A DNA stretch of 64,000 nucleotides. It comes from Leucoraja ocellata (lineage: Eukaryota). A program made the translations under genes and the position numbers. How positions within the stretch are numbered: the first letter of the stretch is position 1; every line of letters starts with the position of its first letter. Below are positions 1 through 64,000 of the stretch, piece by piece. The notes under the pieces were generated by a model. That model made no database searches, had not been told where the DNA came from, and saw only the letters and a program-made list of their open reading frames with translations. The stretch covers positions 1,240,001 through 1,304,000 of the forward strand of contig JAWMAR010000013.1 in assembly GCA_036785375.1 (NCBI GenBank). The letters run 5' to 3'.

Positions 1-14
1 CGTGCTGCTACGTC
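1..14 (-). CDS. DDX31: DDX31 coding exon 15, partial (DVAAR..., helicase motif V; truncated by window edge)
   Basis: Minus strand tctgtctttttctctcgaaag|GAC GTA GCA GCA CG; continues LLCT of exon 14 in phase 0. Confidence 0.85.
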
Positions 15-1019
15 CTTTCGAGAGAAAAAGACAGAGAATAGAAGATTACATGGTGCTGAGGCAAGACCCCAGCATGCCACTTGGTGGACTACATGATGCC
101 TGAAAGTACAGATGGACCGCAGGGCAATCGGTGCCAGCTTGTCAGTTGGATTCAAATGACTCATTTATTTGGTGCAGAAGCTTGCAAAGCGAGCAAGCTA
201 ATGGAGAGGGGGAAACCTAACGATTCACGAGGAGGGGCCACCATTTTGCCACTGTCATCCCACCATCCTGCCAAAAGTCATTATTGCCTTTTGCAGAAAG
301 CCAGCAGCAGGGTAGTGGCCCCTGTTGTCTAGGCGACAGATTGTACCTTGCTATCAGTGATGGAGTAAGAGGGAGTTAAAGCTGTCAGAAGCGCCTACAA
401 CTGTTTGAAACCAGAGGAAACTGGCATCTTACGTTAGCTCTTCAATACAAGGTGCACACAATTCATATGAATGACCTTTCCTAAAGCTGTACCATTACCA
501 AAAAGAACAAGGTCCAAATGAACAATTACAGAGGCAATAATATATGTAATTAAAAATGTGTGTAACACTTTAATGCGAGCAGGCTTGACTGCGGCAATTC
601 AACAAAGCATTTCTAGGAATTAATCCAAAATGAACTGAAGCTTTTTAACCTCAAGCTGAGAATTATTTTTTTATCAAAATGCACAAAAATAGGGAATCTG
701 CAGAGGTTTAAACAAACAGTTAGAGCATCATTAAAGGTTATTTGTAAACATGCAGCAGCAAATTGAAGCTGAATTGTTGTGAGGTCCATTAAATATGAAT
801 ATTGCAGGTCAAATACGTAAACCATATGCGGAGCTGTGAAAAATCTGAAATCAAAGGGAAAGCCCTTAAAGGTCATTTTGCCTTTAGAAGCTAAAAACAG
901 AAAGTCAAATAATTCAGTTATTCGTGGACTTAGACTATAATCTCCATTGCCCCATTAATTTTACTTGAATAAATCACTAAGTTTGCACAGGATAAATGGA
1001 AGTGGTTGTAATTCCCGCA

Positions 1020-1270
1020 ATGGAGACGCAATGAACTGCAGATGCTGGAACTTTGCATAAACAACAAAGTGCCGGAGTAATGCAGTGGGTCAGGCAGTAT
1101 CCCAGCAGCACACGCACAAGCAACGTTTTGGATCGGGACCCTTCTGCGGACTGATCAAGAGATAATTAACATTATTGGATTAAGGTCACTGATATGGCAG
1201 TAGATCCGTGAAAGTGGACAGAAAAAACAAGGGGATAAGGGGTGGCAAAAGAAAGAAGGGAAAGGCAGGA
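1020..1270 (-). mobile_element. Penelope pLTR-like fragment with decayed hammerhead
   Basis: gaactgcagatgctgg...caacgttttggatcgggacccttctgcggactga shared with other copies. Confidence 0.6.
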
Positions 1271-1318
1271 TCTCTACATTAATCACATTTTCCCCACCAA
1301 GAAAAAACATGTAATAAT

Positions 1319-1410
1319 AGAAACATAGAAAATAGGTGCAGGAGTAGGCCATTCGGCCCTTCGAGCCTGCACCGCCATTCAATATGATCATGGCTGATCA
1401 TCCAACTAAC
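1319..1410 (-). mobile_element. CR1-clade LINE 3' end, 5'-truncated, with 9-bp flanking direct repeat
   Basis: Near-identical to 63740ff and 28702ff; tgtaataat at 1310-1318 and 1411-1419. Confidence 0.8.
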
Positions 1411-1988
1411 TGTAATAATGCTTGACCAATAGAGATTGATCTTGTATTGTTACAGATAGGCTCCAAACTAATAGCAAAAGATTAGTTCAAAATAAGCATT
1501 TAGTTTAATGTACATGTTGATGAACTATATTGTTCGAGCAATACTCATGCACTTCTCCTGCCATTGTTAGCCTGACTGCAAATTAAGAAATAGGCATTTG
1601 GACATATCTATTTGAAATGTTATCATTATTCAATCACAGGATTCACAGTGTTGTCATCAAGGCAACCATTTATCAACCATTCCAAAATTCCCTCGAGAAG
1701 ATGGTAATATGTTGCTTTCTTGAAGGTGATGTTTGGGATTTCCAAGAGTTTGGGTCAAAGACAATGGACAAAGAATTCTCTCCAAATCAGTACGGATTAT
1801 AACTTGTAAACAGACTGGGAGATGGGTCTTCCCATGTTTGCTCCCCTTGTCCTTCTAACAATAAATAGCACAGGTTTGAAAGGTGCTGTACCATGTCGTC
1901 ATGGAGGAAAATATAGGCACAAAATTATGTTACCATGATACATTAGCAGGATTGAAAATGAATGTTTAAATCATTAAATGGAGTATTC

Positions 1989-2001
1989 AGAGAGAGAGTG
2001 C

Positions 2002-2050
<49 letters not shown>
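1989..2050. repeat. (AG)n(GT)n microsatellite
   Basis: Direct reading. Confidence 0.95.
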
Positions 2051-2060
<10 letters not shown>

Positions 2061-4300
2061 GACCTACGGTGCATAACAAAATGGCCTTGTGTACAGCATT
2101 GTCTCAATTATTATTTTGACTTTTATCTTGAAACTCGTGGAAAGAGTTTATGAGATTAAAACTAGCTTTGTCCTGGTCTTGAATTTACAGTGGTTGGCTC
2201 GGATAAGTTCTTGGTCAATGGTGACCACCCCGATGTTAATAGTGGAGATGCAATAATGGTGATATTAATGAAAACAAATTGAAAGTAGATTTTCTGTCTC
2301 TTGTTGGATAGTCAGCAATATGTAATTGTGCCATAAATCGCCTCTAGTCAGATCAAGCCTAAATATTATGCTGTTCTTACTGAATGTGGGAACAGATTGG
2401 TTCATTTTCTGAGGATTGGTGAATTGAACTGAACACTGTCAGGGAATATCCACACCTAACGTTACACTGGATGAAAAGCCATTGACACAGCTGGACAGAC
2501 TGGGACATTGCCTCCGAGAACTCCAGCAGTGAAGTCCTGGGGGGTGTGATGACTGGTCTCTAACAACCATAACCATCTTCCTGGTGTGACTTTAGCCAAT
2601 GGAGCGCTTGAGCCCCGTTTTGTATTCACGTAAATTAAACCAGAGCTTCTTCAACAGTCAGTCAAAATGGTGCCCTTGCCTGCAAGGGCAGTTGCTCTCA
2701 CCTTCTCTTGGCCATAAGCCCAGTCTGGCAGTTACATCCTTTAGGATACAGTCTGCTTGGTCAGTAGTGGAGCTACCGAGTCACTCTCGCTGTTTTTCTG
2801 AGCAAAATCTCTTGAGTCCACAAAGTGAACAGTGTGCATGTTGTGCTGTTACAGGAGAAAATCAGTGTGTCAATGGGTTTCTCATCATATACCTGTTATA
2901 GTGTCAGAATGAGTGTGGACTGAAGAAACTGGCTCAGTTGGTGAAGCAAATGGTTATTTTAGAAAAGGATTTCCAGTAATTTTAAATTTTGTGCATTTAC
3001 TGATTGCTGTTGGATGGAAAGGGACAGTCTGGCAGGAACCAACACAGGGTGTTGTCAGAGGTTAATTGATGTGACATGCACCAAGCTGGATTAAGCTCAT
3101 GCTGAAAGTTTACTTGGGTCACCTGTTCTGGTCACAATGTTATTTAGTGGTTATAATTTAATGGTCTTTGTTGGTGCCATCCAGATCAAACTCACCACAG
3201 GGGGAATTGTACCCTTATTCTAGCATGTCATGTACACCATTACAAGAGCATGGGTATAAAATAAAAAAATAATTTATAAAATACTACCCGTTATACCAAG
3301 TGTTCTACTTCAGGGATTCTAACCCTCTTTAATATTATTTAAAATTAATTTGCAACACCCTGCAGTGGACATATGCGTGCATGTGAACAAGTACTTTTTG
3401 CAACGTGGTTCTGTTTTATCTTTCAAATTGCTAAGGGAACATGTGTACGGCCAGACTCCAATTCACATTCAAGATATGTGTGTAATTTTTATGATGCCGA
3501 ATAAAAGAAAGTCTATGAATATATGAAACCCCTTCAGATCAACAACTGCACAACAGGAGCATGTACATTAATGCAAATGTTAGATTCTCTTGGAAAATCA
3601 ATCTCTACATTTGAAGCATCACCGTGTATGTTACAGCTGGAATGATGAATGCAGCAGAGCATATTATGCAGAGGGTTAGCTCTGCCTTGCTATTGTTTTT
3701 AAATTGTACATTTTCCTTTATTCTTGGACAGAACCAGCTTACTCAATATTTGAAAATTATTACTTCAGAAAGACATTAACTTGGTTGAAACTGGAAATGT
3801 ACGATCCAGATTAATCAAGGAAGGAAAAAACCCTCCATAGTAAACCTGGTGTTCTTTGCTTGGTTATTTTTCTTTGGCGACAGCTTGCCATGAAAGAGCA
3901 GTTCATGAGTGCGTCATTACAAACAGGATGAGCTCGGAAGGGTTTATCAGCGCTAATTACTCCCGATAGCTGTAATTTACACTTTTTCTGTGAGTGGAAA
4001 TAGTCAAGATTCACACGTTTAGAGATCAACATCTGCCACCTTTGGAGTGCAGAATGCCACCTTCTGCAGTCTGCGCAGTTGCAAGGAGAGCCAAAACAGT
4101 CCAACACACGGCTCAGATTAATACCTGACAGCAGCAGCAGCTTGGTCATTTTTAGCTCAAAGTGGACAAAACACACCTGTCTCTTTATTATGCGAGCAAT
4201 CAGTTCAAAACAAGTCACAGAGCAGTAACAGAATGAAATGAAGCGAATGTACACATTTTCTTAAATTTATAACTCCTAACAGTAACATGTTATGGAGAAG

Positions 4301-4386
4301 AGATGCGCAAATAAAATCTCATTACTCCATAAAGTTTTTGATGAGATGCGCAAATAAAATCTCATTACTCCATAACGTTTTTGATG
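4301..4386. repeat. 43-bp tandem duplication
   Basis: agatgcgcaaataaaatctcattactccataa(a/c)gtttttgatg x2, one mismatch. Confidence 0.95.
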
Positions 4387-4824
4387 CAAGCCATGCTGTG
4401 TCAGGGGATGCCAAGCAAAGGCTGCAACTTTTCCATAAGGATAAGGTCACTATCATGTGTCCAATAGGAAACAGATTATTTGTAAAAGTATTGACTTGGG
4501 ACCAAGTTAGTTACTCTCCGCCTGGGCGCAGAAAGCAAATAGCCTACTCTACTAGCATGGGGAATAGGAGAAAGAGGGTTTTATGTATCCTTACTTTAAA
4601 AAAATGTTTTATTATTAAGTACACAATATGAACATTTGAAATAATTTTGGCAATTATATTGAGCCGAAACTTTCTAAAGAACTACGGTATAATTAAATTA
4701 CAATTTTCCAGACACAGTTTGGATATTTTTAATAAACCTGCTTATTGCACTTTGTCCGTAAAGACCTGGGTCTTCTGATGAGAATAGCCTTCATGATTTT
4801 CTGAATTAATCAATAACAACAGGG

Positions 4825-4960
4825 CAGAAGGTAGAGCTACTGCCTCACAACTTCAGTAATCCATGTTTGGTTCACTTCTAATGATGTCTGCGTAGAGTTT
4901 ACACGTTCTCCCTGTCAATGTGTGGGGTTTCCCTGGTTGCTCCAGTTTCCTCCCACATCT
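4825..4960 (+). mobile_element. Degenerate HE1-like V-SINE
   Basis: ggtagagctactgcctcaca...gagtttacacgttctccctg...ctccagtttcctcccacat. Confidence 0.65.
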
Positions 4961-7134
4961 TAGTGCACTAACTTAATGCAAATGGGTGGCAGAAATGTCA
5001 GGTGGCAGATGTCAGGTAGTGCGATGGAATCGGCCACTGAGTCCGGTGGGGGAATGGGATTGATGGAATTTCTGACAGTTAACAGAAACATGATGGGTTG
5101 AATGGCCTCCTTTTGATTTCAGGAACATTTGAATATAAATAAAAGGTGATAGAGGTGCGTCAATCTTAATGGTCAGCTGATATTGGGCAGTTAATGCGGT
5201 GGTAATCTGGGTGTGGTCTAGAATGGGTAGGTAATCTGCTTGAGTGAATGTGGCAATTTCCCCACTAACTTTCTCTTTTAGGTTTATTATTGTCATGTGT
5301 ATCGAAGTACAGTGAAAAACTTTGTTTTGCACGCTATCCAATCAGACCAGATAATACTATACATAAATGCAATCAAATCAAACTCAACTAGAGTAGATAG
5401 AGCAAAGGGGAAGGTATAGACTGCAGAACATAGTTTTCAGCATTGTAATGCACCAGTTCCATTGACTGCATCTATCAGTGCAGTCAAAGCAGAGATAAAG
5501 TGTTTCAGCACAACGTACAAGCACTCTACTAAAAATCTTTCCTTTCAATCAATTTTGTTCCTACGTATTTAACTAATAATTAAATGTCACTTAACATTGT
5601 TATAGTCATCAATGCTCTTGAAAATAAAGTTTGCTTTTGGGTTATTTAAGAATTTAAAGATTTCTGGAAATATGAGCATGACATCTTTTTGGATACTGAT
5701 GGAGATGTTTCAAACATATTTGCAGCATCTTTTACCCATCTTTGTTAAGGCTCTGCAGCCTATCTAGCAATATGTGCAAAAAGTTACTTCTATGCAAAAA
5801 TTACAACATGTTAAAATGCTATTCAAAATCTAGGCGCAGTTATGTCAATAGCAGCAATTGAAGGAGCAGGTTTGCGTTGTCATTCTAGTATGTGGTTGTG
5901 AGTTGATTAAATGGCTGCAGATTGTGGTGAATGGGTGAAAGAAAATGTTGACAGAGAACGGGGCTTTGTGCTGCTGAGGTCTGTGCATGTACCCTTTGAT
6001 TCCAATGGTTCAACACAAGCACTAAACCAGGCCACCCAGTAATAAGCTCTTGCTGAGAACATCAACATTGCCAGAATTTAATTCCAATTCCAAATCCTTC
6101 ACAAAAGTAGTTTAACACTGAAACCCTTTAGTTTGTAGTAAGTGGTGAGTAAATCTGGTACAGTATCAACCTACTTTACAAATTGTTGCAAATTATTTGG
6201 GCACTTTCTGATAATATCCTAAAAATTAAAAAGGTCAGAGATTCTCCCTTTTCTACCACCTATTTTTTTTTTTTTTTAGTTTTTAACAAGTATTCTAATA
6301 AAAGCAGCAGGCAATCAGTGCAATAGGATTCTGCCTGACTGCAATCTGATTTACAGCTAATGGAATCACACTGGTATCTGCAGGGTAAATGAACCCTTCT
6401 ATCCTATATTGGCATCCAAAGATGCCAAAGATTAGTAGTTAGGCATTGACAATAAATGATGAGCTGACAGCGATACCAACACATCGCAAACTGTAAAACA
6501 AAATTCAAATCATCTGTTAAAAAAAAAAAGAATATAATCAAAATAGTCAACAGGTTAGGGATTACTTGCAAAGAGAGTAAACAAAGTTTATACTTCAGGT
6601 TGGTGATTTTTTATCAATCTAGGAAAATTCGAAATTAAACAATTTTTTAGTTGCAGAAGAAGAATTGAGTGCAGAAATTGGGGAAGAGAAAGGCAGACAG
6701 AAGAATAAACTCCACCTTTCCTCCAGTCTTCGCCCAGCTGAACCTAAAACAACAAACCTTCCCTTTTGTTCTTCCTCCCAGACCACCTTCTCTGCAATTT
6801 TAAAATTAGTTTTGAACTTTTCATAGTTCGATGAAATGCTATTAACCTGAAATGTTTATCAGCTGCTTTCAACATAGATGCTGCTTGATCTGGTGAGCAT
6901 TTAAAGAATTTTTTGTTTCCAATTTCTCACAAAAGCTCTATTTTGTTTTTCAAATGAAGCTCGTTGAAAAGCCTAACATTAGTTCACACCGTTTCTTTAG
7001 GAAAAATAATTAGCCCAGTCTCACCTATACTTCACTCTTTAATACTAAATACTGTGGCACAATGTGGTGAGACCGTGACAAAATAAGTGTTTACCACAAA
7101 TTAAAAATTAAAAAATAAATTCTCTACCATGAGG

Positions 7135-7320
7135 GTGGGTGGCACAGTGATGCAGCAGTTATCACAGCTGCCGTATGGCTCCTGGGCTCAATTCCAACCT
7201 CTGCTGCCACCAGTGTGGAGTTTGCACATTTTCCCCCTGTTGTTCTAGTTTTCTTCCACATCCCAAAGATATGCTGGTAGGTTACTGGCTGGTGTAAATT
7301 GCTCCTTGTGTAGGTGAGAG
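7135..7320 (+). mobile_element. Degenerate HE1-like V-SINE (followed by minus-strand CR1 3' fragment to about 7680)
   Basis: gtggcacagtgatgcagc...gtggagtttgcacat...cacatcccaaaga. Confidence 0.65.
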
Positions 7321-8199
7321 GCAGGAGAATCAGAGAGGAGCTGATAGGTTTGTGAGAGAGAACTGATCATAGAGCTAAAAGGCACAGAAAGAGACCCGCC
7401 AGCCCAACTCGCCCATGCTGACCATGTGCCTAACCAAGCTAGTCCCACAATTACCATTACGTGCCCCATATCCTTCCAAACTTTTCCAATCCTTGTATTT
7501 CAGGTAACTTTTTTATGTTGTAATTGTACTCGCCACTGCCATTTCCCGTCAGCTAATTCCATGTCTGCATCACTCTGTGGAAAAGATGCCCTACAGGTCA
7601 TTTGAATCTTTCCCCTCACAACTTAAATTGATGCCCTATAGTTTTAAGACTCCGTGACCTTCACAAAAAGACCGACTAATCTGAAAGGTGCAAGAGGAAT
7701 TGTGTCTCACAACATTTCACACTTAATAAACAACATTGTTTAGTAACAGAATATAGACTCCCCTGTACACTCTGACTGATTTGTACAGGTTTGCTGATTT
7801 TCTTATCTGAACATATTTTGTGGGGGCCTTTGAGAGCTTTGCCAATTTTGGTGGTAAACTGTGGGCAATTCTGTTCCATGTATCTACATCTTGTATACAA
7901 GCCAACACGTTTGATGTTTTCTTTCTAATTATTTGATAACAGGATCAATATTACTTTGAAAGCCGCAATCAGCTTTCAGTGTTTAAAGGTTAGAAAAAAA
8001 TCTTAAGGAGAAAATATGGGACCAACGTTCAGAGAATATCATACAGAACCACTGATGTGTGATGGAAGATGTTTCTGGTCACTAGAAGAACAATTTTCAC
8101 CTTCCTTGTTAGTTAATGATAAATTAGAGTTTCTTCATGCGTTTAGGAACAGATGCGGGTTACTCAGCATCTAGCACAACCCCAGGCACCATTAACTCA

Positions 8200-8340
8200 G
8201 TGTTCAAGAAGGAACTGCAGGTGCTGGAAAATCGAAGGTAGACAAAAGTGCTGGAGAAACTTAGTGGGTGCGGCAGCATCTATGGAGCGAAGGAAATAGG
8301 CAACGTTTCGGGCCGAAAAGTTGCCTATTTCCTTTGCTCC
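8200..8340. mobile_element. Short Penelope-derived fold-back insertion with TSD
   Basis: Same family as 38264-38488; inverted arms 8282-8342; ccattaactca at 8189-8199 and 8339-8349. Confidence 0.8.
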
Positions 8341-8494
8341 ATTAACTCACAGTGTTTCCGTATTAAAAGCAAATCTCAAATCTACTATCTAATGATTTGT
8401 TTGTCACGTCCCACTTTGCTGATTCTCTTTCCTTGAAGATTCCTAATTTCTACCCTAATCGAGTCCCAGTTTCCCCTTTCAAATGTGTACTCAC

Positions 8495-8554
8495 GGTGCA
8501 AAGAAGGACACCCATATTTGATTGTGAAAACTCCAGAAAAGTTTGCTTTCTTGC
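8495..8554 (-). CDS. DDX31: DDX31 coding exon 14 (ARKQTFLEFSQSNMGVLLCT)
   Basis: ctgcag|...|gtgagt, 60 nt, phase 0-0; resembles recalled human ERTAVFQEFSHSRRGVLLCT. Confidence 0.93.
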
Positions 8555-10065
8555 CTGCAGAGTAACAGAAACAGAAACTATTGTCACAACCAGTGTAAAT
8601 GACATACCTAAATCAGTCACCATAATTCAGTTCAAACAGGGATAGTAGTTTTGATTCACTGCAATTTTCTCATTAAATTATACAAATAAACCAACTTTTC
8701 TAATTAAAAAAAAAATCACTATCACATACCAAATCACCCTGCAAGTTATGGGAACAAGACTCGCAATCCCATCTCCATCCAACTATCGGAAATTTTGAAA
8801 AAGTATTATTTTTATCATGTAAATATCTGGAACAAAGTAGTTAGTGAATGGAAACAACATCCACGTTCTTCTGGTAATAGAGTTAGATTGGAGAGATTGG
8901 GCAACTGAGGAATAAGTCTCAGGATGCAGCAAGTGACAGTAGACAATGACAGCAAGAGGAATCCCACCGTATCTAAAATGCTGCAGTACTTCCGCTCAGC
9001 AGTACCATATGGGGTATGCTATTTAGCTCCATTGAAGCTCTAATTTGAAGACATAATGCACTAATTATACTCAGGGTAATAAACATTAAAATTCCTCCCC
9101 TGACACACATCCACTTAATCTTTGCTAGATAACAGCTGGTCAGGGTGTGTGCGGCCTACATACCCGGCCGGCTCTGACTCGTGAACTACAATAGTTGCAA
9201 TGGGCAGCAAATCTGTCAGGCCAGATCTCCATTACCTGAAAAAAAATTCTCTCTGTTCCAGACCACATCAACAATGACAATCACAGAAGTGGGGTTCAAG
9301 CAATGGAGGTCTGGAACATTTTCCCGATTAGAAATCTCAGAATTTAAAATGTTGATTACATTCGCACTTTTAAAAGTAAGACAGATAGATGATGTCCATG
9401 GTCAAGCCATGTTTGTGATCAACTATTTCAGATTTCCCAAATGATTATGTTAGATATGCTGCCAGAAGTTTTCATATTCAGAACATGATGAAAGTAGAAA
9501 AGTATCGAAGATAACACACCGCTTAAACAGATTGAAAGCCATGCTACAGGTTTTCACATCGGTGAAATCAACTATGGCAAGATAAATATAATGTTCCTTA
9601 TTTTGTGGGATAATTCCTTCCACTCAAAATGATTTTCTTCACCTGCCAGAGACAGAGCTCTGCAATACTCTGAGGTTTTCCCTTTCACAGTCTAGCCAAC
9701 AAGCAGCAAGTCTCAATAACTGGGGATTTTCTGCAACCATTTAAGTGAGATCCAATGGCTGTCTGGCAGCCTGCTGTTGCACATCACACACTTTACCGTG
9801 ATGCTCCTTCCCTGCAGTTCCCCACACAGAGAGTTTCTGATCTCACCCATGCAGTCTGGGTGATAAATATTAGAAGCAACCTCGGTACTTCTGCATGGTT
9901 CTTAGCAGCTGTTTCAAGAGTAGCACAGGCAGAGGTTGTGGAAACTGCCAGGGTTATTGAATGGTGTTGGGTTGTGGAGAATCAAAGGAAGCAAAAGTTA
10001 AATCATTTCCTAATGTCAGGTGTCAGTTCTTTCAAGCCTTAACACATAAATAGCAGCACACTCAC

Positions 10066-10242
10066 CTCCTGTTCCATGTTCCCATGCAATCGCAGAAACA
10101 GCATCTTACAAGCTGAGAAAGGTAATTGTTTTTGCTCCTTGCTGGCAGAATATGAAGTAAAGGCGTTTGTGAAAAGGTTATAGTGAAATTCCACAGATTC
10201 GCAACTGGAGAAAAATATGATCATTTTCTGTTTCTTTTCAAT
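10066..10242 (-). CDS. DDX31: DDX31 coding exon 13 (IEKKQKMIIFFSSCESVEFHY...LRLHGNMEQE)
   Basis: ttttag|...|gtgagt, 177 nt; helicase motif IV and LHGxM motif. Confidence 0.95.
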
Positions 10243-10489
10243 CTAAAAAGAACAAAATGATTTGTTAGACATCAAACATGGCGGGAAACAATGTTGCTTC
10301 TATTGCTTGTGATGGGCACGAGTTTTACATTATGTGTGTATGATGATGATGATGTGAATAATAACATTTTGTTCTTCAAAGTAATGGCCTTGAAATCAAA
10401 TTTTAATGTAGCTGGCATTAGAAATGAGAAAATTGAATGAAATTTTAATATCTTTCTAATGACCACAACATTTCAAACTGTCATGGTGG

Positions 10490-11765
10490 AATATATCTTG
10501 TGCATTATGAGCCAGACCAGCAGTAAAAGTGCTCACAGACATCTTTAACCTCTCCCTACTACATTCTGAGGTTCTCATCTGCTTTACAAAGACTGCAATC
10601 ATCCTGGTATCAAGGAAAACCAATGTAGCCTTAAAAACCGCTGTCCAGTGTCTCTGACATCCACCATCATTGTGCTTCAAGACGCATATCAGCCTCCCAG
10701 AAAGCCTTGATCCACAGCAGTTTGCCTACTGTTGCAACTGGTCCACAGGAGAAGCCATCTTCCTGGTTCTACACTCATTACTGGAACATCTAGATGACAT
10801 GGGCATCTGCTCAGACTCCTATTTATTGCATATAGTTCCACCTTCAACAACATAATCCCAAACAAACACATGTCCAAACTCCTAGACCTAGTCATCAGCA
10901 CCCCCCCCCCCCCCCCCTCCGCCACTGGATCCTTGTCTTGACCCATAGGCCTCAAATCAGTGGGGATGGACAAAAACACTTTCTGCATGATAACTCTCAC
11001 CAACGGTGCCCTGCAGGGATGCATTCTCAGCTCCTTACTATACTCCCTATACACTCATGACTGTGCAACCAAATTCTGCTCCAACTTCATTTACAAGTTT
11101 ACAGATCACACCGTAGTGGGGATGAGACCGAGTAAATGAAGGCGCTGGAGACATGATGTCAAGATAACAATCTCCCGTTCAATGTCAGGAAGATGAAGTA
11201 GTTAGTTATTGACCATGCAGCGAGTCGAGGCACGTGCATCAATGGTGTCGAAGTGCAGCTGGTCGAGAGCTTCACAGCTTGGTTTGGCTACAACTATGCC
11301 CAATACTGCAGGAAATTGCAGACAGTTGTGAATGCAGCCCAGTCCGTCACACAGACCAGAATCCCACCCATTAATAGGCAATGCATTCAGGGATCCTTTT
11401 CCCCCTAACCATCTAACTCCTGTCAGGCAGAAGATACAAAAGCTTAAAAGCACATCCCACCAGAATGAGAAATAGCTTACTCCCCACTCTTATCAGACTA
11501 CTGAAACATCCTCCTATATGCTAGGGTATACGTCTGATCTTCCAACCTACCTCACTGCGGACATTGGACATTTTCTTTGTAACCGAAGCATTATAAAGCT
11601 CGAACACTATATCTGCACCCTGACATTTTTCTGTTTGCATTACCCGCTGTATTTGTGTATGGCTTGATTGTACTCATGTAGAGTATGATTTGACTGGATA
11701 GTGTACAAGCAAACGCTGTTCACTGTATCTCACGCCATGTGACAATAATAAGTCAACACTAAACA
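10490..11765 (+). mobile_element. Rex1/Babar-like LINE, decayed RT and 3' end
   Basis: Frameshifted RT peptides [34 protein letters not shown]; C17 run at 10901-10917. Confidence 0.8.
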
Positions 11766-11823
11766 TCGGTATTACTATTGTAATAACACTCAGAACATCA
11801 TACCATTTAAAAACAATTCTTAC

Positions 11824-12056
11824 TTTGAATTTTCCGAGTATGAACGCTGAAAGTGTGACCAGCCGCAGTTTGCTGGGAATCAGCACCATGAACTGTTGCA
11901 GCTGGTCTGGAATTGAATAACTGTTGGAATCTTTTTCAATATTCTTATGCTCAGTCTTCATTTCATTTGTTGCAAATGTAGTCTTGCATTGGTTGGTTTC
12001 AGTGATGCTAATATTAACTGGGTCTTTTAAACTGATTCCAGCTAATCGATTCACTC
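11824..12056 (-). CDS. DDX31: DDX31 coding exon 12 (GVNRLAGISLKDPV...IPSKLRLVTLSAFILGKFK)
   Basis: cctcag|...|gtaaga, 233 nt, phase 1-0; PSKLRLV signature of DDX31/Dbp7. Confidence 0.95.
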
Positions 12057-12775
12057 CTGAGGTAGAAACACAGACCATTTAGAAAAAAGATTGAGGTAAA
12101 GGCTTACATTTTGCGTTTGATATTCGAAATCTCTAAAGCACTCCATTTTATAAACTGCTAAATATTATTCCAGACATGCAGCGTGCTTAGTGTCTGTGAA
12201 ATAAAATCATAAGAGCAACAGCAATGTACTGGACATCTTCAAAACTGAGTATTTGATTTTATTTTTTAACTTTAATTTAGTTTATCATAGTTGTTCTTAC
12301 ACTAAAACAGAAATATCTCTGAAGATTAATACCATCTGACATTTTAATAGTTTTTACCACAGAAGTTTGAAGCTGCATCCCATAATGGCAACGTATACAA
12401 ACATACCAAACCAGAAAAAAAAAGTACATTCCATCTCTCATTCCCAGGGAATTAAATATACATGTATTCATTCTGGGGATATTAGACATTAACAAGTCCA
12501 GCATTTACTGCCTGTTGTTGTGCCTTTCAGAGGGTGTTGATAATAAGCCTTTTGTTTGAAATGTTATAATAAATATGACAAAGTCCCTCCTGCAAGGTAG
12601 GTAGGAAGTTGTTAGCTTCAACACAGCAATGAAAAAAGTAAAATTCATATTGCGTGGACAGGGAGTTAACTCCAGTCAACTAACTGGAGCCAATACTAGC
12701 GCTGCACATTGGTGCTTCAATAGCTGTTTAACAGCAGCATCACAAGCTACTTCTGTACAACAACAAACATCTCAC

Positions 12776-12882
12776 CATCAGTCAGTGTGGCAGAGAGAAG
12801 AATATTTTGCCTCTTTACATTTGCTGCATTTAAAGCATTCAGGATGACAGCGATATCCTTCTCAAAACCCAGGTCCAGCAAC
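12776..12882 (-). CDS. DDX31: DDX31 coding exon 11 ([17 protein letters not shown]...LLSATLTD, motif III SAT)
   Basis: caacag|...|gtgaga, 107 nt, phase 2-1. Confidence 0.95.
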
Positions 12883-13049
12883 CTGTTGATAGAGAACAAA
12901 ATATAACAATTATTATTTTTCTTCATAAGATATTTTTAAAGTTTCACTCAGATGTTAAACAACAATAAGCAAACCAGTGGCAGAACTCAGTGGGTCAGGC
13001 ACTTTCTGTGGAGGGAATTGGATAGATGTCACCCAAAATGTCATCTGCC

Positions 13050-13244
13050 AAAGACAAGACGCAAAATGCTGGAGCAACTCAGCAAGACAGGCAGCATCTC
13101 TGGAGAACAAAAACAAATGGGTGACGTTTCATAGGAAACACCACCCATTCCTTCTCTCCAGAGATGCTGTCTGCCCTGCTGAGTTACTCCAGCATCTTGC
13201 GTCTATCTTCAATGTAAACCAGCATTTCCAGTTCCTTTCTAGAC
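13050..13244. mobile_element. Penelope-derived fold-back insertion nested in an older copy (about 12960-13315)
   Basis: Inverted arms around about 13132; atgtcatct(g/a)cc at 13038-13049 and 13245-13256. Confidence 0.75.
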
Positions 13245-13604
13245 ATGTCATCTACCGAGTTTTTCTAGAAGTCTTCTTTTTGATCAAGATTCCAAAATCT
13301 GAAGTCTCGTGAATCTCTGATATGTAACAATGATAGGAAGAGCTAAATGGTGCTCCTAAAACAACAAACCCGCAAATTAAGATTTGGAGATTGGAAGTAT
13401 GATTTTTGAAAATTAGTTTCTAACTTGCTTACTTCAAATGACATCATCAGTTCCCACAGCAACTCTTCATAAAAATGGTTTTCTCCAATGTTGCACAGTA
13501 AAATACAACAGAGACATCTAGTGGTTCTAAAACATACCGACAGAAGTGTATTTTTAAAAATCTTCGAGCTCCACAACCCCACCATGGAAAACTTCAACAT
13601 GCAG

Positions 13605-14140
13605 GACTGGGCAATCGTTTCGCTGAACACCTTCCCTCAGTCCGCCTGAACCTACCTGATCTCCCGGTTTCTAAACACTTTAATTCTTCTTCCCAATCCT
13701 ACACAGACTTTTCAGTCCTAAGTCTCCTCCATTGTCAGAGTGAAGCTAAACGCAAATTGGAGGAACATCATCTCATATTTCGCCTGGGCAGCTTATAACC
13801 CAGTGGTATGAATATTGATTTCTCCAACTTCAGGTAGCCCCGGCATTCCCTCTCTCTCTATCCCTCCCCCACCCAAGTCGTACCAACTTCTCGTTTTTAC
13901 CTAACAAACAGCTAACAATGACTTGTTTCCTTTATCATCGTTAATTTTTTGCATATCTTTCAATCATTGTTTTTTATTTCTCTACATCATCGCCTAAATC
14001 CTCCGTTTCCCTTATCCTAACCAGACTGAAGAAAGGTCTTGATCCGTAAACATCACCCATTCCTTCTCTCCAGAGATGCTGCTTGTCCCGCTGAGTTACT
14101 CCAGCTATCTGTGTCTATCTTTGGTCATTCCTGCAGTCTG
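13605..14140 (+). mobile_element. Penelope-like element 3' fragment (GIY-YIG C-terminal part, pLTR, decayed hammerhead at about 14026-14055)
   Basis: Reverse-complement similarity to 61750-61985 (GNRFAEH...KLEEHHLIFRLG). Confidence 0.85.
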
Positions 14141-14399
14141 TCTATATTACATTCTACAGAAAGATTCAGACACTGTTAAGAATATATCCCAAAAGGATTA
14201 CTTGAAACACATTATATTGGCAAAGGGGTGGATTATATCTCTCAACATCCACTTCAGTAAGGGAACTGTACATAATGATAATGAGAAAGACATTCACATC
14301 CTTCTTTAGTATAATCCACAAACTTCATCTCCCCACAGCCACAAGTGCATGAAGAGTATTTTGCCTCTCTACTGGAGTGACTACACACAGATCAATTAC

Positions 14400-14519
14400 C
14401 TGTCAGCTTCATCAACAACTAGCCACTGTACTCGCTTAAAACAAATATTCTTTGTGTTTTTTATATGGTCCACCAACCGACCTGGAGTCGATATAAGAAT
14501 GTTGATACCTTTACGTAAC
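14400..14519 (-). CDS. DDX31: DDX31 coding exon 10 ([19 protein letters not shown]...WLVVDEAD, motifs Ib and II)
   Basis: ttccag|...|gtaatt, 120 nt, phase 2-2; TPGR and DEAD box. Confidence 0.96.
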
Positions 14520-14642
14520 CTGGAACGAAAAGAATACACAAATCTTTAAGCGATCCGTCCAAATAGAACAATTTTTTCCTTAGCTTTCGCTTGACAAACT
14601 GATGTTTTATTTTCCTTGCGTTACCAAGTTTCCCAGACATAC

Positions 14643-14707
14643 CTGGCTTTCTCAGATTTCCGCTTTTCTCCTCCCATCAGCACTCCTGGTACAATCCACA
14701 TAAACGG
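14643..14707 (-). CDS. DDX31: DDX31 coding exon 9 (PFMWIVPGVLMGGEKRKSEKAR)
   Basis: taatag|...|gtatgt, 65 nt; GGEKRKSEKAR is diagnostic of DDX31/Dbp7. Confidence 0.96.
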
Positions 14708-15896
14708 CTATTAAAAGAATGAACAGCTAATGAGGAGGTTGTCTAATAAAATTGTCAGGTAAGGTTCTAATCTGTACAATCAGTTTCAGTTCCTTTAATT
14801 AACGCAGGTTTCAGAAATTGTGGCATAGATATCATTAAAGAAATAAATGATCAATGTGCATAAACACTGGTTAAACAGGATATAATTCTGACCATAATCC
14901 TACAGCAAAGGAACAGGGGAGAGCACACACAAGATCTGAAGGATACCAGAAACAAGTCAAAATAGCAGACGACAAAAAAAATGGACTCTCTTTTCTCGAG
15001 GGAAAATACGATAGAATGACTTATCTTAAGTTAATACAAAGAAGTGTTGTGTTTTGAAGCACTAAAATATAATTAAGTGAACCAAGACAAACACCAAAAA
15101 ATTCACCCTGAAACTTTGGCAGATAGAACATCGGCTCAGTAACAGTAAACAGAATAGTAGAGAAGTGATGCTTTTTGGATTGGAGGGGTACATGCAAGGA
15201 AGTCCCCTGGTGTCAGTACCAGGATCATAAGTTTCTTATGTATGACTAGTTATCATTTTGGGCAATTTATTTATCAATTAAACTATCAAGGGGTCAAACA
15301 AGAGTTTTGACTATTGCATCAATGTCAGACAATAAACAGAATGGGGCCTGCACTAAATTACTTCTATTTAAATATTAATTCACATTGTAATTAGAATATA
15401 AACAGCCATAGAGAATGGTATAGTGAATTATGGTAGCCATACAAGCATTGCACAACAACGGTACATCAAAGACACAGCTGAGTAACCAGATATAGGGCCA
15501 ATGTTTTGACAAGAAAAATAATACAAAGATGCAGATGATAGATATATTTTGCCTATTGTTCACTTCTGCACCATTATTTAATTGTAGCATTCGCCAAATA
15601 TTTCACAACTGGTGCCAAATTCAAATGTGGTTAGTTTACAACCTTTAATCAATTATTTTTTAAGTTCTCAAAGGTGGGCTGTGTGCAGAAAATCAAAGGA
15701 AAACCACAACATCTGAACAATAGATGCCTCTCATTTCTTGGTTCTTTCTCACTTAAATATTTAAATATTTTCAAAAGTGATCCATCTTAATTGTCACCCA
15801 TTCGGCTTATGACATGCATGATCATTTGATCAACATTTCCAACAATGTTAATATGGAAATAATTATCAGTCTTCAATCCCAATGAGATTCTCTCAC

Positions 15897-15938
15897 CTTG
15901 ATCAATTTCTGCACAGTAGCAAAGCTTTGCAGGGCCAG
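15897..15938 (-). CDS. DDX31: DDX31 coding exon 8 (LALQSFATVQKLIK)
   Basis: atctag|...|gtgaga, 42 nt, phase 0-0. Confidence 0.93.
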
Positions 15939-15944
15939 CTAGAT

Positions 15945-15965
15945 AGAGAGAGAGAGAGAGAGAGA
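15945..15965. repeat. (GA)n microsatellite
   Basis: Direct reading. Confidence 0.9.
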
Positions 15966-16039
15966 GGGGGAGAGGGGGAAAGACATTGACAATGTTTAAT
16001 ATCTCAGACCATACATACCATCTCTTCATTTAAACATCC

Positions 16040-17220
16040 TTAACGTCCAAGTTAAATACTCTTGCTGAATGACCAACAAAGAACCTTCTATAATGTCTCC
16101 AATTATTGCATCTATCCCTCCAATTAGCACACTACCCTTCTGTATGGAATGATTTCAGTAGACATGGTTAAATCCCCCTCTGCTGATCAGCAGCGATAGA
16201 AAATAGTCTCAGCAATAGGATAGGTGAGATGTGTACTGTAGGGATAAGTACATTTAAATTCCCCAGATGTCAGGACTGGGACCACAAGTTTTCAGAATTG
16301 TAATGATTTGGACTTGGATGTAGCTAATATCTAAATCTGTAAACGGCACCAATAAAAAAAAAACGAAAATGTGGCTAAAGAAAGTTGTCTGGAGATAATG
16401 GGGAAACTGTGGCAGGTAAGCTTTAATGCCAAGTAAATTGTTACTTTTGGTAGGAAAAATGAGGACGGGCAATATAAACTAGTGCATAATCCTCATAGAA
16501 AATCAAGTACAAAGATATCCAGGGGTATCTGTCTAGGGTTCATTTAAAGTAACAGTGCAGGTTAAGAAAGTAGTTAAAAACATATATGCACTGTCAGGCA
16601 CTTAGTGGAGGCAGATTCCACTGGAACATCCTGTAAATAAAAAAGAACAAACTTGAACATGTGTGAGGGTGAGACCGGGACTAAATGGATTTCTCTTACA
16701 TTCAAGAAGCATGGACTCAATTGGCTGAATAGCCATCTTCCATGCTGTATCAAATTTGAGAAGCTGCAAGAAACCAAGAAGTGCACAGTGGTGCCATTCA
16801 GACGCTATTGAAGTTAGGATCCAGGCTTTTTGTTTGAAGCCTACGTTATTATGATGCTGTTTACTTTTAGACTTTGGGGATACAGCGTGGACACAGGCTC
16901 TTCTGACCACTGAGTCTGCACCAACCTGCATTTCTGGGAATAATACCGAAGGTTCAGGATCAGTTCATTCCAAAGAGGAAGAAAGATTTTAAGGGGATTA
17001 AGAGGTGACTGTGGCTGACAAGGGAAGTGAAGGACAGTATAAAAAAATAAAAGAGAAGTATAACATAGCAAAGATGAGCAGGAAGCCAGAGGATTGGTAA
17101 ACTTTTAAAGAGCATCAGAAGATAACTAAAAAGGCAATATGGGGAGAAAAGATGAGGTATGAAGGTAAGCTAGCCAAGAACATAAAGGATGATAGTAAAA
17201 GTTTCTTTAGGTATGTGGGA
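16040..17220. mobile_element. Cluster of decayed CR1-like LINE fragments
   Basis: ccccagatgtcagg, RT-like remnants, aaggatgatagtaaaagtttctttaggtatgt (KDDSKSFFRY). Confidence 0.5.
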
Positions 17221-17301
17221 ATAACAAAAATGCAAAAAGTTACAGTCTAACCCAGAATTCCACAATTCAATATTGTTAAATTATTCAAATTGTTAAATTA
17301 C

Positions 17302-17346
17302 CTCTCTAGTTGGAACAATGACAATTGCATATGGTCCATCAATGCG
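17302..17346 (-). CDS. DDX31: DDX31 coding exon 7 (RIDGPYAIVIVPTRE, motif Ia)
   Basis: taacag|...|gtaatt, 45 nt. Confidence 0.94.
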
Positions 17347-18979
17347 CTGTTAAATGGAAACAAAAGAGAATGTTCAAACAACCAGTAATTTTTGGTGGTC
17401 AACGTGATGAATGATTTTCCTTTCCAATAATAAAATGTTAATTGATCGCATATGTAGGAGCTCCAAGAGGAACACACTTAATGACTGTAAATCTACATCC
17501 TGAAAAAAAAAGGCTAACCGGTTCCTGTTATCATTTTATCTACAATTCCTCAGCTAGGAAAGAGAAAAGAAAACAGCATATATATATGCAAAATAAAAAG
17601 AAACTCAAAGAAAGTTTATCACTAATCTCCAACTTATATTCTGAACCAAAATAAAATGTGATAGCAGTCTAGCAGCTGTCAGAGCCGTTATTGGCTTTTC
17701 AATGATAAAAAATCGTCCTTACCACAGCCACGTTTGTTTTCTTGGTTTACCACAGCCATAATTTATTCATTTTCAGGATCAGATCATAACTGAAACACCT
17801 ATATTTTTTTACCATCCTGATCGCCCTGGATAACGTATTGATGAACTGCTACAGTCCTACTGGCAGTGGGTAGAGAGTTCCAGGATTTAGACCCAGTGAC
17901 AATTCTCCCAATGTAGACATTGGACTCCAGATGTTTGTGAGCACTTTGCAATGTTTACAATATTCACTGGCTTGGGAGAAACTTTGCCATGTCAGAATTT
18001 AACAAGACAATAAAACACTCTTGACTCTTGTTCTCATCAGTGTCATGTTAGATTTTCTCCCCTAAGGGCATCAATGAATTAGACGGGCATTTTCAACCAA
18101 CCTGCAATTTTCATTAAAATTCTTGTAATATATAATGCTCAGTAATATACATTATATCTTATATACAACACTGACTTGTTTGTTGCTATTTACTATATCA
18201 AGTCTTTACTATTTTGGTATATCTACTCTAATGCAATTGATTCTGGACCCTGGGAATATGTCAACTTTAATTATACAGAAGATGGAAAATTGGGGAAAAC
18301 TACATTTTCTTTCAAATGTTTACGAGATAAATGGAACAAAAATGTAGATGAATGCTAAGCAATGGAAGATCTCATCACTCACAAGTCTACAGTAACAGTA
18401 CAAAATAAAAGCTTCACATTTCAAAATTTTGTAAAGATATTTAATTCAATATATAATACATTGCTGCATGTAATGCAGAAAAAAAACAAATTATAAACTT
18501 CAAAGCAGAGGCAGAATAGTTTGGTTAAAGTTTCAATATATTTTACCATTTCAACAGTTCATGTTTTGCATTAACTCTCACACACGCCAACTTTTACAGC
18601 CTCACACCATTGTAGCAGCTTCATTAAATTATATTAATTACTAGTTTAAAGTATGGTTTTTTAAATAGAATTATAATCTTGCGAGCCAGATCAACCATAT
18701 TAAAGCAGTATATACAAAATTTCAATAGCTGCCCTGGAACTTGCTTAATATGTGTTTCATGTTTGCTCATTGTCAACTGTAACTATAATCACTGCAGGGC
18801 CCGGTTTATCCCATTCACTTCCGTATACAGACCCATAAACAAACCACAACAGTGTCAATCTTTTTTTTTTTTAAGACTTCAAACTAGACTGTCTTTCAGA
18901 AAAAGACCTTTGATTGTCATAGTGTATCTTAACGATTTGAACATAATTTGTAGGGACTATATTTTGTAAAACTGCTGAC

Positions 18980-19760
18980 AAAACTAAAACTGCCAGTGTG
19001 GTTGACAGAAAGGAAGACACCGGTAGTTCACGGATGTTGGATATATCAATGAACTGGTTAAGTGGCAAAAGTGACAAATGGAAATCAATCAAATTAATGC
19101 ATATGGGGAGGCAACTAACCTAAAGGGATTCCCAACAAAATAAAGGGCAGCAAGTAGTATAGAGGCATCCATACATAAACCAGGTACTGCAGTGATTTTA
19201 TAGTTACATTCAACAATGAGCTAAATTTGAGAATGAGTTCCATGCATCTTGGAATGCATGTCCACAGATCCCTGAAGGGACAGGTAGATGTATTTAAGAA
19301 AGCATACAAGATATTTGCCTTTATTGCTCAAGGCATAGATTGCAAGAACAAGGTGGTTATGTATAAAACATTTGCTAGGTCAAAGTTAGAGCACTGCATA
19401 CCATTTTAGTCATCCCACTACATGAAGAATATAATAGCAAGGGAAAGCATGGAGATGGAAATTACAACAAAGTCATCAAGGCAAGAGAATTCTGGTTTGG
19501 GCGCATGCTAGTTAACTAGGGTAGGTTTCTTTTGAACAAAGGAGATTTGGGGGAGATTTAAGTGGGGCGACTTACACAAGATAAATGAGAAGAAACTATT
19601 CTGCTTTCAGAGAGGACATTAATTGTGGTGGTGAGGGTGCGTGAGAAATTGGGCACTGAATTGGAAATTGGTGGAAGAAATGAAAGGAGATTTAGAACTA
19701 TTATTCCATGCAATAGGTAGTGGAAGTTACTACATGAAAGGACAGTGGAGAAGGAATCCT
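18980..19760 (+). mobile_element. Decayed CR1-like LINE RT C-terminus
   Basis: LGMHVHRSLK...KKAYKIFAFIAQGI...YKTFARSKLEHCIPF. Confidence 0.7.
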
Positions 19761-19964
19761 GTAACAACCCCGTCACTTTGCATCTAAAAATATAAATTAA
19801 ATAAAATTCAGCAATATTTTGCACGCACACTTTTCATGCACTTTAATTCTAGAATGTTAATAATTAGAATTGTAATCTATACACAATGAAATAAACAGTA
19901 GACACTGTACAAAATTTAAAGATCACTCAAATATTTAATGATCAATAGTTAAAGTATAATTTAC

Positions 19965-20029
19965 CTTTATTTTAGGTTGAATAGACTGCAAGGACTGGAC
20001 CAGAGGAACACCAAATGCTAACGTTTTGC
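19965..20029 (-). CDS. DDX31: DDX31 coding exon 6 (GKTLAFGVPLVQSLQSIQPKIK)
   Basis: attcag|...|gtaaat, 65 nt, phase 1-0; completes Walker A TGSGKT. Confidence 0.94.
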
Positions 20030-20234
20030 CTGAATATAAACAACAACATTGAGACTGGGCAAAAACACTTGTTTTATCATGCATTCCCACCTTCAATCCT
20101 AGCCCTTCTCAAACTCACAAATTTTTTCCCTCCAAAAATCAGGCGCTGCTTACATATTAATTTAATAAAATAGATGTAAAAATGTATCAAGTTTTTTGTA
20201 AACTTGCTGCATTTTGCTTCCAACCTTTGTAAAG

Positions 20235-20640
20235 AGGCTCACCGGGATGTTGTCTGGATAGGAGAGTATTAGCTACAAGGAATGGTTGGACAAACTTGGA
20301 TTGTTTTCACTGGAGCGTTGAAGACTGAGGGACCGTCTTAGAGAAGTACATAAAATGATAGGCATAGATGGGATGGACAATAGGAGTCATTTTCTCAGAG
20401 TGGAAATGTCAAGTTCTAGAGCCCTTTGCTTTAAGGTGAAGAAAGTTTAATGGAGATTTGTGAGCAAGAATTTTTTTTCATACATAGGTGCCCGAAACAT
20501 GCTGCCGGGAGAGGTGGTGGAAGCACATACAACACATGAACAGGCAGAGAATGCAGGCAGACAGAATGTTAGATTGACATTATGGTCAGCACAGACATGG
20601 TGTGCTAAACGGCCTGCCCCTGTGCTGTTCAATGTTCTTT
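20235..20640 (+). mobile_element. CR1-like LINE 3' end
   Basis: ggttggacaaacttggattgttttcactggagc...cctgtgctgttcaatgttct tail. Confidence 0.7.
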
Positions 20641-20693
20641 GTTTGACCTACTGCCCATGTAAATGAACATTACATGTCTATCGTACTAATTAC

Positions 20694-20764
20694 CAGAGCC
20701 AGTCTGCGACTGCATCAGAGCATCCTTCCCCTCAAGCAGTACTGGAATCGCTTGCTTCTGAATG
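20694..20764 (-). CDS. DDX31: DDX31 coding exon 5 ([23 protein letters not shown]; Q motif and start of motif I)
   Basis: gtgcag|...|gtaatt, 71 nt, phase 2-1. Confidence 0.95.
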
Positions 20765-21391
20765 CTGCACGAATAAAATAATTATGTAAAATAATTAATA
20801 TTATGAAAGTGAATTAATATTGAAATAAACAAATAACACACTGTCAATTTAATATCTAAGTATTTGCAGTTACCAGAGAGATGAGAGTATTGTAAAGATT
20901 AAACCTCTGCACTAAAATTGAAAAAAGTCCAATTTCTGATCCTGACAGTCTATCAGCATTTTTTATTTTTTATCAGTTTTAAAACCATTTGCATTAAAAA
21001 AGCACCTTACCAAGTGAGAGAAACATCACAAAGGGCAATGAATGTGGGATTTATTAGATTATAGATATAACGTGCTTGCTGAAACAGAAACCAAATTAAC
21101 TGATAATGCAAATTTGTGTCTATATGTACATAAGTTTATTAAAAATCCTGTCTGGCGCTCTTATGAGATTTTGATGATAAAGCATTTGAATTTTTCATTA
21201 ATAAAAATAGAAAATACAGAAGCGATCTGTTGTGGCAGGAACTGTCAAGTTATCAGCTTGCAAACTTTTCAAGAGAGCCTTGAAAACCAAACAAGACTCC
21301 TAGAGCCCAGGGTATTATTGAATAAGCACATTGGTATATCTACTGCAGGAAACAACCATAAATTAGCAATATTATGGAATCTGCTGCTTAC

Positions 21392-21435
21392 CTGGTCATG
21401 AGAGAAAGCTTCAGAACGTTGTTGAGTGTGGAAAC
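21392..21435 (-). CDS. DDX31: DDX31 coding exon 4 (VSTLNNVLKLSLMTS)
   Basis: attcag|...|gtaagc, 44 nt, phase 0-2. Confidence 0.92.
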
Positions 21436-21544
21436 CTGAATAATAAGACAGAAAAAAGTGCCTTTGACCAAAGAGTGTTGGAAAGGAACCTGTAAATTAT
21501 CCTCCATTGCTGTATTTATAAACATTATACAAACTAATTAGGGT

Positions 21545-21572
21545 CTGAAGAAGAGCCTCGACCCGAAACGTC
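21545..21572 (+). ncRNA. Minimal hammerhead ribozyme motif (stem II mutated)
   Basis: CTGAAGA-A-GAGCCTCGACCC-GAAACGTC. Confidence 0.55.
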
Positions 21573-21678
21573 GCCTATTTCCTTCGCTCCACAGATGCTG
21601 CCTCACCCGCTGAGTTTCTCCAGCATTTTTGTCTACCTTTGATTTTCCAGCATCTGCAGTTCCTTCTTAAACATTTCT
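21547..21678 (+). mobile_element. Solo hammerhead-headed Penelope pLTR unit with long TSD
   Basis: ta(t/c)acaaactaatta(g/a)ggtct at 21526-21546 and 21679-21699. Confidence 0.75.
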
Positions 21679-21872
21679 TACACAAACTAATTAAGGTCTC
21701 TTACAGAATGCAAACCTCCAAATCAAGCAGCTCCATGAAATAAAGGACAACAGTGCTACTCGTCAATAAACACAAGTGCCGGATTAACTCAGCGGGCCAG
21801 GCTGCAACTCTGGAGAACAGAAAGGTCAGTGTGGGAAGGGGAATGGGATTTAAAATAGTTAGCAACTAGATG

Positions 21873-22945
21873 ATAGAAACATAGAAAATAGGTGCAGGAG
21901 GCGGCCATTTGGCCCTCGAGTCAGCACCTCCATTCATTGTGATCATGGCTGATCATCTACAATCAGCAACCCGTGCCTGCCTTCTCCCCATATCCCTTGA
22001 TTCCGCTAGCCTCTAAAGCTCTATCCAACTCTCTTTTAAATTCATCCAGTGATTTGGCCTCTACTGCCTTCTGTGGCAGAGAATTCCACAAATTCACAAC
22101 TCTCTGGGTGAAAAAGTTTTTTCTCATCTCAGTTTTAAATGCCCTCCCCTTTATTCTTAGACTGTAGCCCCTGGTTCTGGACTCCCCCAACATTGGGAAA
22201 ACATTTCCTGCATCTAGCTTGTCCATTCCTTTTATAAGTTTCTATAAGATCCCATCTCATCCTTCCAAATTCCAGTGAATACAAGCCCAGACTACCAATC
22301 TTTCCTCATATGACAGTCCCGCCATCCCGGGGATTAACCTCGTGAACCTATGCTGCACTGCCTCAACAGCAAGGATGTCCTTCCTCAAATTAGGAGACCA
22401 AAACTGCTCACAATACTCCAGCTGTGGTCTCACCAGGGCCCTGTACAAGTGCAGAAGGACCTCTTTACTCCTATACTCAAATCCTCTCGTTATGAAGGCC
22501 AACATGCCATTAGCTTTCTTCACTTCCTGTTGTACCTGCATGTTTACTTTCAGTGTCTGGTGTACAAGGCCACCCAGGTTTCGTTGCACTTCTCTTTTTC
22601 CTAATCTGACACCATTGAGATAATAATCTGCCTCCTTGTTCTTGCCGCCAAAGTGGATAACCTCACATTTATCTTCATTATACTGCATCTGCCATGCGTC
22701 TGCCCACTCGCTCAACCTGTCAAGTCACCCTGCAACCTCCTAGCATCCTCTTCGCAGTTCACACTGCCACCCAGCTTTGTGTCATCTGCAAATTTGCTAG
22801 TGTCACTATTAATTTCATCATCTAAATCATTAATATGTATTGTAAATAGTTGCGGCCCCAGCAATGAGCCTTGCGGCACTCCACTCGCCACTGCCTGCCA
22901 TTCTGACAGGGGCCCGTTTATTCCTACTCTTTGTTTCCTGCCTGC
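21873..22945 (-). mobile_element. Young CR1-clade (HER1-like) LINE, 5'-truncated, RT C-terminal half
   Basis: SGVPQGSLLGPQLF, KFADDTKLGG, LYRALVRPQLEYC, FFTQRVVNLWNSLP with frameshifts; tttctatgtttcta tail. Confidence 0.95.
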
Positions 22946-23405
22946 CAACCAATTCTCTTTCCATGTCAGGGATCCAGGTGTAAGGCCTCCGTTATTGCCA
23001 AAGTGCGGGCACTCAAACTGTTGGAATAGCATCTCATATTCCGCTTGGGCAGCTTACTTAACCCCCATCTGGATGCGCACTAATTTCTCCCACTATCCCG
23101 CTCCCTTTCCCCTCCATCGCTTCTTCTGGCCTCATAATTTATTCCACTCTCGCCGTATCTCACAGACCTTTGTCTCATTATCATCTCTGGTCATTGTCCA
23201 TCCATCTGCCAATCTCACCTTTATCCACCTATCACTTGCCTGGCTTTGTCCCATCCCCACCTCTCTTCCACCTTCTGCCTACAATAAGTCTAAAGAAGGG
23301 TTCCGACCCAAAACGTCACTTATCCATGTTCTCCAGAGACGCTGCCTGACCTGCTAAGTTACCTTTTTTCCTCAAGATTCTAGCATCTACATTTCCTTGC
23401 GTCTG
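22946..23405 (+). mobile_element. Penelope-like 3' fragment with decayed hammerhead (about 23290-23317)
   Basis: catctcatattccgcttgggcagctta; gtctaaagaagggttccgacccaaaacgtc; opposite arm at about 21765-21870. Confidence 0.7.
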
Positions 23406-24143
23406 CTACTCAATAAGTTGCTCTAAAACAGAAATACACTCCATCAAAGAAACTCCACAAGCCAGTTACCAGTTATATTTAAAGCTAGGCCAGTTATTTA
23501 GAGCTTGAACACATTTGGAGTTTGAATTTTTCAGTGTTAGTGTGAACATAAATATCCCTCTGAAAGTCTACTGGCAAAATAGTGTATTTTCTCCCATGAT
23601 GAAACACTGACAATAAATGTTAACCATGTAGAACACATTATCATTTATTTTGTTTTAATGAATGTGCCTTTCAAAATAATCATTAGATATACTTGTCGGA
23701 TAGAGGTGCTTGAAGAAAACGGATGGATGGAAAGGGGACAAATTAAAAATGGTCAAGATTATGTAAAAGAAAATGTATTGATGAAATAAATAAGGTGAAT
23801 TCTTTCTATTTTTGATTCAGTTATATCTCAATCACACAATCACAAGTTTAGCATCTTTGTTAGTAAGTGAAAACGCCAGAATTTGACAAAGATCAATAAA
23901 TGAAAAGAACACCCCCAAAATGGACAACACTATAAAAATAAGAAAATTCTAATCTAGACCTGATTTGAGACTTGCATCAAAATTATCACACACATATTTG
24001 ATCCCCTTCATTTTATAAAATAAAACCTCAAAATCTGAATTGCAGTTGCTAGCTTAGAACCAGTATCACAGAGTCCAATTTTAGTCCATCACTACTTTGA
24101 CCCCAACAGATAAGTAAATAATTTGCAGAATTCTGTCACCAAC

Positions 24144-24222
24144 CAGATGTGGATGGAGTTCATCAAGATCATGGAAATGGTTTGTCGTAAAAATGGATTC
24201 TCTCAAAGTTTTCACTGCCTGC
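24144..24222 (-). CDS. DDX31: DDX31 coding exon 3 (QAVKTLRESIFTTNHFHDLDELHPHL)
   Basis: tttcag|...|gttggt, 79 nt, phase 2-0; LHPHL. Confidence 0.9.
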
Positions 24223-25130
24223 CTGAAAATGTAATACAGTACAAAGAGAAACATTACAAAACATACAACATACCATGACATTCACACAATGATCTTCAAA
24301 GGTAAATAATTCCCTTTCAGTTGGTTTTAATTGATAAATTCAGTTTGTTTTCCAAATTTTTACTTTGTATCAGAACTGGTCTATTCTATTACAAGATTAT
24401 CCTTCTCTGATATTAATTCAGTGTTTCTCTCTCCATAGATACGTGCTGGCCATTTCCGGCTCTATATTATTGTTTTCAGCAGCAGCCCTGGCCAGCACGT
24501 CTCTTTGCATTCATTCTCTCACTCTCATTGACCTTAGGAATTTAACCAGATAACTCTGTAAACATGAAAATCATTTGCGCATCCCTGGCCTCAGTCTATC
24601 ATAAGCATTATTGTTATCCTATCCATCTCTTCCCACTCACTATGTAATTTAAAATTAACCTATCTTCTCACTGTTGCTTTTCTGATGAAAACTCTGCAAC
24701 CCAAAATGGCAACTGTCTTTCCACAGATGCAGGTGGACCTGCTGACTGTACCCAATATTTTCTGGTTTTATTTCAGATTGATTAACTGCATAAAAATTGT
24801 ATCAAAATTGTTTTCATATGGAAAGCAAAATTCATGTTTCGCTGTTAAATACCCATCTTATTTTCAAACCTGCAGATTAAGTTATTGTATTATGCTTTTG
24901 TTTCTGATTCTTCTTCTCACGATTGCATATTTGAATTTTATTTACTACTGCATATCAGGCAGGTAAAGGTCACTGAACAAGTAGACACCAAGGAGACAGA
25001 AGGATAATCGGAATAACAAATAACGCACAGTTTATCCTTCCGTCCCTTATTCATCCGAGGGTAAATGTCCATTATCTGTCCAAAAGTCTTTCACTTTGTA
25101 AAATGTACAAGCAAAAGGGCTTGGCTACAG

Positions 25131-25250
25131 ACTTTTTAAACTGTTGGAGAATCAAGCCTTGTTCTCCCCTAATAACCCTCCCTCTGTCTAATGCAAACTT
25201 TTCAACTATTGGAGAATCAAACCCTGTTCTATCCTAAATCCCTCCCTATG
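25131..25250. repeat. Diverged tandem duplication, period about 66 bp
   Basis: aact(g/a)ttggagaatcaa(g/a)cc(t/c)tgttct...ccctccct twice. Confidence 0.8.
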
Positions 25251-25430
25251 CATTCTGTTCAGGAAAAATCTATTTGCTAATGAGATAGCAAAATTACTGG
25301 AAATACAAGAACAGACCTTGGTCTGCTTACTTTCAAAATCAAAAAAGCCAAGAAGCAATGGGCAAATGTGCTTTAGAGTGCAGAACATTGATTTGGTAAC
25401 AAAATGTACTATTTTATCCACAACTCTTAC

Positions 25431-25696
25431 TTATGAATCGCTGGGATTTCAGGATTGTTTCTGAATAGAGAGGAGGTTTTGATAGGATCCATCGTCTTAG
25501 GCTCTCCTTTGTTTCCTGGCTGTTCCATAACTTTTCTTTTCTTTGGAGCCACGCTGGACACCTGCTCTTTTCGACGTTCCTTCTCAACATTACTGTGTAT
25601 TTTTCTCACTGCAGAGGTTGATTGTTTTGCTGATTTGGCAGAAAAAGAGCCACTTCTGGAATTCTGGAATTGCCGTTTTCCTCGATTGGGCTGTGC
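25431..25696 (-). CDS. DDX31: DDX31 coding exon 2 (AQPNRGKRQF...IKTSSLFRNNPEIPAIH)
   Basis: atacag|...|gtaaga, 266 nt open, phase 0-2; KTSSLFxNNP conserved; an alternative in-frame AG lies 6 nt further in. Confidence 0.88.
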
Positions 25697-25904
25697 CTGT
25701 ATACAAAGTCAGTGGAAAGAAAATCAAGTCTTCGAAATAAAATAAACCAATATCAAATGAAAGGCTTTGCATTGTCACAAGATCAGCACCCCTTCCTAAA
25801 CTTCCACCAACTCAGATACCATTAATCTCTTTGTATTGATTTGTTGGAAGAATTTTACCAGATTACATTACATTGAACAAGGGATAGGCATAAACTGGTA
25901 AATG

Positions 25905-26290
25905 TTAAGAATTCATGCAGCTAAGAAACAGACCCCTTGCATCAGTAGTCCACGCTGACCATTGGGTACTCAACTAAACCCATTTTCCAGAACTTTGCCA
26001 TCATCCTTGGTGATTCAAGTGCTCATTAAAATACTTATTAAATGTTTTAAGTACCAACCTCCCCATTTTCTCAGGTAGCAAGTTCCAGACTTGTACCCCT
26101 TCTTTCTCAGATTCCCACTAAATCTCCTACTCTTTCTTTGAACTTATGCCCTTTGATTTTATACGCCTCTACAATGGGGAAAGTGTGTTAATATCTAGCC
26201 CATCTTTGGCCTTCATCATTTTGCATGCCTGAATCAGATTCCCCCTCTGCTTCTTCTGCTACAAGGAGTAGAAATACAGTCTATCCAGTT
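25905..26290 (-). mobile_element. Decayed CR1-like 3' end
   Basis: Similar to other minus-strand CR1 3' fragments in the window. Confidence 0.55.
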
Positions 26291-27772
26291 ACTCTGGTTA
26301 ATTTTCGTGCCTGCAGCAGCTCGGACCATTGGAACACATCAACAACATAATCTGGACAGGCCGACCCCTGCAACTCCAACCCAGTTCCGCCGAACAGTAC
26401 AACAGGACTTTATGGCCTAGTTAAGAACTCTACATTTTTAGCAACTTTAGACTTGAAGCATTCAAAATGACACGTAAATGTGGCAACTCGTGTAATGTCT
26501 CAGTGTAATCTGCTATTCCTACACTCTTCTACCTGTGTACGATGTATAGTAAGATTTTTACTGAACCACAGGCAAAAAAAAAGAATTTCACTGTACTTAA
26601 GTACACGTGACAATAAGTACCGTTGAACCATTGAATTCTTAGGGCTAATTGACATGCTTGTGATGTGCCCCATCTGTGGAGCATCCTTACATGGATGCAC
26701 TAGACTACAGCCTTTGGACTCTTATGACCCAATAATATCTTGTTGAGTTTGATTTCAGTAACCGTGTTATATTCCAATATTCCAATAACCAATGCTATAT
26801 TCAAAGGGATTGCTAACTTTGTTACTCGTCCCATCTCCCTTGGTCCCATACACCACCTCCCTGTCCCATCTGATTCCATCAGCTGAAGCCCTATGTCACC
26901 TCTACCAATTACACCCAGTCTCTGTTGATAACTCCACCCCTCTCTCCCTCACCTGACCATCCACATCCCTTCTCACCTAAATCCATGTATTGTGCACTCA
27001 CATTCTTGCACATCATTTCCACAGTGAGCATAATACATGCTCTATTGAGTAGCAAATTTGCTGCATTAATATGTTTGCTTGAATTCACTGATCAGCCAGT
27101 TTGTCTGCAATGTGTAATCCAAGCAAATTCTGGAACTTGGTCTTTTTTGCGCTGTCCCAGTGTCAGCGGGCCAAATCTGCCCCTACCTTTCAAATTCCCT
27201 GAATAGCTGATGTTCATTATCTACCATGATCACTGCTCTTGTTGGAAAAATTCATTCTCCATATTCCTCCCACCAGATCAATCTTATTACACCATCAAGT
27301 AACAACATTCGATATTCAATATCAACATAATATTGACACAAGGGACTGCAGAGGCTGGAATTCGGTGCAAAAAAACAGTGACAAGTCTTGATGCAAGGCC
27401 TTGACCAGTAATGCTGAATATCCCTTTGCCTCCACAGAAGCTGTCTGACATGCTGAATTGCTCCAAAGTTTGTTTTGGGTTAATATAGTGTTATTGAGTT
27501 TCCTGATGTTCTTCTGAACATACGGGACCATTTGGAGGCAAGAGACATAAACATTACATTCCTTAGTGAAGAGAACAACTCTCAATGAAACACCAGAAAC
27601 TGGTTCAACAATGTATCAAGGTTACACCTCATGATATACTTCATTCTTCAAAGATAACTTTACATGCAGCCACAGCGAAGGTCAGACCAGTGACTTACTT
27701 TCAGCAATGTACATTATCAAAGTGAACAAAACAATGAATGAGGATGCAAGCAGCAATTCACAGTGATCTCAC

Positions 27773-27874
27773 CAGATTTGGTGTATTTCCAAAATTCTTG
27801 CGCTCAAAATTCTTCGGATTTCTTTTGACGAAGGGCTCGCTGGTAATATTTATCATTAAACACTCCTCGGCCAT
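27773..27874 (-). CDS. DDX31: DDX31 first coding exon (MAEECLMINITSEPFVKRNPKNFERKNFGNTPNL), ATP-dependent DEAD-box RNA helicase
   Basis: aaacATGG Kozak context, donor CTG|gtgaga in phase 0 matching exon 2, at the CpG island edge. Confidence 0.8.
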
Positions 27875-28560
27875 GTTTAGCGAAGCTGCAACGACTCGGG
27901 ACAAACTGCAGCAACCTCGGCTCCCCAAACAGCGGGCCGGTCCCACGTGAATCCACCAGCCACTTGTCCTCTTCTAATCACAGCAACTTTAATTCACAAA
28001 CAAACCACTTAAAAAAAAATAAACCAGCCCTAACAAAAGAATAAGCAAGGGAGACTTCTGGAAGTTTCCTGGGGTCTGCTTCCACGCGCACGTTGTTTCA
28101 TTACCGGGTGGATCCCGGTTGAAGTTTCCCGTTGCCCGGTGATATCAGGCGATCTGAGTGGTCGCTCCGCTTCATCAGCTCGGGGGCCTCCCGGCCATGC
28201 GGGCGCGGTGCTTGAGCGTCACTGGCGGGAGTAGAGCTGTGGAAGATGGCGTCTGTGTCCGCGGCCACCGGGAAGAGAAAGAACAGCGGCAACCTGGCCG
28301 TGCTGACGAGCAAGCGGGAGCCCAGCGTCAAGCTGCAGTACCCGGTGAGCGGCCCCGAGCCGCTCGGTTGGTCCGAGGACAATCGGCTGTCCATCACCAC
28401 CGGTAAAAACATCTACGTGCTGGAGCAGATCTGCGACATTCACAACAACGGGCTGGACATGGTGATCCAGCGAACCTCGGTGCCGGCGCCCAGCCAGAGC
28501 TGCTCGCTTAAGGTAACCCCCCCCCCCACGCCTTGCCCGTCTTCCCGCATCCCTTGCAGA
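27860..28560. promoter_or_regulatory. CpG island / bidirectional promoter shared by DDX31 and GTF3C4
   Basis: CpG-dense segment; divergent ATGs at 27874 and 28246; CACGTG 27944-27949, TGGCGGGA 28223-28230, AAGATGGCG 28243-28251. Confidence 0.85.
28246..28512 (+). CDS. GTF3C4: GTF3C4 (TFIIIC 90 kDa subunit) coding exon 1
   Basis: ATG...REPSVKLQYPVSGPEPLGWSED...RTSVPAP; donor AAG|gtaacc; 267 nt. Confidence 0.95.
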
Positions 28561-28701
28561 TCTAAAACTTCCCAAACTCGCTTGCTCCCCACCCGAAAAA
28601 CATTTGCGATGTTTTGAAATAAAATGCCTCCCTGAAGAAAAATCAGCGCGCATTTAGACCACGAAAATGTCCCGATTTGCAATTTAAGGTGTTGCGACTG
28701 A

Positions 28702-28858
28702 TAGAAACATAGAAAATAGGTGCAGGAGTAGGCCATTTGGCCATTCGAGCCAGCGAGTTCAATGTGATCATGCTGATCATCCAAAATCAGTACCCCGTTT
28801 CGACTTTCCCCCCCATATCCCTTGATTCCCTTAGCCCTAAGAGCTAAATCTAACTCTT
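28702..28858 (-). mobile_element. CR1-clade LINE 3' end
   Basis: tagaaacatagaaaataggtgcaggagtaggcc family. Confidence 0.85.
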
Positions 28859-28976
28859 GAATTATTTTGCAGCATGATCCCTCGTTACAGAAAGTAATAT
28901 TGAGCAGGAAATGTGATTTGCAGTAAAATTGTTTGGGGCACCATGGAGAGCTCCTTTGTTGCTCTTTGGTCTAGTG

Positions 28977-29419
28977 CAGTGGTTCCCAACGTGGGGCGTA
29001 CGCCCCACAGGGGGGCAATTTGATTTTTAAGGGGGGCAATTGAGCGCGACTGAGGAGGTCTGGGTCCAAATTTTCGATTTTTATTTTTTTGGATTTACCA
29101 TCAGGTAAACATATGTAGTTTATGTTTCAGATGTTATTTTGAGTAAATAATTTTTTTTGGGTAAAAAAGGTCTTTATTGTGTAGTTATTACATAATCACC
29201 GCGCCATCGCTCTTCTTGCACGTCGCACGAAGCGCGCGAGGTCATGGGAGAACCTTATTTATTGAATTGGATTTAGAAATGCGATTCAAAGAGCTTTTGC
29301 TACGTTACCCTTATAATATCTATTTCCTCCGTTTTCTCTCAAAGGAAAGCAAGGGGGGGGCATCAGGATTTTAGAGGTGATTAGGTGGGGCATGGCCAAA
29401 AAAAGGTTGGGAACCACTG
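28977..29419. mobile_element. Non-autonomous hAT (Charlie-like) DNA transposon, 443 bp
   Basis: Perfect 14-bp TIR CAGTGGTTCCCAAC/GTTGGGAACCACTG; perfect 8-bp TSD GTCTAGTG at 28969-28976 and 29420-29427. Confidence 0.93.
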
Positions 29420-30686
29420 GTCTAGTGTCATGCATGTTACATCTTACATGCACATGAAAAGTCGGATGTAGGCTTGGTTTAATGTTAGATTCCGAAGGCA
29501 GCACTTCTTGCAGTGTAGGGTTCTTTCAACTAAGTTAGTCCCATTTGCCCATGTTTGGCCCATATCCCTCTAAACCTTTCTTATTCATGTACCTGTCCAG
29601 ATGTCTTCTAAATGTTGTTAAAGAACTTTCCTCAACTACCTCTTCTGGCAGCACAGAAAAGTTGCCCCTTGGGTTCCTATTACATCTTGCCCCTCTCACC
29701 CTAAATATCAATTCTCTGGTTCTTGATTCCCCTGGCTCGCCGAGTTACCTTAGCATTTTGTGTCTTTTTTTGTAAACCAACATCTGCTGTTCCTTGTGTC
29801 TGATAAGTGTAGGTGTTGGGAGTACTTACCACTTTAGCCACAAACTTACAATTTGGGTATAATGTAGATGAAGTGTCAGAAAAGGTCCTGTTGCACTGCC
29901 TAAATCAAAGCAGTTTGTGTCATAGTATTTTATATCTATTTTACATATTTTTAATTTATCCTATTCTTGATAGGACAATTGCATCTAATTTCACATTTGT
30001 AGATGGTTATGCATTGAAAGTCCATGTTTACAGGGAATTGGAATAAAGCCGTCTAAACAAATTTCTTGAAACCCCCTTGATCTGTAAATCAGGAAATGTT
30101 TATCTCATCAATTCAAACTAGATATGAAATGCATCTCCGCACCCTTGTTCTTTAGATCTTCCTTCCACGGTATTTATTTTGTTACCTCCTTTGAAAAGCC
30201 TCGCAGTCCGATTTGCTGAGTTTTTCCATAATTTCTGACAGAAAATATTTATTGAGCCTGTAAAGTGGGAAAGTGTGTTCCATGACACACTGAAAATGAA
30301 AAGGAACATTGCCTAGAACAGAGGATGGTAAGACAACTAGTTGAACAGCTGGAGAGTTCAGCGTGTGTAGAAAGACTTTTCCAAAACTGACGCTGAGTTT
30401 TTTCAGCATTTTCAATTTTTGATTCAGATGTCCAATATCTGCAGTTTTTTTAATTTTTCATTTCTCCACATTTCTAAGGGTAGGGGGAATTCCCATTTTT
30501 TGTTAAGTGGAAAAAGTTGCAAATATGCACTTGAGACTTGAAATGAATCTCATTCAGGCCAATTATTATTTTTTAATCAATATTTGATGGCAGCAATATG
30601 CCCATAAATTGGTTAAAATTAAATTTGATAATATGAATTTACTTTGGACTATGTACTGATATAAAAAATGTTTTTTTTTGTTTCAG

Positions 30687-32501
30687 GTTGGCTCTCAAGC
30701 AGAAGTAAGTGAATGCAAGAAGAAGTTCTTGAATAAAAGAGATCCAACACTAAGTCACTCACTAATGATGGACAGGATCTTTAATCCTGAAGGTGGTGCA
30801 TTGTCACCCTTACGAGGATTTAAATTCACCAGTTGGTCCCCCTTGGGTTGTGATATAAATGGAAGGTGCTTATTGGCATCTTTAACACTGGATAATAGAC
30901 TGTCCATCCAGGTGAATGTAAATAGGCTGCAGTGGACACCAGCTTTAGATATTACAGAAGTGTATGGTGAAATGTTATACGAGAACAAATATGGACATTT
31001 GGATGCAGACTTGGATGAGGAGCTGAAGAATTTCTCGGAATTCCAAAGGAGGCACTATATGCAAACTCCTGTCAGAATGGAATGGTCCAGTATTTGCAAT
31101 ACCCAACGCGTAAAAGCCAACAATGAGTGTGAAGATGTGGGTACAGTTCTGTTGGCCGTCCTACTTGAAAATGGTGATGTTGTCATATGGCAGTTTTTGA
31201 TCCCATTTCATGGCAAAGATTCAATCATTGCATGCAGTACGATTGAATCAGGCATTAATGACCCAAGTGTTCTGTCTTGGTGGGAATATGAGCACGGGAG
31301 TCGCAAAATGAGTGGCTTGATTGTTGGTAGCTCCAAAGGACCTGTTAAGATTCTGCCAGTCAACTTGAAATCAGTGAAAGGATACTTCACTCTCAGGCAG
31401 CCAGTGGTTCTTTGGCAAGAGATGGATCAGTTACCCGTGCATAATATTAAATGCATATCTCTCTCCCACCCATATCAGAAATGTAGCTGCAGTTTGGTTG
31501 TTGCAGCCAGAGGAACATATGTTTTCTGGTGTCTGTTGTTAATATCCAAAGCAGGACTCAATGTTCACAATTCTCATGTAACTGGCCTCCACACACTTCC
31601 CATTGTATCTCTGACTGCGAACAAGCAAACCGGGAGTTTCTACACCTGCTCTGTCGATGGAACCATCCAAAAGTTGACTCCAGTCTTCACAGATGTAGCA
31701 GTGAAGTTTGACCATGTTTTAATCAAGTTACCAGAGTCAATTGGCTCCGTGAGACTTCATGGAATCTGTCTGAGCCCCAATGATGCTTACATGGCACTTG
31801 TGACAGCGGAAGGTATAAATAATGGCCTCCATCCAGCTAGCCGCACGTACCAGGTGCAGTTTATTACGTTAAAAACTCCAGAAGAAGCAGCATCTAAGCT
31901 TTTGGAATCGTCCATCCACAACCTATTCAAACAGGTGGACTTGCTTGATCTTGTACGCTGGCGAATATTGACAGAGAAGTGTATTCCCCCAGACCTTGAT
32001 GAAGCTTTAGACCATAAGCTCCAGACAAATCCATTAAGCTACCTATGGCGGCTAAAACTTTTCTTTTTAAAGATCTTATTTCAGACATTACAGAAGAATC
32101 CCGCTGAAACACTTTGGAGGCCAAATCATCATGAATCAAAGGTGCTGCTGTGTGATAATTCTGTGTTGTTAAATGAAAAAAGTGGACAGCCTGACGAAGC
32201 AGAGACAAGTGCAAAGGAAGGTCAATCAAGTCGAGTGCTTGGGTGTCAAGCGGAAGACTCGCCTGTGGACCCAAAAGTAGACAAATCTGAAGAACAAATT
32301 CGGGAGAGGGTTTCAAGGAAATTGAATGAGATTCAGAGTAGGATTGAAGATGTGGAGCTCCACTTGACTCGTGAACACATGAAAAGAGTCCTAGGCGAAG
32401 TGTACCTCCACACCTGGATAACTGAGAACACCAGTATCCCAACCAGGGGCATTTGTGACTTTTTAACATCTGATACTGGCTACGATGATAGGACAGCTAA
32501 G
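30687..32501 (+). CDS. GTF3C4: GTF3C4 coding exon 2 (large, 1815 nt)
   Basis: tttcag|GTT...AAG|gtagga; 605 open codons incl. SWSPLGCD, HTWITENTSIPTRG. Confidence 0.97.
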
Positions 32502-33034
32502 GTAGGACTCGCCTGAACAATTTTTTTTCCCCTAATGCTCTCCTCCTCTCCACTCTTAGTCTAACTGCCTGTTACATGCTATGTGATGTTAAATATATAA
32601 AGTTAATTGGACTTCAGATGTATTTTGTCTTGTTTAATGGAAAAATAAAATAAGCTAATTTTTATTCCTAAGGTGTTGCCAAGGTTGCTGGACAGGACTA
32701 CAGAATATCTACAAATAGCTATCATATCATTGGTCCTTATCGAGTGTGACATTTGGGTTTTAAATATCCACCATTATGTTTTGGATTCACAAGCATTGTA
32801 CATCAAGTTATTTGGCAGTCTCTTAAACTTTGTTGAAATTTGACACAATTTTGGACATTGCAAATGCAGACTGGGTTTCTCTGACAATAGGACTCTTCTG
32901 GTTATGGCACCAAGTTAGCCAAAGATTGTAAATTCTAATCTTGCATCACGCCAGATTGAATGCAATGAAAAGTGGACTCGCTGCCATCAAAAGTGCATGT
33001 TGCAAGGCTCAACTGCAGAGACACAAACGGCAAG

Positions 33035-33393
33035 ATTGTTAAGGGTTTGGGCGCTAGTGGCAGGAAACATGTACCTGATGTTGGGGGAGTCCAGAACCAT
33101 GGGCCACAGTTTAAGAATAAGGAGTAAGCCATTCAGAACGGATACGAGGAAACACATTTTCTCACAGAGAGTTGTGAGTCTGTGGAATTCTCTGCCTCAG
33201 AGGGCGGTGGAGGCAGCTTCTCTGGATGCTTTCAAGAGAGAGCTAGATAGGGCTCTTAACAATTGCGGAGTCAGGGGATATGGGGAGAAGGCAGGAACGG
33301 GGTACTGATTGGGGATGATCAGCCACGATCACATTGAATGGCGGTGCTGGTTCGAAGGGCCGAATGGCCTACTCCTGCACCTATTGTCTATTG
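33035..33393 (+). mobile_element. Young CR1-clade LINE 3' end
   Basis: GHSLRIR...FSQRVVSLWNSLPQ...GYGEKAGTGY*, ctattgtctattg tail. Confidence 0.9.
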
Positions 33394-33829
33394 CCATTTG
33401 ACCAATCGTGTATGTGCAAAGTTATCATTCTAATCCCATTTTGTAGAACATAGAACAGTACAGCACATGAACAAGCCCTCTGGCCTACAATGTCCCTGCT
33501 GTAAATGTTGCCAGATTAAACAAATCTCCTCTGCCTGCACATGATCCACAACCGTCCATTCCCTGCATATCTATGTACCTACCTCAAAGCCCCTTGAATG
33601 CCATTATTGTATGTGCCTCCACCACCACTCTTGACAGGGCAGTCCATGGCACCCAACACTCTGTGGAGAATCCCACACATCTTTAAATTTTGACACTCTA
33701 TTCATTGATATTTCAACTCAAGAAAAATGGCTCTGACTGTCTACCCTGAGGTTCCCCCCTCAGCCTCCGATACTCCTGAGAAAACAATCCAAGTTTGTCC
33801 AACCTCTCCTGTAAACGGGCATCATTCAG

Positions 33830-34190
33830 ATAAATCATCTCGCTGAATACCTCCGCTGTCCGCCTTAACCTACCTGATCCCCCGGTTGCTCAGCAGTTTA
33901 ACTCCCCCTCCCATTCCCAATCTGACCTTTCTGTCCTGGGTCTCCTCCATTGTCAGAGTGAGGCCCAGCACAAATTGGAGGAACAGCACCTCATATTTCG
34001 CTTGGGTAGCTTACACCCCAGCGGTATGAACATTGACTTGTCTAACTTCAATAGCCCTTGCTTACTATATTCTATCTCTGTCCCGACCACTCCCCTGACA
34101 TTAGTCTGAAGAAGGGTCTCGACCCGAAATGTAACCCATTCCTTCTCTCCAGAGATGCTGCCTGTCCCGCTGAGTTACTCCAGCATTTTG
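33830..34190 (+). mobile_element. Penelope-like 3' fragment (GIY-YIG C-terminus, pLTR, hammerhead) nested in CR1
   Basis: QQFNSPSHSQSDLSVLGLLHCQSEAQHKLEEQHLIFRLGSL. Confidence 0.85.
34106..34133 (+). ncRNA. Minimal hammerhead ribozyme motif at Penelope 3' end
   Basis: CTGAAGA-A-GGGT(CTCG)ACCC-GAAATGTA, directly downstream of a GIY-YIG fragment. Confidence 0.6.
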
Positions 34191-36608
34191 ATAAACTTCT
34201 TCTGCATCCTTTCCAAAGCCTTCCACATCCTTCCTGTAATAATCAAACATAACTGTACCCAATATTCCAAGTGGAGCCTAACCAAATTCCTATAAACCTG
34301 CAACATGATTTTCTGATCCTTTACTCATTGCAGCAAACAATGAAGGCAGGCATAGCATATGTCTTTACCAGGCTCTCTACTTCTGCTGCACTTTCAGGGA
34401 GCAATGGACTTGAACCCAAGATCCCTCTGTACCATTAACTATTTATTTTTCCCTTGCAATCGATCTCTCAAAGTGCAGCACCTTATACTTGCTCGTATTA
34501 AACTCCATCTGCTATTTCTGTAACCTATTTACACCCTGCTGTATACTTCGACTCATTGCCTTCCTCACCAGTCACATACCTCCATAATAACACACTTCCA
34601 CCATATCTGCCTTCTATGAGTAAACCAGCTCTAAATCCAAATTACTATGGATATCATGTATCTTAACCTTTTGAATCTGCTTGCCAAGTGATTTTATAAA
34701 ATGCTGTTCAAAAATACACGAAGGCAAAATGTATTACCCTAATATCGTGGTTCACCTTTGTCATCTCTGCAAAACCCTCAATCAAGTTCATAAGACCTGA
34801 TGTTATGGACAAAGCCATGCAAACTGTCCCTAATTAGCCTGTTCTCTTCCAAATGCATGTGAATCGTAGCACAACAAATCCTTTCAAGTGTCTTCCCTAT
34901 CCACTGACGGGAGACTGAATGGCCTATAATTTTCTGGATTATTTATATTTCCTTTCTTAAACAAATGAACAATATTAGCAACTCTCCAGTCCTCCGGGAC
35001 CTCGCCTGTTACTAAAAAAAGATGCAAAGATCTTGGTCAAGGCTCCCGCAATCTCTCTTGCCTCCCACAATAAACTGAGGTAGATCCCATCAGGCCCAGG
35101 GCATTTATCCACCTCAATGCCGTTCAAGAGGCCCAGTATTTCTTCCTCCTTAGTCCCAAACTATCCTAGCATTTTCGTAATGCCCACAATAATTTCACTG
35201 TCCTAAAAGACTTCTCCTTGGTGAATACAGATGCAAACTGCTTGTTTAGATCCTCGCCTATATCCTCTTGACTTGTGGCCCAAGTTTCTCCTCTTTATCC
35301 TTGAGTGGTCCTACCTTCCCCCTGATTTCCCCTTTTTTTTTTTTTTTGCATAGGTACAAAGCATCAGGATTTTCTTTAATCCCGACACTCCAATATCATT
35401 TTGTGGCCCTTTTTGTCTCTTCTAATTGCTCAATGATTTTTTTTCTCCCTGCTGTATCTATGTTCCTCAAAGGTCCAGTCTGATTTCATCTTTACAAACA
35501 TTACACAGGCTTCCTTTTTCTTTTTTTGTTAAATTTACAACCTCTGGTCATCCAAGTTCCCTTACCTTGTCATACTTATCCCTCCTTACCGCGACATGCC
35601 AGTCCTGGTATTTGTAACACAAGGTCTGTAGCCCTGCAGGTGACTCATTTTCAAGTGCACGCCCATTTTATATTGGAGAAAAGAGCAGTAATCCCTGACG
35701 TTCTGTTACCGAGTTAACGTCAATAAAAATTTGCCCTTGAAATAGTTTCTGGAAAAAATAGGTGGTCAGTGACACCATACTGTTGTTTAGAACTTGCTGT
35801 GCATACTCATGTGCTAAGTCATCTTCGAGTGACTGCCTAAGAAGCAGAAGGCAGCACACATTTCTAGCATACTTCCTATATTGCTCTAAGAATCCTCAAT
35901 TGGTTATATAGCAACTTTAGATTATTTAAATGATATTGAATACATTATGTAGCTTTTCTTTTCTCCTTAAAATTGACATTGGAAAATTAAATATAGCTTC
36001 ATCAGCATTGCTAAAAGATGGCCATGTCATTTTTTTCCTGACACCTTTGCTTTCTAAGCTGCCCCTCAATGACTGAAACATATTTGATCAAACTAGCCAA
36101 TTATAAGTTAGACATAAACATAAGGAACTGCAGATGCTGGTTTACCAAAAAAGACCCCAAAGTGCTTGAGTAAAGCAGTACATCAGGCTTCCATCTTTGG
36201 AAAACATGGATAGCCATCAGGTCACGACACTTCATCAAACTGATTGGGGTGGGGGGGAAGCCGGAAAAGAGTTGGCGGCAGGACACCGCTTGGCATGCGA
36301 TATGTAGATACAAGTTGCAGATGCTGGTTTACTAAAAAAGACAAAGTGCTGAACTAATAAGGTGGAGGTGGTACTAAAAATATTGTCAAAAAATTGCTAT
36401 AGGACAAACAGTGTTTACTCTACTTGAACCATATCAGTGGAAATATAAATGCATGAACTGTTTCATTATATCTACAAGTACATTTCTACATTATGTAAAG
36501 GATATCTTTGAAACTCTAGCAATATTAGCTAGTGGAAGGTATTTGTAACTTAAACCCTTTATCCTAATATGAATAAGTTCAGTCAGTTGCTATACCTTGC
36601 AAGCAACT

Positions 36609-36663
36609 GAATCTTCAATGGGCAGTTAAAGATGGAATCTTCAATGGGCAGTTAAAGATGGAA
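36609..36663. repeat. Perfect 26-bp tandem duplication
   Basis: gaatcttcaatgggcagttaaagatg x2. Confidence 0.95.
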
Positions 36664-37770
36664 AGATACGAGCTAACACTATTGTTGCAGCTGAAAGAGA
36701 ATGTGCGGAGACTAGAGGCAATATTGACTATTTAAAAAATATATTATTTTAAAGAAAGCATTGAATTCAGTGGAGTGAAGCTCCGGAGATACATCTGCCT
36801 TTGGAGAATGGCAAGCTGCCCAGGCTCACCACTTACCTCTCCACACTTGCCAAGAGCACATTCTTGATCTTGGATAATGTGCACAACCCAGGGCTGCCTT
36901 GCAGCACATGGCCAGTTCTGTTCCTAAACATGCTTGATAGCTGGCAAAGCTTACCAGCTGGCAAAGTGTTCCAAATGTTAGGAAATGTCTGTTGGTTTCA
37001 GAAACATTGAAATGCATTCATGCAGTAAAAGATTGAACTATTGAGTTTAAAATAGATTTTTTTTTTTAACTGAAAACACAAATATAAGTGAATACATTTG
37101 AATTAACTTTATATACAAATGTTAGTTCAGAAAAAATAAATTGCCTGAAACTTGCCTATCTTCCTCGCAGCCACCTCCTCTCCATTAAAATGAATGGAGC
37201 CATTGAACCTATGCCAGGTTAACCTGTTGCACGTTCAGCACCCAGATTTCCCAGTCCAACCGCTGGAAAAACTGCAGGTAGGTGGCGCTCCTTTGCTGAA
37301 ATCCATTGAGTCCAATGTCAGAGTGCAATTAGAATCACCTTGGGGAGGAATCCATCAAGCATTTTGCAGAAGTGGTTTTCAGTGAGCTGTCATTTTAGCC
37401 CTTTCTGAATCGGGTTGTACACTGTTGATTTATCTGAGATAGGAGTAGGGCCTCATTCAAATGAGTAAAGTGATTTGTCCACAATTACAAATGCCTTGTC
37501 AGTTGCAGAATGAGCTTCAGTGATATTGGATGGTTGCCAGTGGTGTCATGGTGGTAGACAATTGAATAGAGAATGGAGAAGTCAAATACTTTTCTGAGCA
37601 CTCGAGGAAAAGGTTGACTTTCCAAATAGAATCATTTGCTCTCAATTTTCTGATTTCCAAAGTACTCTGTGTTGGTGCAGCAATTTACTGTTTAAAAAAC
37701 AAAAACAAATGGGGTTCTTGTCCTGCACCAGGAAATTAAATCATGCTTTCAAATATCTGTAGCTCAGTAA

Positions 37771-38090
37771 GGGGCTGCACGGTGGCGCAGCGGTAGAGTT
37801 GCTGCCTTACAGCGCTTTCAGCGCCAAAGACCCGGGTTCAATCCGGACTGCGGGTGCTGTCTATACAGAGTTTGTATGTTCTCCCCATGACCGTGTGGGT
37901 TTTCACCGAGATCTTCGATTTCCTCCAACACTACAAAGACGCACAGGTTTGTAGGTTCATTGGCTTTCTACAAAAATGTAAATTGTCCCTCGTGTGTGCA
38001 GGATAGTTAATATTCAGGGATCGCTGGTCGACACGGACTCGGTGGGCCTAAGGGCCTGTTTCCGTGCCGTATCTCTAAACTAAACTGAAA
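37771..38090 (+). mobile_element. Full-length HE1-like tRNA-derived V-SINE
   Basis: A box TGGCGCAGCGG 37783-37793, B box GGTTCAATCC 37835-37844, V-domain-like core, ctaaactaaact tail. Confidence 0.88.
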
Positions 38091-38364
38091 AAAAAGGTAT
38101 TAAAAATTCAGCCTCTTTTGTGGACTGAAATAATCACTGTTTTTCCATTTTTATTCAATCTCTTGTGCTAAGATTGCCTTGAAGCCCTTCACTGCTGTCT
38201 CTAAGCAGCCAGAATACCACATAATATTCAAGGAGCAATCCAGCCAGAATACTGTAATTTGATGTTTAAGAGGGAACTGCAGATGCTGGAGAATCGAAGG
38301 TTACACAGAAAAGCTGGAGAAACTCAGCGGGTGCAGCAGCATCTATGGAGCGAAGGAAATAGGC

Positions 38365-38392
38365 AACGTTTCGGGCCGAAACCCTTCTTCAG
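38365..38392 (-). ncRNA. Minimal hammerhead ribozyme motif (mirror copy)
   Basis: Exact reverse complement of 38394-38421. Confidence 0.7.
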
Positions 38393-38393
38393 T

Positions 38394-38421
38394 CTGAAGA
38401 AGGGTTTCGGCCCGAAACGTT
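38394..38421 (+). ncRNA. Minimal hammerhead ribozyme motif (Penelope-type)
   Basis: CTGAAGA-A-GGGT(TTCG)GCCC-GAAACGTT: intact core, UUCG-capped stem II, palindromic ACGT stem III; stem I weak. Confidence 0.7.
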
Positions 38422-38542
38422 GCCTATTTCCTTCGCTCCATAGATGCTGCTGCACCCGCTGAGTTTCTCCAGCTTTTCTGTGTAACCTACTGTAATTTGA
38501 TTACTGCCTCATCCAACTTAGGATGCAGTGTGTATTGTCTTT

Positions 38543-38787
38543 AATAGTAAGATTAAACGAGAACTTACCAGTTTGAAGTTTGATCTTGATTTTATGAGGA
38601 GTTACGATGAGCGATTACGTGAAGAAGGGCCGTCCGTCTGTGTGCGCGTCAATCTTCAAAGCAGCGGTGTTAAATCACATAAAAAGAAGACCTGAGAATA
38701 GTAAGATTGTGAAGAAACTAGAACTTCCATATGACCTTGATAGTATGCGGGTGGGAGCGGTGGGCACGTAATCGCTCATCGTAACGG
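38543..38787. mobile_element. Probable DIRS-like retroelement terminal remnant
   Basis: 21-bp perfect inverted repeat 38601-38621/38765-38785, preceded by aagattaaacgagaacttacc; CpG-rich. Confidence 0.45.
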
Positions 38788-39540
38788 TTTGCCTGAAATG
38801 GGTCAAATTGGTAAAAAGGTCAAAAGATCTCATGCAAATTAAATCTGGTACATATTGATCTTTTGCATTGGCATAAAAAACCATAGCCCACGAACTGACC
38901 ATTCCAGTTTGAATGAATCATCGTTAAGAAATTATACATTTGCCTGGCCATGGAGTCTTGTAAATGAAAACAATTTTTAGGCATGAGGATATCAAATAAT
39001 AAACATTTTAAAAGATAACATTTATGAAGAAAATGACTATACCAGCTACTAAACGGTTCTTTATATTAGTTTTTGTCTCCTACAGGAAACCTTCTGAAGG
39101 TTTTGGAAAAGCTGCTCTTGTTATGAAGGCCAACATGCCATTCGCTTTCTTCACTGCCTGTTGTACCTTGTTTCTGTATAATTTGCTCAGTCTTAAAATC
39201 TCATTGCAGGTAGTGAATGATGGTTATTTTCTTTACAAAATACTTGTTTTTAGTTGTCCACACCAGCCTGTTAACTCTGTTTCTCCCTCTCTCTCCATGA
39301 ATGCTGTCTGATCACCTGAATGCTTCAAGTATTCTGTTTTTATTTCAGATTACTGGGACCTGTAACATTTTACTTTTGCATAAGAATCATAGCCTTTTCT
39401 TGCCGTTCTGAAAACTAGTTCTATTTATTATTGCTGTCTGCTGATATATGAAGTGACCTAAAAAATTAAATGTTGAATTATAAAATGATATGTTCTAGAT
39501 GTTCTAACTGCTTGATATCATTTTTTCCTGTTGGATATAG

Positions 39541-39671
39541 GTTTTGATTTCACATAATTTGAAGAAATTGACCAAACAGACGTTTCCTGAGCACTGCTCT
39601 CTCTGTAAAGAGATTCTGCCGTTTACAGATCGCCGCAAGGCAGTCTGCCCCAATGGACACATTTGGCACAG
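39541..39671 (+). CDS. GTF3C4: GTF3C4 coding exon 3 (VLISHNLKK...EHCSLCKEILPFTDRRKAVCPNGHIW)
   Basis: atatag|...|gtaatc, 131 nt, phase 0-2; C-terminal zinc-finger-like Cys/His pattern. Confidence 0.95.
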
Positions 39672-40089
39672 GTAATCACTGCCTGCAGCCAGGCTGTAGA
39701 TGCATGTTGTGCATCCTGTAAGGGGAGGGGCGGGGAAACTGGCCATGAACTGGTCCTGTGTGCAAGTCTAAGAGTCAAGAGTATTTCTTGTCATATGTAC
39801 CAGATATTATCTGGAACAATGAAATTCTTGCAGACACTAAGAAATTTCATTGTTTCGGTACATACGTCTTTTGTGCAGTTAAATTCATGCCAATAAAAGT
39901 CCTGCAATCATGTAACCTTCTTTAAAGATATACAAGGCAACAATGTGATTTTGCAGCTTTTGGAAAAGTTAAATTGCATCCAAACATGTCTTTCATGCGG
40001 CAATACTGGCTGCAACTGGTGTAAATTATACAGGCAGGTGGAACAGTCAGTTGTTGCATCAGTACAGTCCAACCTATTTCTCTGTGCAG

Positions 40090-40178
40090 ATGTATATTGA
40101 CGTACCACGCGTGTCAGAGTCTGACGTATCGCAGATGTTTGCTACATGACAGCATTGCTCGACAGCAGTTGCCTTCAG
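40090..40178 (+). CDS. GTF3C4: GTF3C4 coding exon 4 (CILTYHACQSLTYRRCLLHDSIARQQLPS)
   Basis: gtgcag|...|gtgagc, 89 nt, phase 2-1. Confidence 0.95.
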
Positions 40179-41204
40179 GTGAGCTACTGATGAAGGAAAA
40201 AATCAAACCAACTCATTTTTTTGCTTTCCGAAATTTCATAAATGCAAAGAAGTGAGCTTGAATATTGTATTGTCAGGGGGCATGTGGATGGAGCTTGTTG
40301 GAGCTCACTGGCGGTTGCAATAGTGGACATTTTTATCACCCGATTGTTGTGTGGCCACCTTTCTGTATGAAATGTAAAGTGGCATCGATATTTAGATCAT
40401 TTCAATTTATTGAACTTGAAGGAAAATAATTGCTCATTCAAATGGTGGTTCCAAATAAACTCTTACAAGTAAATGAAATGAATAAATATGGTAGAATAGC
40501 TGCCAATAGAATCTCGGTCTGAGGAAGGGTCCCGCCCCAAAACATCATCTATCCATGTTATTCAGAGATGTTGCCTGATCTGCAGAGTTACTCCAGCAGT
40601 CTTTATTTGCCAATAGAATTGTGTGCAGCCTGCTCCACTTCATGCAGAATTGCAGCACTCATTTGTGTTGGTCAGTCAAAAATAGATTTGTGTGTTCCAG
40701 ACCGCACTCAATGCTCGTGTCTGCAAATGTCATTGCTAGAATTCCTGTTCCTTTTCAGCTGGCCCATAGGAAGCACTTTATCTCCACATGACAAACTTAA
40801 TTCAAGCAACATATTAAAGGCCAATGATTGTGCTTCACTGATACAATTATTCATCACATTTTTAAAAAAGCTCCCCACAGAATGGTGGTCCAAATTAGTG
40901 TATGTGCATAAAGCAAAAATTTGGGTAGATTTTTTTTTTTTTTTTTCTCGAGTCCCAAGCTGTCAAGTGAATTTTTTTCTTCATGTGAAATTCCATGATC
41001 AGTTTCATGCACGCAGAAGCATTTAAGAAAGTTTGTTTTGTATTGCTGTGATATTTTAGAGACAGAAAGTCATACAGCATGGAATCAGGTTCTTCGGCCC
41101 AACATTCCCTTGTCGACCAAGATGCCCCATCAGTGTTTGCCCCACTTGCTGTGTTTGGCCCATATCTCTCTAAAGCTTTCCTATCCGTGTACCTGTCAAT
41201 ATAT

Positions 41205-41930
41205 TACAAAACAATACAATAATACTTAATTAGCCAAGTTTGTTTTGCAACATACGAGGAATTTCATTTGCCAAGACAGTCATACAAATAAAAGCCAACG
41301 GAACATATAGAATACATTTTAACGTAAACATCCACCACAGTGACTCCTCCACATTCTACACTGTGATGGAAGGCAAAAAAAAGTTCAATCTCTTCACCTT
41401 GTTCTTCCCCGGTCGGGGGCCTCAAGCCTTCCGTTGACGGGACGATCTTGACTCCCGTAGCCGGCGGCGTTTGTTCCCCACCACGTCGGGGCGATCAAGC
41501 TCCCTCATCGGGGGGGGGGGGGGGATGTCTGCCCCCTGCGCCATCGATCGGACCCCGGGTCGGGGCTGGTCAAACCTTCTGCGTCGTTGGAGCTCCCGAC
41601 ATCTACAGTCTCTACCCGAGACTGCGAGCTCTCGATGGTAAAGTCCGCAGGCATAGACATCGTTGGAGCGATCCCAGGCAAGGGATTGGCTCTGATATTA
41701 AGACCACGCCCTGCGGTAGGGCTCAAAGTCAGTCCAAGCAGGCCTCCAGCTCCAGGATGTTAGGCTGCGGTGCGACCAGAGATACGATCTGGAAAATAAT
41801 CACATCTCCGGCAAGGTACGAGATTGGAAAAACGTTTCCCCTGACACCCCCACCCCACATAAAACCAACCGGTGAACATTTACACAAACTTTTTAAACAC
41901 ACTAAAAATAACAAAAAAATAACATAAACA
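41205..41930 (-). mobile_element. Unclassified CpG-rich non-autonomous retroelement with LINE-like tail
   Basis: Minus-strand attgtattg-type tail at left end, GC-rich body, G15 run at 41510-41524. Confidence 0.5.
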
Positions 41931-42039
41931 GACGGACTGGATAGAAGATGGAAGATTTTTTTAAACTTCAAACCACTTGACATTTTATTTGATCAGCAAT
42001 GTTATCTTTGGAAATTAAAGAGTTTTTTTCTCATTCCAG

Positions 42040-42104
42040 ATCCTGACTGGATAAAGCGCCTGCTTCAGAATCCTTGTACGTACTGTGACTCTCCTCTCTT
42101 CTGA
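42040..42104 (+). CDS. GTF3C4: GTF3C4 last coding exon (DPDWIKRLLQNPCTYCDSPLF*)
   Basis: ttccag|AT CCT...TTC TGA; total CDS 2367 nt = 788 aa. Confidence 0.95.
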
Positions 42105-42469
42105 CAAAGTTACATATTATGGACAAAGGGAGATCTGAGCACACTTTTGTGTCTTAAATTTAGAATTGAGAAGATAATGCATGAAATATTTACCCTGCTG
42201 TCAAGGGTATTGGCGTATTCGACGATAGTATTGTTCTCTCTCTAAAGGCATCCAGAGATGAAGCTCTCTGCTTCTGAGGCACGAGAGGAAAGGTGGAGGA
42301 TTCTTGGCATCGTGCTCATCATTTCAGCGGACATGGTCTTCCTCATCCAGTCTCATTATTATGAAGTAGAAAATTAATGTAAATGATTGCTATAGTTGGA
42401 AAAAACCCAGTAGGTTGAGACAATTTAAAGTAGAGTTCAGTGTACATTAGCGACACAGTGGTGCTGGTT

Positions 42470-42792
42470 TCCAACAGGAACGGTGGCGGACGCACCACAC
42501 ACCTCTGTCCACCAGTTCCTGCGGACATCCGCCACTGGAAGTATAGGATTTTGGTGTGTGTGCTTTATCATCATTCCTTACAATCCTATGTACGACAGTG
42601 ATCGCAACTTCTACTGAAGTGTGGATGGCCGTTGGCTCGATAGAAGCTCATCTGCCCTTTGACAGGTCTTGTTTTTGGTTCTGCTGGGGGTCCACAGCCC
42701 CCTCCTCACCTGGTAAACCAGGTGGGGAGACGGTTTAGTCACCGTCTATCCGACCATGGAGCAGGTAGCACGGGATTACATGGTCCCTGTGG

Positions 42793-42823
<31 letters not shown>

Positions 42824-42845
42824 CTCCCCCTCCCCCGACCTGACC
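42470..42845. mobile_element. GC-rich probable repeat insertion in GTF3C4 3' UTR with G25 run
   Basis: Abrupt compositional shift; G run 42794-42818. Confidence 0.45.
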
Positions 42846-43429
42846 TGCAAATACAAATAACAAGGAAACTATCTGAAGTAAAATAACACGTGAAGTTTTC
42901 ACATAATGAATTGAAATAACTAAGTTAATCTGTTCTTGCCTACTATTGCATCTGCAAGAATTGTTACATTTGACTCTAAAACGGTCTTTGAGAACAATGC
43001 AGAAAGGAAACTTTATATTTCCCCATTAGAGGTTGTGAATAAAATGTAATGCATTTGGGAAATTGTGCTCAATCCAAGGTTGCAAGTTCTAACTGTTGAT
43101 GAATGACACAAAATCAGGCCCTGGAACTGTAATCAATGGTGGGGATGACAGTAGGGCGAGGAGGATCGTGCTGGACTTTGGCAAGTAGCAGCTGTAAAGT
43201 GACCCCGTTTTTGAAACTTAAGGTGGGAGAAATGAAATACCTTAACACACTATATTTGCATTCAGAGGATCTGTTCCTGACAATTGGTCACTAGCTTGAA
43301 AGGGTCCATTTGACTTTTTTTTATTTGTCATCAATTAAAGTATGGATTCATATTTTAAAGTTTTTTAACTTTTGTTTCATGACTACATTTGTGAACACAA
43401 TTTAAGACTTTGTAAACTACTTTTCGTAC

Positions 43430-43453
43430 AATAAAAAATGTTTTCTCAATAAA
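43430..43453 (+). terminator. Candidate GTF3C4 polyadenylation signals (AATAAA 43430-43435, 43448-43453; another at 43038-43043)
   Basis: AATAAA hexamers at the end of an AT-rich 3' UTR-like segment, followed by T/GT-rich sequence. Confidence 0.6.
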
Positions 43454-43619
43454 CCTGTTACCTTTTGGATAAAATGTATCATCTTATAAAATATAAATGT
43501 AAAATCTTGGGCATCCTGTATGGTTTCTTTTCTTAAAACTGCCTGAGCATGGAATGGTGCACAGTAACGGTATTGCTATTTTTCAATTGTTTAAAACTTC
43601 GTACCACTCATTTGGAAGA

Positions 43620-45190
43620 AAAAAGCGGCACTTGCACACACTTCAGCCTCCACCATTCCAGAGACACCAATCCTAGTTTGTCCAAACTTGCTTTATATCT
43701 AATATTCTCTAATCCATGCAGCAGCCTGTTAAATCTCTTCTGTACCTTCTTCAAGGCTTTCACACAATACTCCAAATGGGGTCTAATTAAAGTCCTATAA
43801 CAGTTCATCCTGATTCTTGAACTCAATGCCCCACCACACAAAGCATACTATTTTATCTTTACCACTATCTACTTATGTTGCCACTTTCAGAGAGCTATGG
43901 ACTTAGACCCTATGATCCCTCTCTTCACCAATGCTGTTAAGGGTCTTGCCATTATTTGTATACTTTGTCCACAATTCCAGCAATCTTGATGTCATTGGCA
44001 ATCATATTCACCAACCCATCTACATTTAATTTCAAGTCAATTATATATATATATATTTATCAATTTCCTATGCATCTAAAGTTTCTGGATCAACCTTACT
44101 TGGGGGACTTTATCAAATGCCTTACTAAAATCCATGTAGACAACATCCAATCACCTTTGACACCTAAAAGTACTCAATCAAGTTGATGAGACATGACCTA
44201 CAGTGTAAAAGGCATGCTGGCTGTCTGTAATTAACATATTCTCTTCCAAATAGGAGTAAATCCTATCCCAAAGAAACCTCTCCAATAGCTTCCCTGCCAC
44301 TGATGTGAGGCTCACTGACCTAGAATTCCCCAGACTATCTCTGCTTTTCTTTTTAAACAAAGGAAGAACATTGTCTACTCTCCAGTCCTCCAGAACCTCA
44401 CCTGTGGCTAGAGAAGATGCACAGATCTTTGCCAAGGCTCCTGCAGTTTTCTCTTTTACCTCTAAGAATAACCTGGGATAAATGCTCTTCAAGAAGCCTC
44501 CTCCTTGATTTCAAACTGCCCCTGTATATTCATATTCTCCACACTGATCTCCTTGTCCTTGATGAATACAGATGTAAAGTACTCATTTAGTTTCTCGCCT
44601 ATATCCTGACTCCTAGCACAAATTCCCTCCATTATCCTTGAGCGGTCCTACCTTCATCCTGGTTACTCTGTTTCAAATGTATGTGTAAAAAGCCTTGGGA
44701 TTTCCTTTGATTCATGGCCCCCTTTGACCCTTCTAATCACCTGTTTGTTTTCATTCCTACTTCCTTTATATTCCTCAAAGGTCTTGTCTAATTTCACATT
44801 AGAGTCATATAGCATGGGAACAAGCCCTTTGGCCCAACTTGTGCACACTGACCAAAATGTCCCACCTGCCTATACCCAATCTAAGTTGTGTGGATCCCAT
44901 GCATCTAAATCTTCTGGAACAGCCAACCATGAAGAGTAAAGTACAAAGTGCTGAAGGAACTCAGTGGGTCAGGCAGCATCTGTGGTGGGAATTATGACAT
45001 TTCGGGTCAGGACCATTATTCAGACCGTTTTAATGCTTTAATAAAGTCCATGTGGCAACATCCACTGCTCTACTTACCAATCATCTTTGTCACCTCAAAA
45101 ATCTTAATTAAATATATGAGATGGGACATCTTTTATACACAGCCACAGTGACTATTCCTAAGAAATCCACGATTTTCCAAATGTGAGTAA
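43620..45190 (-). mobile_element. Decayed CR1-like LINE with nested CR1 tail and pLTR piece (decayed hammerhead 44996-45023)
   Basis: YRTLIRPHLEYCV, EDWRVDNVLPLFKK, SVSLTSVAGKLLE. Confidence 0.85.
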
Positions 45191-47323
45191 ACCTATTTGT
45201 TCGCTCGTGTGTCAGATGACGTATAGCCTGGTTGGTTTCTGTCGTTGTCCAACACGTTGACAGAATTGCTCCTCAGATATTTGGAATAAGACTGGATAGA
45301 GTGAAGAATTAAATGATATGCCATTCCACTGTGACTGAATTATGGATTAGAAAAAGATGCTGCCAGTTTCTTGTTTGCATACATTATACAGGTATGAGAA
45401 ATACAAGCTTGGAAATTGATAATATGGCACTGGAGGATTCTGCATCCAATGAAATACAAATGAATGTACCCTGTTTGCAAAGGTTTAGGACTGATACAAA
45501 GATAATTGTTAGGAGTGGGAGACAAGAACATGCAAAAAAAGACGAGATGCAAGAATTGGAATTAGGAACAAAGAAAGACATTTTAACTTTGTGGGTGCTG
45601 CAATAGATACATGACTGGTTTTAATTTAGCATTTGTTCAATTTGCTGTTTTCAAATATTTAGCATATCATTTATGAACCAAATTAATTAGAGCATTTTAT
45701 TAGACCAACAAAAATTGTTGTGGGCAAATACATTTTCCTGTAATTCAAACAGATACCACACATTTAAATAGGATGAATGACTGACAACGACACTGTAAAG
45801 GTTTACCGTAATTGCCCTTTTAAAACTCCTGTTGACATTAATATTGTTTGTGCAGTAGAGATCTTCACTGTGAATGTAATTATTCTGAACTAGCTGTTCA
45901 CTACCTGGGAATTTCTGCTATTGAATTTTAACAACAATGCTCTTGTAAATTGGAAAAAAATTAATCATTCATTTCTCAGAAATATGGCCTGCAGTACTAT
46001 CCCTAACAAGCATCCATGCAGTGGAGACTATACAATGCATCACCTAGAGAGAATACGTACAATGATAAGAGGGAAGTATATAGAAGAAAAGCGCAAGTTG
46101 TGGTTTGTTTTCACAAGAAAACCTGGTTTATTATATCTTATATTTTAAGGACCGGGTGGATTGTGCAATCCTCCTCGGGAGAGGTCTCTGTTCATGCACA
46201 CAATCAGCCTGCTCGGTAAAGGCAGACAGTGTTAACCTCTTGAGGACCTCCTAAAATGTAGTTTGATTTGGGTTTTAATTTTAGATTGGTATTTGGAACA
46301 TAAAGTAGCATTTACAAGAGTCTAAAAATACCCCTGTGTATTAATTACCATCATTAATTACCTTTCTGTGCAGAGGAAAGCACAACTGCATCAAAAATAA
46401 AGCATTGACAAAGATTGTCTGCCTTTAATACCCAGAACTATAATTAGGCTGACTTGGTACATAGTTATAACGAAGAGCAATCTCTGTTGTTCTCCATTTC
46501 CAAGGGATCGTTAAACAAGAGTATTAACTTGTTCTGCTGCCACACGGCTCAATGCTTGTTCTCAGTGCATTCTCCCAGTGGATCCCAGAAGGTCACTGAC
46601 TGACCTGAGTCTGCTTGTACAACATAGAAAGGAGCAGTCGGAGGGAGCCCAGTTTCTTGTTTGCATTCATCTGTGTACTCGCCAAAGTGAAGAAAAATGG
46701 AGACTGGAAAAAGCAGCTTTACTACAAAGATCTATTAAGAGAATAGCATATTGCATAATTGGTATATGTGCTTAATGCTTTTTATCATCAGTTGACGCAG
46801 CAGTGTCAGTGATGGCAGCAGCTTCATCAATAAAACCAGCATATATTTAAATGACTAATAAATAAATGTCATTTATTTCCTATTTCTTTGATACACTCTA
46901 CCCTTAGGTCACATTGTTATGTAAGTATCCCAGTAGAGTTAGTGAAGCAAAATAATAAATATTGAAAGTAAAATCACGTGTAAGATTCAGTAGCCAGTGA
47001 AAGCACATTTTCTGGTTCAGGCACAAGGGTACCAAACTCTTGAATTCATCATGGTTGGACTTGTCTGACACTAATATAATCCCCTTCCAATCAAGAGCAT
47101 ACTGGTTTGGTATGTGGTTCTGGAAGTGTTTTTATGCATGGAAATCAGGATGCAGAGTATTACAATCCTGACTGATATTTTTATGGTGTAGAAACATGTA
47201 AGATCCTGAAGCAAAAATACATAATGTTAATAATGAACAGAGAGAAATAGACCCAAGGACGTGTTTATCACAATCATCCCTATGGACTGTAATTTCCAAG
47301 GATATACATGTAAGCTGTGAGAA

Positions 47324-47391
47324 TTTATTGTAGGATAATATCTGATGGATTATTTGGAAGCAATGTATGTTTTAGGGTAGGTCATTTTATT
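47324..47391 (-). terminator. Candidate AK8 polyadenylation signals
   Basis: Minus-strand AATAAA at 47386-47391 and 47324-47329, shortly after the stop. Confidence 0.45.
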
Positions 47392-47477
47392 GTTAAATAA
47401 ATGACTTTCAGTGATGTCTTAAAATGTTGGATACAAACTATTGTACAGACATCACACAGTTGCTTTCTTCAAAATAT

Positions 47478-47724
47478 TCAAATAAAGACATTTGGTTGCT
47501 TTGGCAAAGGTTTGACAATACAGCTCTCAATGTACTCGAACACCGTGTGAGGATCTTGGTCTGCGTTGACACGTATGACAGGTCTGTAGAATTGCTCCAA
47601 CTCAGAAATGTTGGTACGATAATCTTCCAGTTTTTTCTGCACATTTTCCTCAAAATCCTTAGGATTTATTTTACAACGACTGTAAACCTGACTGTTTGGT
47701 GCTGGTTTGTAGATGGAATGATAT
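47478..47724 (-). CDS. AK8: Adenylate kinase 8 last coding exon (YHSIYKPAP...[30 protein letters not shown])
   Basis: ttttctag|A TAT CAT...ATT TGA, 247 nt; resembles recalled human [23 protein letters not shown]; syntenic position. Confidence 0.93.
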
Positions 47725-48744
47725 CTAGAAAAGAAAAAGACGACAAGAGAATTGCATTACAGAACTTGGTCCTTTTAATTCCACAAGATAATAACTATTG
47801 TGATTTCCTGTATTAGTGGGTTGCCAAGACTATTCTGATTTTTTTTTTTAATTGTCCTAATACAGTATTTGTCACAAATAGTTTTTAATCTGTATTCACT
47901 CTTACAACAGAGATTTCTATAAACATCTCATCTTTGCAAAGATCTGAAAACATGTCACTGAAAATGTAATAATTTTATTGTGTGGTTCACAGACACGGAG
48001 AAAATCAATGTCATGTTAATATTATACCAGTTAATAAGAAAAGTGCTGGAAATATCAAATGCTACCCTAACGCAGAGAAATTGATTAGAATAAATCTAAA
48101 CACTGCCTTACAATATTCAAACAACTTTGAGGATATTAAAATTATGCATAACACATTAAAGATAATAACCAGATCTATTGCAGATATTTATGCCCAATCA
48201 CATGACAATTTAGATTGAGATAATACTTGTAATGATTAATTAAATTTTGTGTAATAAATAACATAACTTTTTGAGCATCATGCTGACCTGTGCTACAGTA
48301 AATAGAACTAGGCTGATTAGTTAATGCATATTATTGTTTTGTTAATTATAGTTGACAAAAAATTAGTATTGCTGTAAATAATTTAACAGGTTGTGTAATT
48401 GTAGTTGGTTTAATTAAACATAAAGATAAATCAAATGTAGAAGAAAAGCATAGCGGATGTCACAGAGAGCTCATCAGCAGCAGATATTACAATTAGAATG
48501 CCCATCTTAATTGATGTTTTGGAAATACATTTTTGCATTAAGCATTTAGCCAATTAAGAAATACGACAGAAACTTATGAACATTTTTGAACTATGAGAAA
48601 TGTTTTAACATCTATTGCCTATATCTCTTACTGCTAACCCCGTCACTGATCATTTAAACCGAGAGGTATTATAATGTGTGAAAGAAGAGGTCAGTTAAAA
48701 CCCAACCTACTGTTATATTCACACGCAGAGATTTGAGGAAATTA

Positions 48745-49240
48745 TAAGTTCATAAGTTGCAGGAGCAGAATGAAACCATTCGGCCCATCAAGTTTACTCC
48801 ACCATTCAATCGTGGCTGATCTATCTTTCCCTCTCAACCCCATTCTCCACCCTTCTCCCCATAACCCCTGACACCCGTACTAATAACAAACCTATCAGTC
48901 TCCATCTTACTGCTAACCCCGGCATGAATGTGGCCTAATCAAAGCATTATACAGCTGCCACATGAGTTGCCATCTTTTATACTCGGTGCCCTGTCTGATG
49001 AAGACCATACATCTCCTTGACCACCCTATCAACTATGTTGCCACTTACAGGGGGGGCAATGGACTTGCACCACAAGATCCCTCTGCACATCAATGCTCCT
49101 AAAAGTCCCCAGGGCCTGATGAGTTCTATTTTAGGTTATTGAGGGAGGCAAAAGAAGAAATTGCTGCAGCCCTGACAAAGAGGATCTTTGTATCCTTCCT
49201 AGCCACAGAGGAGGTCCTGGGAGGATTGGAGAGTAGGTTT
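48745..49240. mobile_element. CR1-like fragments (minus 3' end, minus RT piece, plus piece)
   Basis: ccattcggcccatcaag...; aagtccccagggcctgatg (KSPGPD). Confidence 0.7.
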
Positions 49241-49709
49241 AAGTTGTTCTGTTATGTTCTGTTAAATTAATTCTGTTGTTTCAGTAATATAGAGATAATC
49301 TAAGCATCTGAGCCTCACACCAAAGGCAATTTGTTGTCTAGACCTTTGAAAAACAGTTGGTGGGTCCTATCTGCAATGCAACATTTTAAATTAACAATCG
49401 AACACCTAATTTTATTATGTCCCTGCCGCAAGGAAACTTGTGTGTAATGATTTATTCCGTTTTATTTCCTCCATTGCCTGCTATTCGTAGGATATCACTG
49501 CACCTGTGAGATGCAGTACTTTCTTTGAACTTCATTTTAGAACATAACTGATTCAACCAGTATGACTAGTCTTTAGTTTATGAATTTACCCACATTCCCA
49601 GTAACACGAAAGGACAGATTCAACAGTAAAATGATTCGCAAACTTTAAAGTTAAGTTTGACACAATAGGATCAAGGATAACAGTATCTTAAAATGTAGAA
49701 ATAATATGT

Positions 49710-50450
49710 AGTCATAAAGTCATAGACTAATACAGTGTGAAAACAGGCCCTTCAGCCTAACTTGCCCACACTGGCCAACAATGTCCCAGCTACCCTAGTC
49801 CCACTTGCCTGCGCTTGGTCCATAACCCTCCAAACCTGTCCTATCCATGTACCTGTCTGACTGTTTCGTAAACGATGGGATAGTCCCAGCCTCAACTATG
49901 TCCTCTGGCAGCTTGTTCCATACACTCACCAACTTCTGTGTGAAAAAGTTACCCAGGGGCCACAGTTTAAGAATAAGGGGTAAGCCATTAGAACGGAGAC
50001 GAGGAACTTTTTTACACAGAAAGTTGTGAGTCTGTGGAATTCTCTGCCTCAGAGGGCGGTGGAGGCCAGTTCTCTGGATACTTTCAAGAGAGATCTAGAT
50101 AGGGCTCTTAAAGATAGTGGAGTCAGGGGATATGGGGAGAAGGCAGGAATGGGGTACTGATTGAGGATGATCAGCCATGATCACATTGAATGGCGGTGCT
50201 GGCTTGAGGGGCTGAATGGCCTACTCCTGCACCTATTGTCTATTGTCTCTGATTCCTATTAAATCTTTTCCCCTTCATCTTGAACCTATGTCCACTGGTC
50301 CTTGATTCCCCTACCTTGGGTAAAAGACTCTGTGCATCGACCCAATCTATTCCTCTCATGATTTTATATACCTCTATAAGATCTCCCCTCATGCTCCTAC
50401 ACTCTATGGAATAGAGACCCAGCCTACTCAACCTCTCCCCATAGCTCACA
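49710..50450 (-). mobile_element. CR1 3' end with a younger plus-strand CR1 3' end nested at about 49955-50247
   Basis: ERLSRLGLYS...RGDLIEVYKIMRG on minus; inner copy near-identical to 33100-33393. Confidence 0.85.
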
Positions 50451-51862
50451 CTTTGGATGGCATCATCACATTGAACCAATGCAAGAAGGATCCTAAAATC
50501 TAGAAAGAGTGGAGGATAGGTGTTGAGTTTTGGAATTTTCCAGGGTTAGAATGAGGTACCTAGAGATCCGGAGCAGGGATGCATTGCAGGATATGGAAAG
50601 CAAACAGAAGTAAATGTCTGAGATTCGTAGGTTATTGGTGGAGATGGGCTGGAGGTGAACACAATTGGAAGCAATTTTCTGGGTCCGTGCTCCCCAATGG
50701 GCATTTGATGGAGGATGCAAAATATCAACAATCAAATTATTATGGGATGTTTAGGTATTATTATCAAGGCCAGAATTTAGTTCTCTTGAGAATTGGTGGA
50801 TTGCTTCGAATGACCAGAGTCCCTGTGGTGAATTACTCCCACAGTGCTAATAGGAAGGGGGTTCCAGAAATTTAAACAAGTATGCTATGTTTTCTCTTGT
50901 GAAGATATTCGAAGGGAAAAATGCAGCTAGCGAGATTCCCAAATGTCTGCTGCACATTCCCATATGAATACCCACAAAGACATTCTCATATGACAGCATT
51001 GTGGTTGCAGTTATAGGAGACACTGTCAAGAAATCTCAGTAAGTTGCTGTTTGTGCACTTGTGGATGATGCACCAAGTAGCCATTGTGTACTGGTGGTTG
51101 TGGAGGGAATCAATATTTAAATGGAAGATGGGCGCCCATCAACCAGGCTATATTATCCTGTATTGTACCCAAATGTTTTGAGTGTTGGAATGGCACTCCT
51201 AAAATATTCCATGTCTTTCTCGATTTGTGCCTTATGGAAAATGTGTTACTAGCTACAAAGTACCCAATTTCTGAGATGATGTAGGCATGGTATTTAAAGG
51301 TTGGTCCAGTTAAGATATTGATGGTGGCGTGGGTAGCGGTGGGAGGAATGGGTGTTGGAGAGGTGAATTGTGTTAATAGTGCCTTTATGTTACATTATCT
51401 ACTGCCCTCAGATAAGTCTGGGGGCCATAACTCGGAAACTTACCATGTTAACATACATTACCAATCAGGCACAACAAATATGATTTGGGGAAATATTTGA
51501 CCAATATTTTTCTTGGAAGTTACATAACTTGTGGATAAAGGGGAATATATGGATGTAACGTGATAAAACTATCAAAGCCAAGGACGTTATAAAGGAAATA
51601 GATCGATGAGTAGGCAAAGATCTAGTGGATGGAGTTCAAAAGAAATTGTACATTTGTCAGGAAAGATAATAAAAAAGGATCATCTTATCTAAATGGTGAG
51701 GTATTTCAGAGCTCAAACAGAGATACAAACAGATCTGGATGTCCTAGCAATTCTCGAAAAGCTAGTACCGTATGTAGATAAAACAAATAATTAAGAAGGC
51801 TAAAATAACTATCTTATTGCAATAATAATTGAAAATATAGGGAAGGGAGGTTATGCTTCAGT

Positions 51863-52072
51863 TAGACAAAAATGCTGGAGAAACTCAGCGAGTGAGGCAG
51901 CATCTATGGAACGAAGGAATAGGAGACTTTTCGGGTTGTGATCCTTCTTCAGACTGACTTCTTCAGAAGGGTCTCGACCCAAAACATCACCTACTCCTTC
52001 GTTCCTGCTGAGTTTCTCCAGCATTTTTGTCTACCTTCGATTTTTCCAGCATCTGCAGTTCTTTCTTAAACA
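51863..52072. mobile_element. Penelope-derived fold-back insertion with 12-bp TSD inside a decayed plus-strand CR1
   Basis: ttatgcttcagt at 51851-51862 and 52073-52084; opposed hammerhead remnants around 51925-51990. Confidence 0.8.
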
Positions 52073-52329
52073 TTATGCTTCAGTGACATACGCAGGGCAA
52101 TGTTGACATCACATCTGGAACTGTGTATCGGTTTCCTTATTTAAGGATGGATGTTAATATATTGGATTTAATATATTGGAAGCTGTTTAGAGAGGTTTAC
52201 TGGTGCAACAGCTGGAATAGTTGGCCTATGTTATAAGGATAGATGGACAGGCTAAAATGATATGTGATGTAGTTTACAATAGTAAAAATGAACATAAAAG
52301 TTTTTTTCAATTTTTTACCCATTTAACAG

Positions 52330-54650
52330 AACGTAGAATAGTACAACACAAAATCAGGCCCTTCAGCCTACAATATCTGTGCCGAACATGATGCCAAGAC
52401 CAACACTTAACTGCTATAGCCATGCCCGTTCAAAAGTACCATTGTATCTGCTAATGTACCTTCTAAATGCCATCTGTATTATTGTATCTGCCTTAACCAC
52501 CATCCCCAGCAATATGTTCCAGGCTCTCATCACCCTCCGTGTAAAAGAAATTACCTGGTACATCTCCTTTAAACACTGTCTCACTCACCTAAAAGCAATG
52601 CCCTCTCGTATTTGATTTTTCCATATGGAAAAAAGCTTTTGACCATCTACCTTATCTATGCCTCTCATAATTTTAGACATTTCCATCAGAACTCCCTGCA
52701 ACCTCCGGCATTCCAGAGAAAGTCTGTCCAACCTCTCCATGTGGCTAATGCCTCCAAATCCAGGCATCATTCTGGGAAACCACCTTTGCACCCTTTCCAA
52801 AGCTTCTACATCCCTCCTGTAATGCATGCAATATTCCAAATACAGCCTGACCAATATCCTATAAATTCACATTATGACTTCCTGCCTCTTGCACTCAACA
52901 ACCAGTCCTATAAAAGCAAGCATACTATATGCCTTCTTTGCCATTGTAACTAGTTGTGTTGCCACTTTCTGTTATGGACTTGAACCCCATAGCCCATGGT
53001 ATATCCATGTTGTTAAGGATCATGTCATTAATTGTGTATTTTCCACTTATATCTGACCTTCCAGAGTGCATCACCTCATACCTGCTCGGATTAAACTGCC
53101 ATTTCTCCACCATTTTCTGTAGCTGATCCATATCTGCTGCATAGTTTGACAGCCTTCCCTATAATCCGCAACCCCAGCAGTCTTGGTGTCATCTGTTAAT
53201 TTATTAACCAACTCATTTACGTTTATGTCCGAGTCATTTTTAATATCTGTCAAACAGCAGAGATTATAGCACAGATCCCTGTGGAACTCCACTGGTCACA
53301 GACCTCCAGACTGAATATTGTCCTTCCACCATAACCTCTGTCTTCCAGCAGTAAACCAGGTCTGATCTAGTCACGGTTAATCCCATGCGTCTTAATCTTC
53401 AGGATCAATCCACCATTGGGGACTTTATCAAATACATGTAGACAACATCCACTGCCCTACCCTTATCAATCACTTTCGTAATCTCCTCAAAAAACAAGTT
53501 AGTAAGACACAACCTGCAGCATACAAAGCCATGCTGTCTATCACTAATTCTCTACAAATGGGCATAAACTCTATTGCGAAGAATCCTGTTCAATAGCTTC
53601 CATAACACTGACATGAGGCTCATTGCACTATAAATCCCTGGATTCTCCCTACTACCCTTCTTAAATAAAGGAACAACATTAGCTACTCTCCAGTCCTCTG
53701 GGACCCTTGCCTGTGGCTGGAGAAGACACAAAGATCAAGACTCCCACAATCTCCTCTCTTGCCTTTCTCCATAAAATGGGATAGATCCCATCAGGTCCTG
53801 GGGATTTATCCAACTTAATGCTCCCCAACACCTCCTGCTTAATCCCAAAGTGCCCACGCATATTAGCATTCCGATCTCACTGTCCACCATGTGCTTCTCC
53901 CTTGTGAAAAGTATTCAGTTAGTTCATCGCCCACATCACCAGACTCCAAGCACAAATACCCTCCTTTATCCTTGTCTTTCTTCTTCCTGGTTACTTTCTT
54001 GTTTTTAACTTAAGTTTAAAAAGTTTTGGGATTTTCATTAATCCGACTTGCCAAAGCCATTTCATGTTCTTGAATGGGGATAGGAAGCGAGTCCGGCCTA
54101 ACCATGGTCATTGGTCATTGGTCATCGGCAAGCCGCAGATGCTGACAATCTGAAATAAAACTGCTTGAGTTCATTCCTCCTTTCATTATATTCACCAAAG
54201 GCCCTGTTCGATTCCATCCTCTTAAATCTTGCATGCCCTTCCTTTTTCTTTTTGACCAAATGTACAATATTATTGGTCATCCAAGGTTTCTGTACTTTGC
54301 CATCTATATCCCTCCTCCTCACTGAATCACTGGACTTTGAAGAACTTCCACACTCAATAACAACTGCTCCCAGTCTACCCTCCCATGCTACCTAATAACA
54401 TTGTACTTCCCCTTATTTAGTGTCTTCTCGCAAGGTCCAGCCTTCTCCCTATTCAAAGTAATCTTAAATCTTATGGAGTTGTGATCACAGCCCACAAAAT
54501 ACTCTTCTACTGAAACACCAGTCACCTGGCCCGGTTCATTTCCTAACACAAGGTCAGTATTTCCTTCTTGTGTTGGGCTATCCACATACTGTTTCAAGAA
54601 ACCCTCTTGGGTACACCACACAAATTCTAACCCATCTAAGCCTTTGGCAC
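52330..54650 (-). mobile_element. CR1-like LINE, endonuclease C-terminus to 3' end, decayed
   Basis: FLKQYVDSPT...DLVLGNE...CDHNSIRF, KSPGPDGIYP, DDTK, VRLYLEYC. Confidence 0.9.
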
Positions 54651-54758
54651 AGTGTTTTGTCATGATTTTCAACAACATGGATCTTAAAGCTGAATACATA
54701 AGGCATTATATAAAATGGCTCAACTAGAAAATTGTTTTATGTTAAATTAACCACTGAC

Positions 54759-54839
54759 CTTTTGCCAGTGGTTGGATCAACCATTCTCATTGAAAGACGT
54801 TCTACGACAGCATCATCAGGAAGCTCCATAAAAAAGACC
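54759..54839 (-). CDS. AK8: Adenylate kinase 8 penultimate coding exon (VFFMELPDDAVVERLSMRMVDPTTGKR, LID start)
   Basis: tcatag|...|gtcagt, 81 nt, phase 2-2; ERLxxRxxDPxTG adenylate kinase motif; upstream exons not found in window. Confidence 0.93.
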
Positions 54840-55234
54840 CTATGAACAAGCAGCAAATCAGATGCAAAAATTAAGTGCTATGGCTTTATGCAAGGTTTAT
54901 GCTCAGAAAGAGATTTAAATTTATCATACCAAGCAATGGTCGGAACAAACCCAAAATGTATTGTAGTGTATAACAATTCCACTGAAATCTCTAATCATAA
55001 ATAGAGCAGTGGGTCCCTCATACGTCATCTCTGTGTCTACTGAAGTATGATATCCACTGAAAGCTTGAACCATGTTCTGAAATTTACATTTGCCAGTACA
55101 GCAACATCATTGCACGAGAGCTTTATATTAATAAAGTATATCTTCAAAATGTATAGAATGGTCTAAAGGTGAAACAAGTTGAAATACTGAATTCAGATGC
55201 CAATGTAGCAAATGTTAATAAAGGTCCATCATCC

Positions 55235-55337
55235 CAGGAACTCCAGGAGAGATCAGCACAGGGACGTCAAGGAGAGATTACCACAGGGACCTCCAGGAGA
55301 GATCACCACAGGGAGGTCCACAAGCTATCTCCACAGG
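55235..55337. repeat. Minisatellite, 25-bp unit, about 4 copies
   Basis: cagggacctccaggagagatcacca consensus. Confidence 0.85.
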
Positions 55338-58300
55338 ATTAAAAAATGATTATAAAGACACGCAACTTGCAGTATTCAAAGTCTGAAGAAGGGTCCTATC
55401 CCAAAACATCAGCTATCCATTTGCATCAGATGCTGTCTGAGCCGCTGACTTACTCACGCATCTTTCTTTGCATCTGCAATTCTTTTTTACATATTACCCA
55501 AAATATATAGAGTGCAATGAAGTAAGTACAACGCTACATTCTTGTTTGTACAATTACAATTTCTTTATCTAATTTACAGTACCTGCCGAAGACACGAGGT
55601 CCCCAAATTAAATTAAGTTAATTAAAATGTATTTTACAGGGGAAAAAATGCAAACCATAAAAGATGTATATCATTCTTTAATCTGGTCAGTCAATGGTGC
55701 ACAAAAAACCCTGTAAAAATATGTCATGACTTGTATATCATATCTGCTATTTTGGAAGAGGCTAAGCATCACACTCGGCAGTATTTTTCTGCTCCTTTGG
55801 TTGGTGTATCGAGCGATGCTCAGGTACCAGCTGTGCTGCTCTTGTCTCAGAGATGCAGTTGTGCAGCACAGTCCCGCAGGCTGCTTCTTGTTTAACTCAT
55901 AATTGATTGTGACAAATCAACCCCAGTTGTGAATAAAATCTCTCCAGAGGCATAAGAGACACTGTATTTGGCTGCCATTAACTGCTAAATTAGTGAGTAC
56001 TTCAAGCAAATTACAACATCAGATATAAAACTCATGAATCCAATTAAAAATAAAACTTAAAAAAAAACCCACAGGCAACCTGTTGAATCTAGCTGAAAAC
56101 CCCAACATATATTTTAGTGAATCACTGCTCAAAATAGATTATGTATTTAGCCATTCATTATAAATTAATTTAGAGAAAAAACATCAAGAGCACCCCAATA
56201 TGTTGAAACTTCCCTGGAAGCTGGCAATCTCACATTCAACTGTGTAAATGTTCTAAAAGGTCTTGAATATTTTATGAATATTTGTCATAAAACAGAAATA
56301 ATAACTACTGAGCAAAGCTATTAGTATTAATATTTATGCTGCTGGTGCTGAAATATTCATGGAACAGAGAAAGGGTTGTAAGATGAGAATTAATTTACAT
56401 TGTGCTCTGTTTACCAACCAGCCTGATGTTTAGGCATTTGGCAAGCGCTGATATGAATCTGTCACTCAATTTCAGTGTCAGAGAGGAAGGCGGCTGTCAG
56501 TTTGAAGATTAGGTTTCTGACAACTGAAATCCTGAAAGGTTTCCTCCTCCCTTTATTTTATATTTTATTTGTCCACTTTTTATTTTGCCTTGGGCAATGT
56601 ATGCCACCCGTTCACCCGATCACCCTTCCATCTGCTTAAATTAACGAATTAATGAGAGATACATTCTACACCGGCCCAAAATGTTTATTGGTGATTAAAT
56701 TATAATGGGAGCTGCATAATTCATGAACCAATTAGTGGAAGTGTTAGCTGATTTGATGGGATGAGGAGGTACAAACTACATTAACTAATAGAGAGCTTGG
56801 GGCTGCTGCTGCCTACCACTCGGATTACGTGCCTAATTGCTTTACTTTATCTGCCTGTCACAGATAGCCATGCATATTTCATCATTCTCAAAGACTTCAA
56901 TTGTTTACTTTCTTGTTGATCCTGTAACATGTAGAAGCTAAGCCAAGCTTTTGTGTAGTTAAAACCATCCGGAATTGAATCAGTTTTTGGCTGTGTGCGT
57001 AGAAGGCTGAAAGAGTAGCCCACTTATCTCTTTAGATCTACTTTGGAGCTCATTTTTCTTTAATTTCTTCTTCCATCGTGCTTACTGAGCTCCTCTTTCA
57101 GCTCGGAATGCATGGCAGTCTCCTCCAATCTTAGTTGCTTTTGTATGGTCCACAAGTGGAGATCGTAAGCAGAAAATAAAACCTGTCCTCTTTGTATCCA
57201 GTGACAACATCAGTCATTTCCAGGCCTGATATCCCAGTGGAAAGCACTGGAACCCCAGGAAATGTGAGTTAGCTCTCAACGGAGAAAATGAAGGAGAGCC
57301 TTCAACTGCACAATTCCATTGCACTCGCAAGCTACCCGCACAGTCTCTTTGACTGAGATTGCCCAATTAGAACTCAAATGTGGACAGTTTTACGTTGTAG
57401 ACCTGCTGCTTCTGAGAACTGATTGCATGTCAGAATGAATTTCAGTAAGGACCCTTAATGCTTATCAGAGGGAGAAGATACTTTCATCCCATCTGTCTGG
57501 GCTGACCCACAACTCCTTCCTCCACTGACATGTGGCACATTTGCTGTGGGGGGAAATTATTTAATGCCATTTTTCTTCTGTGATGAGATATTCCCCTTAG
57601 GATTCTGGCTGAGAGCTGACAAGTTCTACCACGCACGTGGATGAACAATTCATGCATCAGCCACAGAAATTATTATGAATCTCTGACAACAGCCATATAA
57701 AATGAATATCACAACTGCTCTGATACTGGGCTGTTCCATCACTTCAAAATTTACATAACCAATTTTAGCTGGAAGGTGTCACCAGACTTGGCTTTCACAT
57801 TGTCAAGGTGTACGCCATGCAGTCTTTTATTATCCTCTACAATAGCTCAATGTTGTTATCAAAATTATTCTGTACAACACATCTTTACCGTTTAACCTGT
57901 AGTATTTATTGAAATACTCTTCTTTTGGCATGTCCATTCACCAAAAGTAAAACTGATCTTTGTTCGGGTATTTAAATGTTGTATCTATCTCTTTGCCCCT
58001 GTTATATAGTATTTTCACTGTTGGATCAATCTTCAGTTATTTTAACACTGAAAATAATAGTTAGCAAAGATGAAGATGGAGAGAGATAGAGAAACAGCAA
58101 ATAGGTAAGTGAGTGAGAAAGGGCAGTAGGTACGGAGAAAGCGATAGAAGTGAAGAGGTTTGCCTCCATTCAAGATACTTTTAAAGAAACAATTCCACTT
58201 AAGTCAATTTTATGGAGGCAAAACAACCTTAATCACTGAACCCCAGAGATTTGGGCTATAAAGTAAATGTATATATTTAAAAATCTTTCAAGTGTGGAAT

Positions 58301-58699
58301 ATTTTATACAGCAGAGAATCGTACAGCATGGAACTAGGCCCGTCAGTCGCACATTTTACAAAAGAGTTAGCTCTGTTTGCTCAAACAAAATCAATTTGTC
58401 ATGAGCCATCTAACAATTATTTTGCTTATCAGATAAACATTAATCATTCAGATGCTCTAAAGAGGCATGTGTGGATTAGTTTATTGTAGACATATCTTGA
58501 AAGTACGGGTTAGAAAGAGAGAAATTTTGAATTTGTAGCAGGAATAAATATAATTTTGTTGATAGTCTTAGTCAATGTGGGAGTCAATTGTGGTCTTCAT
58601 TGTCTGATGATCCTCATCTGAAGGATATTTTGGCAAATTGTGATGAAAAGACAATTGTATCTAGAATGGCGCATCTTAATCCCATTTAGAGATACTTAA

Positions 58700-58825
58700 T
58701 AATGTGTAGGAATGAACTGCAGATGCTGGTTTAAACCAAAGATGGACACAAAAACCTGGAGTAACTCAGCAGCATCTCTGGAGAGAAGGAATGGGCAACA
58801 TTTCAGGTCAAGACCCTTCTTCTGA
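58700..58825 (-). mobile_element. Penelope pLTR fragment with decayed hammerhead
   Basis: gaactgcagatgctgg...caacatttcaggtcaagacccttcttctga. Confidence 0.7.
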
Positions 58826-59764
58826 TGGCACATGCACATCCTTAATATTATCAGGAAAACGTGCATCTGTAATCTATTAAAAACATTTACATGAATATTT
58901 CAGGAAACGTGGGAACCCCCTGCACTCTTGTGCAGACACATTCTTATCAATTGCTATCAATTCCATTTTGTATCCAAACCTGGGTTCACAATCAACTGCA
59001 AAGTAACAAAGCTTCCCACAGAGAATGCAGTCTCTGAGGCAGGTTTTTCCTCTTCAGTTGCTGTCGGTCACCAGTTCCCCATTATTTCTGGTTCCCAGCA
59101 ACACTGATAGCACTGAACAGCCAATCACATAATTGAATTCTCCACAGACAGCAAATCAGAAAATAAAAAGCACTACATTTAAAGTCATATTTAAAATATT
59201 TGACACTGCATGAAAGAAAATTACATCATACCTGGTATTGGGAAGCTAAAAAAACAAGCTTAATATATAATTTTAATATCATATTATTTTGAAGTGTTTA
59301 CCTGAAGGAAATACAATCTATCCTAAAAATTAATTCATAAGGCCAGAGAGTTTGATAAGCAGTAATAATGGCTCAGTATATTATTAAAAAGTAATCTAAA
59401 CCGCATGCAACAAAGCATTGGAATTTTGGAATATTTTACAGCAGGAATAGTTAATAAATACTTTAAATTATGAACTAAGCAAATTACTTAAGATTAACGT
59501 GGCGAGGGCTGCAAAACAGCACTATTTTTAAGCCGCAGGCAGTGACTGATAGCAACTTCTGGATATCACTGCCACACACATTCTACAAACTGCAGTCCAT
59601 TTTATAGTAATGAGATAGTATAGCTGCCTGTTTTGCCATCATTATGTGAATGCTAGTTGGTGCTGTGAAAGTTAATGTTATGGTGAAGTTGTTGAAATAA
59701 GCATTGTCTGTTAATCCATATATCCTGTACTGCAGCATAGGAGTGCACTCAGCTTCATAGTTCC

Positions 59765-60466
59765 CACTAACTATGTTCGATTCTGACCTCCAATGTTGTC
59801 TGCGTGGAGTTTGCACATTCTCCCTCCAACCACGTGGTTTCCTTACATGTCCCAAAGATGTGTGGGTTGGTAGGTTAATTGGTCCTGGTCTATAGGTGAG
59901 TGTTAAAATGTGGAGATGATGGTAATGTGGGGAGAATAAAATGAGATTGGCATAGAATGTGTATAAATGGGTACTTGATGGTTGGTGTGGACTTGGTGGC
60001 TGCTGGTTCTGTTTCTGCACTGCATGAATCTAATATATAATATCCTGAAATCTATGTGGTCACAGAGAGACAGCACACAGACAGCAGAAATCAAGATTGA
60101 ACCATGAGGCAGCAGCTCTAATGACTGTACCATTGTGCCACCCAGACTAAGTCCTGACAATATCAGCCATATTCGGGCAGCATGGTGCACAGAGGTAGAG
60201 TTGCTGCTTTACTACACCAGAGATCCGGGTTCCATACTGATTACGGATGCTGTCTGTACGGAGTTTGTACATTCTACCCATGACTAAGTGAGTTTTCCCC
60301 AGGTTCTCCGGTTTCCTGCCACATTCCAAAGACATTCAGATTTGTTGGTTGCTAGGATTTGGTAAAATTGTAAATTGTGCAATGTGTAGGATAGTGCTAG
60401 TGTATGGGGATTGCTGGTCGGCACACACTCGGTGGGCCTGTTTCCGTGCTGTTTCTCTAAACTAAA
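59765..60466. mobile_element. Cluster of three HE1-like V-SINEs (+ 59765-60030, - 60045-60143, + 60175-60466)
   Basis: Similarity to 37771-38090. Confidence 0.75.
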
Positions 60467-60937
60467 TTTGGTGGATATTGGCCATCGTCTCTATAATTGA
60501 TATTTTTCATTTTAATAAATGTACTCATTCTGTCTCATTACAGATAGAAATTCTGTAAATTGACATGGAGATTTAGTTTTGCAAATATCTTCCAATTTTT
60601 ATAAATATATTTCACACACTGTCAGATGTTGAAATTTCTCAATTGAAAAATACCCAAATCAAAGTAGTGTATGCACATGCATCAACAGCACCAGACCTGG
60701 TGATTAATACATTTACTGAAGATTGTTTAAACAGCACTGTTGTCAAGAAAACCATGTACTATCAAAGTACAATCTTGTTTCTGTCAATTAATGTTTACAA
60801 TCACATTTCTGCTTGTCAAACAAGCGTGAACTGGACATAGCAATTATCGTGCATGTCCTTAACCTAGTCACTGTGATCATCTTTAAGGGCAATAATCAAC
60901 TCCTGCCTTTTTACAATATTAACATTAAAAGGACTAA

Positions 60938-61018
60938 CATTTAAATGGGCCCTTTCATAATTTCAGGACATTCCATGGTATTTCGCAACCAATTACTTTA
61001 GAAGCATCGTCACTGTTT
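60938..61018 (-). mobile_element. Possible DeuSINE (SacSINE1/AmnSINE1-like) 3' remnant
   Basis: Minus strand acagtgac...cttctaaagtaattggttgcgaaa...tgtcctga...tgaaagg...taaatg resembles the recalled consensus 3' end. Confidence 0.45.
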
Positions 61019-61294
61019 ACACTTATTTAACTAAAGGACAGGTGCTTTTCTTTTTTTTTTAGTCACTGAATGTCCTTTGCAATATTCTGCATGACGGTAT
61101 TCACATAGCAGTCGGAGAATTGGATGTCGATTTTTATCGCTTGCTGGAAAGTAATTATCGGTACTGAATTATTTAGAATTATGGAACTCCCTGTTAAAGA
61201 GATCAAATTCATTTTATGGTATGAATTATTTTTATACACAACCAATATTGAGTGATTATTTCCACACTGATAAGAGGCTGAGGACTTCTCCCAT

Positions 61295-61598
61295 CAGGCA
61301 AAAGGGACAGAAGTGTGAAAGCACACACCACCAGATTCTTCCCAGCTGCTATGAGGCAACTGAATCATCCTACCACAACCAGAGAGCAATGCCGAACTAC
61401 AATCTACTTCCAAGATGTCCCTCGAACTACCCTTGACCGGACTTTGCTGGCTTTACCTTGCACCAAATGTTATTCCCTTATCATGTATCTATACAATGTA
61501 AATGGATTGTATTCATGTATTGTCTTTCTGCTGACTGGTTAGCACGCAACAAAAAGCTTTTCACTGTACCTTGGTACACGTGATAATAAACTGAACTG
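61295..61598 (+). mobile_element. Rex1/Babar-like LINE 3' end
   Basis: KAHTTRFFPAAMRQLN; aaaagcttttcactgtacc...aataaactgaactga tail. Confidence 0.75.
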
Positions 61599-61599
61599 A

Positions 61600-62545
61600 G
61601 GAAAGGAATGGGTGACATTTCGGGTCAAGACCCTTCCTCAGACTGATATCAGGGGAGTGGACGGTACAGAAATAAAATGTAGTCGGAGACAATAAGACTG
61701 GTGGGAAAACTGGGAAGGGGGGGGGGGATGGAGAGAGGGAAAGCAAGGGCTACTTGAAGTTATAGTGTTCAATGTTCATACCGCTGTGGTGTAAGCTACC
61801 CAACCGAAATGCGAGGTGCTGTTCCTCCAATTTGCGCTGGGCCTGACAATGGAGGAGGCCCAGAACAGAAAGGTCAGATTGTGAATGGGAGGGGGAGTTA
61901 AAGTGCTGAGCAATCGGGAGGTCAGGTAGGTTTAGGCGGACTGAGCGGAGGTGTTCAGTGAAACGATTGCCAAGCCTGCGCTTGGTCTCACCAAAACACA
62001 GGAGTTGACACCTGGAACAGCGTAGATGAGGTTGGAGGAGGTGCAAGTGAACCTCTGCCTCGGAAAAGATGGTCGGGGTCCTTGGACGGAGTCAAGGGGG
62101 GGAAGGTAAAAGGACAGGTGTTGCATGGGGAAAGTAGCTAGGGAGGGGGTGGTTTGGGTGGGAAGGGACGAGTTGACCAGGGAGTTGTGGAGGGAACGGT
62201 CTCTGTGGAAAACAGAAAGGGGTGGAGATGGGAAGATGTGGCCAATAGTAGGATCCCGTTGGAAGTGGCAAAAATGTCGGAGGATTTTATGCGACGGCTA
62301 ATTGGGTGGAAGGTGAGGCCAAGGAGGGCTCTGTCCTTGTTATGAATGGGGGGAGGGGAAGCAAGAGCAGAGCTGCGGGATATCGAGGAGACCCTAGTGA
62401 GAGCCTCATCTATAATGGAAGAGGGGAACCCCCGTTCCCTAAAGAATGAAGATATCTCCGATGACCTGTTATGGAAAACCTCATCCTGGGCGCAGATGCG
62501 GAGGAATTGGGAGTAGGGGATATAGTCTTTACAGGAAGCAGGATG
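61600..62545 (-). mobile_element. Penelope-like retroelement fragment with GIY-YIG endonuclease and hammerhead
   Basis: ORF 61750-62046 CSRCQLLCFGETKRRLGNRFTEH...HFNS...KLEEQHLAFRLGSL, frameshifted upstream. Confidence 0.9.
61614..61641 (-). ncRNA. Minimal hammerhead ribozyme motif at Penelope 3' end
   Basis: Minus strand CTGAGGA-A-GGGT(CTTG)ACCC-GAAATGTC. Confidence 0.6.
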
Positions 62546-62869
62546 GGAAGGAATGACAGCGTGATTCAGGTAGACAGTTCACCAATGTCTTCACAAGGGC
62601 CGTTTAGGATGCATCATAATTGCTGGCCCTGCCAGGTATGCTCAGATGCTGAAAACGATGAAATAAAATGTCCTCAAATAAGATAAAAGAAACAAAGTGT
62701 TGCTTAAATTTCCCCCGCTACCACTTCCAGTGATTCATGGTGAGGAATATCTTGCAGGGCCCATTGCACATTTCTGGCAGAATCTGCCTGATTTGCCTTC
62801 TCTGTAAATTAATGAAAAATAAATTCTGCAAAGATAAAATTGAAGACCTCCCCTTTTCCATCTAGAAAC

Positions 62870-63050
62870 AATTCATATACTTATTACACATTTTGGAATA
62901 TGGGAAGACACCAGGGCACTTGGAAGAAATCAATGTGGTCTCAGGATAATGTGCAAATTCCACACAGATATGGATGGCCCAAGGTCAGGACTGAATCCAT
63001 GGATCTCCTTCATTGAGGCAGTGTCTCTCAAGTTATGTTACTGCACTGCC
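62870..63050 (-). mobile_element. Degenerate HE1-like V-SINE
   Basis: ttttggaatatgggaagacaccagggcac...gtgcaaattccacacaga. Confidence 0.6.
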
Positions 63051-63739
63051 TTACAGTAATAAATGAAGTAATTAGATTTATCGAAGTATTGTATAAGATG
63101 CACATATTGCACTTTGACACAACATATGGTAAAAACTCATTTGTTTTATATTTGATAATGTGCATAATGATAATATTTGATAAAATGCAGCAAATTCATC
63201 ACCATTCCAGACATCCTTTAACACATTTTATGGTGGCTGAGCAGATACGGATAATGGAAGATGTCAGTTATGCAATAAGTGCACTTCAACACTACTTACA
63301 AATTAAGTGGCATAACACTTGAAAATGGAAACTACTCAAAATGTCATCAGGATCAAGTTTACAATGCATGAATGACCTCAGGTACTCTAATTGACAGCAG
63401 CCAATGTTAGTGATAGTCCACAAGCAAAAACTAGACATCATTTAGTGGGTTAACTAGAAAACAGATGATTTTATAAATGCAGGAAAATAAATTCAGATCC
63501 TTAAAAATCTCAATCAGTTTGTTTCTTGATATAATCTATTCAGTGTGTGTAGCTCTTATTAGTCTGATGGGTTTAAATTCCTTCTGAGGATAGTTTTGCT
63601 ACGTTCTGAAAATTCTGTTGTGTTTGCTTGTTCTGCTTTCAAATCCTTGCTTTCATTGGTACCATCTTACTTTGTATCAATCTTGTCTCAAAGGTCAGAA
63701 GTCCAGGACTTGAGTACTTAGTCTCTGCTGCTCTTCCAG

Positions 63740-63911
63740 TAGAAACATAGAAAATAGGTGCAGGAGTAGGCCATTCGGCCCATCGAGCCTGCACCGCCAT
63801 TCAATATGATCATGGCTGATCATCCAACTCAGTATCCTGTACCTGCTTTCTCTCCATACCCCCTGATCCCTTTAGCCACAAGGGCCACATCTAACTCCCT
63901 GTTAAATATAG
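63740..63911 (-). mobile_element. Young CR1-clade LINE 3' end, inserted in a possible DeuSINE remnant
   Basis: Near-identical to 1319-1405; flanks ggacttgagtac...ccagt / gcagtggagtgctg resemble Deu-type SINE. Confidence 0.8.
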
Positions 63912-64000
63912 CAGTGGAGTGCTGTATGTTGATCAATTGTCTTATGGGTGAATTAAAATTATTAAAATTCCCTTAATATCACTCAAAGAGCATGACTTTC

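Follow-up and report, generated by a model that had tools for sequence, protein, structure and literature searches.

Genomic context of the window

The sequence analyzed here is a stretch of 64,000 nucleotides from the skate Leucoraja ocellata (contig JAWMAR010000013.1; the window, with positions counted from its first letter). Its plus strand carries exons of GTF3C4 at 28246-28515, 30681-32504, 39541-39672, 40088-40195, and 42039-42101, and the region of the large exon (30660-32513) matches Narcine bancroftii at 92%, Hemitrygon akajei at 91%, Cetorhinus at 89%, and Callorhinchus at 82%, identities that point to a batoid host. The focal copy of the repeat described below lies in sense in the second intron between the mapped GTF3C4 exons. 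On the minus strand we found an adenylate kinase 8 exon (47478-47756, E value of 1.4e-25) and exon-like frames with the look of a DEAD-box helicase (11674-12078 and 25427-25708), which, from vertebrate synteny, we take to be candidate DDX31, although our searches did not confirm it.

Several unrelated features accompany these genes. Fragments of a LINE, presumably CR1/L2-like, lie at 21963-23053, 28440-28970, 32919-33308, 44178-44510, 49795-50545, and 52585-52866, with an RVT_1 domain at 22712-23053. Pairs of terminal inverted repeats at 38601-38785 (21 bp, perfect), 28971-29425 (20 bp), and 18762-19224 (26 to 27 bp) look like MITEs or DNA transposon remnants. A second short repeat family is found at 61504-61588, 5287-5374, 11666-11748, and 26575-26616, one copy of which interrupts a pLTR at 61600. 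A run of 25 G at 42794-42818 is possibly a sequencing or assembly artefact.

A dispersed family of hammerhead motifs

The original prediction placed a 28-nt hammerhead motif at 13 positions of the window. Scanning the 64 kb with this pattern gave exact matches at 4 of the 13 (34106+, 38394+, 38365-, and 61614-) and matches with up to three mismatches at 11, while 100 shuffles gave none. The same four sites were returned by a structural descriptor of the minimal hammerhead (core, optional extra base, paired helix II, GAAA, NN, and UH), for which 200 shuffles had a mean of 0.07 matches and a maximum of 1; a loose pattern of core plus GAAA was far less telling (13 matches against 5.65 expected). 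A profile built from 11 window copies had 32 matches up to an E value of 5, 24 of them below 0.001, and its best E value on five shuffled windows was 0.34. BLAST with nine window units identified 26 clusters totalling 2,605 bases. Judged by pattern and profile matches, all 13 positions are indeed members of one repeat family found on both strands, to which we can add very old copies near 6827, 24682, and 27388. The list of best copies holds for 34106, 38394, 38365, and 61614 but not for 21545, which forms 2 of the 4 helix II pairs, and the two exact matches at 38365 and 38394 are the mirror arms of one insertion instead of separate copies.

The hammerhead motif makes up the first 28 bases of a repeat unit of about 90 to 135 bp, the pLTR of a Penelope-like element (PLE). 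The copies and associated fragments are the following (TSD, target-site duplication).

34106..34133, plus strand: focal minimal-hammerhead motif, with CUGANGA, extra A, 4-bp helix II with tetraloop, GAAA, and loopless stem III
34100..34105, plus strand: helix I 5' strand of the focal copy, predicted to pair with 34134-34139 (2 bp, 2x2 mismatch, 2 bp)
34134..34189, plus strand: remaining pLTR 3' of the predicted cut in the focal copy, stopping without a tail
33833..34099, plus strand: C-terminal part of a PLE endonuclease and short 3' UTR, joined to the focal copy
61600..62578, minus strand: longest PLE remnant, with frameshifted RT thumb, linker, and GIY-YIG endonuclease (62578-61750) and a 3' UTR
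61641-61614, minus strand: motif of the longest PLE remnant, which is interrupted near 61600 by another repeat
13601..14140, plus strand: endonuclease fragment, longer 3' UTR, and pLTR; motif 14026 with a 1-nt insertion in GAAA
22994..23409, plus strand: endonuclease trace, 3' UTR, and pLTR; motif 23290 with G5 and G12 changed and the sole 6-bp helix I
21542..21677, plus strand: solo pLTR and tail; TSD of 18 to 22 bp
38264..38487, both strands: head-to-head pLTR insertion; motifs 38392(-) and 38394(+), centre at 38393, one base before C3
51860..52074, both strands: head-to-head pLTR insertion, centre just before the core; motifs 51952(-) and, disrupted, about 51957(+); 12-bp TSD
8201..8342, both strands: head-to-head pLTR insertion, centre in helix II (8312); CUGANGA lost; 11-bp TSD
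13048..13249, both strands: head-to-head pLTR pair beginning at about G12; CUGANGA lost
40511..40607, plus strand: solo decayed pLTR; motif 40519 with G12 changed; 12-bp flanking repeat
1024..1155, minus strand: decayed pLTR and tail; motif 1149
36104..36350, minus strand: partial tandem of a truncated pLTR end followed by a decayed pLTR; motif 36238 with GAAA deleted
44937..45026, minus strand: decayed pLTR; motif 45023 with G8 changed
55379..55465, plus strand: decayed pLTR; motif 55383 with G12 changed
58701..58831, minus strand: decayed pLTR and tail; motif 58824 with U4 changed
27388..27466, plus strand: very old relative with U at N7 and other helix I letters; similar copies near 24682+ and 6827+

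Rfam searches of the whole window and of the focal 141 bases gave no hammerhead match, even at an E value of 10; its matches to mir-722 and AEV_CRE were under the gathering score, were located on palindromes, and were discarded. Exact-pattern scans of bacterial and archaeal genomes had no match, and neither did a scan of a plasmid collection for the family. A word-index protein search with a 45-residue reading of the motif region returned nothing, while HMMER with the same reading had 10 matches, of which 5, at 70 to 83% identity, are spurious readings of the same repeat.

Hammerhead architecture

In the description by Cervera and De la Pena (2014, PMC4209133), the minimal hammerheads of metazoan PLEs combine the CUGANGAH box with GAAA and NUH, a helix II whose closing pair is G10.1-C11.1, a palindromic 15.2-16.2 that lacks a loop, and a helix I that is short. 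Compared feature by feature with the accessible part of that description, the prediction that the motif is the minimal type I hammerhead of PLE ends is well supported. The core (CUGANGA, GAAA, U16.1, and NUH) is complete, with 11 of 11 bases, in 7 of 18 arms, and its letter is the majority one at every position across subfamilies A to C. All 14 arms of these subfamilies have the extra A between positions 9 and 10.1, the G10.1-C11.1 pair is G-C in 11 of 18 arms, and helix II, expected to have at least 3 pairs, has 4 of 4 pairs in 8 of 18. The free core position N7 separates the copies by age (U in all 3 old copies, A or G in 13 of 14 young ones). Variation in the helix II loop was seen as predicted, although much of the CTCG/CTTG alternation is CpG decay, and the proposed U-A/U-G swap is a one-sided difference between subfamilies. 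Likewise, the palindromic ACGU stem III is a feature of the family (CG at 15.2-16.2 in 5 of 18 arms, most others being products of CpG decay), but the focal copy has a CpG-decayed AUGU, and its cut triplet is GUA.

Helix I is the weakest region of the structure. In 34106 and 61641 it would begin next to the core with U-A or U.G and then G-C, these 2 bp giving way to a 2x2 mismatch and two further pairs; 14026 and 38392 lack the innermost pair. By our by-eye reading of the published table, as far as accessible, a helix I of 2 bp occurs in 6 of 56 motifs, always with G-C pairs, and the others have 3 to 6 bp (PMC4209133). A helix of 6 bp is present only in 23290, which carries two core changes; we do not take it as the true state of the family, as it is probably accidental: 1149 and 36238, which belong to its subfamily, have C at position 2.4.

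The 40-base copies fold no better than shuffles, and the energy model assigns the inner helix I of the majority motif a probability of 0.04. Bases 3' of the cut are competing partners for the helix II 5' strand. The modelled hammerhead dimer has -2.1 kcal/mol versus -21.1 kcal/mol for the best dimer, a gap of about 19 kcal/mol that is uncalibrated against any known minimal hammerhead; energy models handle hammerhead junctions poorly. The covariation proposed as a check on the family alignment did not rise above shuffles among the 18 arms (score, 192/500; cells paired, 28/500).

Linkage to Penelope-like elements

Endonuclease fragments lie on the same strand 56, 109, 189, and 233 nt upstream of motifs 34106, 61641, 14026, and 23290, respectively. 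The predicted position of the motif 3' of an endonuclease thus stands at four sites, but the GIY-YIG region itself is present only in the fragment linked to 61641, and the one linked to 23290 is a 14-residue trace (tblastn E value of 0.02 to 0.1). An endonuclease fragment has 74% identity over 85% of its length to a protein of Leucoraja erinacea, the species of the nearest named retroelement proteins, and the RT thumb, linker, and GIY-YIG of shark and sea urchin proteins can be aligned, in that order, along 62548-61846. The longer relatives carry RT, a Cys linker, and GIY-YIG, while the window copy is frameshifted and its own linker decayed; the window holds PLE fragments without a full-length element, and Pfam did not recognize these fragments. 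Another PLE piece, at 21763-21866 on the minus strand, has an internal deletion that fuses the endonuclease to the pLTR 3' of the motif, with the hammerhead removed.

According to the accessible part of PMC8557442, PLEs in which a Cys linker joins RT to GIY-YIG belong to the Neptune and Nematis clades, and only Neptune and Poseidon PLEs were found in vertebrates according to the available text of a preprint (bioRxiv 10.64898/2026.07.22.740005). As the linker type and the vertebrate distribution coincide in Neptune, this is the likely clade, the RT core being absent from the window. We consider it highly probable that the motif is a minimal type I hammerhead in the pLTR of Neptune-type PLEs of batoid fish. 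The unit follows the PLE endonuclease in sense and also occurs alone or head-to-head between target-site duplications, so it was spread by retrotransposition, and the copies then decayed. A MITE or SINE with a coincidental hammerhead look could account for the several insertions that are palindromes with target-site duplications, and for the Rfam result, yet it is hardly credible and already largely refuted by the ORF linkage: the repeat is attached in sense to PLE endonuclease fragments at four sites, the palindromes have unequal arms, only one of which bears a tail, the core stands at the start of the unit, and the fit to the PLE consensus is exact.

Insertion structure and boundaries

Direct repeats of 11 to 22 bp adjoin the unit ends at 5 of 21 sites searched: 21545 (18 to 22 bp), the palindromes at 38393 (14), 51958 (12), and 8312 (11), and 40519 (12). 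Random places scored 11 to 12 in 3 of 60 control trials, so the repeats of 11 to 12 bp are weaker evidence. The palindromes have 35 to 40 extra bases on one arm that are missing from the other. Inverted pLTRs with palindromic junctions, solo pLTRs, duplications of 8 to 10 bp, and an optional tail of 30 to 40 bp are described for PLEs in the available sections of PMC3846280 and PMC8557442, and the window contains partial tandems, inverted pLTRs, and the optional tail.

None of the 26 BLAST clusters starts at the predicted cut (+28), with a possible exception in the decayed copy near 13025, whose start is ambiguous. Nine arms without an ORF fragment begin 1 to 8 bases before C3. Two independent palindromes invert at or beside the base before C3, and the others in helix II or near G12; a possible fifth head-to-head pair, very decayed, lies at 13026-13045 with its centre near 13034. 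Upstream of the ORF-linked copies the sequence is 70 to 80% pyrimidine and ends in YAG|T, and the same bases fit YYANWYY, the initiator consensus. In the focal copy it is the 5' strand of helix I (34100..34105) that closes the tract at YAG|T and matches YYANWYY. The solo copies 21545, 40519, and 45023 have G instead of A at position 2.3, which would add a third helix I pair and may be a subfamily variant, target sequence, or a spliced form; in 21545 this G falls inside the target-site duplication.

The insertion at 38264..38487 has 95-bp arms that are 100% complementary, a tail on one arm only, and a 14-bp target-site duplication. The absence of differences between its arms suggests a young insertion or gene conversion. 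This perfect inverted repeat lies in a GTF3C4 intron and would give long double-stranded RNA in the pre-mRNA.

Decay of the copies

The original prediction had named as its own refutation test a core no more conserved than the flanking pLTR. At the non-CpG positions of the core, 9 of 137 cells depart from the majority letter; the figures are 11 of 98 for helix II and 52 of 463 for the downstream pLTR. The core thus tends to change less than the downstream pLTR, the expected direction, but not significantly (P = 0.15), with 14 arms giving little power. Subfamily consensuses agree at 10 of 11 core columns and 38 of 51 downstream columns (P = 0.43). For these counts 38394 was omitted as the mirror of 38392 and 61641 was counted up to its interruption; the rate test also excluded the three very old copies. 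Better conservation of the core was therefore not borne out. The CpG at 11.1-G12 is changed in 7 of 14 arms and that of stem III (15.2-16.2) in 8 of 13, with CpG-type changes, a pattern that we take to indicate methylated DNA free of selection.

Only 2 of 18 arms (38392 and 38394) combine an intact core with full pairing of helix II and Watson-Crick pairing in stem III, and their joint transcript forms a perfect 95-bp hairpin of -195 kcal/mol; each of the other 16 lacks one or more features of the core, helix II, or stem III. As the core is not significantly better conserved than the flanking pLTR, we read the copies as decaying and not maintained, so that those of the window are probably neutrally decaying insertions or passengers and not working ribozymes.

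This damage, together with the hairpin that encloses the two intact arms and the CpG decay at G12, makes it very improbable that the scattered copies serve the host as functional ribozymes, or act as non-LTR retrozymes, by cutting introns or producing circular RNAs. Such a role would suit the high density, the sense position of 34106, 38394, and 40519 inside GTF3C4 introns, and the tandem retrozymes of one chondrichthyan sampled in the available text of bioRxiv 10.64898/2026.07.22.740005. However, the window has no tandem array of the unit: the nearest core-bearing neighbours on the same strand are 1.7 to 35 kb apart (minimum, 1,745 nt), so no tandem dimer is present in it.

A more serious alternative, though one we still regard as the less probable, is that the PLE-derived hammerhead is already catalytically dead in the skate subfamilies, being kept as a promoter, splice site, or RT-binding part while helix I degenerated. 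It would explain why copies with native upstream sequence have a weak 2-bp helix I, why the bases after the cut pair better with the helix II 5' strand than with the helix I strand, and why core conservation is not above that of the rest of the pLTR. Elsewhere, in the accessible parts of the sources, the anole PLE inserts in vitro without cleavage (PMC11167929), 8 of 9 Xenopus dimers did not cleave (bioRxiv 10.64898/2026.07.22.740005), and Naiad PLEs thrive without hammerheads (PMC8557442). Against it, subfamilies A to C have the majority letter at all core positions; 2 of the 3 very old copies form the two innermost helix I pairs from other letters, a weak argument from heavily decayed sequences; and a 2-bp helix I is known in Drosophila PLE motifs (PMC4209133, accessible part). 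By analogy with its relatives, we lean toward an intact skate-type motif that would really cleave, bearing in mind that minimal PLE hammerheads are described as not cutting as monomers and cutting weakly as dimers (PMC4209133; review, PMC6765202; available portions).

Abundance

Four descriptor matches per 64 kb would extrapolate to 1.3e5 in a genome of 2.13 Gb, the size given for the little skate in the accessible text of PMC10115646 (Poisson range, 3.6e4 to 3.4e5; from one window in which two of the four matches are one insertion), and 15 core-bearing arms to 5e5. The vertebrate counts of 2014 were about 4,000 in the coelacanth and about 9,000 in Xenopus, mostly as single motifs with some opposite-strand pairs (PMC4209133, available portion), so a skate-sized genome perhaps exceeds them, a lead from one window with descriptors that differ between studies. 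The density behind the predicted very large ribozyme family is thus real in the window, but the class was already described in 2014 and the copies are decaying, not a maintained family.

Proposed mechanism

A tandem transcript of an intact element would contain two copies, which would pair through the ACGU palindrome and cut after GUC or GUU. To judge from tested relatives, cleavage would be slow and probably take place only with the help of the element's protein. In the available parts of the anole PLE study, the ribozyme cuts only with its protein and cutting is not needed for insertion; uncleaved RNA is the main template, and reverse transcription has two internal start sites between which the tail lies (PMC11167929). 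The junctions in the window suggest that reverse transcription would likewise start in or just before the 3' tail. Since no cluster starts at the cut and arms begin 1 to 8 bases before C3, the template is probably uncleaved RNA. It would be copied through the core, and copying would often stop or fold back a few bases before it, leaving solo and palindromic units. The fold-back may involve short native near-palindromes located at the motif's 5' edge, and this edge may be set by a 3' splice site or a transcription start, either of which would constrain the 5' strand of helix I.

A further scenario, which we offer as speculation and judge rather unlikely as a whole, is that batoids hold about 1e5 intact-looking and 5e5 recognizable minimal hammerheads, more than tenfold the vertebrate counts of 2014, and that the most amplified subfamilies are conditional ribozymes. 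The 5' edge of the pLTR (initiator or 3' splice site) would overlap the helix I 5' strand, splicing or protein binding would be required to complete the helix and activate cleavage, and uncleaved RNA starting just before the core would be copied into solo and fold-back insertions.

Insertion starts cluster immediately ahead of the core, which gives a testable clue to the start of the element RNA and to the formation of head-to-head pLTRs. For the host, ribozyme cutting is probably of less consequence than the perfect intronic palindromes and the double-stranded RNA that they would form. The data show neither a new ribozyme class nor a functional host ribozyme family; they suggest a very rich set of natural variants for studying what PLE hammerheads do.

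Comparison with known systems

Our literature searches, some of which were swamped by unrelated papers and are weak, found no chondrichthyan PLE hammerhead or motif letters other than the one chondrichthyan in bioRxiv 10.64898/2026.07.22.740005, for which the available text reports tandem retrozymes and PLEs without sequences; in the accessible text of a Greenland shark preprint the sole mention of a ribozyme concerns rRNA. The non-LTR retrozymes of the former preprint share with the skate family pLTR-derived type I hammerhead units in vertebrates, including that chondrichthyan, but they are defined in its available text as tandem arrays with at least two complete motifs, of which the skate window has none.

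The Penelope element of Drosophila virilis, as described in the available portions of PMC2377424 and PMC4209133, also has a 2-bp helix I. Its intron ends at helix I, where splicing was shown, while in the skate the pyrimidine tract ending in YAG has the same place and splicing is only suggested; a longer helix II and an insertion in stem III set the Drosophila motif apart.

Closer to the skate family is the anole Poseidon element PAc (PMC11167929, accessible part), with which it shares a pLTR hammerhead, insertions that keep the whole core, and two classes of 3' ends separated by the tail. PAc belongs to the Poseidon clade, has an ORF that begins inside the motif, and was shown to be cleaved, whereas the young skate copies have no start codon in the core and their cleavage is a prediction. 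With Neptune-clade PLEs (PMC8557442, accessible part) the family has in common the order of RT thumb, linker, and endonuclease, inverted 5'-truncated copies, and an end tail of 30 to 40 bp, the skate window containing fragments only.

The closest likeness is to the PLE minimal hammerheads of PMC4209133. Going by the accessible part of that paper, the core, the extra nucleotide, G10.1-C11.1, GAAA, the palindromic 15.2-16.2, and NUH are common to both, as are the place in the 3' pLTR after RT-EN, the dispersed singles, the opposite-strand pairs, and the several subfamilies. The differences are a skate helix I of 2 bp with U-A or U.G followed by a mismatch, a far higher extrapolated density, and the fact that their 56 tabulated motifs, as accessible, include no chondrichthyan. 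The motif class has been known since 2014, including its mass occurrence as single dispersed copies in vertebrates, and the skate family represents a known kind of system that is new to this group of animals, extending the described class to the dispersed repeats of cartilaginous fish.
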